64,000 bases of DNA. Source: an uncultured Candidatus Saccharibacteria bacterium (GTDB lineage Bacteria; Patescibacteriota; Saccharimonadia; Saccharimonadales; AWTP1-31). Below the pieces are notes generated by a model. That model was not told the DNA's origin. It ran no database searches and was given only the letters and a program-made list of their open reading frames with translations. A program made the position numbers and the translations under genes. Shown here in pieces: positions 1 to 64,000 of this stretch (its first letter is position 1; the number at the start of each line of letters is the position of its first letter). The stretch lies in contig CAYPDT010000001.1 of the NCBI GenBank assembly GCA_964409615.1, positions 371,880 through 435,879 of the forward strand. Direction: 5' to 3'.

Positions 1-373
1 GGCCTAAGCCACCCGTATCAATCATTTCAGCCGTTACAAACGCGGAAGCTCGAGCATCAAGTGCATCGGTGCTGACTTGCTGATTAGGATTTCGTTTGTT
101 GTAGCCGTTTACTCTAGCGGGCCATAAGTCTCGTCTATGTTGTGCGAGGCCTAAATATACTTTACCGTCGTAACGGCCAATTGCTCCTGCATCAAGCATA
201 GACTCGCAGGTCATCTTTCCAAGTAACCCAATATCAGAAAGGCCATACTTGTTTGATGCTTCGACAATATTATAAATAGTCGGGTCCGACACTCGAACAT
301 CACAAGCTGTACCTGCTTCGACAGTAGTCAGCATTAAACCCGCTGCAACTACACCACGCATGGTTTTTTTCAT
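1..373 (-). CDS. secreted protein with lytic-transglycosylase (SLT)-like motifs, partial (3' end outside window)
   Basis: Own translation from ATG at 371-373 gives MKKTMRGVVAAGLMLTTVEAGTA (signal-like). It continues ...CESMLDAG...VYLGLAQH, resembling the SLT E-S and GLMQ motifs. GGAG lies upstream. It is absent from the ORF track because there is no stop in the window. Confidence 0.4.
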   Translation of the reverse strand, partial: MKKTMRGVVAAGLMLTTVEAGTACDVRVSDPTIYNIVEASNKYGLSDIGLLGKMTCESMLDAGAIGRYDGKVYLGLAQHRRDLWPARVNGYNKRNPNQQVSTDALDARASAFVTAEMIDTGGLG

Positions 374-603
374 ATGAGCTCCATAAATAATCTGCACAAT
401 AGCTGTGCATTAGGTTAGTAGGTGTCAGATTGTAAGCCGTCTTTTTTGCTGGGTTACCAGTGATTAGGCTTAAGATCTAAACCTCTCAGGTTTGCGTGGA
501 TAGCATTCCACTCCCTGAGCGGTATTACGTTAGATCGGTTTGACAAGATATATTATAACAGATTTTCTATCTTGAAACAACACTACCCATTAAAGCCGTG
601 ATT

Positions 604-631
604 AAAAGAAGACCCACGAACGGGTCTTCTT
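604..631 (-). terminator. intrinsic terminator downstream of dnaK
   Basis: Hairpin AAGAAGACCC/GGGTCTTCTT (606-631) is followed on the minus strand by TTTTAAT. Confidence 0.6.
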
Positions 632-653
632 TATGCTGTTTTGACTAGATAGA

Positions 654-2570
654 TTACTTTTTGTCTTCGTCGACAACTTCACCTTCTACAGGTTCATCCT
701 TGTCAGACTTCTTGTCGGCATCAGCTTCGCCGTCTGCCTTTTCATTAGCATCTTTACTAGCTTCTTCATACATCTTGGCACCAATTGGCATGATTGCGTC
801 AGTTAGGGCTTTAGCAGCAGCTTCGAGCGCTTCTTTATCGGCTTTCTCGTCGCTTGCAACCTTTTTAGCTTCTTCAACTGCTTCGTCAATCTTTTTGGCA
901 TCGTCTTCCGAAATCTTGTCTTTGTTATCAGACTTCATCTTTTCCGCCTGGTAGATAGCACTGTCAAGCTGGTTTTTAGCTTCGATACTTTCGCGCTTCT
1001 TTTTATCTTCTTCGGCGTGAGCTTCGGCTTCTTTAGCCATCTTCTCAACTTCTTCTTTGCTAAGACCACTCGAACCCTGAATAGTAATTGTCTGCTCTTT
1101 ACCGGAGCCTTTGTCTTTAGCGGTAACATTCAAAATACCGTTCGCATCCAGGTTGAAGGTAACTTCAATCTGTGGGACACCACGTGGAGCTGGTGGAATA
1201 CCGTCGAGGACGAAACGCCCTAGGCTCTTGTTGTCGGTAACAAATTCGCGCTCACCCTGTACAACATGAATCTCTACCTGGTTCTGGTTGTCGGCAGCAG
1301 TAGAGAATACTTCACTCTTGCTACTTGGGATTGTCGTGTTTCGCTCAATTAGCTTGGTCGCAACGCCACCAAGTGTTTCAATACCAAGTGAAAGTGGCGT
1401 AACATCTAGCAGTAATACGTCTTTGACATCACCCTGCAGAACACCACCTTGAATAGCTGCACCAACGGCAACTACTTCGTCGGGATTAACACCTTGCATT
1501 GGGTCTTTGCCAAAGATCTTCTTAACTTTTTCAACGACCGCTGGCATGCGAGTCATACCACCAACTAAGACAACTGCATCAATGTCACTAGCCTTTAATT
1601 TGGCATCTTTTAAAGCTTTTTCACATGGGATAGCCGTTTTGTCGATGAGCTCACCAACAAGGCTTTCTAACTTAGCGCGGGTTAGCTTGTGCTCGAAGTG
1701 CTTTGGTCCATCCGCATCAGCGGTAAGGAATGGTAGGTTGATGTCGACTTCGTTGGCGGTAGAAAGCTCAATCTTGGCCTTCTCTGCTTCGTCACGAAGG
1801 CGTTGCATAGCTGCTTTATCATCGGTAACATCAACACCAGAATCTTTCTTGAATTCATCAACCAAGTAGTTAACAATCACACGGTCGAAGTCTGCACCGC
1901 CAAGGTGAGTATCACCATTAGTACTCTTCACTTCGAAGACACCATCACCAAGCTCTAGAATAGAGACGTCGAAAGTACCACCACCAAGGTCGAAGACAGC
2001 AACTTTTTCATCTTTCTTGGCTTCTTTATTTAGACCATAGGCCACAGCAGCAGCGGTTGGCTCGTTAATAATACGTTCTACTTCTAGGCCAGCGATTTTA
2101 CCGGCATCTTTGGTAGCTTGGCGCTGTGAGTCGTCAAAGTAAGCAGGTACGGTAATGACAGCTTGGCTAACCTTGTCGCCTAAGAAAGCTTCTGCGTCTG
2201 CCTTGAGCTTGCCCAAAACCATAGCACTGATTTCTTCGGGGCTATATTCTTTGTCGCCCATCTTAACTTTAACGGCGTTGCCGCTTTTAACTATCTCATA
2301 ACCCATTAACTTGAGGTCACGCTGAACTTCTTTATCGTTCCAGTTTCGGCCAATCAAGCGCTTTGCTTCGTACACAGTATTGCTAGGATTAGTTACCATC
2401 TGGCGTCGGGCAACTTGCCCCACAAGTCTTTCACCGTTCTTGTTTATGGCTACCACGCTAGGGGTGGTTCGAGCACCCTCGCTATTAGTGATAATTTCTG
2501 GCTTGCCAGATTGCATGACAGCCATGGCTGAGTTAGTTGTACCCAGGTCGATTCCGATAATTTTACCCAT
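654..2570 (-). CDS. dnaK: molecular chaperone DnaK (Hsp70)
   Basis: Full-length Hsp70 signatures are present ([25 protein letters not shown]). I place the start at [10 protein letters not shown] (ATG 2568-2570) with AAGGAG 6 nt upstream; the track ORF extends to 2588. Confidence 0.97.
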
Positions 2571-2571
2571 C

Positions 2572-2799
2572 TTATTCTCCTTCTTCAAAACTTATAAATT
2601 CTTTAATTAGGCCACCGAGCAGAAGCTGATATGTTGCGTATTCTGCAGGATTTCTCATCAGCATATCTATCCATTCCTGGGCGGTATCTTCTGCCGGCAA
2701 GCCCCTATTAGCTTCTCTGAGCGCTTCGAGACGACTAAGAGTAGACAGCATTTCATCGACCGACATTTCCATACCTGGAATTGGTTCTATAGGTGACAT
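2572..2799 (-). CDS. small hypothetical protein co-transcribed with dnaK
   Basis: 75-aa ORF lying between the tandem CIRCE operators and dnaK. Its last codons (GAA GGA GAA TAA) form the dnaK SD, and its stop is 1 nt from the dnaK ATG. No family recognised. Confidence 0.35.
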
Positions 2800-2809
2800 C
2801 GAGAGCTTT

Positions 2810-2836
2810 CTAGCACTGCATAGTATTGAGTGCTAA
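2810..2836. promoter_or_regulatory. CIRCE-like HrcA operator (imperfect)
   Basis: CTAGCACTG-N9-GAGTGCTAA compared with consensus TTAGCACTC-N9-GAGTGCTAA. Confidence 0.7.
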
Positions 2837-2857
2837 AACAATTGTATCATAAAGGAA

Positions 2858-2884
2858 TTAGCACTCTCATGTCAAGAGTGCTAA
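2858..2884. promoter_or_regulatory. CIRCE HrcA operator (perfect consensus)
   Basis: TTAGCACTC-TCATGTCAA-GAGTGCTAA, upstream of the small ORF and dnaK. Confidence 0.9.
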
Positions 2885-2964
2885 TGCGTTTTTTGATGCT
2901 TTGTTAATTCGAAGAGTAAACTATAGAGTATTTTACTAATGTTAATTTAAGCATTTTGCTTCGA

Positions 2965-4404
2965 CTACACCGGATCTGTAGGTGGCTTGGTTGGGGAGAT
3001 GACCTGACCACCCATAAGTCCGCTATTATCATCAGAGCTGACCGTACCTGGCTTAACAACTGAGCCACTACTATGGGCTTGTTTGTCGGCACCGACTTTC
3101 TTCTCGATAAGATCAAGTGTGTCGCTGGCTTTGACGCTTTCTTTGCCAGTCTTTGGCGCTTCTACATTTGGCGCCTCTGAGCCGCTAATTACTTTAGGCA
3201 TGAGTAGCGGTGAGTTGGCTATAATGTCGGCTTTAGGGCCACTGTTCTGCAAGCCGTTTACCACTACGGTGTTGTGTGATGGACCTTTTGGTCGAAGAGG
3301 TCGATTCTTGAACCAGCGAATTATGAGAGCGATGAACACTGCACCAAGCAGTACGGCCGCTGCAATTATCCCATAGGTCATGAGCGTTGGGCCTTTTTTG
3401 AGCTTCAGCTCAAAACTCTGTACGCTCGGCTGTGAAGCACTTCCAGCAGTAACGTTAACTTCTTTGGTAGCTGCGCCAAGAACACCTTTGGCTTGGACCT
3501 TATATTTACCCGGTTTGATTCCGGTAAAGCTTGCAATACCAGTGGCGTCGGTTACAGCAGTCTGTTTGTTTAGCGTCACCGTTACCCCAGCTACGGGCTT
3601 ACCGTTTTCGTCAACAATCTTAATAGCGACTGGGCCATTGAGCGTAAAGCCACCACCAGAATCTGTTGGGTTCTGTGAAGCTTCGGGCGTTCCGGCATTC
3701 TGCTGAGCATCGTTTCCGGATGAACTCGAATTATTAGAGGAGCTGCCTGAGCCATTGCCCGAACTTGAGCTGCTTCCAGATGGGGTACCGGAGTTATTGC
3801 TGCTATTGTTTGTGGGTTTAGTTGGCGTGGTAGGTGTTGTAGGAGTCGTAGGAGGATTAGGAGTGGTTGGAGGTGCCGGAGTCGCAAAATTGAACGTTGC
3901 ACCGCTCGGACTGTTGTTCCAGAGGTTAGCGCTGTCGCTACTTCGGAGGATAGCTGAACTATTGGCAAAGCTTACGTCTCCACTACCAGAACCGGCAAGT
4001 GTCTTGAAGGTGACCGTAGCAACTTGTTGCCGACCCGTTAATGAACCGCCGAGCTTAGCACAAGCAATACTAAACAGACCGGTGCCTGGCGTAACCTTAC
4101 AGAACTCACCTGCGAAAGCGCCAGAGCTATAGCTAGAGCTTTGATACTGTAACTGAGCTGGATTATAGCTGAGGTCTGCCTGAACACTTGTCATCGATTC
4201 TCCGCCACTATCTTCGAAGATAGTAACACTGAAGGTGGAGTTAACATTCTGAGTACCGTTTGCGGGGCTTAACGAAAGAGCCGCATTACCTGCTGCACTA
4301 GAATGATGTACAAAGAATGTTAATCCCGACACGGCAATAACAATCGCAAGATTCTTTAATCTGTTAACAGAGACTCGTTTTGTTCTTTTTTGCTTTGCCA
4401 CCAC
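2965..4404 (-). CDS. membrane-anchored cohesin-domain protein (cohesin, PT/S-rich linker, CarboxypepD_reg-like Ig domain, TM helix, cytoplasmic tail)
   Basis: Signal anchor, then a cohesin-like module (ALSLSPANGTQNVNSTFSVTIFEDSGGESMTSVQADLSYNPAQLQY...VATVTFKTLAGSGSGDVSF). This is followed by a PPTTPNPPTTPTTPTTPTKP and Ser-rich linker, then VTVTLNKQTAVTDATGIASFTGIKPGKYKV. The TM helix is IIAAAVLLGAVFIALII. The GTG start overlaps the upstream stop by 1 nt. Confidence 0.7.
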   Translation of the reverse strand: MVAKQKRTKRVSVNRLKNLAIVIAVSGLTFFVHHSSAAGNAALSLSPANGTQNVNSTFSVTIFEDSGGESMTSVQADLSYNPAQLQYQSSSYSSGAFAGEFCKVTPGTGLFSIACAKLGGSLTGRQQVATVTFKTLAGSGSGDVSFANSSAILRSSDSANLWNNSPSGATFNFATPAPPTTPNPPTTPTTPTTPTKPTNNSSNNSGTPSGSSSSSGNGSGSSSNNSSSSGNDAQQNAGTPEASQNPTDSGGGFTLNGPVAIKIVDENGKPVAGVTVTLNKQTAVTDATGIASFTGIKPGKYKVQAKGVLGAATKEVNVTAGSASQPSVQSFELKLKKGPTLMTYGIIAAAVLLGAVFIALIIRWFKNRPLRPKGPSHNTVVVNGLQNSGPKADIIANSPLLMPKVISGSEAPNVEAPKTGKESVKASDTLDLIEKKVGADKQAHSSGSVVKPGTVSSDDNSGLMGGQVISPTKPPTDPV

Positions 4405-5999
4405 TATTTACCCCAGCCATTTGCTAATATTTGTAAGTCGAAAATGTTCACAACACCGTCACCTGTCAAATCACCTTGTGTTCGGGTACGTCCGCTCTGT
4501 CCGTAATTGTAAGCTAAAGTGTTAAGGTCGATAATGTCCACCCGGTTATCACCGTTGATATCACCGGACTTTGGTGTGGCAACGGTATTCTTGACGGTCA
4601 CAGTAGCAACGGCAGTCTGCTTTTGATTGCCTGCTCCATCTATAGCAGTAGCAGAAATCGTATGACTACCATCACCCACCTTGGTAGTGTCCCAGGTGTA
4701 GGAAAATGGTGAGCTTGTATCGGTCGCAACGAGTTGTGAGTCGATATAAAACTGCACGCGCGCCAGCCCACTACCACCGGTGTCGCTCGCAGTAGCAGTT
4801 AGGTCAATATTGCCTGAAACTGTAACGCCAGTGGCAGGTGCGGTCAGAGTAACAGTTGGTAGTGTTGTGTCTGGACTACTCACCGTGAATGGTAGCGCCA
4901 GCGAATTATTATTCTCATCTGTCTCAGTTACCGCGCTTGTGCTGTCAGCAGTCGCAGTTACTGTGTGACTACCGCCAGTAGCTGCCCACGCAGTAGTAAG
5001 TGTTACTGCCCGCGAGCCCCCGGCTGCCAACGAAGTTGCGCTACTAACAGTCCCGATTACAGTATTGTCTACCTTGAAGCTGATGGTGCCTGGCGCACCG
5101 GCAACGGTACCTTGGTTCTTCACGGTAGCCGTAAAGGTTACAGCATTAGTGGCATTTATTGCCGAAGGCGTCCATGTAATGCCGTTGATTACAAAATCCG
5201 GTTTACCATTATTAACCGCAAGAATTACTGTTGTAGATGAGGCACTATTGTTAGAAGGGTCGAATGCCTTAGCCACGACACTATGTACACCATCGGTAGC
5301 GGTGGTCGTGTCCCAGCTGTAGCTAAATGGTGCGCCCGTATCTGTTGTTTTAAGCACTCCATCTATCCAGAATTCGACTTTACTGACTGTTCCGCTATCA
5401 TCGCTAGCCGTAGCGTTGATAGTAACCGTTCCACTTGTCTGTGTTCCGGTACCAGGAGATGTTATTGAGACTGTTGGAGGTGTGGTGTCTGGTGGGTTAG
5501 CACAATCATCGCCATTACCAGCTGGTGCAGGAGTACACGTGCTACCGCTAGTTACAAGAGTAAACAACACTCGATCAAGCAAAACACCATCGCTCGTGCC
5601 GAACATCTTTAGCGTATGCGTACCCTGAGTAAGAGCTACGTTAATCTTGCTACCGCCTGATTGATAATCGACCCAAGTCCAGGTATTGGCCGTTAGCGAC
5701 CCATTGGCACCAACGGTATAGCAGGTGCCGTCAATCTCGAGCATATAGTTATTATTGGTGCTGTTTGGAATCTGGATACGACTCCAAGCCCGGTAGGTTC
5801 CGGTTGCTGGAATGGAAACGTTATTACTAAACGTAACACTTCCGAAGTCTGACGGAGGCTGGCAAGCTGCTGAAGCTCGAGAAGTACGAAACAGTACTGC
5901 AGCACTCAATACGAGTGCAACTGCTATCAAGCTTGGCATCCATTTTTTGGATAGAACGCGCATAACACTATAGTAACGCATAAATCGCTTATGGTACAT
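4404..5999 (-). CDS. secreted multidomain protein with C-terminal dockerin (CBM-like, Ig-like, CARDB, Ig-like, dockerin)
   Basis: Signal peptide ...RTSRASA. Two Ig-like modules are present (VSKVEFWIDG...FSYSWDTT and ARVQFYIDS...FSYTWDTT). A CARDB-like segment ends in ...ETDENNNS. The terminal duplicated Ca-binding dockerin is GDINGDNRVDIIDLNTL...GDLTGDGVVNIFDLQILANGWGK. The start may be M13 (5963). Confidence 0.75.
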   Translation of the reverse strand: MYHKRFMRYYSVMRVLSKKWMPSLIAVALVLSAAVLFRTSRASAACQPPSDFGSVTFSNNVSIPATGTYRAWSRIQIPNSTNNNYMLEIDGTCYTVGANGSLTANTWTWVDYQSGGSKINVALTQGTHTLKMFGTSDGVLLDRVLFTLVTSGSTCTPAPAGNGDDCANPPDTTPPTVSITSPGTGTQTSGTVTINATASDDSGTVSKVEFWIDGVLKTTDTGAPFSYSWDTTTATDGVHSVVAKAFDPSNNSASSTTVILAVNNGKPDFVINGITWTPSAINATNAVTFTATVKNQGTVAGAPGTISFKVDNTVIGTVSSATSLAAGGSRAVTLTTAWAATGGSHTVTATADSTSAVTETDENNNSLALPFTVSSPDTTLPTVTLTAPATGVTVSGNIDLTATASDTGGSGLARVQFYIDSQLVATDTSSPFSYTWDTTKVGDGSHTISATAIDGAGNQKQTAVATVTVKNTVATPKSGDINGDNRVDIIDLNTLAYNYGQSGRTRTQGDLTGDGVVNIFDLQILANGWGK

Positions 6000-6046
6000 A
6001 TGTACTTAGTACCTCTATCACGCTACAATGGTGAACATAAGCAAGT

Positions 6047-7483
6047 ATGAAAAAACTCAATGGTCGAACCAAAACTAACACCCCTACACACCACACTGGT
6101 TTGGCTCGATATTTTCGGCGTTTAGCCAGATCAAATCGAGCCCGACCACTTATTATTGTTCTTTCTTTTGTACTAGTTGGCACTATTATCCTGATTGCGA
6201 CCAAAGCAGCTACTCCAAATGGCTCATTAGAATCTGAGAGTGGAACACGTTCCACAAATACAAGTATCGGATATGATAGCAAGGCATCCAACGGTATGTT
6301 TATACGGTTTGGCGCCACCGGCGATGGCAACCAATCACGACGATTCTTTGCGGACGATGCTTCATGGAACAAGCCAGTTTCGGCTTTTGGGGCTGCAACC
6401 GACAATCGCCTAACCCAGTACGCAGACCGTTTCTGGAACTATGCCGGCCTGCCAGCAGAACCAGGAGATACTAATGTTCACTTCAGAGACTATAGCGTAC
6501 CTATATATGATGTTAGCGAAGCAAACACTACAGTAAGAATCTTCCAGGCTATTTGGGCACAGAATCAGCAATCGTTTAGTACAGCTGGCGGACAAATTGG
6601 CGACACTGTACCCTGGAATACTAGTTGGAAACCGGGAACCGGGAACGACCGCATTATGCACATCGTCAACTATGATACTGGTTATAATTATGGCTTTTGG
6701 GTAGTTGACGAACCAAAAATTGCCTGCAACGACCGTAACATATTTGGCATTGCCCTCTTTGATGGCCCGAACACCAAGGCTGGATACGAACCAGATAATC
6801 CAAACCACCTGTGCATGGCAGCATATGGTCAATACACTGGACTCTACACCGTTAAAGATGGCACAACACACAATGATCGCGGGATGGGCATAGACAAGTT
6901 AGCGCTTGTAACTCGAGCTAACGAAGTTAAATCAGGTGCTATCCGCCATGCTCTTGAGCTAACAATCACCTCAACCATGTTTGGCTCGCCAGAGTGCTCC
7001 CCAGCAAACAGTGCTTTTGTTAGCGGTGCTGGCGTAGATTGCGGATTTTACTTGCCACCTTCCACGCGCGTCGAATTTTCTGGCAATGAAAATGATCGTA
7101 TAACCAATCGATGTAGTGTGCCGACCCAAGTAAACAGTACCGGAAGGTCAAAGACTATACCCGAAGGAATTCGTATCGCACTCAATATTAGCGATGGAGA
7201 TATTCAAGCTTGGTTAAATCAACGCGGCTTCACTGGCGCCAAAAGAGAAACTGCACGCATCTTTGCGGTAGCACTTCGTGACTACGGAGCAATAGTTGGT
7301 GAGACGGGCTGCTTTGGTATCGGTATCGAAACCGACGGACTCATGAACCCGACAACTGCAAACACCTGGGCAAGCCTAGGTATCACCGATATCCCAGGCG
7401 ACAAAAATCCACATGGCGACCTACTCGATGGGCTATTCACTCGACAACGCATCTACGTAGTTAATCCACCTCCCGCACCATAG
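6047..7483 (+). CDS. secreted hypothetical protein
   Basis: 478-aa ORF with an N-terminal TM/signal anchor (IIVLSFVLVGTIILIA). No confidently recognised domain. Confidence 0.6.
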   Translation: MKKLNGRTKTNTPTHHTGLARYFRRLARSNRARPLIIVLSFVLVGTIILIATKAATPNGSLESESGTRSTNTSIGYDSKASNGMFIRFGATGDGNQSRRFFADDASWNKPVSAFGAATDNRLTQYADRFWNYAGLPAEPGDTNVHFRDYSVPIYDVSEANTTVRIFQAIWAQNQQSFSTAGGQIGDTVPWNTSWKPGTGNDRIMHIVNYDTGYNYGFWVVDEPKIACNDRNIFGIALFDGPNTKAGYEPDNPNHLCMAAYGQYTGLYTVKDGTTHNDRGMGIDKLALVTRANEVKSGAIRHALELTITSTMFGSPECSPANSAFVSGAGVDCGFYLPPSTRVEFSGNENDRITNRCSVPTQVNSTGRSKTIPEGIRIALNISDGDIQAWLNQRGFTGAKRETARIFAVALRDYGAIVGETGCFGIGIETDGLMNPTTANTWASLGITDIPGDKNPHGDLLDGLFTRQRIYVVNPPPAP

Positions 7484-7493
7484 TAGCTAGTAC

Positions 7494-7805
7494 TTACTGC
7501 TCTACTGGTGCGACGGGATAAACAGCACATTCTCCGGCGGATATTTTAGCTAAGCAAGTTGCTACGTACTCGGGCATATACTTTGAGCGCCCCAAATCCT
7601 CTCGGGATACAAGCACGTTTAGCACATCGTCTGCACCAGCGCCCAGCTGAACGTCTCGACGAGCATCATTAACCGCAAAAGCTTGGTCAGGGGTTAAGCC
7701 TTCAAACAAGTCGCGAAATTTCTCTTCATTTCTGCAAAACGTTCCACCCACGTAAGTTCTGCCGATTTTAGAAGCACGAACACCAAGAAATCTGTCTTTA
7801 CCCAT
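7494..7805 (-). CDS. hypothetical protein
   Basis: 103-aa ORF directly downstream of grpE on the same strand. No family recognised. Confidence 0.45.
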   Translation of the reverse strand: MGKDRFLGVRASKIGRTYVGGTFCRNEEKFRDLFEGLTPDQAFAVNDARRDVQLGAGADDVLNVLVSREDLGRSKYMPEYVATCLAKISAGECAVYPVAPVEQ

Positions 7806-7815
7806 CTAAGATGCG

Positions 7816-8304
7816 CTACTTACGAACTACTTTTACCATAGCGTGGCGAATAACTTGGTCACCCAGTTGGTAACCAGCCTGAAGCTCTTCGCTGACTACT
7901 TCGTTGTCGCCATCATCACCATCCATGCCAACTGCCTCGTGCAGATGTGGGTTAAATGGTTCGCCCACAGTTTTAATACGTGCCACACCCATACCAGCTA
8001 ACGTTGTCTCGAATTGCTTTACAACGCCTTGTACACCCTTTATGTAAGTGTCATCGGCGAGTTCAGCAGGGACATGTTTAAGCGCCCGTTCGAAGTTATC
8101 GATTACAGGCAACAGCTCTTCAATGACAGACGATTTTACCATGCTTTTTAGGCTAGCAAGCTGCTCTTCGTGTCGACGACGAATATTCATAGCATCTGCA
8201 CGTTCGCGTTGCAAAGCTTCGGTCAATTCGGCAACCTCTTTAGCAAGTTGCTCCGTAATATCATCTGGTTGTTGTGGTTGATTTTGTTGCTTAGTTTTAG
8301 ACAT
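7816..8304 (-). CDS. grpE: nucleotide exchange factor GrpE
   Basis: GrpE-like coiled-coil N-terminus and a C-terminal beta domain (...GEPFNPHLHEAV...VIRHAMVKV). Overlaps hrcA by 8 nt. Confidence 0.9.
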   Translation of the reverse strand: MSKTKQQNQPQQPDDITEQLAKEVAELTEALQRERADAMNIRRRHEEQLASLKSMVKSSVIEELLPVIDNFERALKHVPAELADDTYIKGVQGVVKQFETTLAGMGVARIKTVGEPFNPHLHEAVGMDGDDGDNEVVSEELQAGYQLGDQVIRHAMVKVVRK

Positions 8305-9007
8305 ATAATACCTCTTCTAGTGCTTCACCGGTGCGCCGTACAAGACTCATAACATCGCGGTAACTTTGCCGCGTCGGCCCCAGAACTCCGATATAACTAC
8401 GGTCGCTAAAGTTACTTCTAAAACGACTTACTATTAATGAACAGCCGGCACTGCGACCGATAGGATTCTCTTGGCCGATATACACACTGAGCGGTTCGTT
8501 GGGTGCAGCTTCGTACAGCCAAGGTTCGAGATTGTCGAGTAGTCGAGCGACTTCTCGTACCTGGCCACTATTCATGAATTCTGGTTGGCCAAATAAGTTA
8601 GACAACCCGCTCATATAAAGCTGGTCGCCGATGGTTGCCAAACCAAGGTTATGAGTCAACTCAACTAATGTATCGACAGCGCTTTTAATTACCTTCTCGC
8701 TTACTCCACCGCCTGCAACACGAGTAGCTAGCGCTTTTTCAGCCCGACGCTCTGCAGAAGATTCCGGCCGGCTCTCAGCCAAATTATTCACGTAGTAACG
8801 GTAGCCTTTATCAGTTGGTACGCGGCCGGCACTGGTGTGCGGCTGCTTGATAAATTCTCGCTTTTCTAACTCAGCCATCTCGGAACGAATGGTTGCAGAC
8901 GAAACGCTAAATACTTTAGCCAATAAACTAGAGCCTACTGGGCTGGCAACTTCGGCATACTGCTCAACGATTGCTTGCAGAATTTTTTGCTGACGCTCAC
9001 TTAACAT
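8297..9007 (-). CDS. hrcA: heat-inducible transcription repressor HrcA (short form, 236 aa)
   Basis: N-terminal wHTH (LSERQQKILQAIVEQY...PVGSSLLA...SSATIRSEMAELE...HTSAGRVPTDKGYRYYV). Position is upstream of grpE, and CIRCE sites are present. Confidence 0.85.
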   Translation of the reverse strand: MLSERQQKILQAIVEQYAEVASPVGSSLLAKVFSVSSATIRSEMAELEKREFIKQPHTSAGRVPTDKGYRYYVNNLAESRPESSAERRAEKALATRVAGGGVSEKVIKSAVDTLVELTHNLGLATIGDQLYMSGLSNLFGQPEFMNSGQVREVARLLDNLEPWLYEAAPNEPLSVYIGQENPIGRSAGCSLIVSRFRSNFSDRSYIGVLGPTRQSYRDVMSLVRRTGEALEEVLYV

Positions 9008-9016
9008 GAGCCTATT

Positions 9017-9043
9017 TTAGCACTCACTTGCTTAAAGTGCCAA
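9017..9043. promoter_or_regulatory. degenerate CIRCE operator upstream of hrcA
   Basis: TTAGCACTC-ACTTGCTTA-AAGTGCCAA. The left arm is perfect and the right arm matches 7/9. It lies 10 nt upstream of the hrcA start. Confidence 0.55.
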
Positions 9044-9047
9044 TAGT

Positions 9048-9590
9048 CTAGACTGCTGCTGTTGAGTTGCTTATTCCTGGGGTAGTAGCAGCCGCCTGCA
9101 GAGGCGCAGTCTCAGCCTGTAGTAAAGCATTGATTTCTCGTTGCTGATTAGCAATCTCTAGATAGTCCATAGTGGTATCAATCAGCAATCTTAAAGCTTT
9201 CTTTGCTGCCATTCGCGGGCTTACTTCGAGTGGTTGTTCGACGTCATCTAAATCAAAGGCTTGGATAGAAAGGTCAGCAACAGATGTCACAAAATGAATG
9301 CGATGCTTAGGAATCCACAAGCCCCGTTCGGTGCCATCATATGCCGGCCACATATCTATTGCATATCGGGCTGAACCATTTGGCCCATCTCGATCTACAT
9401 GCTCAACATCTACACCATGCTGCATGAAGCGCTCGTTATCATCGGTAGGCTGTACGTATAACTCGCCTCCAAACAACCTGTTAAACAGATGAGCGTTAAT
9501 ATGTAGCTTGCTAATAAGACTTTTTACTCGCTTGCCTTCTGTATGAGCAAGAGTAGTAGTTTGAACTTCCATAAAATGCATTATACACAA
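9048..9590 (-). CDS. hypothetical protein
   Basis: 180-aa ORF on the same strand as hrcA. No family recognised. Confidence 0.45.
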   Translation of the reverse strand: MCIMHFMEVQTTTLAHTEGKRVKSLISKLHINAHLFNRLFGGELYVQPTDDNERFMQHGVDVEHVDRDGPNGSARYAIDMWPAYDGTERGLWIPKHRIHFVTSVADLSIQAFDLDDVEQPLEVSPRMAAKKALRLLIDTTMDYLEIANQQREINALLQAETAPLQAAATTPGISNSTAAV

Positions 9591-9660
9591 TAGTACGACA
9601 ATTTATGCAAAATTTCTGTGCTCGCCATTAAAGATGATGACCTCTTGAATAATACTTAAC

Positions 9661-10302
9661 TTGTATACTATACTGTCTGGAATGAATTCAAATACAAAGA
9701 CTGAAAAAATTGAAACAATCATAGCCTGGTTAGGTACCGGTAGCATAAATGTCTTTGGCGTTCCTCTTGCCGGCAAGGATACTCAGTGCGCAGAATTAGC
9801 CCTTGCGCTGTCGGCTGAGACTTTTGGCGGCGGCGATATACTTCGCAACAGCAAAACCTCTGACAATCTCCAAAGCGAAATAAATAATGGTAAATTAGCT
9901 CCAATGGAAGAGTATTTGTCTCTTATTCTGCCGTATTTTGGCCGTAAAGAATTTGTTGGTAAGCCTTTGGTATTAAGCTCTATCGGCCGCTGGCTTGGTG
10001 AAGAGGATGCTGTAATGCAGGCAGCAGAACAGTCCAATCACCCCATTAAGGCAGCTGTGTTTCTAGAACTACAACCGCAAGAGGCCCACGACCGATTAGA
10101 GGTGGCTGAACGTGGCAGGACCGACGACTCGAAGCACATACTCGAAACGCGTTTTGATGAGTTTGATACTAAAACTCGCCCAGTACTTGAAACCTATAAA
10201 GCCAAAGGATTACTACTAAGCATTGACGGTAATCAAGCAATCAACGATGTAACCGATGAAATTATTGACGCCCTTTATCGCAAAGCAAAGGAGCAAGTAT
10301 GA
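9661..10302 (+). CDS. adenylate-kinase-like nucleoside monophosphate kinase
   Basis: P-loop-like GVPLAGKDTQ and an Adk-like GGDILRN...NNGKLAPMEEY pattern. The track start is TTG; an alternative ATG is at 9682. Overlaps bcp by 4 nt. Confidence 0.55.
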   Translation: MYTILSGMNSNTKTEKIETIIAWLGTGSINVFGVPLAGKDTQCAELALALSAETFGGGDILRNSKTSDNLQSEINNGKLAPMEEYLSLILPYFGRKEFVGKPLVLSSIGRWLGEEDAVMQAAEQSNHPIKAAVFLELQPQEAHDRLEVAERGRTDDSKHILETRFDEFDTKTRPVLETYKAKGLLLSIDGNQAINDVTDEIIDALYRKAKEQV

Positions 10303-10760
10303 AGGTAGCACCGAATTTCAGTTTGCAAGATCAAACTGGCACAATACGAACATTGAGTGATTTTGCTGGGAAATGGTTGGTCTTATATTTTTACCCTAAA
10401 GACAACACCCCTGGCTGCACTACCGAGGCGTGCAATTTCCGAGATGCCCGTGACTCTATAGCTGCACTTGGTAATGCTGAAGTTGTGGGCGTAAGTCGCG
10501 ATTCGGTACAAAAACACGCCAACTTTGCCAAAAAATATGACTTAAATTTCACGCTACTGAGCGACCCTGATACCGAAGTTATTAAGGCCTACAACTCTTG
10601 GGGAGAACGCAAACTTTTTGGGAAACTATTCTTGGGTATACTCCGTAATACTTTTATTATTGACCCTACGGGCAATATCGTTAATGAATACCTTGGAGTG
10701 GACCCACAAGCTCACGCAGCCGAGATTATCAACGACCTCAAATCCCTTCAATCCACCTAA
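10299..10760 (+). CDS. bcp: thioredoxin-dependent peroxiredoxin Bcp
   Basis: AhpC/TSA motif FYPKDNTPGCTTEAC. Length 153 aa. Confidence 0.9.
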   Translation: MKVAPNFSLQDQTGTIRTLSDFAGKWLVLYFYPKDNTPGCTTEACNFRDARDSIAALGNAEVVGVSRDSVQKHANFAKKYDLNFTLLSDPDTEVIKAYNSWGERKLFGKLFLGILRNTFIIDPTGNIVNEYLGVDPQAHAAEIINDLKSLQST

Positions 10761-10762
10761 CC

Positions 10763-10787
10763 TTGTCCAAGGTCGGACCTTGGACAA
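10763..10787. repeat. extragenic palindrome copy 1 (TTGTCCAAGGTC-G-GACCTTGGACAA)
   Basis: Perfect 12-bp arms beginning 3 nt after the bcp stop. The core TCCAAGGTCSGACCTTGGA recurs at 4 other sites. Confidence 0.85.
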
Positions 10788-10824
10788 TTGATGGTGAGGG
10801 GTGAATGTGGTAATGTAGGCAATT

Positions 10825-11178
10825 ATGCCTAACAGCCCGTTTTCGACCGAAGCTCGAGATGTCCAACCCTCGCCAGACCACAACCCAGCGCTCAATATCG
10901 GAGAGGTTTCGCTCGATATTTTTATGAGTTCAGAAGCAAGTGGCGTACTAACTACACCTGTATTGCCAATTGAGCATCGTAAAGCTGTAGTAAACGCTAT
11001 CTTCACGCTCTTAGAAGCTGCCGACCTGCCCCAAGCCGTAGCACATACAAACAATGACCGAGTTGGTGCTTTTAGCTACGCCTCAAGCAAACAGATTGGT
11101 GAATTTACTGCTTTTGAAGCGGTTGCAGAGGCTCTTCGCGACGTTGGTTACGCTGTTAGTACCCCACTAACCGATTAG
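10825..11178 (+). CDS. hypothetical protein
   Basis: 117-aa ORF. It competes with an antisense ORF (10626-11054) but has the more protein-like composition. Confidence 0.35.
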   Translation: MPNSPFSTEARDVQPSPDHNPALNIGEVSLDIFMSSEASGVLTTPVLPIEHRKAVVNAIFTLLEAADLPQAVAHTNNDRVGAFSYASSKQIGEFTAFEAVAEALRDVGYAVSTPLTD

Positions 11179-11185
11179 CCCTTCC

Positions 11186-14100
11186 CTATGAGGTAGTGGT
11201 CGGAGCAATTATTGGCATTGCTAGTAAGATGTTTGGCTCACGCTCAGCAGGAAGGGTTATGGTTACTGTAGTGCCAGCACCAAGTTTGCTTCGGATGGAT
11301 ATGGTTCCGCCGAGCTTATCGGTAATTACCTTGGTAGTGTACAAGCCTAGGCCAATACCCTCGTAGTTGTACTGCATCGATTCTGTGCCACGCGTAAATG
11401 GCTTGAGTAAGCTTGGAAGTTTCTGTTCGGAAATGCCTACACCGGTGTCGCTTACAGATAGGACTAACTTGTTAAGTCTCTTGAAGAGTAAGACCTCTAC
11501 ATTACCGCCAACTTTACTAAATTTGGCAGCGTTACCGAGTACGGAATCGATTATCTGCCTCATTTCATCGGCCTGAATTCGCATGACAATACCTGGATTA
11601 ATGCGAGCGTCGAAGGTAATCTTTTTATCGCTATTTTCGGTATTCAACTGGGCAACAGCTTTTTGAGCATAGGTTGTCACATCGAAGAGAGGTGCTTGAT
11701 CGGTAAACTTCGAGAACTTTTCGATATTTGTTAGGCCTTTATTGATACCGCCGAGCATATTGAGACCGTTGAAGAACAGTTTTGCTTCTGGCAGCTTCTT
11801 GAGTGATTCGCTCGCAATCTCGAGTGTTTCGTAATGCTCTTTTATCACCTTAAGAGCCTCAGGGATGAAGGTGCCGCGCTTCTTATAGAGTTCTGCCTCG
11901 AGAGCCAATTGCTTTTTGGTAATCTCTTTGGTCTCTTCGAGTGAATTACGGTAACGATATGCCAGGCCGACCAAGCCGACACCCAGAGCGTATAGGCTAA
12001 GCTCAACAAAGATGCGGAATGGCGACTTGTTAAATACGTCTGCATAGATGAAGAGTGCGTTGGCAAGAGCTAACAAGCTTAGCGCCACAACTGCAGGCAC
12101 CCAGACAGCCTTGGCCTTGAATGGACTTGACTGCTTTGGCTCAACTAATCGTTCTTCGCCACTGGTTTGTGCGTTGGATACTTGGTTAGCAATAAGTAAT
12201 GCAGCGGCAGCATCGGCAAAGCGCTTGATTTTGGTCTGCAAACTTTCTGCCTTAGCAGCATTAATTTTCTTGAGCGAGGTCAATAATTCGATTGCTCCGC
12301 CCATAATTGCAACAGGAGTGTTCAAGTAGTGTGTGGTTATAGCCAGGTAATCATCAATTGCTTCTTTGGTATTGGCGATTCGTGAGATGCTACGGTGATA
12401 GACGCTCAGCTCACGGTATTGGCGGAGTGCCTGCCATGAATAGAGGGCAGCCAGCATTAGAATGAGCAGAATCAATGAATACGGCACACTACGGGCGATG
12501 AATACTGGCACACTCGCCAGAATAGCCTTCAAGCCTTTAACCTGTTCGGGGCCGCCACTTATATTAAGTTTTTTGGCAATATTGCGTGTTGCGTTACGGA
12601 GGATTTCTGGTGAATTCTCAGGGGTAATTGGGGCCGTTGTAGTTGTAGAGCCACCATCGGTTGGTTTGGTTGGGCCTGTCGGCGTACCGTCGTCTGTTGG
12701 GACCTCTGTCTCTACGCCAGCAACAAACTTTGGATAATCACCTTTACGTACTACCCAGACATTGCCAAAGTTCCAACTATCCATAGGGGAATTTGTCTTG
12801 TTAGCGATGAAGTAGTTAGGTTGACTATTATTATCATTAACGTAGTCGCAGGCCGTCTGCGTGCCTAGTAACTGGTCAACCTGACCAAACACCTGCGCGA
12901 CAGTTGGTAAGTTTTCTGGGTGGTCAGATTGTCCAAAGTCAAACTTAGCTTCTAGTATTTGTGATTCGTGGTCGCGTAGTGCTGTCTTGAGTGGCTGCAT
13001 GTCTCCATTTTCAGAAATTTGGACTACTGGCCAGTCCTTACCAGTCGTGTCCTTCACGGTAGAGTCAAGTACGAAGTTTTTAGCAACATCGTATATTCGC
13101 TTGTTAGGGCCGTTACAATTTGCAACGCTTACTCTTGATTTGTCGAGGTAGACATTAGATACGTTATACATTTTTGCTACATCAGCATCACTCGTTGACT
13201 TGCCTAGCAGGAACGCATTAACAAAATGAAGTGGTGAGATAAACACGCCAACCGTACCGCCCGTTAATGTCTCGCTATTAAGTGTCATTTTAGATGCAGA
13301 GAACGAGTTAGTGATTGTCTGAGGATTATTGGTAAAGTATGCCGATGTAAACTGGCCAGAGTCAACATCATCAAATACGTCACGGGCAATCTTTTCCATA
13401 CTTGGCTGTGGTGTGGCGATATTAATACCTATCAAGCCACCAGCTACACTCGGTATTTTGCCGACCGACACTACTAAGCCATTGCTTGTGCTGGTGCGGT
13501 CTTCGACTGGCTGATCAGCTTTGACGGTAACATCACCTGCAGCATATGAATCACTAATCCGTGCGCCCGCCGACATGTTAAGCCCAATCAAACCTCCCGC
13601 CGTTGAAGGTAATCGCACTGGATCAATTGGCCGCGCTTCACCACGGAAGTTAATTTGTGGGTCTGCGAGACCCGGAATTGATGTTACATTACCGGTGGAG
13701 TAAGTATTAGTTATTTGTACAGGACCTATGGCAAGTTGTGCTTTGTCGAATAATGTAGCGGCTGCGATAACGCCTTGTATTTGCTGCTGGTTTGCCGTGC
13801 CGGAATCAGTTGGCCCTAGCACCCCTAAGCCGAATGCCGTACCACCACCCGCCGTAATTACATCTTGGGCAAACCCAGCTTGGCCGACTAAGCCGCCCAC
13901 GATGGCACCGTCGACATTACCTTCGGCATAGGATTTATTGATGGCGGTCTTCATATCTGCGGAACCGACTAAGCCACCTGCTAGATTGCCCTTTACGTTG
14001 CCTGTAGCATGAGTATTGTTGATTACTATACCACTGGTTGTAGCATCTGGAAATGGGTTGCTAGTAAGCCCGGTTAGTAGCAAGCCTACAAATTTAGGAA

Positions 14101-17100
14101 TATCCACACCCAGTGTTGCCCCAACCAAACCACCAGATACCGCTGCACCAACTTTAAAATTGTACTGACTGAATATTTCTAGTGGATTAGCAATATCACC
14201 TTCTGCACCAATCTTATCAGGCAGACCACCCGTTACACTACCAGTGGCATAGGAGTTCTTTATATCTGCTTGCCCTATCATTAAGCCAGATAATCCACCA
14301 CCGATAGCCAAGTTACCACCACCGCGATCTTTCTGGACCTTAACATTACCAGTGGCATAGGAGTTATTAATAACGAGTCCGTGGGTTGATTCACCAAGCA
14401 CCGCTTGTGGGTCGTTATCCCAGTCCCGCTCCAAGTAGGTAGCTAGCGAGTATGGCACATCCATTCCTATACTAAGGCCTGTCAGACCACCAGCAAATGA
14501 AGCGCCCCCCACAAACTTATTTGTCAGGTGGTGGTTAATATTGCCGGTGCTATATGTATTCTGGATAGTGCCTGAGCCAAGGGTGATTCCTACTACGCCG
14601 CCACTTACGCCAACAAAACCTTGCTTAGAATCAACACTGATACTACCGGTACTGAAGCTGTTATTTATCATGAAGTTGCCGTCACGGTCATCAGCAATGT
14701 TGACCATAATACCGGCTAGACCACCGTTGACACCACCGTACATGTTGATAGCGGTTGATTGTTCTGGAGGATCATTATTGACGGCCGTTATGGAGCCAGT
14801 ATTAGAGCTGTTTGTAATGCGTGAGACCAATAGCAGACCACCTATTCCACCAGTAAAGCCACCATACACACCCCAGTTTGATGGAGTAGCCGAGCAATTA
14901 CGGATAGGTGAATTAGAAACAGTCGAATCCACCTGCACACCAATGCCGATACCAACAATTCCGCCCAAGGCAGCAATGCGTAGGCCAGAAAGCGACTCGC
15001 AGGCACTCACTAAGCCTGAGCTCTGCGAATTACGTATAATAACTGTCTGCGTGCTACCCATATACTGCACCGCCTGAGATATAATGCGTCGCTGTTCGAG
15101 ATCGCCAGCACCACTTTGCCCCGCTGCCACGCCCCTTATAAAGCCGTTTGCAATTGATGTGTTGAGGGCTAGGCCAATCAGGCCGCCCGAAACACTACCT
15201 TGCACCTCGCTCGATGAAGTACTGTTTTGAATTGTGAGCGGTATTGGCTGTCCAAAAGCGTTGCCAATTGACGAAACTGCCAGACCAATAACACCGCCTG
15301 ATAGGTGTCCGATAATCAAACCATCGGAATGTAGACCATCTACAACCATTGGCTCGCCAACTTTTGCATTTCCAATGTCGATAATTTCCGCCGTAGAGCG
15401 TACTGGCAAAAGCATTCCGATTACGCCGCCTGCCAAGCCACCGCGTATTGCAGTATTGACAGTCCGGATGTTGCTATATTGGCCCTCGCCTATGGCAAAA
15501 CCGATGACACCACCTGTCGCTACTTTTGCCATATTACCGTAGGTGTCGGTCACAAAGTTTGGCGAAATTGAGGCCAGCACATCACGTGCTGATACAAACG
15601 CGCCACCTGCCCCATAGTTAAGCTCATTAAGATTAGTAGGTACGCGATCTGGTAAGTCTACTTGGCTAAAATCTAAATCCGGGCCATCTGGCAGACCGTT
15701 TTGATCAGAGTCTACCGCCTCATCCAATGCATAATTTGCAACCACAGCGCTATTGGCAATAGTTACATTTGTGACGACTGCTCGATAGGTAAAGGCAAAC
15801 AGCCCAACTGCTCGGAAGTCTTGGGATGGCCCGGTCTGCAGTTCGGCAATAATACTGAGGTTATTTATCTTAAAGCCATTACCGTTAAAAGTACCCATGA
15901 ATGGTGTAGTGTCATTAGCCTGTTGCTGGAAGCCAATCGGTTGGAAGTCAAAGTTTGAACAATCAATGTCTGCTGTCATTGTATAAACACCCATTGGGTC
16001 ATCATTGATATCTTGTAGCTGCTGGCAAGTAGAGACGTTATATAGCTGTTGGGCAGGCGTTGTGAACGCAACAGGTTCACTCCATGGTCCTGGCCCCGCA
16101 ACATTAGCACCACGGAGTCGTACCTGATAGCTCGTCTGGGGATTAAGCTCCGCCATGCTAGCACCAAATCGAGATTCATTTTCTTCGTCTGGGGGAATTG
16201 AAGTTGCATATTTGGTATAAAGTGCCTGCCATTCTTGTGTGCCAGTTTGACGATATTCGGCGCCATAAGAAGTTGCGCTCTCAAGGGCATCCCAACTAAT
16301 GGCAGCGCCTTTTGGTTCTGGGTTAACCTGAATATTTTCGGGGGCGGTTTCTGGCATGCCCGTTGCAAACTCGAAGATATCACTGCTCAAACCGGGATCA
16401 AATGCCCCAGGCTGTAGCCGCGAATGGTAGCGGGCACGAACCTTAAATTCATACTTACCAGGGATACTTAAACCACTAATGGTGACTGTATCCGCGTCAC
16501 CTGGTTCCCTCACTGTCCAATCAGCGCTATTTCCCTGGCTCTTATCGCGGTAGTATACGAGGTAGTCTGTTATCTGTTCCGTCCTTGATCCATCACCTGA
16601 TGGTTTTACCCAAGACACAATAAAATCTCCACCATCACGTTGCACTGCAATATTTGTGGGTGCATTCGTTCTTGACGGCCATGCAAGCATCGTTGGGTAT
16701 GAATCACCTAATAGCCAGTCAATAGATGCATCCCAATCATCAAAGAAGCCCGTCTGGTTGGCACTCGTAAAGAAATCGGGCTCAGAATTATCACTATTAA
16801 CAACCTGACACTGCGTAATCGACTCCCCCAAACCAAAGTTCTCTCCACACTGGTTTTCAGGAGTAATGTTCGTTACTTGCGTAGCACTCTGGTCAAACGC
16901 GTTGCTCCCAAAGTCTATATATCCAGGAAGTTGCGAGTTGCCGTTTTTAGCATACGAAGTATATAGACCTCGTGCCCGTTCCATATTGGCAGCCCGAACC
17001 TCGCCCGCGGCAAAGTTATCGGCCAGCATAATGTGTTCGGTAACATCTTGACTTTCATATATGCTCCCAATAAGCCCTGCAGCAGAAACTTCTGACGCAG

Positions 17101-18031
17101 TATTCAAGCAGCTAACATCGGCAATGCTGTAGGATGTTCGTATCTGATACTGATTATTCGCATTAATGGCCTGGACGCTTCCGACTAATCCGGCGCACGC
17201 TGCCTGGCTCACCGAAGATGCATCACCGGCAAATCCTACCGTACCACCGGTATACGAATCGTGGATGGCTACGAGCTTGTTCTGCACATCGTAATCGTTC
17301 ATAAATCCAACGAGCCCGCCTATAGTAATATTGCGACCTGTTGGCCCTGTACCTAACGCGGTAACTTTACCTGAAGCAGAGCTATGATCAATAACAGACT
17401 TTAGTGAGCCAACCAATCCGCCGGCTCGTCCATACGGACCGTCGCCGTTGTTCCATGTAGCAGTCGTTTGGACGGTAAGTTTACTATGGACGTTCTCAAT
17501 TATGTAACCTTGAAATTCTCCAACCAAGGCACCCACGTCTCCACCACCGGTGATGTCTACACGATCAGCGTTGACCGAATTCTTGTCGAGTCGCACATCA
17601 GCCAGGCGCACACCACCATTAGCTATGTACGAAAAAAGTCCAACCGGGTTGAGGTCTTGAGGTCGATTGATATATAAGTCCCGGATGATATAGCCACGCC
17701 CATCAAATGAACCCTGAAAATTAGAAATTGGCTCAAACCCTGCACCATTGTTCCAGCTGCTGGTTTCGCTACAGTCGATGTCACTGACCAGAACATAGTT
17801 CGCCCATTTTGTGAGGTTCATTTCTTGCAGCTGACTGCAGTTAGTTATTGCGAATGGGTAATCGGTTGAGCCGTCCCCTGAGCCTGTAAAGGCTCGAGCC
17901 AGCGACGGTGAAACGACACCCACATAATACGCAAAGATGCTCACAGCAATGATTAAAATTCCCGATAGGCCAAGAATCCGAATACGCCGAGTTGGTTTTT
18001 TGATGAGTTGCAGTAATACTTCTTTTTTCAT
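11186..18031 (-). CDS. giant membrane-anchored surface protein (GLUG-type beta-solenoid repeats plus 2 FN3) fused to a histidine-kinase core
   Basis: 2,281 aa with an N-terminal signal anchor. There are dozens of repeats such as INNSYATGNV...GGLSG and two FN3 modules (...EFKVRARY; ...YQVRLRGANVAGPGPWSEPV). After a PT stalk and a TM helix comes the H-box ITTHYLNTPVAIMGGAIELL. Two more TM helices follow, then HATPase_c (GNAAKF, DTGVGI, KPFTRG, GIGLGLY). Confidence 0.85.
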   Translation of the reverse strand: MKKEVLLQLIKKPTRRIRILGLSGILIIAVSIFAYYVGVVSPSLARAFTGSGDGSTDYPFAITNCSQLQEMNLTKWANYVLVSDIDCSETSSWNNGAGFEPISNFQGSFDGRGYIIRDLYINRPQDLNPVGLFSYIANGGVRLADVRLDKNSVNADRVDITGGGDVGALVGEFQGYIIENVHSKLTVQTTATWNNGDGPYGRAGGLVGSLKSVIDHSSASGKVTALGTGPTGRNITIGGLVGFMNDYDVQNKLVAIHDSYTGGTVGFAGDASSVSQAACAGLVGSVQAINANNQYQIRTSYSIADVSCLNTASEVSAAGLIGSIYESQDVTEHIMLADNFAAGEVRAANMERARGLYTSYAKNGNSQLPGYIDFGSNAFDQSATQVTNITPENQCGENFGLGESITQCQVVNSDNSEPDFFTSANQTGFFDDWDASIDWLLGDSYPTMLAWPSRTNAPTNIAVQRDGGDFIVSWVKPSGDGSRTEQITDYLVYYRDKSQGNSADWTVREPGDADTVTISGLSIPGKYEFKVRARYHSRLQPGAFDPGLSSDIFEFATGMPETAPENIQVNPEPKGAAISWDALESATSYGAEYRQTGTQEWQALYTKYATSIPPDEENESRFGASMAELNPQTSYQVRLRGANVAGPGPWSEPVAFTTPAQQLYNVSTCQQLQDINDDPMGVYTMTADIDCSNFDFQPIGFQQQANDTTPFMGTFNGNGFKINNLSIIAELQTGPSQDFRAVGLFAFTYRAVVTNVTIANSAVVANYALDEAVDSDQNGLPDGPDLDFSQVDLPDRVPTNLNELNYGAGGAFVSARDVLASISPNFVTDTYGNMAKVATGGVIGFAIGEGQYSNIRTVNTAIRGGLAGGVIGMLLPVRSTAEIIDIGNAKVGEPMVVDGLHSDGLIIGHLSGGVIGLAVSSIGNAFGQPIPLTIQNSTSSSEVQGSVSGGLIGLALNTSIANGFIRGVAAGQSGAGDLEQRRIISQAVQYMGSTQTVIIRNSQSSGLVSACESLSGLRIAALGGIVGIGIGVQVDSTVSNSPIRNCSATPSNWGVYGGFTGGIGGLLLVSRITNSSNTGSITAVNNDPPEQSTAINMYGGVNGGLAGIMVNIADDRDGNFMINNSFSTGSISVDSKQGFVGVSGGVVGITLGSGTIQNTYSTGNINHHLTNKFVGGASFAGGLTGLSIGMDVPYSLATYLERDWDNDPQAVLGESTHGLVINNSYATGNVKVQKDRGGGNLAIGGGLSGLMIGQADIKNSYATGSVTGGLPDKIGAEGDIANPLEIFSQYNFKVGAAVSGGLVGATLGVDIPKFVGLLLTGLTSNPFPDATTSGIVINNTHATGNVKGNLAGGLVGSADMKTAINKSYAEGNVDGAIVGGLVGQAGFAQDVITAGGGTAFGLGVLGPTDSGTANQQQIQGVIAAATLFDKAQLAIGPVQITNTYSTGNVTSIPGLADPQINFRGEARPIDPVRLPSTAGGLIGLNMSAGARISDSYAAGDVTVKADQPVEDRTSTSNGLVVSVGKIPSVAGGLIGINIATPQPSMEKIARDVFDDVDSGQFTSAYFTNNPQTITNSFSASKMTLNSETLTGGTVGVFISPLHFVNAFLLGKSTSDADVAKMYNVSNVYLDKSRVSVANCNGPNKRIYDVAKNFVLDSTVKDTTGKDWPVVQISENGDMQPLKTALRDHESQILEAKFDFGQSDHPENLPTVAQVFGQVDQLLGTQTACDYVNDNNSQPNYFIANKTNSPMDSWNFGNVWVVRKGDYPKFVAGVETEVPTDDGTPTGPTKPTDGGSTTTTAPITPENSPEILRNATRNIAKKLNISGGPEQVKGLKAILASVPVFIARSVPYSLILLILMLAALYSWQALRQYRELSVYHRSISRIANTKEAIDDYLAITTHYLNTPVAIMGGAIELLTSLKKINAAKAESLQTKIKRFADAAAALLIANQVSNAQTSGEERLVEPKQSSPFKAKAVWVPAVVALSLLALANALFIYADVFNKSPFRIFVELSLYALGVGLVGLAYRYRNSLEETKEITKKQLALEAELYKKRGTFIPEALKVIKEHYETLEIASESLKKLPEAKLFFNGLNMLGGINKGLTNIEKFSKFTDQAPLFDVTTYAQKAVAQLNTENSDKKITFDARINPGIVMRIQADEMRQIIDSVLGNAAKFSKVGGNVEVLLFKRLNKLVLSVSDTGVGISEQKLPSLLKPFTRGTESMQYNYEGIGLGLYTTKVITDKLGGTISIRSKLGAGTTVTITLPAEREPNILLAMPIIAPTTTS

Positions 18032-18105
18032 GAATGCTAAAGCTTTTACATATACAATAGCAAAGATTCCGCTTATGGTACAATTGATTCAAAGCATAAA
18101 ACACT

Positions 18106-18573
18106 ATGAACAAGAAACGAGGAGAACACATGCAAGCGAGTACTCAAGATGGCCAATCAAACAAGGGCTTTCAAATTCGTCGCGACCTATTACAGACAAT
18201 CTTATTAGTTGTTATCGTCATCGGTTTATCAGCCGGTGCTGGCTATCTAGCTGGGTTTCAGATGGGTAAACGCGAGGGTGCCCGCCTGGCCGTGAAGAAG
18301 GTAACTGACTTTATTAATCCGCTCAATGCTATTAGCGATAGCCCGCTTACACCCGGCACTGTTCTTGGACAAGTTAATGCAATCAGTGACAGTTCAGTAA
18401 CGGTTAAGATGGCCAATGGCAAAGAAAAGACCGTCGTAATCACCAACAAGACTACGGTCACCCAAGGTGACAAAACTCTCAGTGTAAAAGATGTCAAAGA
18501 AGGTGCTAATGTTACCGTCTTAACTCAAGGCAAAGATAAAAACACCACCGCTACTCGTATAGTCGTACGCTAA
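18106..18573 (+). CDS. membrane-anchored hypothetical protein
   Basis: 155-aa ORF with a TM helix (LLVVIVIGLSAGAGYLAGF) followed by a beta-rich domain. The start may be at 18130. Confidence 0.5.
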   Translation: MNKKRGEHMQASTQDGQSNKGFQIRRDLLQTILLVVIVIGLSAGAGYLAGFQMGKREGARLAVKKVTDFINPLNAISDSPLTPGTVLGQVNAISDSSVTVKMANGKEKTVVITNKTTVTQGDKTLSVKDVKEGANVTVLTQGKDKNTTATRIVVR

Positions 18574-18631
18574 TCCACCCTGGCTTACAGCTGATGCTTA
18601 GGCCGAAAATATTCGTATTATACTAATTTTA

Positions 18632-18640
18632 TGGTATAAT
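18632..18640 (+). promoter_or_regulatory. extended -10 promoter (TGGTATAAT), leaderless configuration
   Basis: TGGTATAAT ends 7 nt before the ATG at 18648. Confidence 0.4.
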
Positions 18641-18647
18641 TATATTA

Positions 18648-18917
18648 ATGAATCAGCCTAACTTTTGTATTAGCTGCGAAGACCGTCGCACCCCAGAATG
18701 TGCATTGCCAACCCTCGGTAATAAACTCGGCCGCATAAGCCTGCAAGTTATTGGTGAGACTGTTGAGAGCCTCGTGCATCTTTCTGCCTTAATGCGTGGT
18801 GTTCAACTCGAATCTGACTCGCTTGGTTTAATCGAGCGAACCAATAGCTTACATAATGAGCTGTATGTTCCAGCTGGGGCCTGCGCCTACTTACATCAAA
18901 CGAGTCAATCTAACTAG
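18648..18917 (+). CDS. hypothetical protein
   Basis: 89-aa ORF immediately behind a strong -10 box. No family recognised. Confidence 0.4.
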   Translation: MNQPNFCISCEDRRTPECALPTLGNKLGRISLQVIGETVESLVHLSALMRGVQLESDSLGLIERTNSLHNELYVPAGACAYLHQTSQSN

Positions 18918-19323
18918 CGACACTCCCAGCGTAGGCTACACGAGCAGCATTAGTTTTATAACTTCGTGTTCGGGCCATCTGCAAGCCTTTGCGAAAACCA
19001 TTAAGCTGCTGTAGGTGTGTATCTTCGTTTAGTCGTGCGCGACTAGCGCCTGGGTTTGCTATTAGTAAATCTGCGTATCGAGCAGAACAACGCTCTTCCA
19101 CCGTTGCATGCCAATACGACAAATATTCTGGTTCTTGTTGTGGTTTTTCGAGATCTGCAAAGAAGGTTGTGGCAGATAAAGCTACAATTCCAGCGTAAGC
19201 CTCTTTGATGGTATGACCAGCGTCAATAATCATCTGCACTGTTTCGGAACCGTCCATTTGCATAAGCATACGGTTAGTACACGCGTCGTAATCAAATTGT
19301 TCTACTCCCTGTGCAACAGTCAT
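18910..19323 (-). CDS. hypothetical protein
   Basis: 137-aa ORF downstream of lepA on the same strand. Confidence 0.45.
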   Translation of the reverse strand: MTVAQGVEQFDYDACTNRMLMQMDGSETVQMIIDAGHTIKEAYAGIVALSATTFFADLEKPQQEPEYLSYWHATVEERCSARYADLLIANPGASRARLNEDTHLQQLNGFRKGLQMARTRSYKTNAARVAYAGSVAS

Positions 19324-19342
19324 TATTTTCTCCGAAATTAGC

Positions 19343-21121
19343 CTAATCTCGCTTCAACATTACGGTAAAGGCCTCTGCTGGGATATCTACCTTACCGAAC
19401 CGCTTCATGCGTTTTTTACCTTTGGCTTGCTTCGCCAACACCTTTTTCTTACGTGACACGTCTCCGCCGTACAAACCAGTAGTAACATCCTTGCGATAAG
19501 CAGAAATATCTTCGCGTGCAATAAATTTTCCACCAATTCCAGCCTGCAATGCTACTTGGAAGTTTTGGCGAGGAATAACCTCTTTTAGCTTTTCGACGGT
19601 TTCACGACCAAGGCGCTGTGATTCACTGCGATGGACCATAACACTCAGCGCATCAACCAACTCTCCAGCTACATAAAAATCAACTTTTACTAAATCTTCC
19701 GCCCGATAGTTATCAAGTTCGTAATTAAAACTGCCATAGCCGCTGGTGGCGCTTTTAAGTTGATCATAGAAATCAGTTAACAGGTTCGCTAACGGCGCCT
19801 CGAACGAAACCAGGGCCAACTGAGCATCAACATAGCTAAGGTTCTTCTGAATTCCTCGCTTGCTGGAGACCAACTGAATCACGGCACCTACGTAATCTTT
19901 TGGCACAACAACTTCACCCTGTATCCAAGGCTCACGAATTTCCAGAATTTTTGCAGGGTCAGGTAGGTCGCTGGCACTCTTGATGTCAATTTCTTCTTTG
20001 TTAATAAGCGTAATCTGGTAATCGGTCGAGGGATTGGTAACGACCAAATCAAGGTTATATTCGCGTTCTAAACGCTCTTTAACAATGTCCATGTGTAACA
20101 ATCCGAGGAATCCAACCCGTACACCAAAACCTAGAACGGGGGAATTTTCAGGGGTAAATTGCAGAGCAGAATCACTCAGACTGAGTTTTTCGATGGCGTC
20201 CTTTAAAAGCTGGTAGTTTTCGTTGCTATCTGGAAAGAAGCCAGCATAGACGAACGGCTTAACATCTTTATAACCTGGCAATGCTTGCTGCGCTGGCTTA
20301 GCAACCAATGTTACGGTATCACCAACTTTTGCCTCGCGAGTACTACGCAAATTGGTAACAATGTACCCAATCTCTCCCGCCTTGAGGCTGGGTGACGGTA
20401 CTAACGATGGTGACAACGAACCAACCTCCAAAGCGATACCATTGGCGCTGGTAGCATGCATCCGAATCTCGCTGCCTTTTTTGATTTCTCCGTCAACGAT
20501 ACGTACATACAACACCACACCTCGGTAGTCATCGTAGTAACTGTCGAAAATGAGTGCACGCGTTTCGGTGTTTTCAGAACCCTTTGGCGCTGGTACCTCC
20601 TGGATAACACGGTCCAAAACTGCTTCTACACCCTGCCCCGTCTTAGCGCTAATGTGGAGGATATCTTCTTTTTTGCAACCCAATAGTGAGATTACTTCGG
20701 CGCTTACTCTTTCAACATCGGCTGCTGGTAGGTCAATTTTGTTGAGCACCGGGATAATAGTCAGGTCTGCGGCCATGGCCAAATACACATTGGCAAGTGT
20801 CTGTGCTTGAATGCCCTGGCTGGCATCCACAACCAAGATGGCACCCTCGCAAGCTTCTAGACTCCGCGACACCTCGTAACTAAAGTCTACGTGCCCGGGA
20901 GTGTCGATAAGATTCAGCTCAATCCCCTGGTAATTCATTCGTACCGGAGCCAGCTTGATGGTGATTCCGCGTTCGCGTTCTAGGTCCATCTTGTCTAATA
21001 ACTGCGATTTCATATCGCGCTTTTGGACGGTTCCGGTAATTTCAAGAAGTCGATCAGCCAAGGTACTCTTGCCATGATCAATATGGGCGATAATACAGAA
21101 ATTACGGATTTTATCTTGCAT
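19343..21121 (-). CDS. lepA: translation elongation factor 4 (LepA)
   Basis: G-domain AHIDHGKST, DTPGHVDF, NKID and a LepA C-terminal domain. I place the start at MQDKIRNF (ATG 21119-21121); the track ORF extends to 21187. Confidence 0.96.
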   Translation of the reverse strand: MQDKIRNFCIIAHIDHGKSTLADRLLEITGTVQKRDMKSQLLDKMDLERERGITIKLAPVRMNYQGIELNLIDTPGHVDFSYEVSRSLEACEGAILVVDASQGIQAQTLANVYLAMAADLTIIPVLNKIDLPAADVERVSAEVISLLGCKKEDILHISAKTGQGVEAVLDRVIQEVPAPKGSENTETRALIFDSYYDDYRGVVLYVRIVDGEIKKGSEIRMHATSANGIALEVGSLSPSLVPSPSLKAGEIGYIVTNLRSTREAKVGDTVTLVAKPAQQALPGYKDVKPFVYAGFFPDSNENYQLLKDAIEKLSLSDSALQFTPENSPVLGFGVRVGFLGLLHMDIVKERLEREYNLDLVVTNPSTDYQITLINKEEIDIKSASDLPDPAKILEIREPWIQGEVVVPKDYVGAVIQLVSSKRGIQKNLSYVDAQLALVSFEAPLANLLTDFYDQLKSATSGYGSFNYELDNYRAEDLVKVDFYVAGELVDALSVMVHRSESQRLGRETVEKLKEVIPRQNFQVALQAGIGGKFIAREDISAYRKDVTTGLYGGDVSRKKKVLAKQAKGKKRMKRFGKVDIPAEAFTVMLKRD

Positions 21122-21217
21122 CAGCCTATTATAACAGAGGTGGGCCGTAATAATTATTCTTTTTGTAGTGACTTGGCAAATAGCCATAATTATTTACTGG
21201 CATTATTTGACTTTTTG

Positions 21218-21226
21218 TGGTATAAT
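21218..21226 (+). promoter_or_regulatory. extended -10 promoter (TGGTATAAT), leaderless configuration
   Basis: TGGTATAAT ends 6 nt before the ATG at 21233. Confidence 0.4.
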
Positions 21227-21232
21227 ACTTTT

Positions 21233-21373
21233 ATGACAACACGAGATTCTGCAGGGTTTGCTGTGGCTGGCGGAGAAGCCCCACAGGTTGTATTTGCTGG
21301 TCAAATTGAAGGAGCATTACCATTCGATTCTGCCCTCTTAGAGGCACGAATAAACAAAAATCGCTTACACTAA
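21233..21373 (+). CDS. small hypothetical protein (46 aa)
   Basis: ATG lies 6 nt after a consensus -10. The stop TAA abuts the ATG of the next ORF (21374). It is the inner part of track ORF 21023-21373. Confidence 0.3.
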   Translation: MTTRDSAGFAVAGGEAPQVVFAGQIEGALPFDSALLEARINKNRLH

Positions 21374-22498
21374 ATGCGTGGACAGCTCGATGTTCTATTT
21401 GCCGATGATGAATATACAGCCGTTGTAACTGATGTTAACGGGCAATCCACACAAGAGTGGAAGGTTCTGCCTATGATAACGGTGCCCGTTGATGGCGAAG
21501 AGCATGCCTTCCAGCTTGCCCGAAAATGCGACCGTAAATCTCGTCGCGACCCCGATATACGGGAAGACACCTACTTGGTATACCGAGGTGGGCTCAACAG
21601 CCCTCTACTAGAGTTTGACGTCGAAACTCAATTCCAACCACACGAGAAACTCATCGACCTACTAACGATTGACTTTGACGCTAATTCCGTGGACAACCCA
21701 GAACAGATTACCCTATTCGAGCGAATTGTAGATTCTTATAGTATTTCCTATAAGCTAGCTGCAACTCAAGCTGAAGATGCTGCACGCACTGAACGAGAAC
21801 GAGTTGAGCGTGAACGCCAAGAACATGATCGTTTTATACGAAAGATGCTCACACGAGGTGGGTCTGCCCTGGTAGGTGCAAGTATGCTAGGCGGAGCAAT
21901 TTTTGGATTGATTAAGCTCACCGACGAGTCGCCCGAAGATGTTGCACGCCAAAAGGCAGAAGCAGCAGCACTCGCACAAAATGTTAAAAAAGCACTACCA
22001 AACAGCAGTTATGTTAAGGCTGGTTCAAGTAAAGTCCGGATGGTTGAGCTAAAAGATGGCAAAGCGTTAGTGACTCTTGCCGATCATGCTCCTGATAGTG
22101 GTGGTCAATCTGATACTGATGCCAAGGCAAAATTCCCCAAAGAAGATGTCTCTGCAAGTAATGCCAAAGACTTAGGTAAAACAGTAGCTTTTGACTTACC
22201 AACCGAAGTAGGTTCTTGCACGCTGGTCGCAACTCCAAGCCCAAGCGATGCCGCTAGCCGTATTGAGGGAGCATTCGTTGCAACAGGTAAAGGTGCGCCG
22301 GGCGACTACTCGGTACAGGTAATCCGCAAGACAGCAGAGCTTAGCAACGACGATGGTGCAGAAAATCAGGAACTCACAGCGGTCGCTGGTATGGCCAAAG
22401 TTTGTATGACTGCAGAAATGCAAAATGACCCCTCAGCAAATGCAATAACCACCGGTTTTATCCGTATGGTTGACGCCTCTGAAGCTCCTGCCCGTTAG
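21374..22498 (+). CDS. hypothetical single-pass membrane protein
   Basis: 374-aa ORF with a charged coiled segment (ERERVERERQEHDR) followed by a TM helix (ALVGASMLGGAIFGLI). Confidence 0.55.
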   Translation: MRGQLDVLFADDEYTAVVTDVNGQSTQEWKVLPMITVPVDGEEHAFQLARKCDRKSRRDPDIREDTYLVYRGGLNSPLLEFDVETQFQPHEKLIDLLTIDFDANSVDNPEQITLFERIVDSYSISYKLAATQAEDAARTERERVERERQEHDRFIRKMLTRGGSALVGASMLGGAIFGLIKLTDESPEDVARQKAEAAALAQNVKKALPNSSYVKAGSSKVRMVELKDGKALVTLADHAPDSGGQSDTDAKAKFPKEDVSASNAKDLGKTVAFDLPTEVGSCTLVATPSPSDAASRIEGAFVATGKGAPGDYSVQVIRKTAELSNDDGAENQELTAVAGMAKVCMTAEMQNDPSANAITTGFIRMVDASEAPAR

Positions 22499-22521
22499 TT
22501 TCCAAGGTCCGACCTTGGAAA
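22499..22521. repeat. extragenic palindrome copy 2 (TTTCCAAGGTC-C-GACCTTGGAAA)
   Basis: Starts 1 nt after the stop at 22498, between convergent genes. Confidence 0.85.
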
Positions 22522-22526
22522 AGTGT

Positions 22527-23018
22527 CTACAAAGTTGAGATGTAATATCGTGCCAAAAATAGTAACAAAATTACTAGAACTACCGGAATCAGGGTTCCGA
22601 GAATAACTATTCTTGCCCAGCGTACTTCAGTACGTTGCATGATAATCTCTTGAGGAAAGGCTTGATTAATGGCCTCTTTCAATTGTTTATTGCTGAGTAC
22701 TCGATTTATAGTTCCGCCAAGCCCTGGATGCTGATTAAACCAGCCCGGCCGATACAGCGTAAATAGGTATTTTTCAGACGAAGTAACAACAGCTAGCCAG
22801 CCCTCTGCAATAATGTTATTGATATCGATAGCCTCAATCTGGGAGGTCTTTAGCCTGATTGTATGGCCACCGACCTCTGTGAATTCAAAGACACCAGTGT
22901 CAATTTTCAAGATACCTTCTGTTCCTTTACGTTGAAAAAATAGGCGAGAAATATTTGCTACGCGCCAGGCCTTTCCGGTGTGTGGGAGCGCGACATCCAC
23001 GTTTGGAACCTTGGCCAT
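22527..23018 (-). CDS. hypothetical protein with C-terminal TM helix
   Basis: 163-aa ORF whose start overlaps the murJ stop by 1 nt. TM helix IVILGTLIPVVLVILLLFLA. Confidence 0.5.
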   Translation of the reverse strand: MAKVPNVDVALPHTGKAWRVANISRLFFQRKGTEGILKIDTGVFEFTEVGGHTIRLKTSQIEAIDINNIIAEGWLAVVTSSEKYLFTLYRPGWFNQHPGLGGTINRVLSNKQLKEAINQAFPQEIIMQRTEVRWARIVILGTLIPVVLVILLLFLARYYISTL

Positions 23019-24622
23019 TAGAGTCCTTCGATTTTTAGGGGCCGCATAATAGCACGACCGACACTCTTAATTTTTCTAAAAATAGGTACAGCTTCTTCTA
23101 ATCCGAATAACGATGAAAGGCCCAGATGCACTGCGAATGTAACCGTGGCAATAAGGCTTAACTTAACACCCAAGGTTATAAGACCAGTATCGTTGATATT
23201 AAGCGGGAAAACGCTGACCATGATATAGGCCGCTACAACTGTAAAGCCGGTGATTGAGATAATCCGCCCCAAACCACCAAAAAAGCGCATATCAAACAGC
23301 TTAGGGTCCCTGATAAACATTATTGTGGTAAGGATAAATAATTGCGCCCCAGCAACAATCGATTCAGCTAAGGCGATACCTGTAATGCCGTAGCTATCTG
23401 GTTTGGATAGATTCATAACCAGAACAATATTGAGGCCAATTGCAAATAGCGAATCAATAAGCGGTGTCCAGGTATCTTTTTGTGCATAGAAGTAGCGAGA
23501 GACAATCGTATAAATTGTACGGAAAAATATTGCCCCGGTCAGGAACCCAAATATGCCTGCAATTTCCGGTGCATTTCGGCTAAAAATCATACGCGCAAGA
23601 TAGCCACGCCCGAAGAAACAAACCACAATAACAGGGGTTGCAATCCAGATAATTATGCGCAGTACCTGCAGGAATTCATTTCTGAATTCATCCATGCGGC
23701 CGCGTGCCACACTCCGGTTAAACTGCGGGAATACTGCCGAACTAATCGCCGTACCAATTAGCAACGTTGGCGCGGTATGGAGTGTATAGGCATTTTCGTA
23801 AAAAGTGATATTACCGGTTCCGAGTCGCCGTGCGAAGTTAGTGTCGACAATGCTGTTGATAGACATAATTCCCTGGTCGATTGAGCGAGGTGGCAGTTGG
23901 CGGAGAATCTTGCGAAAATCTGGTGTCTGAAAATTAATAAGCCGTCGGTATTTGAAATCTAATCCAATTAATCCGAAGACCGCAATCAAAAGCTGAAGCA
24001 CTGCGCCTATCAGGGCGCCAATACCCAAACCAATCAAGCCGAGGCTATCTCGAAATATAAAAATACTAGTGATGATTGAGGTGTTGTACACCAAGGGTGC
24101 AATAGCATAAAAGAAGAAACGGCCAAAGGTCTGCTGCACACTGGTCAAGACACCACCTATGGTAAACAACAAGGGGTTAAAGGCGATAAGACGCATGATA
24201 ATTACTGCATTATGCAGCTGCGCTGGATCAAGCTTTGGGGCAACTATATGATGTAGGAGTGGCTCTGCAAATATAAAGATAATGGAACCGACAAAAAACA
24301 TAATAACTGCCAAGAAGTTCATCAAACTGCTCGATAGCTCCCAGACTCCTTTTTTGTCGTGCTTATGAAGATGGTCAGCCAAAACAGGCATAAACGCTAC
24401 ACCAAGCGCACCTGCCGCAATGGTAAAGAAAAAGAAATCAGGAATCTTGAAGGCTGCAAAAAATGCATCAGTACTGCCCATACCCTCTGCCGGGAAGTTG
24501 GCATTCACCAGCTTAACACGCAAGAAGCCGAGTACCTGCCCTAGCAACGAGGCCACAACCAGTAATGCAGCTGCATTACCAATGGATATTTTTGCATTGG
24601 CCCGTCGTAATATTTTTTTCAT
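23018..24622 (-). CDS. murJ: lipid II flippase MurJ
   Basis: 534-aa polytopic protein with a MurJ/MviN-like N-terminus (...LGFLRVKLVNANFPAEGMGSTDAFFAAFKIPDFFF...). Confidence 0.88.
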   Translation of the reverse strand: MKKILRRANAKISIGNAAALLVVASLLGQVLGFLRVKLVNANFPAEGMGSTDAFFAAFKIPDFFFFTIAAGALGVAFMPVLADHLHKHDKKGVWELSSSLMNFLAVIMFFVGSIIFIFAEPLLHHIVAPKLDPAQLHNAVIIMRLIAFNPLLFTIGGVLTSVQQTFGRFFFYAIAPLVYNTSIITSIFIFRDSLGLIGLGIGALIGAVLQLLIAVFGLIGLDFKYRRLINFQTPDFRKILRQLPPRSIDQGIMSINSIVDTNFARRLGTGNITFYENAYTLHTAPTLLIGTAISSAVFPQFNRSVARGRMDEFRNEFLQVLRIIIWIATPVIVVCFFGRGYLARMIFSRNAPEIAGIFGFLTGAIFFRTIYTIVSRYFYAQKDTWTPLIDSLFAIGLNIVLVMNLSKPDSYGITGIALAESIVAGAQLFILTTIMFIRDPKLFDMRFFGGLGRIISITGFTVVAAYIMVSVFPLNINDTGLITLGVKLSLIATVTFAVHLGLSSLFGLEEAVPIFRKIKSVGRAIMRPLKIEGL

Positions 24623-24681
24623 CCTTATCTAGTATCCTGTATGCGCCATCAAGTCGCAACCGCTTTTGTGGCCAATATCGC

Positions 24682-25296
24682 CTAGAATCTGCTTATTGTG
24701 CTCGGCTTCTTTTTGAGCGTTATACTAAGCCGATACCGAAGCAGTGGTATGGTCACAACTCGTACATGGTGAGAGAACGTATAGGGTATTGCCGCGCCAA
24801 CATCCGCCTGTGCAAGTGGCTTGCGATGATGACGATAGTCCATATAGGTATACAGCACTACACTCAGGATAATCAGCGCCAACAAGCCAACTGAAATCAT
24901 CACTACACCAGTCTCGGCAAGCTTACCATTGCCGCTCGTGGTTGTAGCAGCCAATAATTCGCCCTGGTACGCACCTACGCTAAAGTACCCAGTGCGAACA
25001 ATGCCACGTGCATCTGTAGATATTCCTTGTACTTGGCCGCCCGCATTGATAGCTGGCGATCCTGGAAGTAGCTTAATGGTTGGTACAGGACCACCATTAT
25101 CCGCTACCTCATGGGCAATCGTTTCGTATAAATTAGAAACATATTTATAACCAGTGCATGTCTGATCATCGCTCAAGTTAAAGCCTAGGTTTATGGGAGT
25201 AACATCCACAGTCCCGTTACTTAGACCTAGTTTTGTCGCATCTGCACTACTGGCACAGCTATACGGCTCACCATTGAACTTATTTTGCGCCACCAA
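24682..25296 (-). pseudogene. C-terminal fragment of a disrupted CSLREA / choice-of-anchor-Q-type surface protein with LAETG sortase signal
   Basis: LLPGSPAINAGG...DARG...VGAYQ tail, then LAETG, a TM helix and a basic tail. The frame stays open upstream to 25410 with no proper start (the track uses TTG). It joins in frame to 29561-30725 when the inserted element is removed. Confidence 0.7.
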
Positions 25297-25379
25297 AACG
25301 TTAGTAGCAGTCGATCCAGATTGTACCGAGTTAGGTTCAAACGACTCATTAAGGCCTATTTTGGTTGCAAAGAATGCTG

Positions 25380-25388
25380 GTATTAAAA
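25380..25388. repeat. target-site duplication, left copy (GTATTAAAA)
   Basis: An identical 9-mer occurs at 29561-29569. Both copies sit in the same codon phase of the split gene. Confidence 0.7.
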
Positions 25389-25389
25389 C

Positions 25390-25411
25390 GCACCTATATA
25401 CTTGACAAACC
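25390..25411. repeat. left terminal inverted repeat
   Basis: GCACCTATATACTTGACAAACC compared with the reverse complement of 29539-29560, GCGCCTATATAGTTTACACACC (18/22 identical). Confidence 0.6.
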
Positions 25412-25436
25412 TAACAGATAAGACTACACTGTAAGT

Positions 25437-26312
25437 ATGAGTTTGCTAGACTTCCAGGATCAATTCAAGACTGAAGAAGCCTGTCTCACATTCCTTGAGG
25501 AACAACGCTGGAAAAATGGGCGTTTTTGCCCCCACTGTGGTTCGTATGAGACTTATAAGTTTAAAGATGGCAAACTATTCAAGTGTCAGGACTGTAAAAA
25601 GCAATTCACCGTTAAGGTTGGTACCATATTTAGCGATAGTCACGTTCCTCTAACTAAATGGTTCTATGCGATTTATCTTAATACCTCACTCAAAAAGGGC
25701 ATTTCCTCAATCCAACTAAGCAAATATCTCGGTATTACTCAAAAATCAGCCTGGTTTATGCTCCAACGTATTCGTTATGGCGTCGAAGCTGCTGGGCGCA
25801 GCGATCTACTAAATAACATTGTTGAAGTGGATGAAACCTATGTTGGTGGTAAACAAACAGGTGCACGTCGTGGTCCCGCCGATAAGGCTGTGGTCTTCGG
25901 TGCAGTTGAGCGTGGCGGTAAAGCCATGATTAAACATGTACCAAGTTCAGGCGTGCGAGTGCTGATACCTGAAATTCAGAAGAACATTAGTCCAGATGCT
26001 ACCATTTATTCTGATCAATACGGGTCATATAAAAGCCTAAAACGTCGTGGCTATACACATACTACTGTCAACCACTCCAAGCTAGAGTTTGCTCGCGGGC
26101 TAGTACACACAAACACAATTGAAGGAGCTTGGGCACACTTCAAGTTAGGCATTGCAGCTATTTACCTGGGCGTAAGCGTTAAGCATTTACAGCTCTACTG
26201 CAGTGAGTTTGAGTATCGCTATAACACCAAAGAGATGACTGACTACGAACGGTTTGCAAGTTGGTTCAGTAACTGCCGAGGCAGAGTTACCTATAAAAAA
26301 CTAATAGCCTAG
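25437..26312 (+). CDS. IS1595-family (ISXO2-like) transposase
   Basis: N-terminal transposase zinc ribbon (CPHCGS...FKCQDCKKQFTVKVGTIF) and a DDE region with VEVDETYVGGK. Confidence 0.88.
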   Translation: MSLLDFQDQFKTEEACLTFLEEQRWKNGRFCPHCGSYETYKFKDGKLFKCQDCKKQFTVKVGTIFSDSHVPLTKWFYAIYLNTSLKKGISSIQLSKYLGITQKSAWFMLQRIRYGVEAAGRSDLLNNIVEVDETYVGGKQTGARRGPADKAVVFGAVERGGKAMIKHVPSSGVRVLIPEIQKNISPDATIYSDQYGSYKSLKRRGYTHTTVNHSKLEFARGLVHTNTIEGAWAHFKLGIAAIYLGVSVKHLQLYCSEFEYRYNTKEMTDYERFASWFSNCRGRVTYKKLIA

Positions 26313-26447
26313 CCCCAAACTGCTGCTTTTGCTGCCTTAGTTCTTTGCCCCCACGGGCGAGGGCAAGATCACGCTTGTGTCAATCTGTAAAATCAGGAAT
26401 ATAGTGGTACCTACCTTTATATAATACGGGTAGGAGGGTTTGGCAAA

Positions 26448-27311
26448 ATGAAACTAACTCAAATTCCAAAAATAACCTATAAACAAAGAACCATACTAGA
26501 TCTAATATATACTCATAGATTCTTAACCAGAATACAAATACAAACAATGCTAAAACACAAAGATAAAAAGACTATTAACCTATGGCTTAAGGATCTTAGA
26601 GAAAAAGAATATATAAACTGGATCTACAATAAAGATCACTTTGCTGAGAAAATTAAACCAGCTATCTACTACCTCGGTATTAATGGCATACGCCACTTTG
26701 GTAACCTAGACTTTCACCCAGACGAAGAAATCCGCAAACGCTACCGAGAGCATGAACGAAGTCAGACATTTATTAATCGCTGTCTTCTACAAGCGGATGT
26801 CTGCCTAGAGCTTGATGACGAACGAAACGGCACCTACTACACTACAACCTGTTACTACTACGAAACTGAAGCCGATTACCGCAGCGAGATGCGTTACCAT
26901 TTCTTGAGCGTTAACGAGTTAATCCATCCCGATCTGTGTATTGCCCAATCTGAGGGTGATACGGATGACAGCATTGGTGATCCAGACACTACCATAGCTA
27001 GCTACTTACTGGAGATTTTTGACGCAACACTACCACGGTACCGGTTACGCAACAAGCTAAAGAAGTACGTACAGTACTTAGAGGAAGAATTAGACGAATG
27101 GGATGAACAGACGGGTGAAGATCCAAGACCGACTATATTACTGGTCTGTGCTAGCCTCACAGACCTCATCTACGCTAAACGTAGAACCAGAGGACTGATG
27201 GCAGAGATCTGGGAGTATGAGGATGAGGATAGACCGAATATAAGATTTACTACTATACAAAAGCTAAAAGATCGTGGGGTTCTGGAAGAAGTTATTTGGG
27301 AGACAGCGTAA
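26448..27311 (+). CDS. replication-relaxation family protein (passenger)
   Basis: N-terminal wHTH pattern (ITYKQRTILDLIYTHRFLTRIQIQTML...WLKDLREKEYI). A later segment is HPDLCIAQ...YLLEIFDATLPRYRLRNKLKKYVQY, as in Replic_Relax proteins. AGGAGG RBS. Confidence 0.6.
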   Translation: MKLTQIPKITYKQRTILDLIYTHRFLTRIQIQTMLKHKDKKTINLWLKDLREKEYINWIYNKDHFAEKIKPAIYYLGINGIRHFGNLDFHPDEEIRKRYREHERSQTFINRCLLQADVCLELDDERNGTYYTTTCYYYETEADYRSEMRYHFLSVNELIHPDLCIAQSEGDTDDSIGDPDTTIASYLLEIFDATLPRYRLRNKLKKYVQYLEEELDEWDEQTGEDPRPTILLVCASLTDLIYAKRRTRGLMAEIWEYEDEDRPNIRFTTIQKLKDRGVLEEVIWETA

Positions 27312-27367
27312 GTAGTGTACTAAATTATAATTATTCCACTGACGTAATGGTATAGCATATTGTCAAA

Positions 27368-28177
27368 CTACTTGGTGTCCACATTTTCGAAGAGCTGCTT
27401 CTTGTAGTCTTCATGATCAGCCTGATTTGCAAAGGTTAGGATAGCAGAATTACCGATGCATTCCCAGGATCCACTACTATTCTTTTTTACATAAATAGCG
27501 ACATACTTACTATTGTTACCATCCTCAGATATTTTATATACGACCGATGATTTATTGCCTGATGTGGCTTGATAGTCTACGACAGGCTCTATACTTATTG
27601 CCTTGCTAACAACAGGAGCGGCTTTATTTATAAACCCGGCTTCAGTCGTAACGTTTTTTCCTTCACTACCTAAACTTGCATAAGCTGCGGCGAATGACCC
27701 ATTCTTAATGTTTGTGATATAGGATTGTGCTGCTGCCTTGCTTGCGGAATCATCGTCTTTGGCTGTTTGATTTGACTGATCTAATTTATTTCCTAGATCA
27801 GTTACTTCTTTGACGCCTTTGTTAACTCTACTACCCCAGATTCCAAATGCAATCAGTGTAGTAATAAAGAAAAAGGTCGCAACATAAGCAATTTTATGTG
27901 ATTTTTTAGCAAATTGCGTGCGTTTTCGAAAGAATAGCACCAGTACGACTAATGATACCGGGATACTCATAATAGCTAACGGTGCAAATATAGTTGATAA
28001 AACACATAATATTAACACAGCTATAACACTCTTTGATGTTTTCAGTTCTACCTGTTGCTGAGGCGATGACGTTACTGGACTTGCTAGGTTGGGTGCAGTC
28101 GGCACTGGTTGTTGAACTTGGGGTGGTTGACTTGTAGTTTGTTGATTTTGATCCATAGCATAAACTTTATACATCAT
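27368..28177 (-). CDS. membrane protein: Gln/Pro-rich N-terminus, 3 TM helices, DUF4878-like extracytoplasmic domain (passenger)
   Basis: 269-aa ORF. The likely start is MDQNQQTT (28156). The C-terminal domain reads AAQSYITNIKNGSFAAAYASL...YVAIYVKKNSSGSWECIG. Confidence 0.55.
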   Translation of the reverse strand: MMYKVYAMDQNQQTTSQPPQVQQPVPTAPNLASPVTSSPQQQVELKTSKSVIAVLILCVLSTIFAPLAIMSIPVSLVVLVLFFRKRTQFAKKSHKIAYVATFFFITTLIAFGIWGSRVNKGVKEVTDLGNKLDQSNQTAKDDDSASKAAAQSYITNIKNGSFAAAYASLGSEGKNVTTEAGFINKAAPVVSKAISIEPVVDYQATSGNKSSVVYKISEDGNNSKYVAIYVKKNSSGSWECIGNSAILTFANQADHEDYKKQLFENVDTK

Positions 28178-28246
28178 GCCGGTATTTTACAAGCAGGAGT
28201 AGTCTGATATTGGAAATAGGTATTCTTTACTAATCCAATATTACTG

Positions 28247-29278
28247 TTGGTCGTTGTTATTATTTATAGTAATGCTTATACTGCCATAGTAATGGATCAA
28301 GAACAAACACCAGTTCCGACACTACAACATACACCAGATACTAGTCAGCAAAGTATGCCTGTAGCTGATGTACCCAAGTCGCCTATGCGTCGAAAGCGGA
28401 ACATAATTATAGCAATTTGTGCGATCTCCTTACTGATAGTAATTATCGGGGGTGTTTTGAGTAAAGTTAGCTTGCAAAGCGATTCAAGTCTTGCTGCGAT
28501 TGGTTGTAGTCCAAACGCTACTTCATACATTAAGTCTCACAAACTAACGCCCATTAGAGCTTGTACTAGTAAATCTGTCACCCTACTGCCCGACAATCAA
28601 CAGGTTGATGTTGTTGATATCGTCGTTGGAAATCGTTTCGACTCTTGCATAGATACATGCCATAACAAACCTACTTTGTCATTGATTTTGCAAGGCGGAC
28701 TCGAAGTGCACAAAGAGCTTCTTGATACTGCCAAAACTGTTGTTGATGACGAAAGCACTCAAGTTGACGGCAACAAGTTGACAATGTCAGAATTAGTTCA
28801 GCTCGGCTGTCCAATGGCAGTTCGTGGTGACGATGCTATTGCCAAGACCACACTCCCTTCGTCTAGTAAATTTATATATACATCTGGTGAATTCAAGGGT
28901 CTATACGAAAAAAGATTTGAGAATGTAACATTCGTATCGGGAACAGGTCTGACTTGTAAAGCGCCTAGTATATTATTGCGTGGAGATTCTAAGCAACGTG
29001 AACTAATTGCAACCCAAGCTACAGTAGTTACTCCTGCGCCAAGTACATGCCAAACACTTGCATGCAATATTGAATCAGCTCGTATTGCCGACCAGCCAAG
29101 TCGATGCACAACACTCGCCCCAAAAAACTATGGAGATGATTCCTACGCCGACAAACTTTATGGCACATGTGCCGATTACTTTGTTATTAAGCACAATGAT
29201 TTATCACTCTGTAGGCTTGACTCAGAAGTTGACAATAACTGCGAAAATAGAAATAAGCAATACATCCACAATCAATAA
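28247..29278 (+). CDS. single-pass membrane protein with Cys-rich extracytoplasmic domain (passenger)
   Basis: 343-aa ORF. The track start is TTG, and the likely ATG is at 28292 (MDQEQTPVP). TM helix IIIAICAISLLIVIIGGVL, with more than 12 Cys after it. Confidence 0.55.
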   Translation: MVVVIIYSNAYTAIVMDQEQTPVPTLQHTPDTSQQSMPVADVPKSPMRRKRNIIIAICAISLLIVIIGGVLSKVSLQSDSSLAAIGCSPNATSYIKSHKLTPIRACTSKSVTLLPDNQQVDVVDIVVGNRFDSCIDTCHNKPTLSLILQGGLEVHKELLDTAKTVVDDESTQVDGNKLTMSELVQLGCPMAVRGDDAIAKTTLPSSSKFIYTSGEFKGLYEKRFENVTFVSGTGLTCKAPSILLRGDSKQRELIATQATVVTPAPSTCQTLACNIESARIADQPSRCTTLAPKNYGDDSYADKLYGTCADYFVIKHNDLSLCRLDSEVDNNCENRNKQYIHNQ

Positions 29279-29538
29279 AGATTAAGCAGCTGCTTTCCTG
29301 GTAATACTTCGAGTAGCATTTCACTAACGAACCAAAATGGCAGAGCAATTTAAGTGATAAACTGTACCTATGACAGACCAGCGCAAGCCCAAGCCAATAA
29401 AAACCACAAAATTTACAAAGACTGTTGAAATTCTGGCCAATACAGCCCCTATTAGCAACAAGGAGATCGTCAAAAGATCTAAAAAGAGTAAGAAGATATA
29501 GATTATTCCAGACTCAAGAAGGTGATCACTATTTATTG

Positions 29539-29560
29539 GGTGTGTAAACTATATAGGCGC
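29539..29560. repeat. right terminal inverted repeat
   Basis: GGTGTGTAAACTATATAGGCGC, the reverse-complement partner of 25390-25411. Confidence 0.6.
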
Positions 29561-29569
29561 GTATTAAAA
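29561..29569. repeat. target-site duplication, right copy (GTATTAAAA)
   Basis: Identical to 25380-25388. Confidence 0.7.
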
Positions 29570-30779
29570 AGGTTGACGCAGGTTGGGTGACCGAATTGCC
29601 AACAACTGTAGTATTAATGATATCTAGCTTATTACCGTTAATTCCTAAGGAGCCGATGAATCCAGCAACTGAGTTGCGATTGTCAGGTGCAGGATTATTA
29701 ACCGTGTTATATGCAACCGTAACATTCTTAAAATGCTGTGACGAGGTAAGCACTCCTGTAATCATAAAGCCAGAAACTACAGGGAGATATGCCGCATTGT
29801 TAACAATTTGTGGCGTATCGACAGTTACACTATTGTTTGCCACAGTTGTAGCGTCAACGCTTAAGTCGATTAAAGTTGGAGAAACCGGACCAGCGTTCGA
29901 GACAATTACTATGCCAGCGATGTATCGCGACTGGTTGTTCATCACGACACTGTTATGTATCTTAATGGTCGAGACGCCAAGTAGTTGCGTGTCATTACTG
30001 CCCGATACGTAAGATTGAGGGTTAATGTACATACCGGTGTTCTGGCCGCTATCATCTAGAATCTTTAGCCCGTCAGCAATAAATTCGACATCCTTGCCAG
30101 CAGTATTGCTTCCAAGACCAATAACAGCACCGACTCCTTCTATAGTCGAAGAAGGGTCGGCATTATCATGAAAAATAGAATTTTTAATCGTTATCTTCTC
30201 TGTATTAACTACCTTGACTGCAGCTATTGAATCCGAAATATCAAGATTTTCCAGAATTGCTGTTGCCACACTATCCGCTTCAACAGCATAGGGCGCAGCA
30301 TCTGTAATACTCAAGTTTTTAATAGTGATATTCTTGGTATTCGCTGCTGATAAAAAATCAGTTTTAAAGCCATTATTACCACCGAGATTAATTTGTGATT
30401 CATTGACTCCAGCACCGTTGATAGTGACCGTTTTTGTGATGTTCGGTAAATCAGCAGAGACCGTAATTGTTCCAGATGGAATAGTAATTGTGTCCCCGGA
30501 CCCATATGCACCACTCGCAGTACACCCGGGGCCTCCGGAGTCGGCGGCATCATTTATTGCAGTAATGGCTTCCGGTAGGGTACAGCCCGAGCTAACCGTG
30601 AGCGTTGCAGCATGCGCTTGACTTGGGTTCAGAAAAAAGGCAGCCAAACCCATGAAAACGAGTATACCAAACAGATATTTTTGTGAGGTTTTTTGTATTA
30701 AAAGCATATGCTTATATTTAACCACGGACTAAGTCAATAGCCAAGATACGCCACCCGACTGAAGTTTAGTAAAACTATG

Positions 30780-32645
30780 CTAAACGACGCTACTAGGTAC
30801 TTTAGAACCTTCGAGAACTTCTAGCACTTCTTCGGCTTCGACGGTTTCTTTTTTCAACAAACGGTCTTTAAGCTCGTCGAGTTTCTTGCGATTGGCTTTG
30901 ATAACTTCACGGGCGCGGTGTGCAGCTTCTGTTATCAGGCTTTCAACTTCATCGTCAATAACTTTGGCTGTTTCGTCAGAATACTGTCGCTCGTGCACCA
31001 TGCGGTCGAGCATCATGCCTTCGTCGACATGAAAAACTTGGTCTTGAAGCTTCTCACCCATGCCTTGGTTAATAACCATATCACGGGCCAGTTCAGCTGC
31101 TTTTTGCAGGTCGTTACCAGCGCCAGTCGTTACATTTTCACGACCATACACTACTTCTTCTGCGATACGTCCACCGAGCATTCGGGCCAAGATGTCTTTG
31201 TATTCCAAAATTGAGTGGTAACTCTTATCTTCAGGTGGGATAAACCAGGTAACACCACCGGTTCCACCACGAGGGATAATAGTAACCTTATGTACCATGT
31301 CGCTATGTGGCAATACGTGTCCAACAATTGCATGACCAGCTTCGTGATACGCAGTCATTTCTTTGTCTTTTTCGCTCATGACCTTGCTCTTACGCTCGGG
31401 ACCAATGGCAACTTTTTCAAAAGCACCGGTCACATCGTCGTTGGTAATTTCTTTGCGGTTATTGCGCGCTGCGATGATAGCTGCTTCGTTGGCAATATTG
31501 GCTAAGTCTGCACCCGAAGAACCTGCTGATTTTGCAGCCAAGGCATCTAGGTCGACATTTTTAGCAGTAGGTTTCTTTTCGAAGTGAATCTTGAGGATTG
31601 CTTCGCGATCTTTACGGTCAGGAAGGTCGATGTTGACCCGTCGGTCGAAACGACCAGGCCGCTGCAAGGCAGAGTCGAGCACATCGGCACGGTTAGTAGC
31701 TGCTAAAACGATTACGTTAGTACCCTGCTCAAAACCGTCCATCTCAACAAGAATTTGGTTAAGCGTCTGTTCGCGCTCATCATGGCCACCACCCATACCG
31801 CTACCACGCTTACGGCCAACGGCGTCAATTTCATCAATAAAGATGATGCAAGGGGCATTCTTTTTGGCCTTAGCAAAGAGGTCGCGCACACGGCTAGCAC
31901 CAACACCCACGAACATTTCTACGAACTCTGAGCCAGAGATACTAAAGAAAGGAGCATTAGCTTCACCGGCAACAGCCCGAGCGAGCATTGTTTTACCAGT
32001 ACCTGGAGGCCCCACTAGCAATACGCCTTTTGGAATTTTAGCGCCAACAGACTCAAACTTTTTGGGGAACTTAAGGAATTCAACAACTTCTTGTAAATCA
32101 ACCTTGGCTTCGTCGCTACCAGCAATGTCGGCAAAAGTTACTTTATCTTTTTCGTTGCCGTACAAACGTGCCTTGCTCTTACCAAAGCTCATGGCTTGGT
32201 TACCTTGTCCCTGTGCACTTCGCAAAACAAAGAACAATACAGCGCTAATAAATAACACTGGTACGATACCGCTCAGTAGGTTGAGCCAAAAGCCGTTTGT
32301 GGCAGATTCTTGCTGAATCTTAACATCGACATTACGGTTGGTGAGGCCCTGTTCGTAAATGCTGCTGCCGGCTTCTTTATTAGACTTTTCGGTAGCCTTA
32401 TCTTTACCCTTTGGGGTAACTTCTAGCGTGTTGCCCTTGATGATAATCTGCTTTACTTCGCCTTTGTTAGCGCGGGATATGACATCAGAGAAAGAAACTT
32501 CTTTGAGTCCACCATTGGATTGCCCGGAAAAGGCCAAACCAATAAGCACAATCAGGGTGATTAGTGCCAAGAAACCAGCACTCTTCATGTTCTTCTTTTT
32601 ATTTCCATTCGAGAACTGTTTTGACTTGAAGGACTTTTTATCCAT
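30780..32645 (-). CDS. ftsH: ATP-dependent zinc metalloprotease FtsH
   Basis: Walker [12 protein letters not shown], and HEAGHA zinc site. Two N-terminal TM helices. Confidence 0.98.
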
Positions 32646-32659
32646 ACTTCTCCTACTAA

Positions 32660-33541
32660 TTATGACGCGACGAGCGCGAGGGTATTATTACCAACCAGAA
32701 GCCTATGACGAGCATCAATATCTATCTGCTTCCCTGGGGGCAATGTCTTACATTTTATCACTAACGACTCGAGTAGCTTAGTATTAAATGTTGTAATACC
32801 GTGACTTCTGAGCCACTCTGCCAAAACCTCTAACGCAACTGCGTGCGGCAGCAGTATAAAACGATGCCGGTCCAGGGTTTGCCGTGAAGGCTGAGTATGC
32901 AAGTAAATCATCAAGTCATTATCAATTGCCCGATTTACAACCGATAGGTGCCCAATGTGCGTCAGCATCTTCTGTCGACCCTGCTCACCAAGCTTAGGCA
33001 TAATTACCTTTCGAATATAGTTTCGAAGTAGCGTAGTGTCTTGATTGGTGCTATCTTCACGCCAAACTAAGCCTTGCTCTTTGGCGTAGGCATGAATCTG
33101 TGACTTCGGAATTGCCAGTAATGGACGAACCAGGTGCCGATGACTCTTGAGTGCTGTGATTCCCTTGCGGCCCGTACCGCGCAGCATGTTAATAATTGCC
33201 GTCTCAACCACGTCATCTTGATGGTGAGCAGTAATTATCGCCTGAGCATTAACTGCTTTTTGAACACTTTGTAAAAAGTCATACCGTGCTCGCCGCGCCA
33301 GGTCTTCGCTGGCATGTGCCCCTAAGTGACCTTCTTGATATACGAACGGCAACTTATATTTTTGGGCAAGTTGTTGTACGAGCTGGCGATCGTACGCCGA
33401 ATCGTTTCTAATACCATGATCGAAATGAGCAACCGTTAACTTGACGCCCGGTGTTGACTGCAAGGCATGCAGTAACGACACCGAGTCAACACCCCCGGAA
33501 ACTGCTACGACATAACTACCTGGCTGTATTTCCACCCTCAT
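32660..33541 (-). CDS. tilS: tRNA(Ile)-lysidine synthase TilS
   Basis: PP-loop VAVSGGVDS. Position is upstream of ftsH. Confidence 0.88.
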   Translation of the reverse strand: MRVEIQPGSYVVAVSGGVDSVSLLHALQSTPGVKLTVAHFDHGIRNDSAYDRQLVQQLAQKYKLPFVYQEGHLGAHASEDLARRARYDFLQSVQKAVNAQAIITAHHQDDVVETAIINMLRGTGRKGITALKSHRHLVRPLLAIPKSQIHAYAKEQGLVWREDSTNQDTTLLRNYIRKVIMPKLGEQGRQKMLTHIGHLSVVNRAIDNDLMIYLHTQPSRQTLDRHRFILLPHAVALEVLAEWLRSHGITTFNTKLLESLVIKCKTLPPGKQIDIDARHRLLVGNNTLALVAS

Positions 33542-33548
33542 TTACCTA

Positions 33549-33554
33549 TATAAT
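33549..33554 (+). promoter_or_regulatory. -10 box (TATAAT), leaderless configuration
   Basis: TATAAT ends 7 nt before the ATG at 33562. Confidence 0.3.
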
Positions 33555-33561
33555 AACGCAT

Positions 33562-34083
33562 ATGAAACGACTTTATTACATCCGTCATGGCCAAAGCGAA
33601 ATGAACGTACTCTCGCTGTTTGCCGGTCGCACCGACACTCCGCTCACAAAAGAGGGTCGCGATGGCGCCCTGCAAGCCGGTCGCAATAACAAAGGCATCG
33701 ACATAGATGTTATCATCGCCTCACCACTGTCACGTGCGCATGATACCGCTCGCCTATTTGCCGAAGGAGCTGGACTGCCCGAAGACATAATTCAAATAAA
33801 CGAGCTACTACTCGAAAGAGATTTTGGCAGCCTAGAGAATACCCGCTGGACTGCTGAAGTTAGTCGTAATTTATTCAATGACAATTTACCCGACGGTGTC
33901 GAGACCTGGGACGTTATGATTGCACGTGCCCGTCAACTGCTCGATTACGTCGAACGACTACCAGTAGATAATGTCTTGTTGGTTGGCCATGGTGGCATCG
34001 GCCGTGCCCTACGTAGTCTTGTCGAACCAGATGCCGATGTTCATGCCGGCATACCTAACAGCGAGCTCGTTCGCTGGGTGTAA
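33562..34083 (+). CDS. histidine phosphatase family protein (phosphoglycerate-mutase-like)
   Basis: RHGQSEMN catalytic motif at the N-terminus and a later LVGHGG motif. I place the start at MKRLYYIRHG; the track ORF starts at 33451 inside tilS. Confidence 0.8.
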   Translation: MKRLYYIRHGQSEMNVLSLFAGRTDTPLTKEGRDGALQAGRNNKGIDIDVIIASPLSRAHDTARLFAEGAGLPEDIIQINELLLERDFGSLENTRWTAEVSRNLFNDNLPDGVETWDVMIARARQLLDYVERLPVDNVLLVGHGGIGRALRSLVEPDADVHAGIPNSELVRWV

Positions 34084-34090
34084 ACGTCTT

Positions 34091-34720
34091 CTAAATGAGA
34101 GTTTTCCAGTAGTACCAGAAATGGGTCAGGATACCTAAGAAGATAAGCAAATACCAAGTAATAAGAATGTCGCCGTGGTGCACTTCAATAAAGTTACTAA
34201 CTTTTTTAGCAGTTCCAGTCAGCTTTATAAACCCGTTTCGGACATTCCAGATAAACGTATACAAGAAAATGGGAATAGTTACCGTCCAGACCACAATGCA
34301 GTATGGGCACAATGAACCAATTTCATATACTGCTTCGTGAAATAGCCACATGCAGAATAAAACGGCTAGAGTTGAGGCAAATTGCAGGCCCAACCAGAAC
34401 CATCGTTTAAACTTGGCACCAGCTAGCATTGCCATACCAATTGTTACCACAACAGAAAAGCCCATCAAGCCAATCAATGGATTCGGGAAACCAAAAGCAC
34501 TGGCCTGGTCGGATTTCATAATATTCCCGCAACTAATAATTGGGTTAATACTACATTCCGGTACGTAGCCTGGATCTTTGAGGAGCTGGATTTTCTCGAC
34601 CGTGATTATGAAGGCCATCAGCAAACCAATAAAGCCACCGATAACTAATAAATACGTGTAGAAACGTTCGAACGTCCACTTCTTAGTGGCTGTTTTCTTG
34701 AGGGTTCTTGCAGTTGCCAT
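34091..34720 (-). CDS. vitamin K epoxide reductase (VKOR) family protein
   Basis: Polytopic protein with a CSINPIISC loop cysteine pair and a CPYC redox motif in a TM helix. Confidence 0.8.
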   Translation of the reverse strand: MATARTLKKTATKKWTFERFYTYLLVIGGFIGLLMAFIITVEKIQLLKDPGYVPECSINPIISCGNIMKSDQASAFGFPNPLIGLMGFSVVVTIGMAMLAGAKFKRWFWLGLQFASTLAVLFCMWLFHEAVYEIGSLCPYCIVVWTVTIPIFLYTFIWNVRNGFIKLTGTAKKVSNFIEVHHGDILITWYLLIFLGILTHFWYYWKTLI

Positions 34721-34773
34721 AGTACTTATTATTATAACACGCAGGCAAAGTGGCGCACGCTCAACAAAGAGGC

Positions 34774-34779
34774 TACAAT
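34774..34779 (+). promoter_or_regulatory. -10 box (TACAAT), leaderless configuration
   Basis: TACAAT ends 6 nt before the ATG at 34786. Confidence 0.3.
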
Positions 34780-34785
34780 TGATGT

Positions 34786-35343
34786 ATGAAGCCGTTATAC
34801 CTCGCTAGTATTCCAAAGAAAAAGCGCCCGCTTTTTGTGCCAGACTTTGTGGCTGACAGTATTTTGGATGTAGACTTTATGGCTCTTAAAAAACTCGGAG
34901 TCAAGCATTTACTCATTGATTTAGACTTAACACTTCGTAAGAAAATGACACGCAAACTAGAGCCAGCCGTTGTTGCATTTTTGGCTGATACCATGAAAAC
35001 TCATGGTTTTAAGTCGCTGAACATTGCTAGTAACAATATGCTCGATTTATCAGGATATGGTAATTCAATTCAGGCAAAAGTCTTCCAGCCGTTTTGGCGA
35101 AAATTTTGGATTGTACGCAAGCCAAATAAGTTGTTTTTTGAGCGAATACTGAACACCCTGAAGGTTGAACCGAGTGAGTGTGTCATGATTGGCGATAAGC
35201 TTCGGGGCGATGTGTATGGCGGAAATGTCAGTGGGCTATTTACCGTACTTGTTAAACCAAACGGCCATGATTATTGGTATGACCGAATTTTGTTCACACG
35301 ACTGCGTGAGCGTCGCCTTATGAACAAACACCACACCAAGTAG
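34786..35343 (+). CDS. YqeG-family HAD-IIIA phosphatase
   Basis: DLDLTL nucleophile motif, IASNN, and MIGDKLRGDVYGGN. Confidence 0.75.
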   Translation: MKPLYLASIPKKKRPLFVPDFVADSILDVDFMALKKLGVKHLLIDLDLTLRKKMTRKLEPAVVAFLADTMKTHGFKSLNIASNNMLDLSGYGNSIQAKVFQPFWRKFWIVRKPNKLFFERILNTLKVEPSECVMIGDKLRGDVYGGNVSGLFTVLVKPNGHDYWYDRILFTRLRERRLMNKHHTK

Positions 35344-35347
35344 GCTG

Positions 35348-35366
35348 TCCAAGGTCCGACCTTGGA
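35348..35366. repeat. extragenic palindrome copy 3 (TCCAAGGTC-C-GACCTTGGA)
   Basis: Lies 5 nt after the stop at 35343. It is the first of a doublet separated by 25 nt. Confidence 0.85.
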
Positions 35367-35391
35367 AATCACCCTGAATTTACTGCTTGTT

Positions 35392-35410
35392 TCCAAGGTC
35401 GGACCTTGGA
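35392..35410. repeat. extragenic palindrome copy 4 (TCCAAGGTC-G-GACCTTGGA)
   Basis: Its central base is opposite to copy 3, which implies inverted orientation. It lies 12 nt before the tgt stop. Confidence 0.85.
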
Positions 35411-35421
35411 CGTTTTGGACG

Positions 35422-36642
<1,221 letters not shown>

Positions 36643-36703
36643 TCACTAGTATAACAAACATCTATGCAGACTTGTAAAAAGTGCAACGAAAGCTTGCCCA
36701 AAT

Positions 36704-36742
36704 TGTAACGAACGTTATACTAAAAATGTAACAAGCGTTCTA
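36704..36742. promoter_or_regulatory. two tandem TGTAAC-N4-CGTT half-palindromic boxes (candidate TetR operator)
   Basis: TGTAACGAACGTTATA (36704-36719) and TGTAACAAGCGTTCTA (36727-36742), directly upstream of the TetR gene start. Confidence 0.35.
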
Positions 36743-36744
36743 AT

Positions 36745-37347
36745 ATGACACAGACTGAACAAACTATCATCACCACAGCCAAGTCACTGTTTGCCCGTTC
36801 TGGCTACGAAGGCTTATCTATGCGAGCGCTAGCAGACGAAAGCAAGGTAGGTTTGTCTAGTATCTACCATTTCTTTACCGACAAAGATGTATTACTAAAA
36901 CGAATCTTTGACGACACTAACACCCAGCTGGGCCTGCATCGCGCACAATTACCAAAGCGTAAATCAGCCGAAGCATTACTAAAAGACCGTATCGTTTTTC
37001 AGTTTAAATATATCGCGGACGTGGTATTTGTGCTCAAATATTACCTCCATTACCGAGAAACCTTCGAACACCGTTCTCGTGGATATGTGCCACCAAAAGC
37101 TTACCTGCACATTGAAGAAGTCTTACTACTTGGCATGCAGACAGGTGAAATAAGCATTTCACTCAATGACATTGCAAGTGAAGCAAAAATCATCACCCAC
37201 GCAATCAACGGCTTCTTGCTCGAATACTACCCTAACCCACCTACTGGTCGAGAACTGACTGAAGTTATAACTGGTCTTCATTCGTTTATCTGGCGAAGCG
37301 TAACAAGCTTGCCGCAAGAAAGGAGGGCTATGTCAAAGGTTAATTAA
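36745..37347 (+). CDS. TetR/AcrR family transcriptional regulator
   Basis: N-terminal HTH pattern (AKSLFARSGYEGLSMRALADESKVGLSSIYHFF). Confidence 0.85.
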   Translation: MTQTEQTIITTAKSLFARSGYEGLSMRALADESKVGLSSIYHFFTDKDVLLKRIFDDTNTQLGLHRAQLPKRKSAEALLKDRIVFQFKYIADVVFVLKYYLHYRETFEHRSRGYVPPKAYLHIEEVLLLGMQTGEISISLNDIASEAKIITHAINGFLLEYYPNPPTGRELTEVITGLHSFIWRSVTSLPQERRAMSKVN

Positions 37348-37446
37348 AAAGAACCCCCAAAGTGAATTCAATTGAGAGTTCAATTTAAAATAATTTGTTC
37401 AGGATTATTAAACATATTATACCACATTTGGTATGAAGGAGTAGAA

Positions 37447-38040
37447 GTGGAATCAAACTCATCAAAGACAATTATTATCGCAGTAGCAGTATTAGCAGTT
37501 TTGGGTCTCGGTGGCTGGGCTATCGCCTCAAACAACAAAGACGACAAGAAAGATGCTACCAAAACAAGCCAAACTCAAGACGATAAAAAAACCATGGCTG
37601 ATGATAAAAAAGAAACGCCAAACATCGTTGGTGTTGCCAGCAGCGATGCGCAATTTTCAACGCTTGTTGCGGCTGTTAAGGCAGCCGACTTAGTTGATAC
37701 TCTAAGCGGCACAGGTCCATTCACCGTCTTCGCCCCAACCAATGCAGCTTTCGACAAATTACCAGCCGGTACAGTCGACAGTCTCCTACTGCCAGAAAAC
37801 ATTGAGCAGCTTAAGAGTATCTTGACCTACCATGTTGTCCCTGCAAAAGTAATGAGTGGCGACCTGAAAGATGGACAAGTAGTCACCACCGTACAGGGCG
37901 CAACACTTACTGTAGGTATCAGCAATGGTGAAGTTACGCTTACAGATGCAAAAGGTAACGTCAGCAAAGTGACAAAAGCCGACATTGCAGCAAGTAACGG
38001 CGTAATTCACGTCATTGATACAGTTGTAATGCCTAACTAA
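37447..38040 (+). CDS. fasciclin (FAS1) domain membrane-anchored protein
   Basis: FTVFAPTNAAFDKLP...LTYHVVP...NGVIHVIDTVVMP. I prefer the GTG at 37447, which has GAAGGAG 5 nt upstream; the track ORF starts at 37372. Confidence 0.8.
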   Translation: MESNSSKTIIIAVAVLAVLGLGGWAIASNNKDDKKDATKTSQTQDDKKTMADDKKETPNIVGVASSDAQFSTLVAAVKAADLVDTLSGTGPFTVFAPTNAAFDKLPAGTVDSLLLPENIEQLKSILTYHVVPAKVMSGDLKDGQVVTTVQGATLTVGISNGEVTLTDAKGNVSKVTKADIAASNGVIHVIDTVVMPN

Positions 38041-38066
38041 TAAATCCTCTCGGGATACTGCAAGTG

Positions 38067-38102
38067 TACAGGAGTGGCCATTGCGCCGCTCCTGTATTTT
38101 TA
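38067..38102 (+). terminator. intrinsic terminator between convergent genes
   Basis: TACAGGAGTGGC...GCCGCTCCTGTA stem followed by TTTTTA. Confidence 0.6.
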
Positions 38103-38112
38103 TCTGCAGAAT

Positions 38113-39147
38113 TTAGTAAATCAACATGCTATCGCCGTAACTCAGGAATGCATATTTTTCTGTAAGTGCGTGTTGGTAAGCCACCTGGAGATGATTCCAC
38201 TGTGCAAAGGCAGCAGCCATCATCAAAACCGTTGAATGCGGTGCGTGAAAATTAGTCAGTAAGGCATCGACAATTTTAAAAACATAGCCAGGATAGATAA
38301 ATATATCGGCTTCCCCAGCAAGTGGCCTAGCCATCTCTTGTTCGCTTAAGAGTTGATTGGCACAGAACTCTAGAGTACGAGTGACTGTGGTACCAACAGC
38401 TACCACTCGCCGGCCCTCCTGCTTGGCCAGTTGAATACGCCGTGCTGTATGGGCCGGAATCTCGAAGTATTCTTGGTGCATTTTGTGCTTAGTTACATCA
38501 TCTACACGAATGGGCATAAACGTCCCGAGACCTACATGCAAGGTCAACTCAACCACTTCTACACCTTTAGCCTTAATGTTCTCTAGCAGCTCATTTGTTA
38601 GATTTAGACTTGCTGTTGGCGCGGCCACAGAACCATTTTGCTTAGCAAACTCCGTTTGGTAACGCTCTCTGTCTTCAGCCTCTTCTTTGCGGTGCATATA
38701 TGGAGGTAATGGCACTTCGCCCTGTTCTTCTGCTAGTTGCCACAAATCTTTTGTACTACTAATGCGGGCCGTTCCGTTGTCGAAGACCTCTTCGATTGTG
38801 ACTAATGTGCCCGCAACATCCAGCATCTGTCCAGGCCGCAGCTTACGGCGATACATAACCATAGAGGTTAAGTGGTCACGAGCCTTACCATGCTGCTCCA
38901 ACAACAGTAACTCTCGGTCATCACCTTCGGTAGTCTTGGCGTGTAACCGAGCCGGAATCACTTTGGTATTATTAATAACCAATACATCTCCAGCGTGTAG
39001 ATAGTCAGTGAGTTGTTTGTAATAATCGTCTGTAATCTCACCTGTCTTTTTATTAAGCGCCAACAACCGCGAAGCGCCGCGCACTTTAGGCGGATGGAGC
39101 GCAATGGCTTGGTCGGGCAAGTTGTAGTCGAAATCTTCTAATCGCAT
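38113..39147 (-). CDS. queA: S-adenosylmethionine:tRNA ribosyltransferase-isomerase QueA
   Basis: Full-length QueA pattern (MRLEDFDYNLPDQAIALHP...PPYM...TLHVGLGTF...VGTT). Confidence 0.95.
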   Translation of the reverse strand: MRLEDFDYNLPDQAIALHPPKVRGASRLLALNKKTGEITDDYYKQLTDYLHAGDVLVINNTKVIPARLHAKTTEGDDRELLLLEQHGKARDHLTSMVMYRRKLRPGQMLDVAGTLVTIEEVFDNGTARISSTKDLWQLAEEQGEVPLPPYMHRKEEAEDRERYQTEFAKQNGSVAAPTASLNLTNELLENIKAKGVEVVELTLHVGLGTFMPIRVDDVTKHKMHQEYFEIPAHTARRIQLAKQEGRRVVAVGTTVTRTLEFCANQLLSEQEMARPLAGEADIFIYPGYVFKIVDALLTNFHAPHSTVLMMAAAFAQWNHLQVAYQHALTEKYAFLSYGDSMLIY

Positions 39148-39153
39148 CTGGGT

Positions 39154-39162
39154 ATTATAGCA
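39154..39162 (-). promoter_or_regulatory. extended -10 promoter (TGCTATAAT), leaderless queA
   Basis: On the minus strand, TGCTATAAT is followed by 6 nt and then the queA ATG (39147). Confidence 0.4.
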
Positions 39163-39180
39163 ATTTTACAGAGGTACGCC

Positions 39181-39372
39181 AGGACTGTAAGATTCTTTAT
39201 AGTCCATGCAATGCGTGGTGGCTATAGTTATTAGTACTAAGCTTCGGCTTAGGTAGCATCTCTTAACCCGCCTCACGCGTCGCCCGCGCCGGGTAATACA
39301 GCCCCCGCTCCAACACTGGGAAGTAGCAGTTGCCCAGTAACAAAAGATTGGAGTGGGGGCGTATTTTGTTTG
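39181..39372 (+). ncRNA. candidate structured RNA (cis-regulatory leader/attenuator or sRNA), unclassified
   Basis: GC-rich non-coding stretch. It contains a UUCG-capped hairpin CTAAGC-TTCG-GCTTAG (39237-39252). A 13-bp stem GCCCCCGCTCCAA/TTGGAGTGGGGGC (39301-39360) has one G.U pair only on the plus strand. That stem encloses ACTGGG...CCCAGT and is followed by TATTTTGTTTG. Confidence 0.35.
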
Positions 39373-39404
39373 TAAGCATAGCCGTGCCAAGTTAGAGTAG
39401 TGGC

Positions 39405-39950
39405 ATGCCCCACATTCACACCCAGCCTAGCCAGCATGATTTAACTACCAGCGCGTTTATTATTCGTACCGATGGAGACAAGCCTAAAGCCGTTCTACAC
39501 CTGCACAAAAAACTGAATGTTTATATGCAATTTGGCGGACACGTTGAACTACATGAAAACCCCTGGCAAGCCATCAGTCATGAAATTCGAGAGGAATCAG
39601 GCTACGACCTCGACCAACTTACATTACTGCAACCAACCGAACGGTTAATTTCAAGTAAAGATACTCTACCAAGCGTAGTGCACCCTTACCCGTTCGCTGT
39701 ACAGACTCATCCAATCGGTAATATCGAACACAATCATACCGATATAAGTTATGCGTTTGTCACTGACCAACCGCCACGTAATCAACCCGACGAGGGTGAA
39801 GCCACCGACTTTATACTGCTAGATATCGACGAGCTGAGGTCATTACCAACCGACAAAATGCCCGCCAACGTACTTGAATCGTTTATCTTCGTTCTCGAAA
39901 CGTGCCTCCCCAATTGGGAGCAAGTGCCCGCCATCTCAGTCGCAAGCTAG
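39405..39950 (+). CDS. NUDIX hydrolase
   Basis: Nudix box GGHVELHENPWQAISHEIREESGY. Confidence 0.85.
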   Translation: MPHIHTQPSQHDLTTSAFIIRTDGDKPKAVLHLHKKLNVYMQFGGHVELHENPWQAISHEIREESGYDLDQLTLLQPTERLISSKDTLPSVVHPYPFAVQTHPIGNIEHNHTDISYAFVTDQPPRNQPDEGEATDFILLDIDELRSLPTDKMPANVLESFIFVLETCLPNWEQVPAISVAS

Positions 39951-39956
39951 TCAACT

Positions 39957-40505
39957 TTAGGACAACATATCTTTTAATAGGGCGAACTCAGTATAAGGCT
40001 GGTTATACGTCAGGGAACCCATGTGCCCCTGACCTTCAGCGAATATAAACGTAGCATTCAGTTTGTCTGCCGCTGGCCGAGCCTGCTTATCGTCGCAGCC
40101 CCACGGGTCATTATCAGAGTTAATAAGAATTATCTCTTCGGCGTGCTTCTGTATTTGTTCCCAATCAAAGCTATCTGGAAGCATATTGTTTGACTCACCC
40201 GAAATTTTCTCGTAATACCCGGCAACCAGAATTACTTTATGCACTTTTACCGTAAAGTCTTGCATCATATTCAGGATTAATGGGCATGCTGATGAGTGCC
40301 CAATGAAGATTGTTTCTTCATCGATGGGCGGTAAGTTCCGTTGCACAAAGTCTTTTGTTTCAGCAAGTTTGGGATGGTCGGTATTTGGCAGTAGGGGCCA
40401 CCAAACAGCGTAACCGAGTGATTCAAGGTGGGCTTTTGTGTCAGCAAACCAAAAGTAGTCTTTATCGCTTCCACCGCTACCATGCAACATAATTGCTTGT
40501 TTCAT
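39957..40505 (-). CDS. alpha/beta serine hydrolase (YdeN/RBBP9-like)
   Basis: 182 aa, with the nucleophile elbow GHSSA and an overall YdeN-like layout. Confidence 0.65.
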   Translation of the reverse strand: MKQAIMLHGSGGSDKDYFWFADTKAHLESLGYAVWWPLLPNTDHPKLAETKDFVQRNLPPIDEETIFIGHSSACPLILNMMQDFTVKVHKVILVAGYYEKISGESNNMLPDSFDWEQIQKHAEEIILINSDNDPWGCDDKQARPAADKLNATFIFAEGQGHMGSLTYNQPYTEFALLKDMLS

Positions 40506-40523
40506 ACGTCAATAATATCAGAC

Positions 40524-40551
40524 AAAATAAAAAAACCTCCGAAGAGGTTTT
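40524..40551 (-). terminator. intrinsic terminator downstream of tRNA-Met
   Basis: AACCTC-TTCG-GAGGTT on the minus strand, followed by TTTTTTTATTTT. Confidence 0.65.
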
Positions 40552-40565
40552 TGATATCCAAGCTA

Positions 40566-40642
40566 TGGTAGCGGCGACAAGACTTGAACTTGTGACCCCA
40601 GGCTTATGAGTCCTGTGCTCTAACCAGCTGAGCTACGCCGCC
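40566..40642 (-). tRNA. tRNA-Met (anticodon CAT), elongator type
   Basis: 77-nt cloverleaf GGCGGCGTAGCTCAGCTGGTTAGAGCACAGGACTCATAAGCCTGGGGTCACAAGTTCAAGTCTTGTCGCCGCTACCA. It closely parallels the E. coli elongator tRNA-Met as I recall it. CCA is encoded. Confidence 0.85.
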
Positions 40643-41149
40643 ATATTTGAGGACAGGCTTGAATATACCATATTCTTATCTGTTAGGCTAGTCTTTGTCA
40701 TCTACCCTTGCCTATTGGGTTTAGTATTGCCAAAAATAAAAACTCCCCTTTGCAGAGGAGTTTTTATAAGATTGTGATGTTGATGAGTGTTAGCTCAAAA
40801 TATCATCGAATTCTATAATGTTGTTGTCATTCGTTGGAATGAGTTCGTAAGCTAGTAAATTGCTTAGTTTCATAATGTTTCGGTGCCCTTTTCGTTTTTT
40901 TATTGGTTTGTTTTGATTGATATTGTTTTTGTTTTATGATCATTAAAACAAGTATCATTATACATAAGCTTGATGATTTGTCAATAGTATTTCAATAAAA
41001 AGTTTTGTTTTAGGTGTTTTTGTGCTTTAATGCAGGGGCAGGTTCTTTCGTTCAATGCAGTCATATTTCTTGGTTTTTGACCAGTAGCTAGGGCAGCAGA
41101 GTAGATAGAAATGGTCGTACCTAGCGGTTAAACACAAGGAAATATATAC

Positions 41150-41467
41150 ATGTACAAACTTTTTGTAGGTGGATTGCCATTTGCAACCACTGACGAAGAA
41201 CTCGGCCAAATTTTTGGCGAGCACGGTACCGTTGCTTCAGCAGTTGTGGTCAAAGACCGCGAAACTGGACGCAGCAAGGGCTTTGGCTTTGTTGAGTTCG
41301 AAAACGACGAAGAAGGAAAAGCAGCTGAGAAGGCACTACACAACAGTGACCTCGGCGGCCGATCTATCACCGTCAACGAAGCACGTCCAAAAGAAGATCG
41401 ACCTCGTCGAGACTTCGGTGGAAACGGCGGCGGCAACGGCGGTTCATTCCGTCAGCGCAGCTGGTAG
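41150..41467 (+). CDS. RRM-type RNA-binding protein with Gly-rich tail
   Basis: RNP-2 LFVGGLP, RNP-1 KGFGFVEF, and a C-terminal GGNGGGNGGS tail. Confidence 0.9.
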   Translation: MYKLFVGGLPFATTDEELGQIFGEHGTVASAVVVKDRETGRSKGFGFVEFENDEEGKAAEKALHNSDLGGRSITVNEARPKEDRPRRDFGGNGGGNGGSFRQRSW

Positions 41468-41488
41468 TCTAACTACCTTCACCAAAAA

Positions 41489-41512
41489 AGACCCTTTCGA
41501 GGGTCTTTTTTA
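41489..41512 (+). terminator. intrinsic terminator after the RRM gene
   Basis: AGACCCT-TTCG-AGGGTCT followed by TTTTTT. Confidence 0.7.
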
Positions 41513-41649
41513 CTTTCCTTTACTTTCATTTTCTTTCCTGTGCAATGCTCTAGCGCATAGCCCCGAAGCTGACTCAGGGCGTAGTGCGCTCTGTGCTATA
41601 TAGCAGTGCAGCAAAACGGCCTGTTAAGGGGGCAATGCGCGGAGTTAAA

Positions 41650-42036
41650 CTACTCTTTAAAAACGACACCGGTAGAGTTAGGGTCTGCCGGCTTCTCTTC
41701 TTCGGCTTTGGGTGGCGGAACCTTTATCTTGCTCCAGTCTGGAGCTTTGTTCTGTTCCCAAATAACCACTCTGTAGCGCAAATACACGGCATACACAGCT
41801 AAACCAAAAGCAGCTGGCATGGTTACTATCAGAGCCAAGTTGAGAATCGGCACCAACACTGCAATCACGGTAAGCACTACCGCACCAGCTAGGTACAGCA
41901 AAACCTTCTTAAGTTTCTTGTCGAGTGGTATAACGGGCTCACCCGTAAATTGTATGGGGCTGACACCTTCTTTGAGGGTTTTATTGGGGTCGTGCGGGTC
42001 ATTCATAATTATATTTTTCCATAACCATAATACCAC
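41650..42036 (-). CDS. hypothetical membrane protein
   Basis: 128-aa ORF with two TM helices. The likely start is MNDPHDP (42006). Confidence 0.5.
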   Translation of the reverse strand: MVLWLWKNIIMNDPHDPNKTLKEGVSPIQFTGEPVIPLDKKLKKVLLYLAGAVVLTVIAVLVPILNLALIVTMPAAFGLAVYAVYLRYRVVIWEQNKAPDWSKIKVPPPKAEEEKPADPNSTGVVFKE

Positions 42037-42073
42037 CTAGCGACCAGACAAATACCCGACTTTTTAACCTTGG

Positions 42074-42328
42074 CTATGCTCGGGATGAAAAAGCTTTATA
42101 GACTCCCAAGAGCACGACCGCACCAAGCACAGCTATTAGTAAACTGCCTATGTTAAAGCCAGTCACGCCAGAACCACCGACGAATCTACTCAGATAACCA
42201 CCAATGATAGCACCGATAATTCCAACCGCTATATTTGCTAATCCACCCTGCTGCTCATCGGTATTCATAACCAACGAAGCAATCCAGCCGGCGAGTGCGC
42301 CGAAAATAACCCAAGCGATAATTGACAT
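42074..42328 (-). CDS. GlsB/YeaQ/YmgE family stress-response membrane protein
   Basis: 84 aa. MSIIAWVIFGALAGWIASLV...GIIGAIIGG is typical of transglycosylase-associated proteins. Confidence 0.8.
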   Translation of the reverse strand: MSIIAWVIFGALAGWIASLVMNTDEQQGGLANIAVGIIGAIIGGYLSRFVGGSGVTGFNIGSLLIAVLGAVVLLGVYKAFSSRA

Positions 42329-42359
42329 GTTTGTTCTCCTGTTTATTACAATTTACTGT

Positions 42360-42581
42360 TTACATCGCGTAGCCGATGCCGGCAAATGCAGCATGGCTCC
42401 GTCGATGATGTTTGGCATCATGAGCATACACTTCTCGTGCATGTGTATGGAGCGGACTGGCTACCATATCAGCCTCAAGATCCCTGGTTAGGGTATTAAT
42501 GGGCTGAGCTAACTCCGGATATTGCCGTTCTTTCCGGGCGATGAAGTTGTGAATCTTCTTATCGAGTGTTGCTTGTCTCAT
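42360..42581 (-). CDS. hypothetical protein
   Basis: 73-aa His-rich ORF upstream of the GlsB-like gene on the same strand. Confidence 0.35.
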   Translation of the reverse strand: MRQATLDKKIHNFIARKERQYPELAQPINTLTRDLEADMVASPLHTHAREVYAHDAKHHRRSHAAFAGIGYAM

Positions 42582-42726
42582 AAGTTCCCCCCTTATTTGA
42601 GTACACCACTATAGTACTGTCTGTTACTGATATTTAGCTGTAAGGAACTTTATGCGTAGTGTGTAATATTTATTACTCTTTTTAGCTATTTCCGACAGGT
42701 ATACTACTGTTATATAGAACGCCGTT

Positions 42727-44490
42727 ATGAACCAAAAATTTAAGAAGCTCACCATTATCCCAGCCCCGTCGTCAAAGACGTATATAGTTGCTAGCCTCAG
42801 TGTGTTTGTAGCCTGTATGGCTGTAACCCTATGGGGTTGGAATAGCGCAAAACAAAACCTGCACAATGATTTGCAAAATACGCTCAACAGCGGCACCAGT
42901 TCCGTCCGTGATACCATAGGCAACACTCTTAATTCATATACGGAGGTACTCCGCGGTGGAGCTGGATTGTTTAATGCTACCGAGAATGTGAATCAGGATA
43001 CGTGGCGCCGTTATATTGGCAGCCTAGACGCACCAGCACGTTACCCTGGCCTGCAAGCTGTTGGCTACATACAACTGGTGCAAGCGACCGACCTGGATAG
43101 CTTTTTACAGAACAACCCCTCTCCTTTTGGTGATCAGTACGATATTCAACCTAACTACCCACGCGAGCTTTACGCTGTTAGTCGTTTTGCTGAACCACTC
43201 ACTGAGCGTAATGCCAAAACCATCGGATACGACCCGTTTACCGAACCAACCCGCCGGCGTGCCATGGAGCAAGCTCGTGACAGTGGTCAGGCGACGATTA
43301 CCATGCGCACAACGCTTCTGCGAGATAACGAGCAGCCTCAACCTGGCTTTCTAGTGTATCAACCAGTTTACCGCCCAGGTGCCCCTACCGACACGCTAGC
43401 CCAGCGACGTGAAGCCATACAGGGTTATATTTCGGCTGGAGTTCGTACTCATGAGTTAATTGATAAGTTGTTTGCAAAGGTTATTACTAAAGATTCTGCT
43501 ATATTGATCTACGATGGCACTGAACAAAAACCAGATAATCTTATCTACCAATCTGCCACGTACCAAAACTTAATCTCACAAAAAGGCCTTACCACCACTA
43601 GCCAAGTATTAGAGGCTGGGCCTAATAAATGGACAATCGTCACATTTGTAAATGATAACGTTGCCTCAGGCGTACAACGCAAACAGCCTCAAGAAATTTT
43701 GATTGGTGGGGCCGTTTTCAGCTTTTTGATAGCATCCTTGTTATTTATTATCATGACCAGCCGAGCGCGTACTATTGCCAATGAAAAAAGTTTAGAGGTA
43801 CAAGAAGCCAAAGACAGTCTAATCTCGCTGGCTTCGCACCAGTTACGCACCCCCGCTACTGGCGTTAAGCAGTTCGTGGGAATGGTGCTCGAAGGCTACG
43901 CTGGCAAGATAACTAAAGAGCAGCGACGGATGCTCGAAAAAGCCTATAGCAGCAATGAACGACAGTTAGAAATTATTAACCAAATTCTCCACGTTACTCG
44001 AGCCGATTCTGGACGCCTAGTATTGAACAAAGAAAAACTAGATGTGAATAGCCTGGTTCAATCAATACTAGATGAATATCGCGCCGCACTGGCAAAACGG
44101 GGGCAGAAAATTATCTTTAAAAAGACTACAAAAAGCTTGTTGGTATCTGCTGACCGCCAGTATTTGTCTATGGCAATCGACAATCTTATTAGTAACGCTA
44201 GCAAATACTCTTACCCCCAAACCAGTATTCGGGTTAGCACCCGGGCTGATGGAGATAATATTGTCATTCAGGTGACCGATAAAGGAGTCGGGATTCACGG
44301 AGACGATATGCACCGCTTATTCCAAAAGTTTTCGCGCATCGATAACGAATTATCTGTCGAGGCCGGCGGTAATGGTATTGGGCTATACCTCTGTCGTGAA
44401 ATTATTGCCTTACACAACGGCGATATTAGTGTCGATTCCGACCCAGATGCTGGCTCGACCTTTACCATATCCATACCGAAGCGTTCCTAA
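42727..44490 (+). CDS. sensor histidine kinase with CHASE-like extracytoplasmic domain
   Basis: Layout is TM, a roughly 290-aa sensor (...YPGLQAVGYI...GYDPFTEPTRRRAMEQARDSG...), then a second TM. H-box SHQLRTPAT. HATPase_c motifs are NASKYS, DKGVGI and GIGLYL. Confidence 0.85.
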   Translation: MNQKFKKLTIIPAPSSKTYIVASLSVFVACMAVTLWGWNSAKQNLHNDLQNTLNSGTSSVRDTIGNTLNSYTEVLRGGAGLFNATENVNQDTWRRYIGSLDAPARYPGLQAVGYIQLVQATDLDSFLQNNPSPFGDQYDIQPNYPRELYAVSRFAEPLTERNAKTIGYDPFTEPTRRRAMEQARDSGQATITMRTTLLRDNEQPQPGFLVYQPVYRPGAPTDTLAQRREAIQGYISAGVRTHELIDKLFAKVITKDSAILIYDGTEQKPDNLIYQSATYQNLISQKGLTTTSQVLEAGPNKWTIVTFVNDNVASGVQRKQPQEILIGGAVFSFLIASLLFIIMTSRARTIANEKSLEVQEAKDSLISLASHQLRTPATGVKQFVGMVLEGYAGKITKEQRRMLEKAYSSNERQLEIINQILHVTRADSGRLVLNKEKLDVNSLVQSILDEYRAALAKRGQKIIFKKTTKSLLVSADRQYLSMAIDNLISNASKYSYPQTSIRVSTRADGDNIVIQVTDKGVGIHGDDMHRLFQKFSRIDNELSVEAGGNGIGLYLCREIIALHNGDISVDSDPDAGSTFTISIPKRS

Positions 44491-44601
44491 TGTTGTACTA
44501 ACGATTGTTAAAATTCTTACGAATTAAGCCCCTGTAAGATGCTATTGTAGAGTAGACAAACTATAGTAGACGAATCACTGCAAGGAATCACAACACACAA
44601 T

Positions 44602-45000
44602 ATGGCAAACATTCTCATTGTTGAAGACGAAACCAGTCTAAACGAAGCCTACAATATTATCCTCACAAAAGAGGGCCACAAACCGACTTCGGTTTTTAAT
44701 GGTTTACAGGCACTGAAAGCAGTTGCCAAACAAGTGCCTGACTTAATTCTGCTGGATTTACGTATGCCCGAAATGGACGGCGTAGCCTTTTTAGAAAAGC
44801 TACAAGCGCCGACCAATCATCCCAAGACAAAGATAATTATCTTTAGCAATTACGATGTACAACAAGATATCGACGAAGCTTTTAAGCTTGGGGCAACGCG
44901 CTACATGCTCAAAGCCTGGGCTTCACCCAAAGAACTTGTGAGGGTTGTCAACGAAACACTAACCGACAAGCCTAGTAAAGGGCAAGTGAAGAAAACCTAG
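44602..45000 (+). CDS. response regulator, receiver domain only (CheY-like)
   Basis: ILIVEDE...DLILLDLRMPEMDG...KAW. No output domain. Confidence 0.88.
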   Translation: MANILIVEDETSLNEAYNIILTKEGHKPTSVFNGLQALKAVAKQVPDLILLDLRMPEMDGVAFLEKLQAPTNHPKTKIIIFSNYDVQQDIDEAFKLGATRYMLKAWASPKELVRVVNETLTDKPSKGQVKKT

Positions 45001-45311
45001 GCGATAGATTCTGCCAACCAAGCCTGAACGCTTGGAGTAGTATGAATAACAGGAACAGCCGTAATTGCAGGTGTATCATAGCTATGAAGCGTGGTGACCA
45101 GCTGCGCAATCTGGTCAAATTTTTCTGCAACGCTTTCCATAATCAACAACTCTTCGACCGCTTGTTCTTGCGCGCCCTCCCACCAATACCGTGAGGTTAC
45201 GCTACTGCGTCGAGCGCAGGCAATGAGCTTAGCATCCAGCAGCGCAGTGCTAATCTTCTCTGCTTCAGCTACATTTGCACAAGTGAGCATAATATTAATC
45301 ATTTGTATCAT
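44997..45311 (-). CDS. cutA: divalent-cation tolerance protein CutA
   Basis: 104-aa CutA1 pattern (...KLIACA...S.YWWEG...E..L..K). Confidence 0.8.
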   Translation of the reverse strand: MIQMINIMLTCANVAEAEKISTALLDAKLIACARRSSVTSRYWWEGAQEQAVEELLIMESVAEKFDQIAQLVTTLHSYDTPAITAVPVIHTTPSVQAWLAESIA

Positions 45312-45988
45312 ATGGTTAACTCCCTTAATTCATCTTCGCCAAGCACTTGTCGCATTTTTTCTGCAGACAGAATGTAGCGCTGGTTCTGGTAATTAATAAT
45401 CTTTTGCTTGCGCAACTTACCCAATTCTACGGCCGTTGTTTCACGCGTCATACCAATCATGTGTGCCAAGTCTTGGTGGGTTAGGCGGATGTCTATCTTA
45501 AAAACACCCGGTCGAATCTCTTGCCCAAAACGCAATGACAACCACTGCAAGATACGCAGTAGCTTCTCTGCCGCCTTGGTTTGCTCGAGCGCCGAAATAT
45601 GCAGCGTTGCTCCAACGTATAAGTTAATGTATCGGTGCAGAGTAAAGGCTAGCATGTCTTTACTTGCCTCGAGCGCTTCGATTAAGTTTTGGCGCGGCAC
45701 CGCATACAGCTCAGCATCAGTAAAAGCATCACAGTAGTATTGCGACACCGGCGATTTTTTAAACAACCACTCTACCGGCAAAAAACCATCGGTATCTGTA
45801 AACGTAATCACCTTTTCTTCACCATTAGCGTTGATATCGTACACCTTGATGATGCCCTTTTTAACGACATAAGCGCTGCGAGGCACCTCGCCCTGATACA
45901 ATACCGGCCAACCCTTTTTGAGCTTACGCACGGGATACTGCTGCAAAAATTCAGTCAACTCCTTAGGTGTGGGATTATCCATATACAC
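45308..45988 (-). CDS. Crp/Fnr family transcriptional regulator
   Basis: cNMP-binding beta-roll followed by a C-terminal HTH (THQDLAHMIGMTRETTAVELGKL). Overlaps cutA by 4 nt. Confidence 0.85.
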   Translation of the reverse strand: MYMDNPTPKELTEFLQQYPVRKLKKGWPVLYQGEVPRSAYVVKKGIIKVYDINANGEEKVITFTDTDGFLPVEWLFKKSPVSQYYCDAFTDAELYAVPRQNLIEALEASKDMLAFTLHRYINLYVGATLHISALEQTKAAEKLLRILQWLSLRFGQEIRPGVFKIDIRLTHQDLAHMIGMTRETTAVELGKLRKQKIINYQNQRYILSAEKMRQVLGEDELRELTI

Positions 45989-46077
45989 ATTATACGCGGT
46001 TACTCACGGTTAACTTAATAACCAACCATGATATTGACTATTTCACATCTGTTTAGTACTATATAGGCTGCCTTTAA

Positions 46078-46152
46078 CGCGGGGTAGAGCAGTGGCAGCT
46101 CGTGTGGCTCATAACCACAAGGTCGCAGGTTCGAGTCCTGCCCCCGCTACCA
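46078..46152 (+). tRNA. tRNA-Met (anticodon CAT), initiator-like
   Basis: CGCGGGGTAGAGCAGTGGCAGCTCGTGTGGCTCATAACCACAAGGTCGCAGGTTCGAGTCCTGCCCCCGCTACCA. It has a C1xU72 mismatch at the top of the acceptor stem and strong resemblance to bacterial tRNA-fMet. Only 2 of the usual 3 anticodon-stem G-C pairs are present. Confidence 0.8.
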
Positions 46153-46164
46153 TAAGTACTTCGG

Positions 46165-46192
46165 CCTCTGGAAACAGAGGTCTTTTCTTTTG
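46165..46192 (+). terminator. intrinsic terminator after the tRNA
   Basis: CCTCTG-GAAA-CAGAGG followed by TCTTTTCTTTTG. Confidence 0.65.
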
Positions 46193-46230
46193 TCTCTGAC
46201 AGGATCATACTTATGGTTAACTAATCAAGG

Positions 46231-46959
46231 ATGAGAATGAAATTAAAGAATAATCAGTCTGGTATCGCACATGTTGCAGCAATATTATTAGTCGTTGTTA
46301 TTGCAGTTGTTGGTTTTGTTGGGTGGAAGGTTTGGGATGGCAATAAAACTAAAAACGGTACAAGTACTTCGCCTGCATCTCTTGAAAACAAGAATAAAGA
46401 AATCGCTAAGCCTGTTGATGAATATACAAACTGGAAAACCGCGTCCTTTGAACTTGCTGAAGCAAGCTTTAAGTATCCAAGTAGTCTTAAACTTACTCAC
46501 GAAGTAAAAGCCGATGCCAGTGCAAATACTGGATTTGAAACTTATACCTTAACAGCTTCTGATGACACCTTTATATCAATTGTTGCCTACCACTTTCTAG
46601 GTGGCTTTACTGGTGACGAACCTAAGTATCTAATTGATGAGGTAGTTACTGGTACAGATAAGACTAACAGCCGAGAGTTCTCTGCAATTGCGTATAAAAA
46701 CGAGAATGGTCTTTACGATACGATACATGTAATGGACTCAACACAAACTAAATACAAAGTAGGTGAAGAAAAGCAACTATTTCTTACGTCCTTTGCGGCG
46801 AAACCAAAAGGTAGCAACAAAGACAGCTCAAAAATATCCATAACTTTTTCTGGAAAAAAGTATGCCACATACAAAACCCTTGCTGAACTGAAATCGATTG
46901 GTGCATACAAAGATGCTGAAAAATTCTTAAACTCACTTAATATTCCTGCACCTAATTAG
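46231..46959 (+). CDS. membrane-anchored hypothetical protein
   Basis: 242-aa ORF with signal anchor IAHVAAILLVVVIAVVGFVGW. No family recognised. Confidence 0.55.
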   Translation: MRMKLKNNQSGIAHVAAILLVVVIAVVGFVGWKVWDGNKTKNGTSTSPASLENKNKEIAKPVDEYTNWKTASFELAEASFKYPSSLKLTHEVKADASANTGFETYTLTASDDTFISIVAYHFLGGFTGDEPKYLIDEVVTGTDKTNSREFSAIAYKNENGLYDTIHVMDSTQTKYKVGEEKQLFLTSFAAKPKGSNKDSSKISITFSGKKYATYKTLAELKSIGAYKDAEKFLNSLNIPAPN

Positions 46960-47104
46960 TGGTCCTAGTCTGCTGTGGTAGAGTTACTCGAACCTGCCAC
47001 TTCCCTGACCAGTATTAGGGCAAGCGGTGTATAATTCCTCGTAGCTATGGAGGCACTAGCCGAGCGCTTTTAGCCCTCAAGCTTTTACAACTGGAAGCAC
47101 ACTC

Positions 47105-47776
47105 TTAATCGTCGAGGTGGTAAATGAGGCTTTCCTCATTGTTCTTCGTAGTATTAACGTCCCTGCTTACCGTGTGCATTATTAAAGCTCCGTCTTCGAG
47201 TGGTCGCAGTAGAGGCTCTATGTCATCTCTGGTCTCGCTTGATGGCCTCAGCCAAGCATCTTCATCCTCGGGGTGTAAAATGACTGGCATTCTGTTATGA
47301 ATTTTAGCCATCTCCTTATTTGGTTCGGTGGTGATTATTGAAAAGGTAAGTAACTCCTTGCCTTCCGAATCTTTCCAGGAACTAAAGACCCCTGCAAAGC
47401 TAAACATTTTCTTGTCTTTCGGTTGGATGAAGTATGGTTGCTTCATCTTCTCGTCAACCGCTTTCCACTCGTAGAAGCCACTGGAGGGTATCAGGCAGCG
47501 TTTATGTAGCGCCGATGACTTCCACATAGGTTTATCGAATACTGACTCACTACGTGCATTAATAAGCTTATATCCAATGTTGATGTCCTTAGCCCATACG
47601 GGTACCAGTCCCCATTTCATAAGTAGAACTTTGTTCTTACCTCCATCGTCCACTATGACTGGCATTATCTGCCCCGGCGCAACATTGTAGTTAGCGTGAA
47701 TCTGTCCCGCCTTGGCGCTCAGATTGAAGCGTTTAGTCAGCTCAGCTGTTCCGAAGAGTGTATAGCGACCGCACAT
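47105..47776 (-). CDS. SOS-response-associated peptidase (SRAP/YedK) abasic-site processing protein
   Basis: N-terminal MCGRY catalytic Cys2, with the family pattern throughout. Confidence 0.9.
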   Translation of the reverse strand: MCGRYTLFGTAELTKRFNLSAKAGQIHANYNVAPGQIMPVIVDDGGKNKVLLMKWGLVPVWAKDINIGYKLINARSESVFDKPMWKSSALHKRCLIPSSGFYEWKAVDEKMKQPYFIQPKDKKMFSFAGVFSSWKDSEGKELLTFSIITTEPNKEMAKIHNRMPVILHPEDEDAWLRPSSETRDDIEPLLRPLEDGALIMHTVSRDVNTTKNNEESLIYHLDD

Positions 47777-47801
47777 ATTTACATTTTACAGGAGATACCA
47801 A

Positions 47802-48068
47802 ATGAAACAGAAGATTAATGAAGAAGTAAGCGTCATCATGTACTACAGCTCAAAGGTAAAGCATATCCAGCCTTACCTTCTGCACTGGCAGAGCAACGAC
47901 TACCCCTTGGGTAAAGTCAGCTACTACCACAGCTATATGGAGGGTCGTGACCGCCAACACATCTTTGAGCTAACTGACAAAGCACAGAGCATGTGGTTCA
48001 GGCTCAGACTTGATTCTAAAAACCTACACTGGACATTGGAGGCTGTACACGATGGAAATGCCTATTAA
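47802..48068 (+). CDS. hypothetical protein upstream of the Y-family polymerase
   Basis: 88-aa ORF with GGAG upstream. Overlaps the polymerase start by 17 nt. Confidence 0.45.
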   Translation: MKQKINEEVSVIMYYSSKVKHIQPYLLHWQSNDYPLGKVSYYHSYMEGRDRQHIFELTDKAQSMWFRLRLDSKNLHWTLEAVHDGNAY

Positions 48069-49287
48069 CAATGAAGAACCGTTGGTGATGCATATCGACT
48101 TGAACAGTTGCTATGCAATCATCGAACAACAAGCTAACCCGCTTATCCGATACAAGCCAGTTGGAGTAGCGGCTTATGATTCGCCTGGTGGGTTCATTAT
48201 CGCTTCGTCATATGAAGCACGGAAACACGGCATAAAGTTAATGCGGATACGTGAGGCACGGCAGATACTGCGAGATATTATCATCCTGACGCCAGACCCA
48301 GAGAAGTACTTCGATGCCCACCGGCGTTTCAGGAAGGTTCTAGAGCGTTATACCAGCGAAGTTACCCCGAAGTCTATTGATGAGTTTGTGGTTGATTTTA
48401 GAGGCTCTAGAGCGGTCCATGATGGTAAAAGCTTAGTCGATATTGGTAAACAAATTAAACGCGACATCAAGGAGGAACTGGGAGAGTACGTAACGGTGAA
48501 TATCGGCATAGCCCCCAACCGGTTCTTGGCCAAAATAGCAGCTGGTATGGATAAGCCAGACGGGCTTGATGTTCTACGTGGCGATGAAGCACACAATGCC
48601 TACGGCCAGATGAGTTTAACTGACCTACCAGGTATTAACTTCCGATACAAAGCACGGCTCAATGTAGCTGGTATTTTCACACCACTCGACTTTGTTGAGG
48701 CCCCCATGCACAAATTAAAGAAAGAGGTGTTCAAGAGCGTAGTCGGGTATTACTGGTACCTGCGACTGCGTGGTTACGAGGTGGATTCAGCTAACTTTGC
48801 CACCCGAAGCTTTGGTAATGACTACTCAGTGGGGGATAAGACAAGTGACCCACAAAAGGTCAATCGACTGATTATGAAGCTTTGTGAAAAGACCGGGCGA
48901 AGACTACGGAAACACGACTACCAGGGACGTGGCATCTCTATGTGGCTCAGTTTTGAGAACGGCCAGTGGTGGGGCAAAAGTAAACGCACGGGTAATTTAC
49001 TATATTCCACCCAAGATATTTACCTTGCCTGTATGCGCTTATTAAGAGGAGTGGACTACCCTGCCCGAGTGACTCATATCAACCTCTCAGTGTTCAATGT
49101 TGTTAAAGCAAACCCCGTCCAGCTGGGTCTGTTCGATGATAGTAGACTAGATACCAGGTCGCTAGCCCGAGCCTCTGACATGATTAATGACCGTTATGGT
49201 GAATACACGCTGACACCAGCAACTATGGCAAATATGGGAGATATTATTATTAAAAGAGTACCTTTTGGCAGTGTGCGTGATATTTAA
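48052..49287 (+). CDS. Y-family DNA polymerase (DinB/UmuC-like)
   Basis: MHIDLNSCYAIIEQQ (catalytic Asp), SIDEFVVD, and a little-finger region. I place the start at MEMPINN (48052); the track ORF starts at 48010. Confidence 0.88.
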   Translation: MEMPINNEEPLVMHIDLNSCYAIIEQQANPLIRYKPVGVAAYDSPGGFIIASSYEARKHGIKLMRIREARQILRDIIILTPDPEKYFDAHRRFRKVLERYTSEVTPKSIDEFVVDFRGSRAVHDGKSLVDIGKQIKRDIKEELGEYVTVNIGIAPNRFLAKIAAGMDKPDGLDVLRGDEAHNAYGQMSLTDLPGINFRYKARLNVAGIFTPLDFVEAPMHKLKKEVFKSVVGYYWYLRLRGYEVDSANFATRSFGNDYSVGDKTSDPQKVNRLIMKLCEKTGRRLRKHDYQGRGISMWLSFENGQWWGKSKRTGNLLYSTQDIYLACMRLLRGVDYPARVTHINLSVFNVVKANPVQLGLFDDSRLDTRSLARASDMINDRYGEYTLTPATMANMGDIIIKRVPFGSVRDI

Positions 49288-49509
49288 GAACTAATCAAAC
49301 TGTTTAAAGGTAAGGAAAATTACAGAACAGCCATAAGCACAATGTGCTATTATAAATTTGAAAAGAAACGAGTGGAGGAAGAACTATCGGTAGACACGCT
49401 TGACTTTTAAGGTATAAGCTGTTATTTTTAGTTTCTGAGTGTGGGCAAATGTGGGAACTAAAAAGAGCCGCTTATCTAGTATTGCGACTCTTTAATGATT
49501 TAGGAAATA

Positions 49510-49545
49510 CTCTCTATTATAGAAGTAATAGGGAGTTTTTCTTTT
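49510..49545 (+). terminator. intrinsic terminator in the long non-coding region
   Basis: CTCTCTATT-N8-AATAGGGAG followed by TTTTTCTTTT. Confidence 0.45.
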
Positions 49546-49839
49546 AAGAGGAATTTAGGCATACACATAATTGCATATGTTTACCTCCTTACAATCTGCT
49601 CCGCTTGAAAATCGACCTGCGGGGTTGTGTTTTTCGTTTTTGTTCTTTGTATCCGCCCACTCGCGGTGAGGAAACACTAGAAATCACAAGAGATAAAAAT
49701 ACTTGAGTACAATTAGAAAAGGTCACAACAAACCAGCCAGGAGGCAGGTGTCGATATGACTCTACCCCTCAAAGGAGCGTTGGCGTAAACCCGCTCCTGA
49801 CAGGATTGCTATGACCAAGCTTAACTAAACAACTACAAC

Positions 49840-50577
49840 ATGGACCCAGCCACTAACCCAGCCCCAAACTCACAGAACCCGCAATCACCAGCTACACCTG
49901 TTACTCCCACCGTGTCGGCCGTACCTACTCCACCCGTTTCAGCACCACAACCGCAGACAATACAACCAACCGTTACACCCACCTCACCAGATACTTCGCC
50001 AGCACAACCGAAATTGGAATCAGCTCCGAATCCCACCGTGGCCAATCCAAGCTATGTGGGTCTAACGAGTTCACAAATTACTATCAAAAAAGACCCATTG
50101 CCATTTGGAATCTACATAATCGCAGGCTTTTGTCTTCTTAGCCTGGTGATTGGATTCTTTGATAATTCACAAAACAGTCTCATTTTCGTAGTTGCCATGT
50201 TGATAAATCTCAGCTTAGCAGTCGGGCTGTTAATGCGTATGGAGGCCGCTCGCAAGGGAATGGTTATTCTACTTAGCTTACTCGTCGGCCTAAATGTACT
50301 AAGCGCTTTTATGATTGTCGGCATCCAGCAAAAACTAGCAGACCGGAAAGCCGCATACTCCACAGCAATCAGTAAAATCGACAAAACAAAGATTACAACC
50401 AAACAGAAAGAACAGCTTGCAATCATCGACAACACTATTGCTCAACAAGAAAAGCAATTAGGTAAGGCATTAGGGCTCACTTACATAAAGCTCGGTGTAA
50501 GTTCATTGGGTAGCATAATGATTATTGGTTACCTCAGTCGTAGGTCGATAAAAGATGCTTTCCATCCTACAGACTAA
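49840..50577 (+). CDS. membrane protein with Pro-rich N-terminal region
   Basis: 245 aa. The first roughly 75 aa are P/T/Q-rich, followed by about 4 TM helices. Confidence 0.6.
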   Translation: MDPATNPAPNSQNPQSPATPVTPTVSAVPTPPVSAPQPQTIQPTVTPTSPDTSPAQPKLESAPNPTVANPSYVGLTSSQITIKKDPLPFGIYIIAGFCLLSLVIGFFDNSQNSLIFVVAMLINLSLAVGLLMRMEAARKGMVILLSLLVGLNVLSAFMIVGIQQKLADRKAAYSTAISKIDKTKITTKQKEQLAIIDNTIAQQEKQLGKALGLTYIKLGVSSLGSIMIIGYLSRRSIKDAFHPTD

Positions 50578-50586
50578 ACATAACAA

Positions 50587-50613
50587 AACCGCACACCCTA
50601 AAGGTGTGCGGTT
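50587..50613 (-). terminator. hairpin terminator between convergent genes
   Basis: AACCGCACACC...GGTGTGCGGTT. The T-tract (TTTTGTTA) is present on the minus strand only. Confidence 0.5.
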
Positions 50614-50633
50614 GAGTAGAACCTGATTGCTTT

Positions 50634-50744
50634 TTACTGTACAAGTTTACTTGGGCCTCGCCGGCTGGCTTGGCCGCCCTTGCGTGCAATCTCCTTCTGC
50701 TTTTCTTTACTCATTGCTGCAAAACCACGCTTTGATGTTGCCAT
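50634..50744 (-). CDS. small KGG-motif general stress protein (36 aa)
   Basis: Own translation gives MATSKRGFAAMSKEKQKEIARKGGQASRRGPSKLVQ. AAGGAGG lies 6 nt upstream and a terminator lies downstream. It is below the ORF-track size cutoff. Confidence 0.6.
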   Translation of the reverse strand: MATSKRGFAAMSKEKQKEIARKGGQASRRGPSKLVQ

Positions 50745-50811
50745 ATTCACCCTCCTTTATTACTTGGCCTAGTTAGAATACGTCAGAATTAAACGCTCAG
50801 CTGTTAGAATT

Positions 50812-51369
50812 TTGACGCTCCAGCATTGTTTTTATCGCAAAATACGCTATGGTGCTTGTATGTCGCGTCGCCTTGCCTCACAGAAAACTCAAGCTGAAGT
50901 TTTAAGTCTTGTAATACCCGCGCCTGATGTTCATTCCATAAGCTCTTTGACGCGCAGTATCGGCGAGACGTTACGAGCAGACATCAGCCGTATGGTTAAA
51001 CACTATGTAGAAGTGAAAGATTGGCTAGCATGGAGTACTCCGTTGCCTTCGGTAATTGATGAGCAGACATTGCCCCGAGTACACAGTACTCCACAATTTT
51101 GGGACGACTGGAATGAACTGCATCAACTCATTAACCTACCAGATGCTGATACTGAGGTACTGAAGGGTGCAATTGAGGCTCGCCGTACCCTTGAATTGAC
51201 GCCCGAACTAACCATAGAAGCAACCGATGCAGAAATCTGCTTTCGTGGCAGTGCGGCCTTCTTGAGCAAGCGACATAGCTTTAACGTAGGCGGGTTCGGT
51301 TGGCCTGATGGCCAACCAGGCTGGGAAGCGTACATTACTATACAAGCGATTGGTAGAGAACAAGCATAA
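50812..51369 (+). CDS. hypothetical protein
   Basis: 185-aa ORF. The track start is TTG, with an alternative ATG at 50860. TGTTAGAAT is present at 50802-50810. Confidence 0.4.
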   Translation: MTLQHCFYRKIRYGACMSRRLASQKTQAEVLSLVIPAPDVHSISSLTRSIGETLRADISRMVKHYVEVKDWLAWSTPLPSVIDEQTLPRVHSTPQFWDDWNELHQLINLPDADTEVLKGAIEARRTLELTPELTIEATDAEICFRGSAAFLSKRHSFNVGGFGWPDGQPGWEAYITIQAIGREQA

Positions 51370-51461
51370 GCTATTTGTAAACTATAGTTGCATATTCTTC
51401 AAAATTAATGTAAAGTAACACCTTATTTACTACTGTTTGTTCAGTATAAGGAGTTACGCGC

Positions 51462-53045
51462 GTGTTTCATCTTAAAAAAGCCTTTTACGGCTTGTCTGCT
51501 GTTCTCTTTGCAGCAATAATTAGTTTCCCTGTTATATTGCCAACTAAAGCCTCGGCTGCAATTCCATCAAACCTATCCCGTGTGCCTAAGATTACCTTTA
51601 CATTCGATGACGGGCTACTCAGTGCTCGCTCGTTAGCCGCTCAAACACTGCAGACCTATAACTACACTGGGGTAAACTATGTTGCCTCTAGTTGTATCGG
51701 CATGACCACCGCACCAAACACCTGCCAAGCAAACACAGACGGTGTGTACATGACATGGGCACAGGTAAATGAACTGCAAGATACTTACGGCTGGGAAATT
51801 GGTTCACACACCAGCACTCATCCATATCTAGCAACTAGTGGCGACGAACAGCCAAATCCTCTTACCAACGCGCAGGTAATCAACGAACTAACCACAAGTC
51901 GGACAGCAATCGCTACCAATACCGGTATTGCGCCGACGGCCTTTGCTTCACCATATGGCGATTACCAACCAAACGGCAACCCTGTATTAGCAGAGGTAGC
52001 AAAGCTCTATACCTCACATCGTGGTTTTGCTGATACCGGTTACAATGTTAGCCCGTGGGAAACTACCGCAACATTGCCAGCAGATAATTACCCACTTAAC
52101 AACTACCTCATTCGCACCCAGCAAGTACAAGCTGGTGTGTCGGTAGCCACCGTTCAAAGTTACATTGATAAAGCTATCGCCGACAATGCCTGGTTAGTAT
52201 TAACCTTCCACGACATCACTGCTGGTGCAGCAAGCACTAACCCAGATGACTACCAGTATAGCAACGCCGACCTTGCTACAATTGCTGCATACGCTCGTTC
52301 AAAGAATGTACTTGGCACCAACGTCAGCAATGGCCTAGCGCTCATGAGTGCCACTGGCACTAACCTGTTGCCAAACAGCAGCTTCGATAGCGCCATCGGC
52401 ACCTTTGATGCAGCTAACCCAAGCACTACCACCTGGACAACCGACAATCCTAGTGTCATCAAACAAGACACCGGGAACCACGGCAACTACCCAAGCAGCA
52501 CCAATTCGATAAGTGTTACCGACAGCTCAACTGCAACACATTTGTTTTCACCGATTGTATCAGTTACCGCCGGCCAGACATATATTTGTAATATGTTTAT
52601 CAATGTTACGACGGTAACTAGTGGGGAAGTGGCCTTCTACATCGATGAATATGACGCCACTGGCACTTACCTAACAACTCAGTATAAGAAGTCAATCTTC
52701 CCTAGCAATAACCCCCTAGTTAAGAACTGGAACTTTAGCTACGTCCCAACCACTGGCGCTGCAAAAGCCCGCTTGCAGGTCTACTTTGCCGCTAACTCAG
52801 GCGTGGCAGCTTATATCGATAATGCGCAATTATTCGCTGCTGACGATAGTATCGTCACTCCACCGCAACCCACATACACTGCAGGCGACCTAAACCACGA
52901 CGGTAAAGTTGATGCCCTTGACCTCAGCACTCTATTAACCAACTGGGGTCAGCCCAACAAGACCGCCGCAGATGGCAATATTAACGGCGACACCGCCGTT
53001 GACGCGCTTGATTTATCAACCTTACTAGCAAACTGGAGCAAATAA
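51462..53045 (+). CDS. secreted polysaccharide deacetylase (CE4/NodB), CBM-like domain and C-terminal dockerin
   Basis: Signal peptide ...TKASA. NodB motifs are TFTFDDG and GSHTSTHP. The CBM4_9-like stretch is NLLPNSSFDS...W. The terminal dockerin is GDLNHDGKVDALDLSTLLTNWG...GNINGDTAVDALDLSTLLANWSK. GTG start with an AAGGAG RBS. Confidence 0.8.
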   Translation: MFHLKKAFYGLSAVLFAAIISFPVILPTKASAAIPSNLSRVPKITFTFDDGLLSARSLAAQTLQTYNYTGVNYVASSCIGMTTAPNTCQANTDGVYMTWAQVNELQDTYGWEIGSHTSTHPYLATSGDEQPNPLTNAQVINELTTSRTAIATNTGIAPTAFASPYGDYQPNGNPVLAEVAKLYTSHRGFADTGYNVSPWETTATLPADNYPLNNYLIRTQQVQAGVSVATVQSYIDKAIADNAWLVLTFHDITAGAASTNPDDYQYSNADLATIAAYARSKNVLGTNVSNGLALMSATGTNLLPNSSFDSAIGTFDAANPSTTTWTTDNPSVIKQDTGNHGNYPSSTNSISVTDSSTATHLFSPIVSVTAGQTYICNMFINVTTVTSGEVAFYIDEYDATGTYLTTQYKKSIFPSNNPLVKNWNFSYVPTTGAAKARLQVYFAANSGVAAYIDNAQLFAADDSIVTPPQPTYTAGDLNHDGKVDALDLSTLLTNWGQPNKTAADGNINGDTAVDALDLSTLLANWSK

Positions 53046-53046
53046 T

Positions 53047-54015
53047 ATGAAGATCGGAACAATTTTAGCCAGCGTATCTGCTTTTGCAGTCATAGCCCTT
53101 AACAACACACCTGTTCAAGCCGCTGCATCAAGCCTGTACATTACGCCAGCAAGTGGCAGTATTACGCAGGGCAGTAGCCTCACCGTTAGCATCGTCGAGA
53201 ACGGCGGTAACGTCAACGTTGTAACTGCTAACCTCAACTACGACGCTAGTAAACTTCAGTGTAATGGTGTGGGTGGCGGTAGCTTTGCGCAAACAATCTC
53301 GGCTAGCTGTGGTGGTGGCGCAGTAACCGTCAGTCGTTACGTCACTCCTGGCCAGCCTGGTCTTAATGGAGCCCAAACTGTAGCCACCGTAAGCTTTACT
53401 GCGCTTGCTAGTAGTGGCACAACCAGCATTACGGTCGGTGCATCACAAGTTGCCAGCGCAGGAGTAAACACGCTGGCAAGTACAGCTGGTGGTAGTTACA
53501 CTCTTACCGCTCCTGCAACTACTCCAAGTAATCCAACCACCCCAAGTGGGAACAACAATGGCTCTTCGCCACAGGGAAGCGCGGTAACGTACGGTCCCAA
53601 AGCATCTCCAGCAAACAACACGGCAACGCATAGCACAACCAATTCCGGAACGGCGACCAGCAGTGCAGCTACAACCGCAAAGCCATCTGATGTTCTTTCG
53701 GAGCAACAATCAGACAAAAGCGACAAAGATGCGGACTCAAACAAGTCAGATAATAAAGCTCAAACTAGTGCTAAAAAAGATTCATCAAATACTGCGCGGA
53801 ATTTAGCAATTCTACTAGGCTTAATGGCAGTTGTTGGTGGTATTATCGCTAGCCAGCGCTACCGTGATGCGCAGGCAGAAAAAGCAGCCGTAGCTGCAGC
53901 AGCAGTTACTGCCAAGAAGGCAGCAACGAAGAAAGCAAAGGCGACAGCAAAGACCACAAAGAAAGTCGTCAAAAAACCTGCTGCAAAGAAAAAGCCAGCA
54001 GCTCGCAAAAAATAA
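53047..54015 (+). CDS. membrane-anchored cohesin-domain protein with Lys/Ala-rich cytoplasmic tail
   Basis: Signal peptide, then a cohesin-like module (SSLYITPASGSITQGSSLTVSIVENGGNVNVVTANLNYDASKLQ...VATVSFTALASSGTTSI). An S/T-rich linker follows, then TM helix LAILLGLMAVVGGIIA. The tail reads AAKKAATKKAKATAKTTKKVVKKPAAKKKPAARKK. The start is 1 nt after the upstream stop. Confidence 0.7.
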   Translation: MKIGTILASVSAFAVIALNNTPVQAAASSLYITPASGSITQGSSLTVSIVENGGNVNVVTANLNYDASKLQCNGVGGGSFAQTISASCGGGAVTVSRYVTPGQPGLNGAQTVATVSFTALASSGTTSITVGASQVASAGVNTLASTAGGSYTLTAPATTPSNPTTPSGNNNGSSPQGSAVTYGPKASPANNTATHSTTNSGTATSSAATTAKPSDVLSEQQSDKSDKDADSNKSDNKAQTSAKKDSSNTARNLAILLGLMAVVGGIIASQRYRDAQAEKAAVAAAAVTAKKAATKKAKATAKTTKKVVKKPAAKKKPAARKK

Positions 54016-54140
54016 ATATCCACAAACGTACCAAACAGCCCCGTCCTATGCGTGAGGGGCTGTTTTAGTATCTTGCGGTAATCCAGCAGCGCTGATAGGC
54101 TTAAGGCAACAGTATTACTCTACAAATAATAAGGATATGC

Positions 54141-54716
54141 ATGAATCCACAAGTCACCCCTACACCACCCGTAAACCCAGCGCCAAACCCTACGCCGCCC
54201 GCCAGTCCAATGCCCGCTTCGCCTCCCGTTGCACCTGTTGCACCGCTAAGCCCAATAGCACCCGATAACAAAAAACGAGGCCCCAAGTGGATAAAAATAG
54301 TTTTGGGTTTATTTGTAGGGCTAGCAGTACTCGGTGGTATTTTATTCTTTACCGTCATGCAGGCAACTAAAGCCCCTCAAAAAATAAGCGACCAGTTTGT
54401 AAACGCTATACAAGCGAAAGATAGTACGGCAGCCTATGAGCTAACGAGTGATGAATTCAAGCAAGCTACTTCGTCGCAAGATATGCAAACTTTTGTAGAT
54501 TCAATTGGTCCTAAAATTCAGGGGGATGAGAAGATTACCGACCGTACTATTCAAAAGTCGGCAGGCAACGCTACAAATGCTACATTCATATATACCGTCG
54601 ACACCCCTGAAGGGAAGATATACATTAAGACAATAGTGCAAGAAACTAGTGGTCAATGGAGAATCTACAATATAAAGACCGATAGTAATCCACTCACCAC
54701 TGACAATAAAGAGTAA
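54141..54716 (+). CDS. membrane protein: Pro-rich N-terminus, TM helix, DUF4878-like domain
   Basis: 191 aa with the same architecture as the passenger gene at 27368-28177 (...ISDQFVNAIQAKDSTAAYELT...YIKTIVQETSGQWRIYN). Confidence 0.6.
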   Translation: MNPQVTPTPPVNPAPNPTPPASPMPASPPVAPVAPLSPIAPDNKKRGPKWIKIVLGLFVGLAVLGGILFFTVMQATKAPQKISDQFVNAIQAKDSTAAYELTSDEFKQATSSQDMQTFVDSIGPKIQGDEKITDRTIQKSAGNATNATFIYTVDTPEGKIYIKTIVQETSGQWRIYNIKTDSNPLTTDNKE

Positions 54717-54758
54717 ACACTCAGTAAACTATAAGATTCCACCTGATATACTGTTTGT

Positions 54759-55243
54759 ATGCAACAAGGATCAAACAAGAACACAGCCATTATTGGCATC
54801 ATCGCTATCGTCATTATTGCTGCAGCTGTTATCGGCACCATTGCACTAAAGCCACAATCTAACACTGCCTCAGGTAATAACGGTTCGTCGACTAGTAGTA
54901 CTACTTCAGATTCCACAACCACCTCAACCAATATAGACCCGAATGCTACTTACAAAACGGTACCTACACTGCTAGCGGCTCATACAGCACCCCCGAAAGT
55001 ACCGAAGATATTGAAGTGACGATTACCGTTAGCAACAACAAGATTACCGAAGCGTCAGTTTCGCAACAAGCAAGCTCCCGCGAATCCCGAGAGTACCAAG
55101 CCGATTTCGCCAGCGGCTACAAAAGCCAAGTCGTCGGAAAAGACATTGCAACATTACAGCTATCTAGAGTTTCTGGTTCATCACTCACCCCCCGTGGCTT
55201 CAATGAAGCTCTCAACATCATCCGTTCTCAAGCAAAGTCATGA
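54759..55243 (+). pseudogene. FMN-binding-domain membrane protein, interrupted by a 1-nt frameshift at about 54954-54958
   Basis: ORFs 54759-55019 (TM plus S/T linker) and 55016-55243 (FMN_bind-like ...VSGSSLTPRGF...) are one gene. In the second frame the text reads through as ...NGTYTASGSYSTPESTEDIEVTITVSNNKI. The shift is at an A4 run (TACAAAACGG). Confidence 0.65.
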
Positions 55244-56136
55244 TCTCAAAGCCTGCCGCGCAGGAAATACAACTTGAGTTCGAGGCCATCGGTACGCATT
55301 GGCGTATTAATCTTAATGCTCCGGCAGTTGATGCTCCGCGCATCAGCGCAATTATCACTCGTCGAATCAAACAATTTGATGCAAGCTATTCCTGCTTCCG
55401 CCCCGACTCATGGCTGGTGTTTGTCGGCAATAATCCCGGGAAGCACCAAGTGCCGACTGACTTTGAACCAATATTTAAGCTGTACCAAAACTTATACAAA
55501 CTAACAGATGGCGCGGTGACGCCATTGATTGGTGACGCTATGGAAAGAGCAGGGTATGATGCAAATTACAGCCTGGTTACTAAACCACTCGTTGCAATAC
55601 CTGATTTTACTGAAGCCCTCCAATTAAAGGATAATACTTTACATGTTAAGTATAAATGCGTTATTGATGTAGGTGCTGCTGGCAAAGGATATTTAGTAGA
55701 TTTAGTCGCCGCTGAATTATTGAAGCAGGGAATTAGTAGTTTTACTATCGATGCTGGGGGTGATATCTACACCACATCCCCTACCCCTCTAGCAATCGGG
55801 CTAGAGGATCCGTCGGATACCAGCAAAGTAATCGGCACCACAACCTTGCAACATAATAAAGCAATATGTGGGTCTGCCAGTAACCGAAGGCGCTGGGGTG
55901 ATATGCATCACATCATGAACCCGCACACATTAAAACCAGTTTCAGATGTTACAGCAACGTGGGTAGTTGCCGGTAGCACCATGGTGGCCGATGGTCTTTC
56001 GACTGCCTTGTTCTTTACAGGGCCGCAACAGCTTAGCAAGGACTTTAATTTTGAATATGTCATCTTGAAAGCGGATAATAGCACTATGGTCTCGAAAAAC
56101 TTTGCAGGAGAAATTTTTGATGAAACAAATAGATAA
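55240..56136 (+). CDS. apbE: FAD:protein FMN transferase (ApbE family)
   Basis: ApbE pattern (...AVTPLIGD...DVGAAGKGYLVD...TIDAGGDI...GSASNRR...HIMNP...ADGLSTALF). Overlaps the upstream stop (ATGA). Confidence 0.85.
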   Translation: MISKPAAQEIQLEFEAIGTHWRINLNAPAVDAPRISAIITRRIKQFDASYSCFRPDSWLVFVGNNPGKHQVPTDFEPIFKLYQNLYKLTDGAVTPLIGDAMERAGYDANYSLVTKPLVAIPDFTEALQLKDNTLHVKYKCVIDVGAAGKGYLVDLVAAELLKQGISSFTIDAGGDIYTTSPTPLAIGLEDPSDTSKVIGTTTLQHNKAICGSASNRRRWGDMHHIMNPHTLKPVSDVTATWVVAGSTMVADGLSTALFFTGPQQLSKDFNFEYVILKADNSTMVSKNFAGEIFDETNR

Positions 56137-57634
56137 TCTTCTTAACCGAATTACCATGTACAAACTCCTACTCTGGGGGCTTCGTGCACTATTTGCCATA
56201 TCCTGGATATTTAGCATTGCTGGTGTATTGCCGTACGGCGCTGTTCGCCCATTAGTTAGCATCAGCATACTTATCGGTGTGAGCTTTGTAATTAATTTTA
56301 TCCTAGCCAAACTATACAAAGTTGCCGCCAACAGTGAATCTACCAATATTACTGCCCTGCTGTTATATTTTTTGTTCCAACCACCTCGCACTATTAGAGA
56401 AGGTATTGCTCTTGGGCTAGCGGCGGTCATTGGTATTGCTTGCAAATATGTGGTGGTCTACAAAGAACGACACATATTTAACCCTGCCGCCTTTGGTGCG
56501 GCAGTCATTGGACTAACAAGCTTGTTATATACCCGCTGGTGGGTTGGCGGAGGTAGTATGTTTATTTTTGTATGTATTTTGGGCTTGTTGCTGGTACGAA
56601 AAATCCATCGTTTTCCAATGGTGCTAACTTTTGTCTTTACAGCAGTGGCACTGAGCGTATTTCGTAATCCTAGCACATCATCTGCCTTCGAGTTAGTACG
56701 CCACACCTTAGTATCCTTCCCTATCCTATTCCTGGGAGTCACCATGCTTACCGAGCCTGTCACTACACCACCGCGCCGATACCAACAAGTACTGTATGGC
56801 CTTGTAGTGGGGCTGCTTGTTAGCTCGGGTCTGCATATCGGCGACCGCTACCTCACACCAGAATTAGCATTATTAGTAGGCAACTTACTGGTGTTTATTT
56901 TAGCAATCCGCGGCCGACAACCACTACTTAAAGAGTCTGTGAATGAAATCGGCAAGACTATTTTTGAATACCGCTTTAAGCCTGCAATGCCGCTTGCCTA
57001 TACGCCGGGCAAGTACGTAGAACTAACCCTTCCCCTTCAAAAAACAGACTTTAGGGGTAATCGCCGAACATTCACCATTGCATCATCACCAACCGAAAAA
57101 GATATCTTATTTGGTATCAAAGAGGTTGCCCCCACTAGTGCCTTCAAAACAGCGCTTCGAGCCATAGACACAGGCCATGAAGTCACGGCAAACAACTTGG
57201 CTGGTGACTTTTTACTACCCACTAACCCCAAACAGAAACTTGTCTTTATTGCCGGCGGTATTGGCGTCACTCCTTTCAGGAGCATGGCCAAGTACTTAAC
57301 TGATACCAAACAAAAGCGCAACATAACCTTGTTCTACTGTGTTAGCGACCCCAAACAAATTGTCTACAAAGATATTTTTAAAGAAGCCGAAGAAATTGGG
57401 CTAAAAGTAGTGTACGTGTTAAATCCTGGCAAAGACCAGCCCGTGCCTTCTAATTGGAAGGGGGAGACCGGTTTTTTGACCAAGGAACTCATCAGCAAGC
57501 ATGTTCTTGATTACGACAGCCGAGTATTCTACATATCTGGGCCAGACGTAATGGTGCAAGCCAATAAAAAACTACTACGTAGTATTGGGGTAAAGCGGCA
57601 CAACATTAAGACTGACTACTTCTCGGGCTACTAG
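56102..57634 (+). CDS. fusion of an RnfD/NqrB-like membrane domain with a ferredoxin-NADP reductase-like FAD/NAD(P)H module
   Basis: N-terminal polytopic region with HIFNPAAFG and MLTEPVTTP motifs. The C-terminal region has RRTFTIASSP (FAD) and FIAGGIGVTPF (NAD). An alternative start MKQIDN lies at 56120. Confidence 0.75.
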   Translation: MQEKFLMKQIDNLLNRITMYKLLLWGLRALFAISWIFSIAGVLPYGAVRPLVSISILIGVSFVINFILAKLYKVAANSESTNITALLLYFLFQPPRTIREGIALGLAAVIGIACKYVVVYKERHIFNPAAFGAAVIGLTSLLYTRWWVGGGSMFIFVCILGLLLVRKIHRFPMVLTFVFTAVALSVFRNPSTSSAFELVRHTLVSFPILFLGVTMLTEPVTTPPRRYQQVLYGLVVGLLVSSGLHIGDRYLTPELALLVGNLLVFILAIRGRQPLLKESVNEIGKTIFEYRFKPAMPLAYTPGKYVELTLPLQKTDFRGNRRTFTIASSPTEKDILFGIKEVAPTSAFKTALRAIDTGHEVTANNLAGDFLLPTNPKQKLVFIAGGIGVTPFRSMAKYLTDTKQKRNITLFYCVSDPKQIVYKDIFKEAEEIGLKVVYVLNPGKDQPVPSNWKGETGFLTKELISKHVLDYDSRVFYISGPDVMVQANKKLLRSIGVKRHNIKTDYFSGY

Positions 57635-57660
57635 CCCCCTCGACAATTCACTTTTGCTTG

Positions 57661-57679
57661 TCCAAGGTCGGACCTTGGA
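57661..57679. repeat. extragenic palindrome copy 5 (TCCAAGGTC-G-GACCTTGGA)
   Basis: Lies 27 nt after the stop at 57634. Its left flank CTTG is identical to copy 1. Confidence 0.85.
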
Positions 57680-57765
57680 AAGACATAAAAGGTGAGGCTT
57701 GCGTTGCATTACTATATTTTGTATAGTAATGCAGTAAGGTACGTTCTAAATCTGGAGGAATAGTT

Positions 57766-58701
57766 ATGAAAGCAGCACAAATTAACGAATATGGTCACGC
57801 TGATAAAATAGCCGTGGTAGAAGTAGATGCACCTACAGCAACAGAAGGGACGGTTGTAATACATGTACAGGCCGCAAGTATCAACCCTTTTGATACGGTT
57901 GTGCGTGAAGGATACATGAAAGAAATGATTCCTTTGGACTTGCCTGTGACACTTGGCGGAGATATCGCTGGTGTTATTGCTGAAGTCGGTAAGGATGTAG
58001 CTAACCTGCAAGTCGGCGACACCGTTTACGGACAAGCAAATGTAGTTGCCGGTAACAGTGGTGCGTTTGCAGAATTTGCACGAACCAGCAGCACGCAGGT
58101 GGCTAAAGCACCATCGAATCTAACCATTCAACAAGCCGCTTCCCTACCCCTCGTTGGCGTAAGCGCATTACAAGCATTGCTGGACCATATCAACCTGCAA
58201 TCTGGTCAGAAACTGTTTATCCATGGTGGTGCAGGTGGCATTGGCTCTATTGCAATCCAAGTCGCGAAGCATCTTGGTGCGTATGTTACAACCACCGCAA
58301 CTGGTGATGGTATCGATTTTGTAGAAAGCCTGGGCGCAGATGAAGTAATTGACTATAAGGCTGAAGATTTTAGTGAAAAACTGTCTGACTTTGATGCAGT
58401 CTTTGAATTAGCCGGGGGTAAAGAGTTCGATAAAACACTGACAATCCTTAAAAAAGGTGGCGTTGCGGTATCTATGAATGCCCAGGCAAATGAAGCTAAA
58501 GCAACTGAGCTGGGCGTGACTGCCATAAGCCAGATGACACAAGTTACCAGTGAGAAACTCGAAAAACTAACACAGCTGGTAGAAGAAGGTATTGTCACAC
58601 CGCAAAATGAAAAAACGTTCAGTCTGGCTGAAATTAGTAAAGCATTTGAAGCACGTGAGTCGGGCTCTGTTAAGGGTAAGATTGTTATCGCAATAGCGTA
58701 A
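57766..58701 (+). CDS. NADPH:quinone-oxidoreductase-like medium-chain dehydrogenase/reductase
   Basis: MDR fold with the GGAGGIGS Rossmann motif. GGAGG RBS. Confidence 0.85.
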   Translation: MKAAQINEYGHADKIAVVEVDAPTATEGTVVIHVQAASINPFDTVVREGYMKEMIPLDLPVTLGGDIAGVIAEVGKDVANLQVGDTVYGQANVVAGNSGAFAEFARTSSTQVAKAPSNLTIQQAASLPLVGVSALQALLDHINLQSGQKLFIHGGAGGIGSIAIQVAKHLGAYVTTTATGDGIDFVESLGADEVIDYKAEDFSEKLSDFDAVFELAGGKEFDKTLTILKKGGVAVSMNAQANEAKATELGVTAISQMTQVTSEKLEKLTQLVEEGIVTPQNEKTFSLAEISKAFEARESGSVKGKIVIAIA

Positions 58702-58707
58702 CGAAAA

Positions 58708-59154
58708 TTAGTTCTTAGCTGAAAAGAAGAAGTCGAACCAAGCTTGTAAGTTCCTTTGATACGCAGGCTTGGCGGCTTCTTTTTGCTTTTTGACATCGAC
58801 TGGTTTTTTTACTGCCACCGAGTTTGCCAACGCTACGCTTTTGGGCACTATATAGACTGTCTCGCCGGGGGCTGCTTTACCAAATTTCTGGCGGGCTGCT
58901 AGCTCGAGATACTGATCTGTCTTGAGGTATTCGTTACGAAGCTTGAGGTTAGTGTTCTCGAGCTTATCGACGCCGTTCTGCTGACTGAGTTCAGAGATTT
59001 GCTTTTGTAACTCGTAGTTAGTCTGAATCGATTTAATACCGCTCCAGGTTACTAGCAAAGCGATGACACCAAAGGCCAATAACCCCAGTAGCCGCGTATC
59101 GTTGAGGGCGCGCAAAGTTGGTCGGCCGAAGTAATCTTTTATTTTTTCAAACAT
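58708..59154 (-). CDS. septum formation initiator (FtsB/DivIC-like)
   Basis: Single TM helix followed by a coiled coil (QTNYELQKQISELSQQN...LRNEYL...YLELAARQKFG). Confidence 0.7.
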   Translation of the reverse strand: MFEKIKDYFGRPTLRALNDTRLLGLLAFGVIALLVTWSGIKSIQTNYELQKQISELSQQNGVDKLENTNLKLRNEYLKTDQYLELAARQKFGKAAPGETVYIVPKSVALANSVAVKKPVDVKKQKEAAKPAYQRNLQAWFDFFFSAKN

Positions 59155-59313
59155 CTGCAGTCATTATATCAATAGTGGTAGTGGTATACTGCACCTATGA
59201 GTAAAACCACTACAAAAACTAAGAATAAAACGATTAAAACACCAGCTAAACAAAAAAGCGACTTCTTTTTAGTGCTCCTCTGACTTTCCGGAGTTTCAGC
59301 TATCTCGTACATT

Positions 59314-59610
59314 ATGGCTCTCATGCCTAAAGTCGTTACTGAAACCCTGGGCTCTGTACCTACTGGTTGGTACGCATATTGGGCAGTAAGCGGAACAGTC
59401 TTTGCAGTTGGATTGTACCTGACTATTCGTCGCAAGTTAATCGGGCTAAAGCTTCTGGTAGCTATTAGCGTGATAGACGCCATCTTACCCTACCTCATCT
59501 TCAGTCAGCAGCGAAATTCAGATGGCATCTGGGATGTTGTTACCAATCTTGGTTTTGCGGCACTTTGGGTGTTGTTCTTGAAGCGCAATCCAAAATTCCT
59601 ACAAGACTAA
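59314..59610 (+). CDS. hypothetical small membrane protein
   Basis: 98-aa ORF with 3 predicted TM helices. It is preferred over the overlapping antisense ORF 59169-59483, but the choice is not secure. Confidence 0.4.
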   Translation: MALMPKVVTETLGSVPTGWYAYWAVSGTVFAVGLYLTIRRKLIGLKLLVAISVIDAILPYLIFSQQRNSDGIWDVVTNLGFAALWVLFLKRNPKFLQD

Positions 59611-59625
59611 CTGTCTGCTGATTTG

Positions 59626-60363
59626 TTAGAGGTCAAAGTCGTTCATGGCCTGTTCTTCCAGGTCTGATAATAAAAGCGCGCTAACATGCCTGGCTTCGGC
59701 CTCTTTAGCAGTATCTATTTCGCCATTAGCGATATCTTTTACCGTGTCGATAGTAGCTGCTAGCTGGCCATCAACATTATTAACAAACACAAAACGGTCA
59801 TCATTAACAGTTTGAGCCAGTACTTTAATAGTGTAGTCTAATGATTCGATAGTGCGCAGCAAACCGACCTGAGGAAGGCGCTCTGCAAAAAACCGTGGAA
59901 TATACTGCTCTGGAGGGCTAACCATAAACAAGTGCACGATTCCCTTGAAGGGTAATCTATTCATTTCGAGGGCGCCGCTGGCTGAGATATCCATAATAGT
60001 TCGTGGAGCGTAATCCTGCACATAATTACCGTACACAAAGCCTCCCAGCCCCTGCTGTACCTGTACAAGTTTGCCTTCTTCAGCATCTTCTAATATCGCC
60101 TGGTACTCTGCCGGGGTATCAAGCCGCCACCGATATCCAGCTGACTCTCCAGGTCGTTGTGGTCGTGTTGTGAAAGCGGTTAACAGGTGTAGCTCAGGAG
60201 AGATATTAGCCAAGACCGCAGTTTTGCCAACCGCTTGTGGGCCAGACAACGTTACCAATAAATCCACCTCTGTTTGTAGCCGACTGCAAACATCTGAATT
60301 TGGCGTGTATTTTCCAGCAAGCTCACTAAAGTATTGTGCTTGTTGAGATTTCATTTGTGACAT
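59626..60363 (-). CDS. guanylate-kinase-like P-loop protein (divergent)
   Basis: LSGPQAVGKT Walker A, followed by TTRPQRPGESAGYRW, echoing the GK motif TTR.pR.GE.dG.dY. Confidence 0.5.
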   Translation of the reverse strand: MSQMKSQQAQYFSELAGKYTPNSDVCSRLQTEVDLLVTLSGPQAVGKTAVLANISPELHLLTAFTTRPQRPGESAGYRWRLDTPAEYQAILEDAEEGKLVQVQQGLGGFVYGNYVQDYAPRTIMDISASGALEMNRLPFKGIVHLFMVSPPEQYIPRFFAERLPQVGLLRTIESLDYTIKVLAQTVNDDRFVFVNNVDGQLAATIDTVKDIANGEIDTAKEAEARHVSALLLSDLEEQAMNDFDL

Positions 60364-60432
60364 AAAGTATTATTCTGACATATTTTTGGTATTTTTACCA
60401 TTACCAAGCGATGGACTTTTCTTCTGTGTCTC

Positions 60433-60441
60433 TGTTATAAT
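60433..60441 (+). promoter_or_regulatory. extended -10 promoter (TGTTATAAT) for the tRNA
   Basis: Ends 19 nt upstream of the mature tRNA 5' end. Confidence 0.4.
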
Positions 60442-60460
60442 CCTCTCTGTTAACCATCTT

Positions 60461-60536
60461 GGGGGTGTAGCTCAGTGGTTAGAGCAGCGGGCTCATAACC
60501 TGTTGGTCGAAGGTTCAATTCCTTCCACCCCCACCA
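60461..60536 (+). tRNA. tRNA with anticodon CAT, tRNA-Ile2 (lysidine)-like
   Basis: GGGGGTGTAGCTCAGTGGTTAGAGCAGCGGGCTCATAACCTGTTGGTCGAAGGTTCAATTCCTTCCACCCCCACCA. The D-arm and variable region resemble E. coli ileX as I recall it. tilS is present in the window. Confidence 0.75.
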
Positions 60537-60544
60537 GAAAGAAG

Positions 60545-60572
60545 ACCATCCAATCGGATGGTTTTTGTTTTT
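60545..60572 (+). terminator. intrinsic terminator after the tRNA
   Basis: ACCATCC-AATC-GGATGGT followed by TTTTTGTTTTT. Confidence 0.7.
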
Positions 60573-60621
60573 CGTCATATGGGGCTAGGCTGTAGTTTTT
60601 GCCCAAAGCTAAGGGAATGTA

Positions 60622-61485
60622 TTATAGAAGTTTTGATACAAAAATTAATGTGAGCCCAATAAATGCCATTACTGCTGCAGCAATCTTACGCTTCAAATAA
60701 TCCCGCTCATTGAGCAGAAGAGCCCCAAGAATAACAATTATAACGACGCCGAGGCTAGATAGGTATGTACTTACACTCAGCAGACCACCAGCATTAAATG
60801 CCAACGTAAAGCCAAAAGCAGAAAGTGCTCGCAAGAGCATCAAGCTTAATGTACGTGGTTCAGTAAAGATTCCCGGCTTAATTTTTCCGCCGCGAACTAA
60901 TAAGACGGCCCACATTATCACTGCCGCAAGTACCATCACCGGAATCATATATCCCATGTAGCCTACTTGTTTTATGAGTTCTTTTTCATTCAAGTTTAAG
61001 AAACTTATGACTATAGAGGCTGATAATCCCCACCTAATGCCGAGCGTAGTCAACTCACGACGCCCCTTTTGTTTTACAGCCACTACGGAAGCAAAGATTA
61101 AAAGGCCACCAATAACCTGGAGAGGGAGTAGATTCTCATCGAGAAATACAACACCTAGAATAGTAGTAAAGATAATACGTAAGTTATATAGAACCGAATA
61201 CACACCTGCTTCTAAGTATTGGAGTGATTTAACATTAGTGAGGTGAAGCAATACAATAAGGATTGCTGTCAATATCATCTGCACCACTGTTGCTGGGGTA
61301 AATATTGCGAGGTCAGGGAATTTAAATGGTGCAAGAATTAAAAGCGGGACCGCGATACCCGTCTGCATTATAGTTGCCAAGGTCCACTTATCGACTTTTT
61401 CCAATATAGACTTGCGTAGGATTAAATTGTAACCAACAAGTCCTATCAGATGAAGCAATATAAATATAATCCACATGTTACGCAT
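60622..61485 (-). CDS. EamA/DMT-family transporter
   Basis: 287 aa with 10 predicted TM helices and a duplicated EamA-like layout. Confidence 0.75.
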   Translation of the reverse strand: MRNMWIIFILLHLIGLVGYNLILRKSILEKVDKWTLATIMQTGIAVPLLILAPFKFPDLAIFTPATVVQMILTAILIVLLHLTNVKSLQYLEAGVYSVLYNLRIIFTTILGVVFLDENLLPLQVIGGLLIFASVVAVKQKGRRELTTLGIRWGLSASIVISFLNLNEKELIKQVGYMGYMIPVMVLAAVIMWAVLLVRGGKIKPGIFTEPRTLSLMLLRALSAFGFTLAFNAGGLLSVSTYLSSLGVVIIVILGALLLNERDYLKRKIAAAVMAFIGLTLIFVSKLL

Positions 61486-61548
61486 ATTGTACCTTACTGA
61501 TGTGCCCTTCCCAGCTTAAACTTGATGTTTCTTTGCTATAGTAGAATC

Positions 61549-62385
61549 ATGAAAACAAAATCTGGCAAGTCTATTGCACCAATTGGTATCGGAACTTGGA
61601 ATGTTAGCAGTCTCTATAAGCCTGAGAATGGGCACACAAAATATCGTGGAACCGAACCTTCTTATGGGAGTGAAGAGCAAGATATTGCGGCCATTCAATA
61701 CTCAATATCTCTTGGACAAAACCATATTGATTGCGCCGAAATGTATGGCGCCTTCTACACCGATGAGGTGGTAGGGCGAGCTATTCGTGACATGAATCGA
61801 GAAGACCTCTTTATTGCAGATAAGCTTTGGAAGACTAGTGTAGAAAAAGGCAAGGTCCGTGCAACAGTCGAACGTATGTTAAAAAAACTTGGCACAGATT
61901 ACATCGATTTACTCTACATACATGCTCCCTGGAAAGATGTGCCATGGGAAGAAGCTATACCACAGATAGATGAGCTCATCGACGAAGGACTAGTTAGATA
62001 TTTTGGAGTAAGCAATTTTACTATCGATGATATGCAAAAGGCATCAAAAATTAGCAAACACCCTATTGCAGCAAACCAGATGAACTTCAATGTGTTGTAC
62101 AAAGCAGAGGTCGACAAGAATTTTAAAGACTATTGCGAGACGCATCGTATACAGATTGTCGCCTACCAACCCATCAAGCGCAAAGAGGTACTAGATAATC
62201 CAACTATCCGGGCTATTGCAAAAAATCATAACGCCACCGAAGCACAGGTAGCTATTGCATGGTTACTAGCCCAGCAGACGTTACCGATACCTAAAGCCAT
62301 TCAAAAAGCACATATTGATGATAATCTTGGTGCTTTGGAACTAACATTAGATGCCAAAGAGCTAGCAACGCTTGACCAACTTTAA
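61549..62385 (+). CDS. aldo/keto reductase
   Basis: AKR pattern (IGIGTW...IDCAEMYG...LYIHAP...GVSNF). I place the start at MKTKSGK (61549); the track ORF starts at 61522. Confidence 0.85.
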   Translation: MKTKSGKSIAPIGIGTWNVSSLYKPENGHTKYRGTEPSYGSEEQDIAAIQYSISLGQNHIDCAEMYGAFYTDEVVGRAIRDMNREDLFIADKLWKTSVEKGKVRATVERMLKKLGTDYIDLLYIHAPWKDVPWEEAIPQIDELIDEGLVRYFGVSNFTIDDMQKASKISKHPIAANQMNFNVLYKAEVDKNFKDYCETHRIQIVAYQPIKRKEVLDNPTIRAIAKNHNATEAQVAIAWLLAQQTLPIPKAIQKAHIDDNLGALELTLDAKELATLDQL

Positions 62386-62525
62386 CTAGCTCATAACACA
62401 TCTCTAGGTGTGGTAATTCGTTGGTGAGACAGCCCATGCAAATTACTATAAACCGTATACCTAAGCAATTTCCGTTAGCATGTCGATTCCAACCAAAATT
62501 TTAGACTAGTGAGCAATTATGTAGT

Positions 62526-63161
62526 ATGGTAAGTCTCATGCCACAAGAGTTTCGGGGAGCTTTACCGCCTGTCAGCGTTGATACGCATTTTCAAAACGTA
62601 CCTCATGTTTGGGAGGTGGCTGTTGACCAATTTGCTTATCGAGATTATCTTCTAGAAGCTGGGTTGCCGGAACATCTTACTGGGAACGTGGAGCTGTTAG
62701 TTCGTCCTGATTACACATTAGGCTATACGCGCCTTGAACGCCTGAAGATGTTTATGCGTAATCCTTTTTTTGATTCTATTTCAGGTAGTTGTGAAGATTT
62801 AGGGGATGATCGTGTCAGAGTCACTATTGTATACGGCACCCACTATGGCGTAAACAAATTACTGCGGCATGAAACGCAACATGCCATTGAAATGCTTAGT
62901 GGTGATAATGAATGTACTGCAGATGTTCGGCTTTCAAAACTAGCAATTGGCCCATTTGCGGTTGGCGAGGCAATCTCTATTGCTAGTGGTGAGCGAGTGC
63001 CTGGCTTGATTGGCAGCCTGGCAACATTGGGAATCTCTGCTAAATACTTTTTCGACCGTTGGCGCCAGAACCAAGTAGAAGAACGTCGTGCTGATACTGC
63101 TATGCTAGATAAAAAATTAGCCAACAGAGCTCCAATAATCCAAGTCAGACGACGTAAGTAA
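62526..63161 (+). CDS. hypothetical protein with HExxH motif
   Basis: 211-aa ORF. HETQH at ...LLRHETQHAIEM... suggests a zinc metallopeptidase-like site. Two hydrophobic segments are present near the C-terminus. Confidence 0.45.
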   Translation: MVSLMPQEFRGALPPVSVDTHFQNVPHVWEVAVDQFAYRDYLLEAGLPEHLTGNVELLVRPDYTLGYTRLERLKMFMRNPFFDSISGSCEDLGDDRVRVTIVYGTHYGVNKLLRHETQHAIEMLSGDNECTADVRLSKLAIGPFAVGEAISIASGERVPGLIGSLATLGISAKYFFDRWRQNQVEERRADTAMLDKKLANRAPIIQVRRRK

Positions 63162-63205
63162 ATAGCGACCTATACCGGTGCGACAACTAGGCATATACTG
63201 TATAT

Positions 63206-63673
63206 ATGACTAAAAGTGAATCGTTCCCTCATGTTCAAGAGTTTTTACAAGCAAATCATGTTGGTGTGCTTTCAACAGTTGGCGAATCGCAGCAGCCACT
63301 CGGTTCGGCCGTATATTTTGTAACTGACGAAGAATTTAATATCTATTTTGTTACGCGCGTCGAGACGCAGAAATACAAGAATATCGAGCAGAACGCCAAA
63401 GTCGCATTGACAGTAGTGGAAGCTACACAGCAAACCACCGTGCAGCTAAGTGGAAATGTGGCCAAACTGCCTGCCCACGATTATGCAGACATTGTCTTTG
63501 ACAAGCTTGCTGCCCTCAAACCCGCCAAAGACGCAGATTGGGCACCACCGATTGAAAAAGTACACAAGGGTGATTACATTGCCCTAAAAATTACACCGAC
63601 ACACTTACAGTACGCCAACTACAGTAAAGCCTACCGAGAATTTAACCAAGTTTTCATCGAAAAAATCGTGTAA
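63206..63673 (+). CDS. pyridoxamine 5'-phosphate oxidase family protein (general-stress-protein-26-like)
   Basis: 155-aa split-barrel pattern (...HVGVLSTVGE...PLGSAVYFV...FYFVT...KYKNI..N). Confidence 0.7.
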   Translation: MTKSESFPHVQEFLQANHVGVLSTVGESQQPLGSAVYFVTDEEFNIYFVTRVETQKYKNIEQNAKVALTVVEATQQTTVQLSGNVAKLPAHDYADIVFDKLAALKPAKDADWAPPIEKVHKGDYIALKITPTHLQYANYSKAYREFNQVFIEKIV

Positions 63674-63740
63674 TCTGTTCGATGGTTTAGTCTCGCTTAC
63701 TTCTCTGTATGCGTGCTTGGGTTAATTAGGTTTAGATAGG

Positions 63741-64000
63741 CTAACTTAGTAACGCACCACCGTCGACAACAATCTGCTCGCCGGTCATGTAGCTGGACAT
63801 ATCGCTAGCCAAGAACAAAGTGACAGTCCCAATTTCATCGGCTTCACCCATGCGGTGCATAGGAATCTTAGCCATGAAGGCTTTGGTTGCGTCTTCGTTG
63901 GGTTCTGCGCCTTGGCTCATGGCTGCCACACCCGGGGTAGCAATGCCGCCAGGGGCAATGGCATTAACCCAAATATTATGAGCCGAAAGCTCAAGGGCAG
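63741..64000 (-). CDS. short-chain dehydrogenase/reductase, partial (5' end outside window)
   Basis: The frame is open to the window edge. Own translation gives ...HNIWVNAIAPGGIATPG...IPMHRMGEADEIGTVTLFLASDMSSYMTGEQIVVDGG, a classic SDR C-terminus. Confidence 0.85.
   Translation of the reverse strand, partial: ALELSAHNIWVNAIAPGGIATPGVAAMSQGAEPNEDATKAFMAKIPMHRMGEADEIGTVTLFLASDMSSYMTGEQIVVDGGALLS

Follow-up and report, generated by a model that had tools for sequence, protein, structure and literature searches.

A dockerin-cohesin gene pair with a probable surface-display role in a Candidatus Saccharibacteria bacterium

Results

Gene pair and its surroundings

The window analyzed in this study is a stretch of 64,000 nucleotides from an uncultured Candidatus Saccharibacteria bacterium of very small size that probably depends on a host. 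In it, two genes of the minus strand form the pair referred to here as locus 1. The upstream gene (4404..5999, delimited from the ORF and Pfam matches) codes for a probably secreted dockerin-bearing protein of 531 aa, the cargo, and was called identically on four independent contigs (n=4). The downstream one (2965..4404, supported by the ORF, homologues and their architectures) codes for a predicted type I membrane protein of 479 aa with one cohesin, the anchor. The two genes overlap in TAGTG (4402..4406, minus strand), where the cargo stop codon TAG and the anchor start codon GTG have one nucleotide, G, in common, exactly as read in an earlier note on this DNA that was made from the sequence alone and gave no strand for the genes. 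A GGGG motif lies 6 nt upstream of the overlap. A second GTG follows directly in the same frame, so the anchor could start 3 nt later; the overlapping GTG was picked by gene callers on 4 independent contigs. Among related loci, the overlap of 1 nt recurs in L005, and in L006 the two genes overlap by 4 nt.

Both the ORFs and the gene tables place the pair between hrcA-grpE and dnaK, the position already given in the earlier note, with a gene of the opposite strand (6047-7483) located between the pair and grpE. Two CIRCE sites (2810-2884) are found directly in front of dnaK and downstream of the pair, and a third one (9017-9043) in front of hrcA. The claim that no cellulases lie near the pair was borne out, as contigs identical to the region, whose gene tables cover about 10 kb on one side and about 4-11 kb on the other, list no glycoside-hydrolase (GH) Pfam family.

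Cargo protein

The 531-aa cargo is built, in this order, of a predicted signal peptide, a CBM6/35-like domain, a Big_7 domain, a CARDB domain, a second Big_7 domain and a dockerin, all coded on the minus strand. Sequence reading of its first 44 residues (5868..5999) reveals a basic N-terminus, a hydrophobic core and an A-x-A motif, with probable cleavage at ASA|A, and in homologues the mature domain begins at residue 45. Residues 45-171 (5487..5867) hold a putative beta-jelly-roll domain with four conserved Cys that resembles CBM6/CBM35 in the AlphaFold2 (AF2) model (pLDDT 87.5), in Foldseek searches and in sub-threshold Pfam matches. The leading Foldseek matches are CBM35/6/36 modules or enzymes containing them, although weak (TM about 0.5, E about 1e-3), and profile comparison with PDB likewise gave weak CBM35 matches (E 0.1-0.16). 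The CBM-like character proposed for this end of the protein is a weak fold likeness, and the CBM_6 family HMM in Pfam stayed below its cut-off (17.4 vs 28.9 bits). The domain is present in 88 of 120 homologues, 81 of which carry a terminal dockerin motif.

The remaining domains, which had been described as Ig-like, CARDB, Ig-like and a duplicated dockerin at the extreme C-terminus, were all detected by Pfam. Pfam recognizes two Big_7 stretches (E 1.4e-42), the second at residues 381-450 (4650..4859), while the first was positioned by internal alignment to it (residues ~175-243, 5271..5477). Between them, the CARDB domain occupies residues 266-367 (4899..5204; E 1.5e-17, 64.1 bits against a cut-off of 22.7). 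The dockerin comprises residues 478-531 (4407..4568), and Dockerin_1 (PF00404) was matched over residues 479-527 with 27.4 bits, above the threshold of 22.9. It consists of two 22-residue repeats, DINGDNRVDIID with the Ca2+ loop residues D1 N3 D5 D9 D12 and DLTGDGVVNIFD with D1 T3 D5 N9 D12, both of EF-hand type. On sequence reading, two tandem segments of about 22 residues, each composed of an EF-hand-like loop, with D/N expected at positions 1, 3, 5, 9 and 12, and a helix, are present, as is characteristic of type I dockerins. In the second Ca2+ loop, Thr is a less usual residue for position 3. The Pfam scan detected no catalytic domain in the cargo.

Anchor protein and its cohesin

The anchor, also coded on the minus strand, begins with a predicted signal peptide (residues 1-37, 4294..4404) recognizable by the basic stretch KQKRTKR, a hydrophobic core and the site SSA|AG. 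Residues 38-176 (3877..4293) form the domain proposed to be a cohesin, and several lines of evidence agree with that assignment. The full-length 479-aa protein gave no Cohesin match in the Pfam scan even at E<=1, CarboxypepD_reg being the sole match, while the isolated domain (residues 37-175) passed Pfam Cohesin (PF00963) with 26.4 vs 24.1 bits (E 8.7e-6), a margin of only 2.3 bits that depends on the sequence context. All 44 aligned relatives match Pfam Cohesin (best E 2e-12), and the best 15 matches of the family profile in PDB are cohesins without exception, headed by the cohesin of Clostridium perfringens NagJ, which aligns over profile positions 12-136. The AF2 model is all-beta (pLDDT 95.6, pTM 0.88), and its Foldseek matches against PDB are cohesins at all ranks from 1 to 25, with TM of 0.61-0.82 and rmsd of 2.1-2.5 Å in the best ones, many of them coming from solved cohesin-dockerin complexes. 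AF2 and Foldseek together identify the nine-stranded beta-sandwich (jelly-roll) that characterizes the cohesin fold.

The cohesin is followed by a low-complexity stalk rich in Pro, Thr, Ser, Gly and Asn (residues 177-258, 3631..3876), a membrane-proximal CarboxypepD_reg domain of the prealbumin-like Ig type (residues ~259-328, 3421..3630; Pfam 39.6 vs 32.3 bits), which is kept in P0002-P0008, a single transmembrane (TM) helix (residues 344-365, 3310..3375) and a predicted cytoplasmic tail of 114 aa (2968..3309), in accordance with the earlier description, in which the tail was put at about 110 aa. Signal peptides and topology of the pair were assigned by sequence reading and a hydropathy scan, and the predicted topology of the anchor fits the positive-inside stretch RWFKNRPLRPK directly after the TM helix. 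Neither an SLH match in Pfam nor an LPXTG motif in the sequence is present in the anchor, and the C-terminal TM helix stands in their place, as had been suggested. Near the C-terminus, the tail carries the conserved motif GGQVISPT (2989-3012); of 90 anchor tails, 48 have the pattern [VI][VI]xP within their last 25 residues, compared with a mean of 3.7 and a maximum of 11 in shuffled sequences. The anchor family includes 8,122 cluster representatives at E<=1e-3, and about 105 of the best 150 combine a signal peptide, one or more cohesins and a late TM helix. Multi-cohesin, scaffoldin-like proteins are found in other Saccharibacteria, with six cohesins in L023 and twelve in P0009.

Second pair and related loci

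The design of locus 1 is repeated within the window by locus 2 (51462-54015, plus strand). Its cargo (51462..53045) is a CE4 polysaccharide deacetylase of 527 aa with a C-terminal dockerin, both detected by Pfam (Polysacc_deac_1 E 4.9e-15; Dockerin_1 27.8 bits). The 322-aa anchor (53047..54015) starts 1 nt past the TAA of the cargo and is composed of a signal peptide, a cohesin (53116-53508; 25.5 bits against Pfam Cohesin when scanned in isolation), an S/T-rich linker, a TM helix (53803-53856) and a Lys-rich tail. Comparison of the two anchors with hhalign gave a probability of 98.9% and E 3.7e-17. The dockerins of the two loci share 43% identity and differ in their helix residues (II/IF..NT/QI in locus 1 vs AL/AL..ST/ST in locus 2). 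Locus 2 has an orthologue pair in L012, and its orthologues retain the locus-2 helix residues.

Conservation of the pair as neighbours in relatives had been set beforehand as a test, and a dockerin-only gene directly upstream of a cohesin gene was indeed found in 12 related loci (L005, L006, L011, L012, L013, L016, L018, L019, L020, L022, L024, L025). In these, the point at which the downstream frame opens ranges from 54 nt ahead of the upstream stop to 11 nt past it, or from 15 nt ahead to 11 nt past if only single-cohesin pairs are considered. Adjacent genes, the first for a dockerin protein and the second for a cohesin protein with a length of about 300-480 aa, are shared by both loci of the window, the 12 related loci and genes 185 and 186 of T. 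rhizospherense, while in L010 the order is reversed and the two genes are still adjacent. Among the 18 Saccharibacteria-type loci of reference genomes, 17 encode a dockerin either within the cohesin gene itself or in one adjoining it. Next to their cohesin anchors, related loci encode cargos of several types, namely CE4 deacetylases, a Sortilin/BNR-type propeller, and fn3, beta-helix and Ig/CBM proteins.

The slot between hrcA-grpE and dnaK holds the pair in 4 of the 12 related loci (L005, L006, L013, L024). In the three closest of them, L005, L006 and L024, the flanking hrcA and dnaK are 91-94% identical and the pair only 36-56%, and despite this divergence neither the cohesin nor the duplicated dockerin-like segment at the C-terminus has been lost. 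Their dockerins are degenerate: Dockerin is not listed for the three cargos in precomputed Pfam annotation, and the first Ca2+ loop carries an insertion in L005 and L024. This could mean that docking by way of Ca2+ has not been conserved, or that the interface drifts fast.

Discussion

With its observed domain identities, folds, gene overlap, conserved synteny and absence of nearby cellulases, the pair is probably a two-gene, non-cellulosomal cohesin-dockerin module for surface display in Candidatus Saccharibacteria (Saccharimonadales). Both proteins would be exported by their Sec signal peptides, and the single C-terminal TM helix would retain the 479-aa protein in the membrane, with the cohesin held off the cell by the Ig-like domain and the Pro/Thr/Ser stalk of about 80 residues, which might reach across the wall. 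The 531-aa protein, having no anchor of its own, would plug its C-terminal Ca2+-binding dockerin into the anchor cohesin, a binding suggested by domain identity and synteny, and in this way the CBM6/35-like, Big_7 and CARDB domains would be displayed at the cell surface. There, they would most likely bind a glycan carried by a substrate or by a host cell, with the CBM6/35-like domain as the putative sugar-binding part, and adhesion to a host is hypothesized as the role of the displayed cargo. The stop/start overlap would favour coupled and roughly equal synthesis of plug and socket. The locus-2 pair could display its CE4 deacetylase by the same docking, and the presence of two pairs in the window suggests a common docking mechanism whose interfaces are specific to each pair.

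It could also be that the two are co-expressed surface proteins and not mutual partners. The dockerin could dock elsewhere, for example into the anchor of locus 2 or into a cohesin carried by a different cell, or act only as a Ca2+-stabilized terminal module, while the cohesin-like domain would bind some other ligand. Non-cellulosomal cohesins and dockerins reportedly often lack obvious partners, two cohesins and two dockerins in one window make cross-pairing possible, the degenerate dockerins of L005, L006 and L024 hint at relaxed constraint, and SEML1_0315, an essential dockerin-domain protein of Southlakia, has no adjoining cohesin gene. However, tight and often overlapping adjacency of dockerin and cohesin genes recurs across loci whose pairs share 33-56% identity and holds even where the order is reversed (L010), and the different dockerin helix residues of loci 1 and 2, those of locus 2 being kept in its orthologues, would fit pair-specific interfaces. 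We consider this explanation unlikely.

Much less probable still is a minimal "two-subunit cellulosome" by which the cell would both hold on to cellulose and break it down, the way in which Starr et al. 2018 read a related pair of T. rhizospherense. Cohesin and dockerin are indeed the assembly modules of cellulosomes, the 531-aa cargo has a CBM6/35-like domain, and in that study a dockerin/CE4/CBM22 protein and a "Type II cohesin" encoded 2 nt apart were named a cellulosome. Nevertheless, dockerin-bearing cellulases or plant-cell-wall GHs were found neither in the cargo, which has no catalytic domain, nor in the gene tables of identical contigs, nor among the related-locus cargos, which are never of GH5/9/48 type; this agrees with the suggestion of the earlier note that a surface-display device is the more plausible reading. 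The locus offers one cohesin and no CBM3 instead of a multi-enzyme scaffoldin with several cohesins and CBM3, and a C-terminal TM helix instead of SLH or sortase attachment. Membership of the pair in the HrcA/CIRCE heat-shock regulon, with a role in envelope stress, is likewise very unlikely. The position of the pair is kept in four related loci and CIRCE operators lie nearby, but these front dnaK and hrcA and not the pair, and the opposite-strand gene that parts the pair from grpE leaves it outside either CIRCE-controlled transcript. Moreover, related pairs occur in unrelated contexts, beside lepA in L010 and at locus 2 of the window.

Surface display by a cohesin-dockerin pair would mean that the plug-and-socket modules of cellulosomes, here without cellulases, serve to fix proteins that bind glycans or modify the wall to an anchor in the membrane, and the locus corrects the earlier reading "cellulosome, therefore cellulose degradation". 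Sequence change is far more rapid in the pairs than in the housekeeping genes beside them, which is what would be expected of host-interaction surfaces. Among the means by which ultrasmall epibiotic Patescibacteria may recognize and hold their hosts, type IV pili are reported to be the only one genetically tested so far (PMC12206443). A dockerin-domain protein is essential in the sole genetically tractable Saccharibacterium (Wang et al. 2023), which makes the display idea testable. For synthetic biology, such loci could be a source of many small orthogonal cohesin-dockerin pairs, provided that the presumed binding takes place. As a tentative and rather doubtful extension, cohesin-dockerin docking could be a general way of modular surface building in Saccharibacteria and perhaps other Patescibacteria. 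TM-anchored cohesins with the conserved tail motif G-x-[VI]-I-x-P would carry interchangeable, fast-evolving glycan-binding and wall-modifying cargos for host-bacterium recognition and attachment, adaptor and multi-cohesin scaffoldins would extend them to a "cellulosome-like" host-interaction organelle, and the tail motif would link display to a cytoplasmic partner in localization or signalling.

Comparison with known systems

The closest counterpart comes from the same phylum. In the part of Starr et al. 2018 (PMC6031116) concerning Ca. Teamsevenus rhizospherense, genes 185 and 186 are presented as a "simple, two-subunit cellulosome", with a dockerin gene and, 2 nt further on, a gene for a cohesin protein of about 310 aa. 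That part gives the cellulolytic reading in one sentence and leaves anchoring, conservation and family size undiscussed. As described there, the pair is the direct counterpart of locus 2, so the CE4-type pair is already described in another Saccharibacterium, and locus 1 is a variant with a different cargo, composed of CBM6/35-like, Big_7 and CARDB domains without CE4. Its anchor is longer and has a CarboxypepD_reg domain and a tail in addition.

Among cellulosome producers, OlpA and OlpC of C. thermocellum and ScaE of R. flavefaciens likewise use a single cell-bound cohesin to capture an individual dockerin protein at the surface, and the cohesins of OlpA (3ul4) and ScaE (2zf9) are among the Foldseek matches. 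SLH modules and sortase/LPXTG are the two established attachment mechanisms of such anchors (PMC12484212). OlpA, OlpC and ScaE rely on them, unlike the anchor described here with its C-terminal TM helix and predicted cytoplasmic tail of 114 aa, which would represent a third mode of anchoring. Their cargos are plant-cell-wall enzymes or scaffoldins and not a non-catalytic CBM/Ig protein, and the coding of cargo and anchor by overlapping genes is a further difference.

In sequence and structure, the anchor cohesin comes near to those of C. perfringens, with GH84C NagJ and GH33 providing the best profile matches (2w1n, 2jh2, 2o4e, 2ozn; E 5e-4 to 1e-3 over nearly the whole domain) and 2vo8 and 2jh2 superposing with TM of about 0.8. 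These pairs also operate outside cellulose degradation and in a host-associated bacterium, yet they join secreted toxins or enzymes together, while in locus 1 the cohesin sits on a membrane protein dedicated to anchoring and its partner is not an enzyme. Finally, the non-cellulosomal cohesin of Archaeoglobus fulgidus (2xdh; Foldseek rank 4, E 6e-8) presents the same fold in a non-cellulolytic organism, although in a different domain of life and a different protein context, and, together with the larger group of non-cellulosomal cohesin and dockerin modules, illustrates that such modules serve general protein-protein docking.

Domain composition of the locus-1 proteins

In regard to the 479-aa anchor of locus 1 (2965..4404, minus strand), the earlier note had read its first domain as a cohesin. 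The full-length protein gave CarboxypepD_reg-type matches alone in Pfam, with no Cohesin even at E<=1, the NCBIfam scan found no cohesin, and a single-sequence phmmer search of the domain against the PDB returned no meaningful match, a family profile being required. Taken alone, the full-length Pfam and NCBIfam scans would have led to a wrong rejection of the cohesin call. When residues 37-175 were excised, Pfam Cohesin scored 26.4 bits, above the cut-off of 24.1, and all 44 of 44 aligned relatives matched Cohesin, with a top E of 2e-12. Two homologues with the architecture of the anchor, P0004 and P0006, scored 33.1 and 31.9 bits against the same Cohesin threshold of 24.1, the former being 45% identical to the anchor across the cohesin domain. 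A six-sequence family profile, compared with all PDB sequences, had cohesins as its 15 best matches, headed by the cohesin of C. perfringens GH84C/NagJ (E ~5e-4, profile positions 12-136). The AlphaFold2 model built from the 44-sequence alignment is all-beta (pLDDT 95.6, pTM 0.88), and its ranks 1-25 in Foldseek against the PDB were cohesins without exception (TM up to 0.82, rmsd 2.1-2.5 Å), including C. acetobutylicum CohA2, A. fulgidus 2xdh, C. cellulolyticum 1g1k and C. perfringens 2vo8/2jh2. By these homologue and isolated-domain scores, the PDB profile and the predicted fold, the first domain is established as a cohesin.

The long low-complexity linker, by affecting full-length scoring, is suspected to be the reason why Cohesin was missed. 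The anchor of the second pair likewise shows no full-length Pfam Cohesin match (E<=1), yet its excised domain passes the gathering score with 25.5 bits. Since full-length scans miss such domains and excised domains pass, cohesins in linker-rich proteins may be under-called by automated annotation; linker-rich cohesin anchors are labelled "hypothetical protein" in those sources that give names.

The remainder of the anchor agrees with its first description: a Pro/Thr/Ser-rich stalk (residues 177-258), a CarboxypepD_reg Ig-like domain (residues ~259-328, 39.6 bits), a single TM helix (344-365) followed by basic residues, and a predicted cytoplasmic tail of 114 aa (residues 366-479), previously put at about 110 aa.

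The 531-aa cargo (4404..5999, minus strand) ends, as claimed, in a duplicated dockerin (Dockerin_1, residues 479-527, 27.4 bits, cut-off 22.9). It is built of two repeats of 22 residues, DINGDNRVDIID and DLTGDGVVNIFD, each containing an EF-hand-type loop. The Ig-like and CARDB domains proposed for the cargo were recovered by Pfam as Big_7 x2 (E 1.4e-42) and CARDB (residues 266-367, 1.5e-17), and nothing catalytic is present in the protein. The N-terminal domain of the cargo (residues 45-171), with four conserved cysteines, was found in 88 of the 120 homologues among the matches listed, and 81 of these 88 have a terminal dockerin motif. The description of this domain as "CBM-like" held in part. 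It falls below the Pfam CBM_6 threshold (17.4 versus 28.9 bits) and shows a weak CBM35 likeness by profile (E 0.1), while its AlphaFold2 model (pLDDT 87.5) matches solely CBM35/CBM6/CBM36 modules, with a modest TM of ~0.5. On these grounds, the label is reasonable at the level of the predicted fold, with family membership unproven.

Overlap and conservation of the gene pair

The gene overlap previously noted was confirmed from the ORFs and from the reverse complement of 4402-4406, TAGTG, in which one G is common to the cargo TAG stop and the anchor GTG start. Another in-frame GTG comes next; 6 nt upstream there is a run of GGGG. The overlapping start was picked by gene callers on 4 independent contigs with identical proteins.

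The pairing of dockerin and cohesin genes is strongly conserved. Custom HMMs (the anchor cohesin alignment and four local dockerins) were applied to the ORFs in all six frames of the loci, and the dockerin-then-cohesin order, which the earlier note had proposed for comparison with relatives, recurs in 12 related loci (L005, L006, L011, L012, L013, L016, L018, L019, L020, L022, L024 and L025), where a dockerin-only ORF stands immediately 5' of the cohesin ORF. The downstream frame of these 12 pairs opens between 54 nt before and 11 nt after the upstream stop, and between 15 nt before and 11 nt after it in the single-cohesin pairs; gene calls overlap by 1 nt in L005 and by 4 nt in L006. In one further locus, L010, the order is inverted (a cohesin gene, then a CBM-like/Big_7/dockerin gene), with the genes still adjacent. 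Altogether, a dockerin is present in the cohesin gene or in an adjoining gene in 17 of 18 Saccharibacteria-type reference loci.

In the closest syntenic relatives the cargo dockerin is degenerate (L005 6334-8001, L024 4205-5881, L006 4781-6376). The first Ca2+ loop has an insertion in L005 and L024 (GDTTKTGEAGYGIVNYTDL), and all three keep the duplicated helix pattern (…DL..VLNNW…). Precomputed Pfam gives no Dockerin for these three cargos.

A second pair in the window

A second pair of the same design is present on the plus strand (51462-54015), with an ortholog pair in the related locus L012. Its cargo is a 527-aa CE4 polysaccharide deacetylase (51462..53045; Pfam E 4.9e-15) with a C-terminal dockerin (27.8 bits), and the 322-aa anchor (53047..54015) begins 1 nt past the stop codon of the cargo. 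In this anchor a signal peptide precedes the cohesin, and an S/T-rich linker leads on to a TM helix and a Lys-rich tail. The cohesin aligns with that of the locus-1 anchor family in hhalign with 98.9% probability (E 3.7e-17).

The dockerins of the two loci are 43% identical. At the helix positions that usually contact the cohesin, locus 1 has II/IF..NT/QI versus AL/AL..ST/ST in locus 2, and the L012 ortholog retains the locus-2 pattern. Because these residues differ between the loci and are kept in the ortholog, the cohesin-dockerin interfaces are probably pair-specific.

Size and composition of the anchor family

When 1.84 billion cluster representatives were searched exhaustively with the profile, 8,122 proteins fell into the cohesin-anchor family at E<=1e-3 and 2,439 at <=1e-10. 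About 105 of the best 150 resemble the locus-1 anchor in having a signal peptide, then one or two cohesins, and a TM helix late in the chain. In a minority the cohesin or cohesins are joined by a dockerin at the C-terminus, as in adaptor scaffoldins, and the number of cohesins reaches 12 in some. Scanning a single genome for each GTDB species with a pattern gave 21 loci, 16 of them from Candidatus Saccharibacteria, Saccharimonadales or Patescibacteria and two from MAGs named only "bacterium", the other three belonging to Paenibacillus, Bacilli and Lentimicrobiaceae.

Near the C-terminus of the predicted cytoplasmic tails of TM-anchored cohesin proteins, among the anchor homologues P0001-P0152, a conserved G-x-[VI]-I-x-P motif was observed, which in the window reads GGQVISPT (2989-3012, minus strand). 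Scored as [VI][VI]xP in the last 25 residues, it occurs in 48 of the 90 tails, compared with a mean of 3.7 and a maximum of 11 in shuffles. A partner in the cytoplasm may dock on this motif.

Genomic position and neighbours

The position between hrcA-grpE and dnaK, pointed out in the earlier note, is correct, and pairs occupy the equivalent slot in L005, L006, L013 and L024. Three CIRCE operators (HrcA inverted repeats) were matched in the window versus 0.02 expected by chance: a tandem pair preceding dnaK, at 2810-2836 and 2858-2884 (the latter a perfect match), and a single one preceding hrcA (9017-9043). The dnaK-side operators (2810-2884) are downstream of the locus-1 pair, and an opposite-strand gene (6047-7483) stands between the pair and grpE. 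Owing to this arrangement, the pair is seen to be inserted between two transcription units of the heat-shock genes and to belong to neither. Heat-shock co-regulation of the pair was rejected on the positions of the CIRCE sites.

While hrcA and dnaK are 91-94% identical to those of the window in L005, L006 and L024 (83-87% in L013), the cargo is only ~45% and the anchor 36-56% identical in the former three. Judged from these identities, the pair bears a clear signature of fast evolution, as would be typical of surface or host-interaction proteins.

Several neighbours were also recorded. A small ORF of 64-75 aa (2572-2799, minus strand) lies between the CIRCE pair and dnaK. The opposite-strand gene (6047-7483, plus strand), divergent from the pair with 47 bp between the starts, encodes a protein of 478 aa that begins with a membrane or signal segment; its place next to the pair is conserved in L006 (40% identity) and, in part, in L013. 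The 478-aa protein had no match in Pfam, NCBIfam, PHROGs or PDB sequences; a 103-aa ORF had none in Pfam, NCBIfam or PHROGs, and a 180-aa ORF none in PHROGs. A giant 2,281-aa protein (11186-18031, minus strand) has a signal anchor at its N-terminus, TM segments, and an extracellular region that is very long, repetitive and rich in Gly/Ser, with weak fn3 matches. It ends in the ATPase domain of a histidine kinase, given as HATPase_c in the precomputed table; a sensor kinase of this size is unusual in a genome of ~0.7 Mb. Translations of 47105-49287, inspected by eye, include a 223-aa MCGRY… protein resembling SRAP/YedK-type abasic-site-processing proteins and, adjoining it, a protein of 425 aa that looks like a Y-family DNA polymerase.

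Display or cellulosome

Cohesins and dockerins could be read as parts of a cellulosome, and in other Saccharibacteria multi-cohesin proteins and three-tier gene strings are cellulosome-like hierarchies. Locus L013 (4924-8639) holds a string of cargo, cohesin-dockerin adaptor and cohesin anchor, and in L023 (5803-11349) the gene for a 1,848-aa protein, in which six cohesins are combined with a dockerin, precedes that for a further cohesin protein. A scaffoldin-like homologue of 3,228 aa, P0009, has 12 cohesin stretches. The earlier statement that no cellulases are nearby proved right: gene tables of contigs identical to the locus-1 region list no glycoside-hydrolase family, and no cellulase was found among the five dockerin cargos of related loci that were checked. 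Cargos adjoining related cohesin anchors are of the CBM/Ig type, CE4 deacetylases, a Sortilin/BNR-type propeller, fn3 and beta-helix proteins. Domain identities and folds, gene overlap, synteny and the absence of cellulases support the non-cellulosomal reading first proposed, in which locus 1 is a TM-helix-anchored cohesin-dockerin display, carrying cargo that is not cellulolytic, in an epibiont lineage of the Patescibacteria; docking and adhesion are inferred.

According to such a display model, coupled synthesis of cargo and anchor would be favoured by the gene overlap, and both proteins would be exported. The anchor would be a type I membrane protein whose Ig domain and stalk hold the cohesin outward, to which the cargo dockerin would bind in a Ca2+-dependent manner. 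The displayed CBM-like and Ig-like domains could then bind glycans on a substrate or on the host envelope. The significance would be greater if the system were a general host-attachment scaffold of Saccharibacteria.

Comparison with known systems

In the literature searched, no description was found of the TM-anchored cohesin architecture, the locus-1 type of dockerin-cohesin pair, the size of the anchor family or the conserved tail motif. In Southlakia epibionticum, a protein with a dockerin domain proved essential in the work of Wang et al. 2023, who speculated on host-glycan targeting. The neighbours of its gene, SEML1_0315, are a hydrolase and tRNA-Glu, with no cohesin gene, and the supplements searched mention neither "cohesin" nor "dockerin". 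From the same phylum, Starr et al. 2018 (PMC6031116) described a sister pair as a "two-subunit cellulosome". Their annotation table lists gene 185 (476 aa, dockerin, CBM22 and CE4) and, 2 nt from it, gene 186 (309 aa, "Type II cohesin"), which together are the counterpart of locus 2 in the window; as a cellulosome, this pair is over-interpreted.

By sequence, the anchor cohesin is nearest to the non-cellulosomal cohesins found in glycoside hydrolases of C. perfringens. In function, it comes closest to single-cohesin anchors such as OlpA/OlpC of C. thermocellum and ScaE of R. flavefaciens. These attach via SLH modules or sortase, the two established attachment mechanisms in a 2025 review (PMC12484212), whereas the locus-1 anchor is predicted to attach via a TM helix.

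Follow-up and report, generated by a model that had tools for sequence, protein, structure and literature searches.

What would a bacterium of the CPR group, whose members, such as Saccharibacteria, mostly lack respiratory chains, do with a set of genes that appears to encode a path for electrons from NAD(P)H to the outside of the cell? The question is raised by three overlapping genes in a 64-kb stretch of Saccharibacteria DNA, hereafter called the window. On sequence grounds, the best explanation as a whole, which we regard as probable though well short of certain, is that they are a Saccharibacteria-type copy of a two-subunit NQR/RNF-like flavin electron-transfer module with its own ApbE, the carrier of which has recently been inactivated. 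The NQR/RNF-like system has been defined from genomes of the CPR, or Patescibacteria group (Méheust et al., 2021, eLife, PMC8238504), with a proposed one-way electron flow from NAD(P)H to the outside (PMC8238504), and has been modelled for Ktedonobacter racemifer (Huang et al., 2024, PMC10979944). The first-pass annotation of this DNA had read the locus as a stripped-down Rnf/Nqr subunit set in which NAD(P)H could supply electrons to a flavinylated FMN_bind protein, and this reading agrees with the domain content, the conserved synteny and the published proposal (PMC8238504, PMC10979944). The arrangement is no fresh idea, the family having been described from CPR genomes in 2021. A literature search gave no experimental study of any member, and the mechanism that we set out below draws on homology.

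Gene order and the split carrier gene

The gene order is FMN_bind, ApbE and then the fusion of an RnfD/NqrB-fold domain with an NqrF/FNR-like module. The carrier stop and the ApbE start overlap as ATGA, and the ApbE gene, which ends at 56136, overlaps the start of the fusion gene at 56120. The fusion most likely starts at this ATG, which has AGGAG ahead of it and gives the 504 aa seen in the database copies, rather than at the TTG at 56102, which gives 510 aa; the RnfD/NqrB–FNR fusion ending at 57634 that had been annotated with 510 aa is thus retained as a fusion, with a likely length of 504 aa. The features of the locus are as follows.

54759–55019, forward strand: 5' fragment of the carrier gene, an 86-aa ORF with an N-terminal transmembrane anchor (AIIGIIAIVIIAAAVIGTI) and a Ser/Thr-rich linker, out of frame past Lys66; stop at 55017–55019
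54954–54957, forward strand: A4 run left by a fixed 1-bp deletion; A5 in contig L001, which is 96% identical
54957–55243, forward strand: 3' portion of the carrier gene, read in frame -1 with respect to the 86-aa ORF, from (N)GTYTASGSY... through the FMN_bind domain
55169–55183, forward strand: flavinylation-type motif VSGSS in the context LSRVSGSSLTPRG; codon 55181–55183 encodes its final Ser, Ser142 in the numbering of the restored 161-aa protein
55240–56136, forward strand: ApbE-family FAD:protein FMN transferase, 298 aa (PF02424), with no signal peptide, lipobox or transmembrane segment
56120–56935, forward strand: RnfD/NqrB-fold membrane domain, residues 1–272 of the fusion, with 10 predicted helices and both N- and C-terminus inside
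56936–57634, forward strand: FNR/NqrF-like two-domain NAD(P)H-flavin module, residues 273–504, with RRTFTIASSP, GGIGVTP and a C-terminal aromatic ...DYFSGY

The membrane-anchored FMN_bind protein that had been described as a single ORF is not encoded as such, the anchor (86 aa) and the FMN_bind domain (75 aa) lying on separate ORFs in different frames. The sole start codon in the -1 frame of the carrier is a GTG at 55016, which overlaps the stop of the 86-aa ORF as GTGA, and the resulting ORF (55016–55243) would give an anchorless product of 75 aa. FMN_bind (PF04205) is matched by this ORF with 23.7 bits (cutoff 22; profile positions 8–73 of 77) and by the restored 161-aa carrier with 25.7 bits (cutoff 22); the 75-aa ORF lacks the conserved YK(D/N)GTY...G strands and its ribosome-binding context is weak. 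In L001 the deletion site reads AAAAA and the carrier gene is intact, encoding 161 aa. At least 10 independent samples contributed the 24 contigs that carry the exact 86-aa product; these contigs are all at least 99.95% identical to the window, and each has the A4 run. Because the same allele recurs on all of these contigs, which differ from one another at SNPs (53758, 55225 and 57864), the frameshift is genuine and fixed in the window strain and is no assembly error. The A4 run lacks a slippery heptamer and is not long enough for transcriptional slippage. Since its carrier gene is frameshifted, the cassette as encoded in this strain is probably crippled, and the module has most likely been inactivated recently. 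Against L001 the fusion has a dN/dS of 0.05, the carrier one of 0.10 and ApbE one of 0.23; the ApbE and fusion genes are intact and bear the mark of purifying selection in the past.

A scan of 80 loci yielded 39 with a full-length fusion, from Patescibacteria and Chloroflexota. At 28 of these 39 loci FMN_bind, ApbE and the fusion are collinear, and one further locus has both genes in divergent orientation, so the co-occurrence that the first-pass annotation had suggested surveying was indeed found. The MDR quinone-oxidoreductase-like gene that it had pointed to is present (an MDR/PIG3-like gene at 57766–58701) but is not conserved beside the cassette, and we exclude it from the unit because a 2.3-kb gene separates it in L001 and it is absent in the relative L002. 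No acceptor, iron transporter or reductase is a recurrent neighbour of the cassette over the 39 loci, nor is a terminal acceptor evident for it; a two-component system and a MacB-like ABC transporter do recur, at 4–6 of the 39 loci each. The window cassette belongs to a Saccharibacteria-centred subtype, distinguished by the Ser-type VSGSS motif and a longer ApbE.

The fusion protein, ApbE and the candidate flavinylation site

Of the Pfam families that had been named for these proteins, FMN_bind, ApbE, NQR2_RnfD_RnfE and NAD_binding_1 were matched, whereas FAD_binding_6 (PF00970) was not reported at E values up to 1. The NQR2_RnfD_RnfE match (PF03116) is marginal and by sequence covers just the last third of the membrane domain, with 27.9 bits for the full fusion (cutoff 27.7) and 30.7 bits for the membrane domain alone. 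A profile of the membrane domain matched a single family in the PDB, RnfD (8ahx_D, E 4.5e-5), and hhalign aligned the fusion with Escherichia coli RsxD over 188 columns (E 5.8e-5) with the FNPA and LT(D/E)PVT motifs in register. The AlphaFold2 models have a pLDDT of 87.9 for the full-length fusion and 84.0 for the membrane domain, and in a Foldseek search of the PDB with the membrane domain the best 15 matches were all RnfD/NqrB chains (query TM-scores 0.58–0.71), with urea transporters next. The RnfD/NqrB-like domain named in the first-pass annotation is present. Conserved motifs of the membrane domain are NSES, FNPAA, WW and MLTEPxTTP, and all four motifs that had been quoted for the fusion were located, namely HIFNPAAFG (residues 118–126), MLTEPVTTP (209–217), RRTFTIASSP (315–324) and FIAGGIGVTPF (376–386).

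The predicted topology has 10 helices with N terminus in/C terminus in and a mean K+R of 15.3 on the 'in' loops versus 3.0 on the 'out' loops. On account of this excess we place the reductase module in the cytoplasm, as had been supposed, and the modelled topology fits this location. A segment of RsxD (residues 148–221, including GISQATPLD), which corresponds to a ~74-residue external loop carrying the flavinylated Thr, is absent from the fusion family, and the gap falls on a predicted 'out' loop. By this alignment the RnfD-like domain has no site for a covalent flavin. The first-pass annotation had electrons passing through covalently bound flavins; one candidate site exists, on the carrier, but the plural is wrong because the membrane domain has none. 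In RnfD/NqrB a riboflavin lies near the cytoplasmic face and an FMN near the periplasmic face, about 8 Å apart (PMC12174285), and in the published AlphaFold-multimer model, in which the RnfD-like subunit has likewise lost the flavinylated Thr, the flavin site of the carrier docks at the outward-facing pocket (PMC10979944).

In the reductase module NAD_binding_1 (PF00175) was found with 61.3 bits at residues 382–489, and NCBIfam and PDB profile alignments extend over residues 270–500. The closest PDB sequences are the FAD/NADH domains of NqrF (E 1.8e-13), the similarity being limited to that part of NqrF (chain residue ~245 up to the end); a further match is E. coli flavin reductase Fre (1qfj, residues 4–215). 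Foldseek gave target TM-scores of 0.72–0.84 to two-domain FNR modules, and RRTFT conforms to the R-x-[YF]-[ST] motif. The module contains neither a ferredoxin nor a 2Fe-2S domain.

The window ApbE matches PF02424 at E 1.4e-41 (143.2 bits, cutoff 25.6, profile positions 2–251 of 266) and the ApbE structures 1vrm and 6nxi at E ~4e-13, and it is a predicted Mg2+-/FAD-dependent FMN transferase for a Ser/Thr target. The domain begins at about residue 10, whereas the E. coli ApbE used as a control carries a lipoprotein signal before it; over its first 40 residues the 12-residue hydropathy peaks at 1.00, while the control reaches 2.68 and also has a lipobox. The description of this ApbE as lacking an obvious signal peptide therefore holds. 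None of the ApbEs adjoining related fusions has an export signal, or room for one, and the trait is thus family-wide and no quirk of the window locus. This conflicts with flavinylation of a carrier domain outside the cell, and puts the sidedness of flavinylation in doubt. Cytoplasmic ApbEs exist, for example for Klebsiella fumarate reductase (PMC12052999).

In the alignment, Ser142 of the restored carrier takes the position of the FMN-bearing Thr of E. coli RsxG (motif TGAT) and is in register with the SGAT motif found in further members of the family. It appears to be the only residue of the cassette able to hold covalent FMN, in what is a variant motif. The flavinylation-like site noted previously is thus present with its acceptor Ser, but it departs from the consensus D-x-x-[S/T]-G-A-[S/T] (PMC12052999): in the carrier sequence S-R-V-S-G-S-S the Asp and the Ala are replaced, while the acceptor Ser and S-G are in register. 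Mutagenesis of the consensus showed a minor effect for Asp→Ala and ~50% flavinylation for Ala→Val (PMC12052999), and since such changes are tolerated at least partly, covalent FMN on Ser142 is plausible. The N-terminal hydrophobic helix, here on another ORF than the FMN_bind domain, has a mean 19-residue Kyte–Doolittle hydropathy of 2.97, and K+R of 1.42 in its N-terminal and 1.26 in its C-terminal flank leave the orientation ambiguous by the charge rule. By analogy, the carrier domain would be expected outside the cell. Similarity of the carrier to Listeria PplA is weak (NCBIfam E 2.3e-4).

Relation to known flavin electron-transfer systems

Three parts of the operational definition of Méheust et al. 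(2021) are found here: an NqrB/RnfD-like domain, a C-terminal PF00175, and ApbE and FMN_bind within five genes. The genes are the same three as in the NQR/RNF-like system, reported mainly from CPR genomes among others, and the fusion also shares the loss of the flavinylated Thr from the NqrB/RnfD-like subunit by which Huang et al. (2024) characterize it, as seen in the RsxD alignment. An intact NqrC/RnfG-like membrane-anchored carrier is lacking in the window strain but is present in L001 and other relatives. The window subtype differs in its ApbE (~300 versus ~247 aa) and its motif ([S/G]-x-V-S-G-S-S-L-T versus V-D-x-x-S-G-A-T), and the window strain also in its frameshifted carrier gene; in our 80-locus scan full-length fusions came from Patescibacteria and Chloroflexota rather than Actinobacteria.

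The Na+-NQR of Vibrio cholerae (NqrA–F) shares with the cassette the NqrB fold (query TM-score ~0.6), the NqrF FAD/NADH domain to which the reductase module is nearest, an NqrC-type carrier and ApbE as maturation factor. However, the cassette is without NqrA, NqrD, NqrE, 2Fe-2S centres and the NqrF-type ferredoxin domain, its NqrB-like domain is without covalent FMN and is joined to the NqrF-like part in a single polypeptide, and electrons are proposed to run through its B-type subunit in the opposite direction; nothing points to quinone reduction or Na+ pumping by it. In Rnf (RnfABCDGE; RsxABCDGE in E. coli) it is RnfD (8ahx_D) that the membrane domain matches and RsxG with which the carrier aligns, including the FMN-bearing Thr/Ser, but the fusion has lost the 74-residue external loop and has an FNR-type module in the place of RnfC at the cytoplasmic face. 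No homologues of RnfA, RnfB, RnfC or RnfE were found in the 64-kb window, and a phmmer search of all ORFs in the window with RsxA, RsxB, RsxC, RsxD and RsxG of E. coli as queries gave nothing at E<0.01. We therefore rejected a canonical Rnf or Na+-NQR complex, the core and Fe-S subunits not being found in the window and the covalent-FMN loop of RnfD/NqrB being deleted.

Listeria-type extracellular electron transfer (FmnB/PplA/Ndh2/EetAB/DmkAB) is alike in that an ApbE-type enzyme flavinylates an anchored FMN_bind protein thought to pass electrons from NADH to external acceptors. Its membrane step, however, consists of Ndh2 and a dedicated quinone where the window cassette has the RnfD-like fusion, and FmnB and PplA are exported lipoproteins whereas the window ApbE has no export signal. 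The same logic of a cytoplasmic FNR-like module on a membrane conduit, with ApbE/FMN_bind adjoining, is seen in MsrQ-like and PepSY-like proteins with a C-terminal PF00175 and in NOX/FRE-type NADPH oxidoreductases, and Foldseek also matches the reductase module to Streptococcus pneumoniae NOX. Those conduits are di-haem cytochromes, while that of the window is a haem-free RnfD/NqrB fold that presumably uses flavin.

Proposed electron path and its alternatives

In intact copies, a hydride from NAD(P)H would be passed to the flavin of the cytoplasmic FNR/NqrF-like module, for which fold and motifs are in place and whose cofactor and preference for NADH or NADPH we can only infer. By homology to RnfD/NqrB, the electrons would then enter the fused membrane domain by way of a flavin bound non-covalently close to its cytoplasmic side, at the counterpart of the riboflavin site. 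With the flavinylated loop gone from the membrane domain, the place of the outer flavin would be taken by the FMN that ApbE may attach to Ser142 of the carrier; the alignment locates this site, the docking is taken from the published model and the covalent bond is presumed. The carrier would be tethered by its N-terminal helix and Ser/Thr-rich linker, and its flavin would finally reduce an acceptor outside the cell, which may provide an outlet for NAD(P)H in a fermentative, respiration-poor cell.

The lack of an export signal in the ApbEs beside these fusions, together with the Klebsiella precedent (PMC12052999), would also suit a relay that is entirely cytoplasmic, in which ApbE flavinylates the carrier inside the cell and the carrier shuttles electrons from the FNR-like module to the cytoplasmic face of the RnfD-like domain. 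From that domain they would go on to an acceptor soluble in the membrane, for instance a scavenged quinone, or their flow would be coupled to the movement of ions, as happens in the second half of Na+-NQR. The anchorless ORF of 75 aa in the window strain, which keeps nearly the whole Pfam FMN_bind match, could then still work, in line with the intact and conserved ApbE and fusion genes in spite of a carrier split across many samples, and the charge rule, ambiguous for the anchor, does not speak against it. We nevertheless consider such a relay unlikely. The FMN pocket left empty in RnfD/NqrB opens outward, and homologues of NqrC/RnfG are external to the membrane (PMC12174285). It is on an 'out' loop of the fusion that the missing RsxD segment falls, and the outward pocket is where the carrier docks in the published multimer model (PMC10979944). 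The long Ser/Thr/Pro-rich linkers past the anchor suggest an external tether, and the 75-aa ORF is short of the YK(D/N)GTY...G strands and of a good ribosome-binding context. It is similarly improbable that the ApbE of NQR/RNF-like systems is strictly cytoplasmic, which would mean either that the carrier motif is flavinylated before export or that the carrier faces the cytoplasm, and the 75-aa fragment might in that event still serve.

That the cassette is an assimilatory reductase for ferric iron or another metal, sending NAD(P)H electrons to extracellular Fe(III) for uptake instead of serving as a general redox outlet, is suggested by analogous NAD-binding fusions in MsrQ-like and PepSY-like systems tied to iron reduction (PMC8238504); it seems quite unlikely to us, however, with no iron transporter or siderophore gene adjoining the cassette in the window or recurrently over the 39 loci, where the two-component system and the MacB-like transporter recur instead. 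Very improbable is a membrane domain that acts as a solute or ion channel of the ammonium/urea-transporter fold, regulated or energized by the reductase, with ApbE and FMN_bind as accessory or coincidental neighbours. RnfD/NqrB are evolutionarily related to that family and have proposed ion paths (PMC12174285), and urea transporters do follow RnfD/NqrB in the Foldseek ranking (E 0.06–1, query TM-scores 0.41–0.49), but the RnfD/NqrB matches are far stronger, the signature motifs FNPA and (L)T(D/E)PxT are conserved, and the synteny with ApbE and FMN_bind at 28 of 39 loci is no coincidence.

Because the idea of a conduit of this kind has already been published for the NQR/RNF-like family, the window locus is a well-documented example and not a discovery. 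What it adds is a distinct Saccharibacteria subtype, with its Ser-type VSGSS motif and longer ApbE, and a natural knock-out, in which a carrier frameshift fixed in a widely sampled strain can be compared with an intact sister that is 96% identical. The signal-less ApbEs beside related fusions, moreover, raise the concrete question of where flavinylation occurs. A cytoplasmic ApbE, in either variant, would revise the picture of 'extracytosolic flavinylation' for NQR/RNF-like systems, and if flavinylation precedes export, minimal CPR cells would need no FAD exporter. Should the proposed path from NAD(P)H to the outside be correct, this self-contained flavin conduit would be one of the few routes by which CPR bacteria could dispose of reductant or reduce external substrates.

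The cassette and its carrier gene

Between 54759 and 57634 of the window, the first-pass annotation had proposed an operon of three genes. The domains that it named are present, but the gene count does not hold, as the + strand contains four ORFs:

54759-55019 (+), carrier 5' ORF, 86 aa, in which a short N-terminus precedes a single helix of strong hydrophobicity and a linker rich in Ser/Thr
55016-55243 (+), carrier 3' ORF, 75 aa, in the -1 frame relative to the 5' ORF; Pfam FMN_bind, 23.7 bits (cutoff 22)
55240-56136 (+), ApbE; PF02424, E 1.4e-41
56102/56120-57634 (+), fusion gene; NAD_binding_1, 61.3 bits, and NQR2_RnfD_RnfE, 27.9 bits (cutoff 27.7)

The FMN_bind, PF02424 and NAD_binding_1 matches are thus all found as anticipated, while the one to NQR2_RnfD_RnfE lies above its cutoff but is marginal. 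The most likely start of the fusion gene is ATG 56120, which has AGGAG ahead of it and yields a protein of 504 aa, the length seen in identical and near-identical database copies. When the -1 frame upstream of 55016 is translated, it reads on as ...NGTYTASGSYSTPESTEDIEVTITV..., which is the N-terminal part conserved among FMN_bind proteins, and therefore the first two ORFs are a single gene cut by a frameshift.

The closest relative with flanking sequence, L001, is 96% identical to the window in DNA and 98% identical in the fusion protein, and its carrier gene is intact (161 aa). At 54954-54957 the window has AAAA where L001 has AAAAA, and this is the only indel between the two in 2.9 kb of shared sequence. 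An identical truncated product of 86 aa is on record for 24 contigs, which come from at least 10 samples (three JGI metagenomes, six SRA runs and one ENA assembly); samples with the strain include JGI 3300045347 and SRR12404947. All copies that were fetched match the window at 99.95% identity or more and have the A4 run, and they differ among themselves at SNP positions 53758, 55225 and 57864. An assembly error is ruled out by the sole indel in the comparison with L001 together with the occurrence of the same allele on 24 SNP-differing contigs, and the A4 allele is fixed in one widely sampled strain. Programmed -1 frameshifting was rejected, as the context C-AAA-ACG is not an X-XXY-YYZ slippery site, and so was transcriptional slippage, for which a run of four A's is too short; it is therefore unlikely that the full-length carrier is restored. 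Relative to L001, dN/dS is 0.10 (carrier), 0.23 (ApbE) and 0.05 (fusion); until recently, purifying selection acted on each of the three genes. Since the carrier is split in the window strain, the module has probably been inactivated only recently.

Other differences in run length were also seen. In L093 (JGI 3300045352), a copy from the same strain, an extra T in a T-run of the fusion gene, equivalent to window 56368, splits this gene into 92-aa and 420-aa products; either the gene is decaying further or the sample was misassembled at this point. A second A-run differs between the window (A6) and L001 (A7) at 59252, beyond a DivIC-like gene, at a place where no convincing gene appears to lie.

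The fusion protein

By sequence, the RnfD likeness of the fusion protein is restricted to the last third of its membrane domain, and a phmmer search of the window ORFs with E. coli RsxD and other Rsx proteins gave no match, so that this kinship is visible only with profile and fold methods. Searches of the PDB with the full-length profile and the full-length model were overwhelmed by FNR-family matches, and both were rerun with the membrane domain alone. A profile built from 15 sequences and covering residues 1-272 then matched a single family, represented by Azotobacter vinelandii RnfD (8ahx_D, E 4.5e-5), and a profile-sequence alignment with E. coli RsxD (E 5.8e-5) extends over 188 columns that include the FNPA and LT(D/E)PVT motifs. 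We show here that RsxD residues 148-221, which form the external loop with the flavinylated Thr in GISQATPLD, have no counterpart in the fusion family in this alignment. The AlphaFold2 model of the membrane domain (pLDDT 84, pTM 0.83) has 10 helices, and its top 15 PDB matches in Foldseek are RnfD/NqrB chains without exception (query TM-scores 0.58-0.71, E 4e-5 to 2e-3), followed by urea transporters, which are known distant relatives of the RnfD/NqrB fold (PMC12174285). Across the fusion family, loops assigned 'in' carry 15.3 K+R per sequence compared with 3.0 in those assigned 'out'. This contrast gives the fusion an N-in/C-in layout, with the reductase module in the cytoplasm and the position of the lost FMN loop on the outer side.

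A two-domain FNR-type module makes up the last 230 residues of the fusion, and the FAD/NADH domains of NqrF are its best PDB sequence matches (E 1.8e-13). With the fusion-family profile, a match to the E. coli flavin reductase Fre was obtained as well (E 1.7e-19), and target TM-scores of the fusion model against two-domain FNR modules in Foldseek are 0.72-0.84. No ferredoxin or Fe-S domain was found in the reductase module. An exhaustive HMMER search with the membrane-domain profile among 1.84 billion sequences gave 608 representatives at E<=1e-30 and 1421 at E<=1e-10, and the best 150 matches are mostly 480-515 aa long, which is the fused length.

Related loci and chromosomal surroundings

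A scan for related loci, with one genome per species, gave 39 full-length fusions. Many of these are in Patescibacteria (Saccharibacteria, Daviesbacteria, Nomurabacteria, Paceibacterota, Levyibacteriota, Uhrbacteria, Amesbacteria, Adlerbacteria and Peribacteraceae) and others in Chloroflexota (Dictyobacter, Ktedonospora and Anaerolineae). Conserved synteny is documented here: in 28 of the 39 loci FMN_bind, ApbE and fusion genes are collinear in this order, one locus has both partners in divergent orientation, six have only an FMN_bind gene beside the fusion, three have neither, and one is cut by a contig end. Most loci belong to a common subtype with an ApbE of ~247 aa and the canonical carrier motif V-D-x-x-S-G-A-T; a Saccharibacteria-centred subtype, which includes the window, has an ApbE of ~300 aa and the motif V-S-G-S-S-L-T. 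Two tandem FMN_bind carrier genes lie upstream of the fusion at L012:3955-4955, and in L013 and L016 a carrier gene immediately precedes the fusion, in all three cases without an adjoining ApbE gene.

Clustering of 257 neighbouring ORFs from the 39 loci revealed no conserved terminal acceptor; the only recurrent neighbours, each at 4-6 loci, are a two-component system and a MacB-like ABC transporter. Cassettes of the common subtype often lie beside a histidine kinase/response regulator pair (5-6 loci: L005, L012, L031, L034, L035 and L039), and others beside a MacB-like ABC transporter set together with a small membrane protein rich in Gly/Asn (4-6 loci: L008, L017, L018 and L037). Such neighbours hint that expression is regulated or that export is a linked function.

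The MDR/PIG3-like gene at 57766, reported earlier as following the operon, is not linked to the cassette: it is separated from the fusion gene by a 131-bp spacer and has its own AGGAG, a 773-aa gene intervenes in L001, and no MDR gene is found there in the related locus L002. The intervening minus-strand gene (L001:2941-5262; LPG_synthase_C/DUF998 matches) contrasts with the spacer alone at window 57634-57766, a 2.3-kb insertion or deletion difference between sister strains. Counts in a promoter and terminator scan were not above shuffled expectation, and the 64-kb window holds no other Rnf subunit or FMN_bind gene.

The window is otherwise ordinary chromosome, with DnaK, LepA, MurJ and FtsH; the exact fusion protein is also recorded on a 698,658-bp NCBI contig, and the nearest named relatives are Candidatus Saccharimonadales. 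Other features seen in the 64 kb are:

4404-5999 (-) and 51462-53045 (+), two predicted surface proteins with dockerin type I domains at the end, one with a polysaccharide deacetylase domain and the other with CARDB and Big_7 domains
11186-18031 (-), a single 2281-aa ORF, the largest in the window
26001-30000, G+C ~0.406 as against ~0.45 elsewhere in the window; it may be acquired DNA
40566-40642 (-), 46078-46152 (+) and 60461-60536 (+), the only tRNA genes found by ARAGORN, all tRNA-Met (CAT), presumably initiator, elongator and/or tRNA-Ile2-type copies
42727-44490 (+), a histidine kinase whose extracellular sensor is a CHASE domain (E 9e-50), a type that is uncommon in reduced genomes
53047-54015 (+), a 322-aa protein without a Pfam match; its N-terminus is signal-like, its middle part is rich in Ser/Thr/Asn, and it has a transmembrane helix at the C-terminus and a tail very rich in Lys/Ala (…KKAATKKAKATAKTTKKVVKKPAAKKKPAARKK)

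Flavinylation, sidedness and proposed electron transfer

In an alignment of the restored carrier, in which the frameshift is repaired, with E. coli RsxG and 18 members of the family, the final residue of VSGSS (Ser142, window 55181-55183) is in register with the Thr that bears FMN in RsxG (TGAT) and with SGAT in other carriers of the family. The flavinylation-like site recognized in the first-pass annotation is thus supported by its register, but it departs from the published consensus D-x-x-[S/T]-G-A-[S/T] (PMC12052999). Mutagenesis has shown that Asp to Ala has little effect and that Ala to Val halves flavinylation (PMC12052999), and therefore the variant S-R-V-S-G-S-S may still be an ApbE substrate.

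It had also been noted that ApbE has no obvious signal peptide, and this is borne out: its domain starts at about residue 10, whereas in E. coli ApbE, which served as the control, a lipoprotein signal is clearly present ahead of the equivalent point. None of the ApbE proteins beside related fusions has an N-terminal hydrophobic segment or room for one. This conflicts with an external carrier domain, the location described for RnfG/NqrC in a 2025 review of RNF/NQR (PMC12174285). It is possible that the C-terminal motif of the carrier is flavinylated before export or that ApbE is exported by a non-classical route; the carrier might also face the cytoplasm, and by the charge rule its anchor shows no clear preference for either orientation (K+R 1.42 on the N-flank vs 1.26 on the C-flank).

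Flavinylation gene clusters encoding a PF03116-PF00175 fusion have been described as 'NQR/RNF-like systems' (Méheust et al., 2021; PMC8238504). In a study that modelled the Ktedonobacter complex, the RnfD-like subunit was noted not to conserve the flavinylated Thr, and the carrier flavinylation site was reported to dock beside the apparent non-covalent flavin site (Huang et al., 2024; PMC10979944). In RnfD/NqrB, riboflavin lies near the cytoplasmic face and FMN near the periplasmic face, ~8 Å apart (PMC12174285). A literature search found no experimental work on the NQR/RNF-like family. In intact copies, NAD(P)H would reduce the flavin of the FNR-like module in the cytoplasm, and electrons would pass to a non-covalent flavin of the RnfD-like domain, then to the FMN held covalently by the carrier Ser, which would fill the vacated outer pocket, and finally to an external acceptor. 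We infer the cofactors, the direction of flow, the acceptor and any ion coupling in this scheme. The earlier observation is thus partly confirmed, and its interpretation, while largely right, had already been published; the locus is a further example of the known NQR/RNF-like kind, with a strain-specific disruption.
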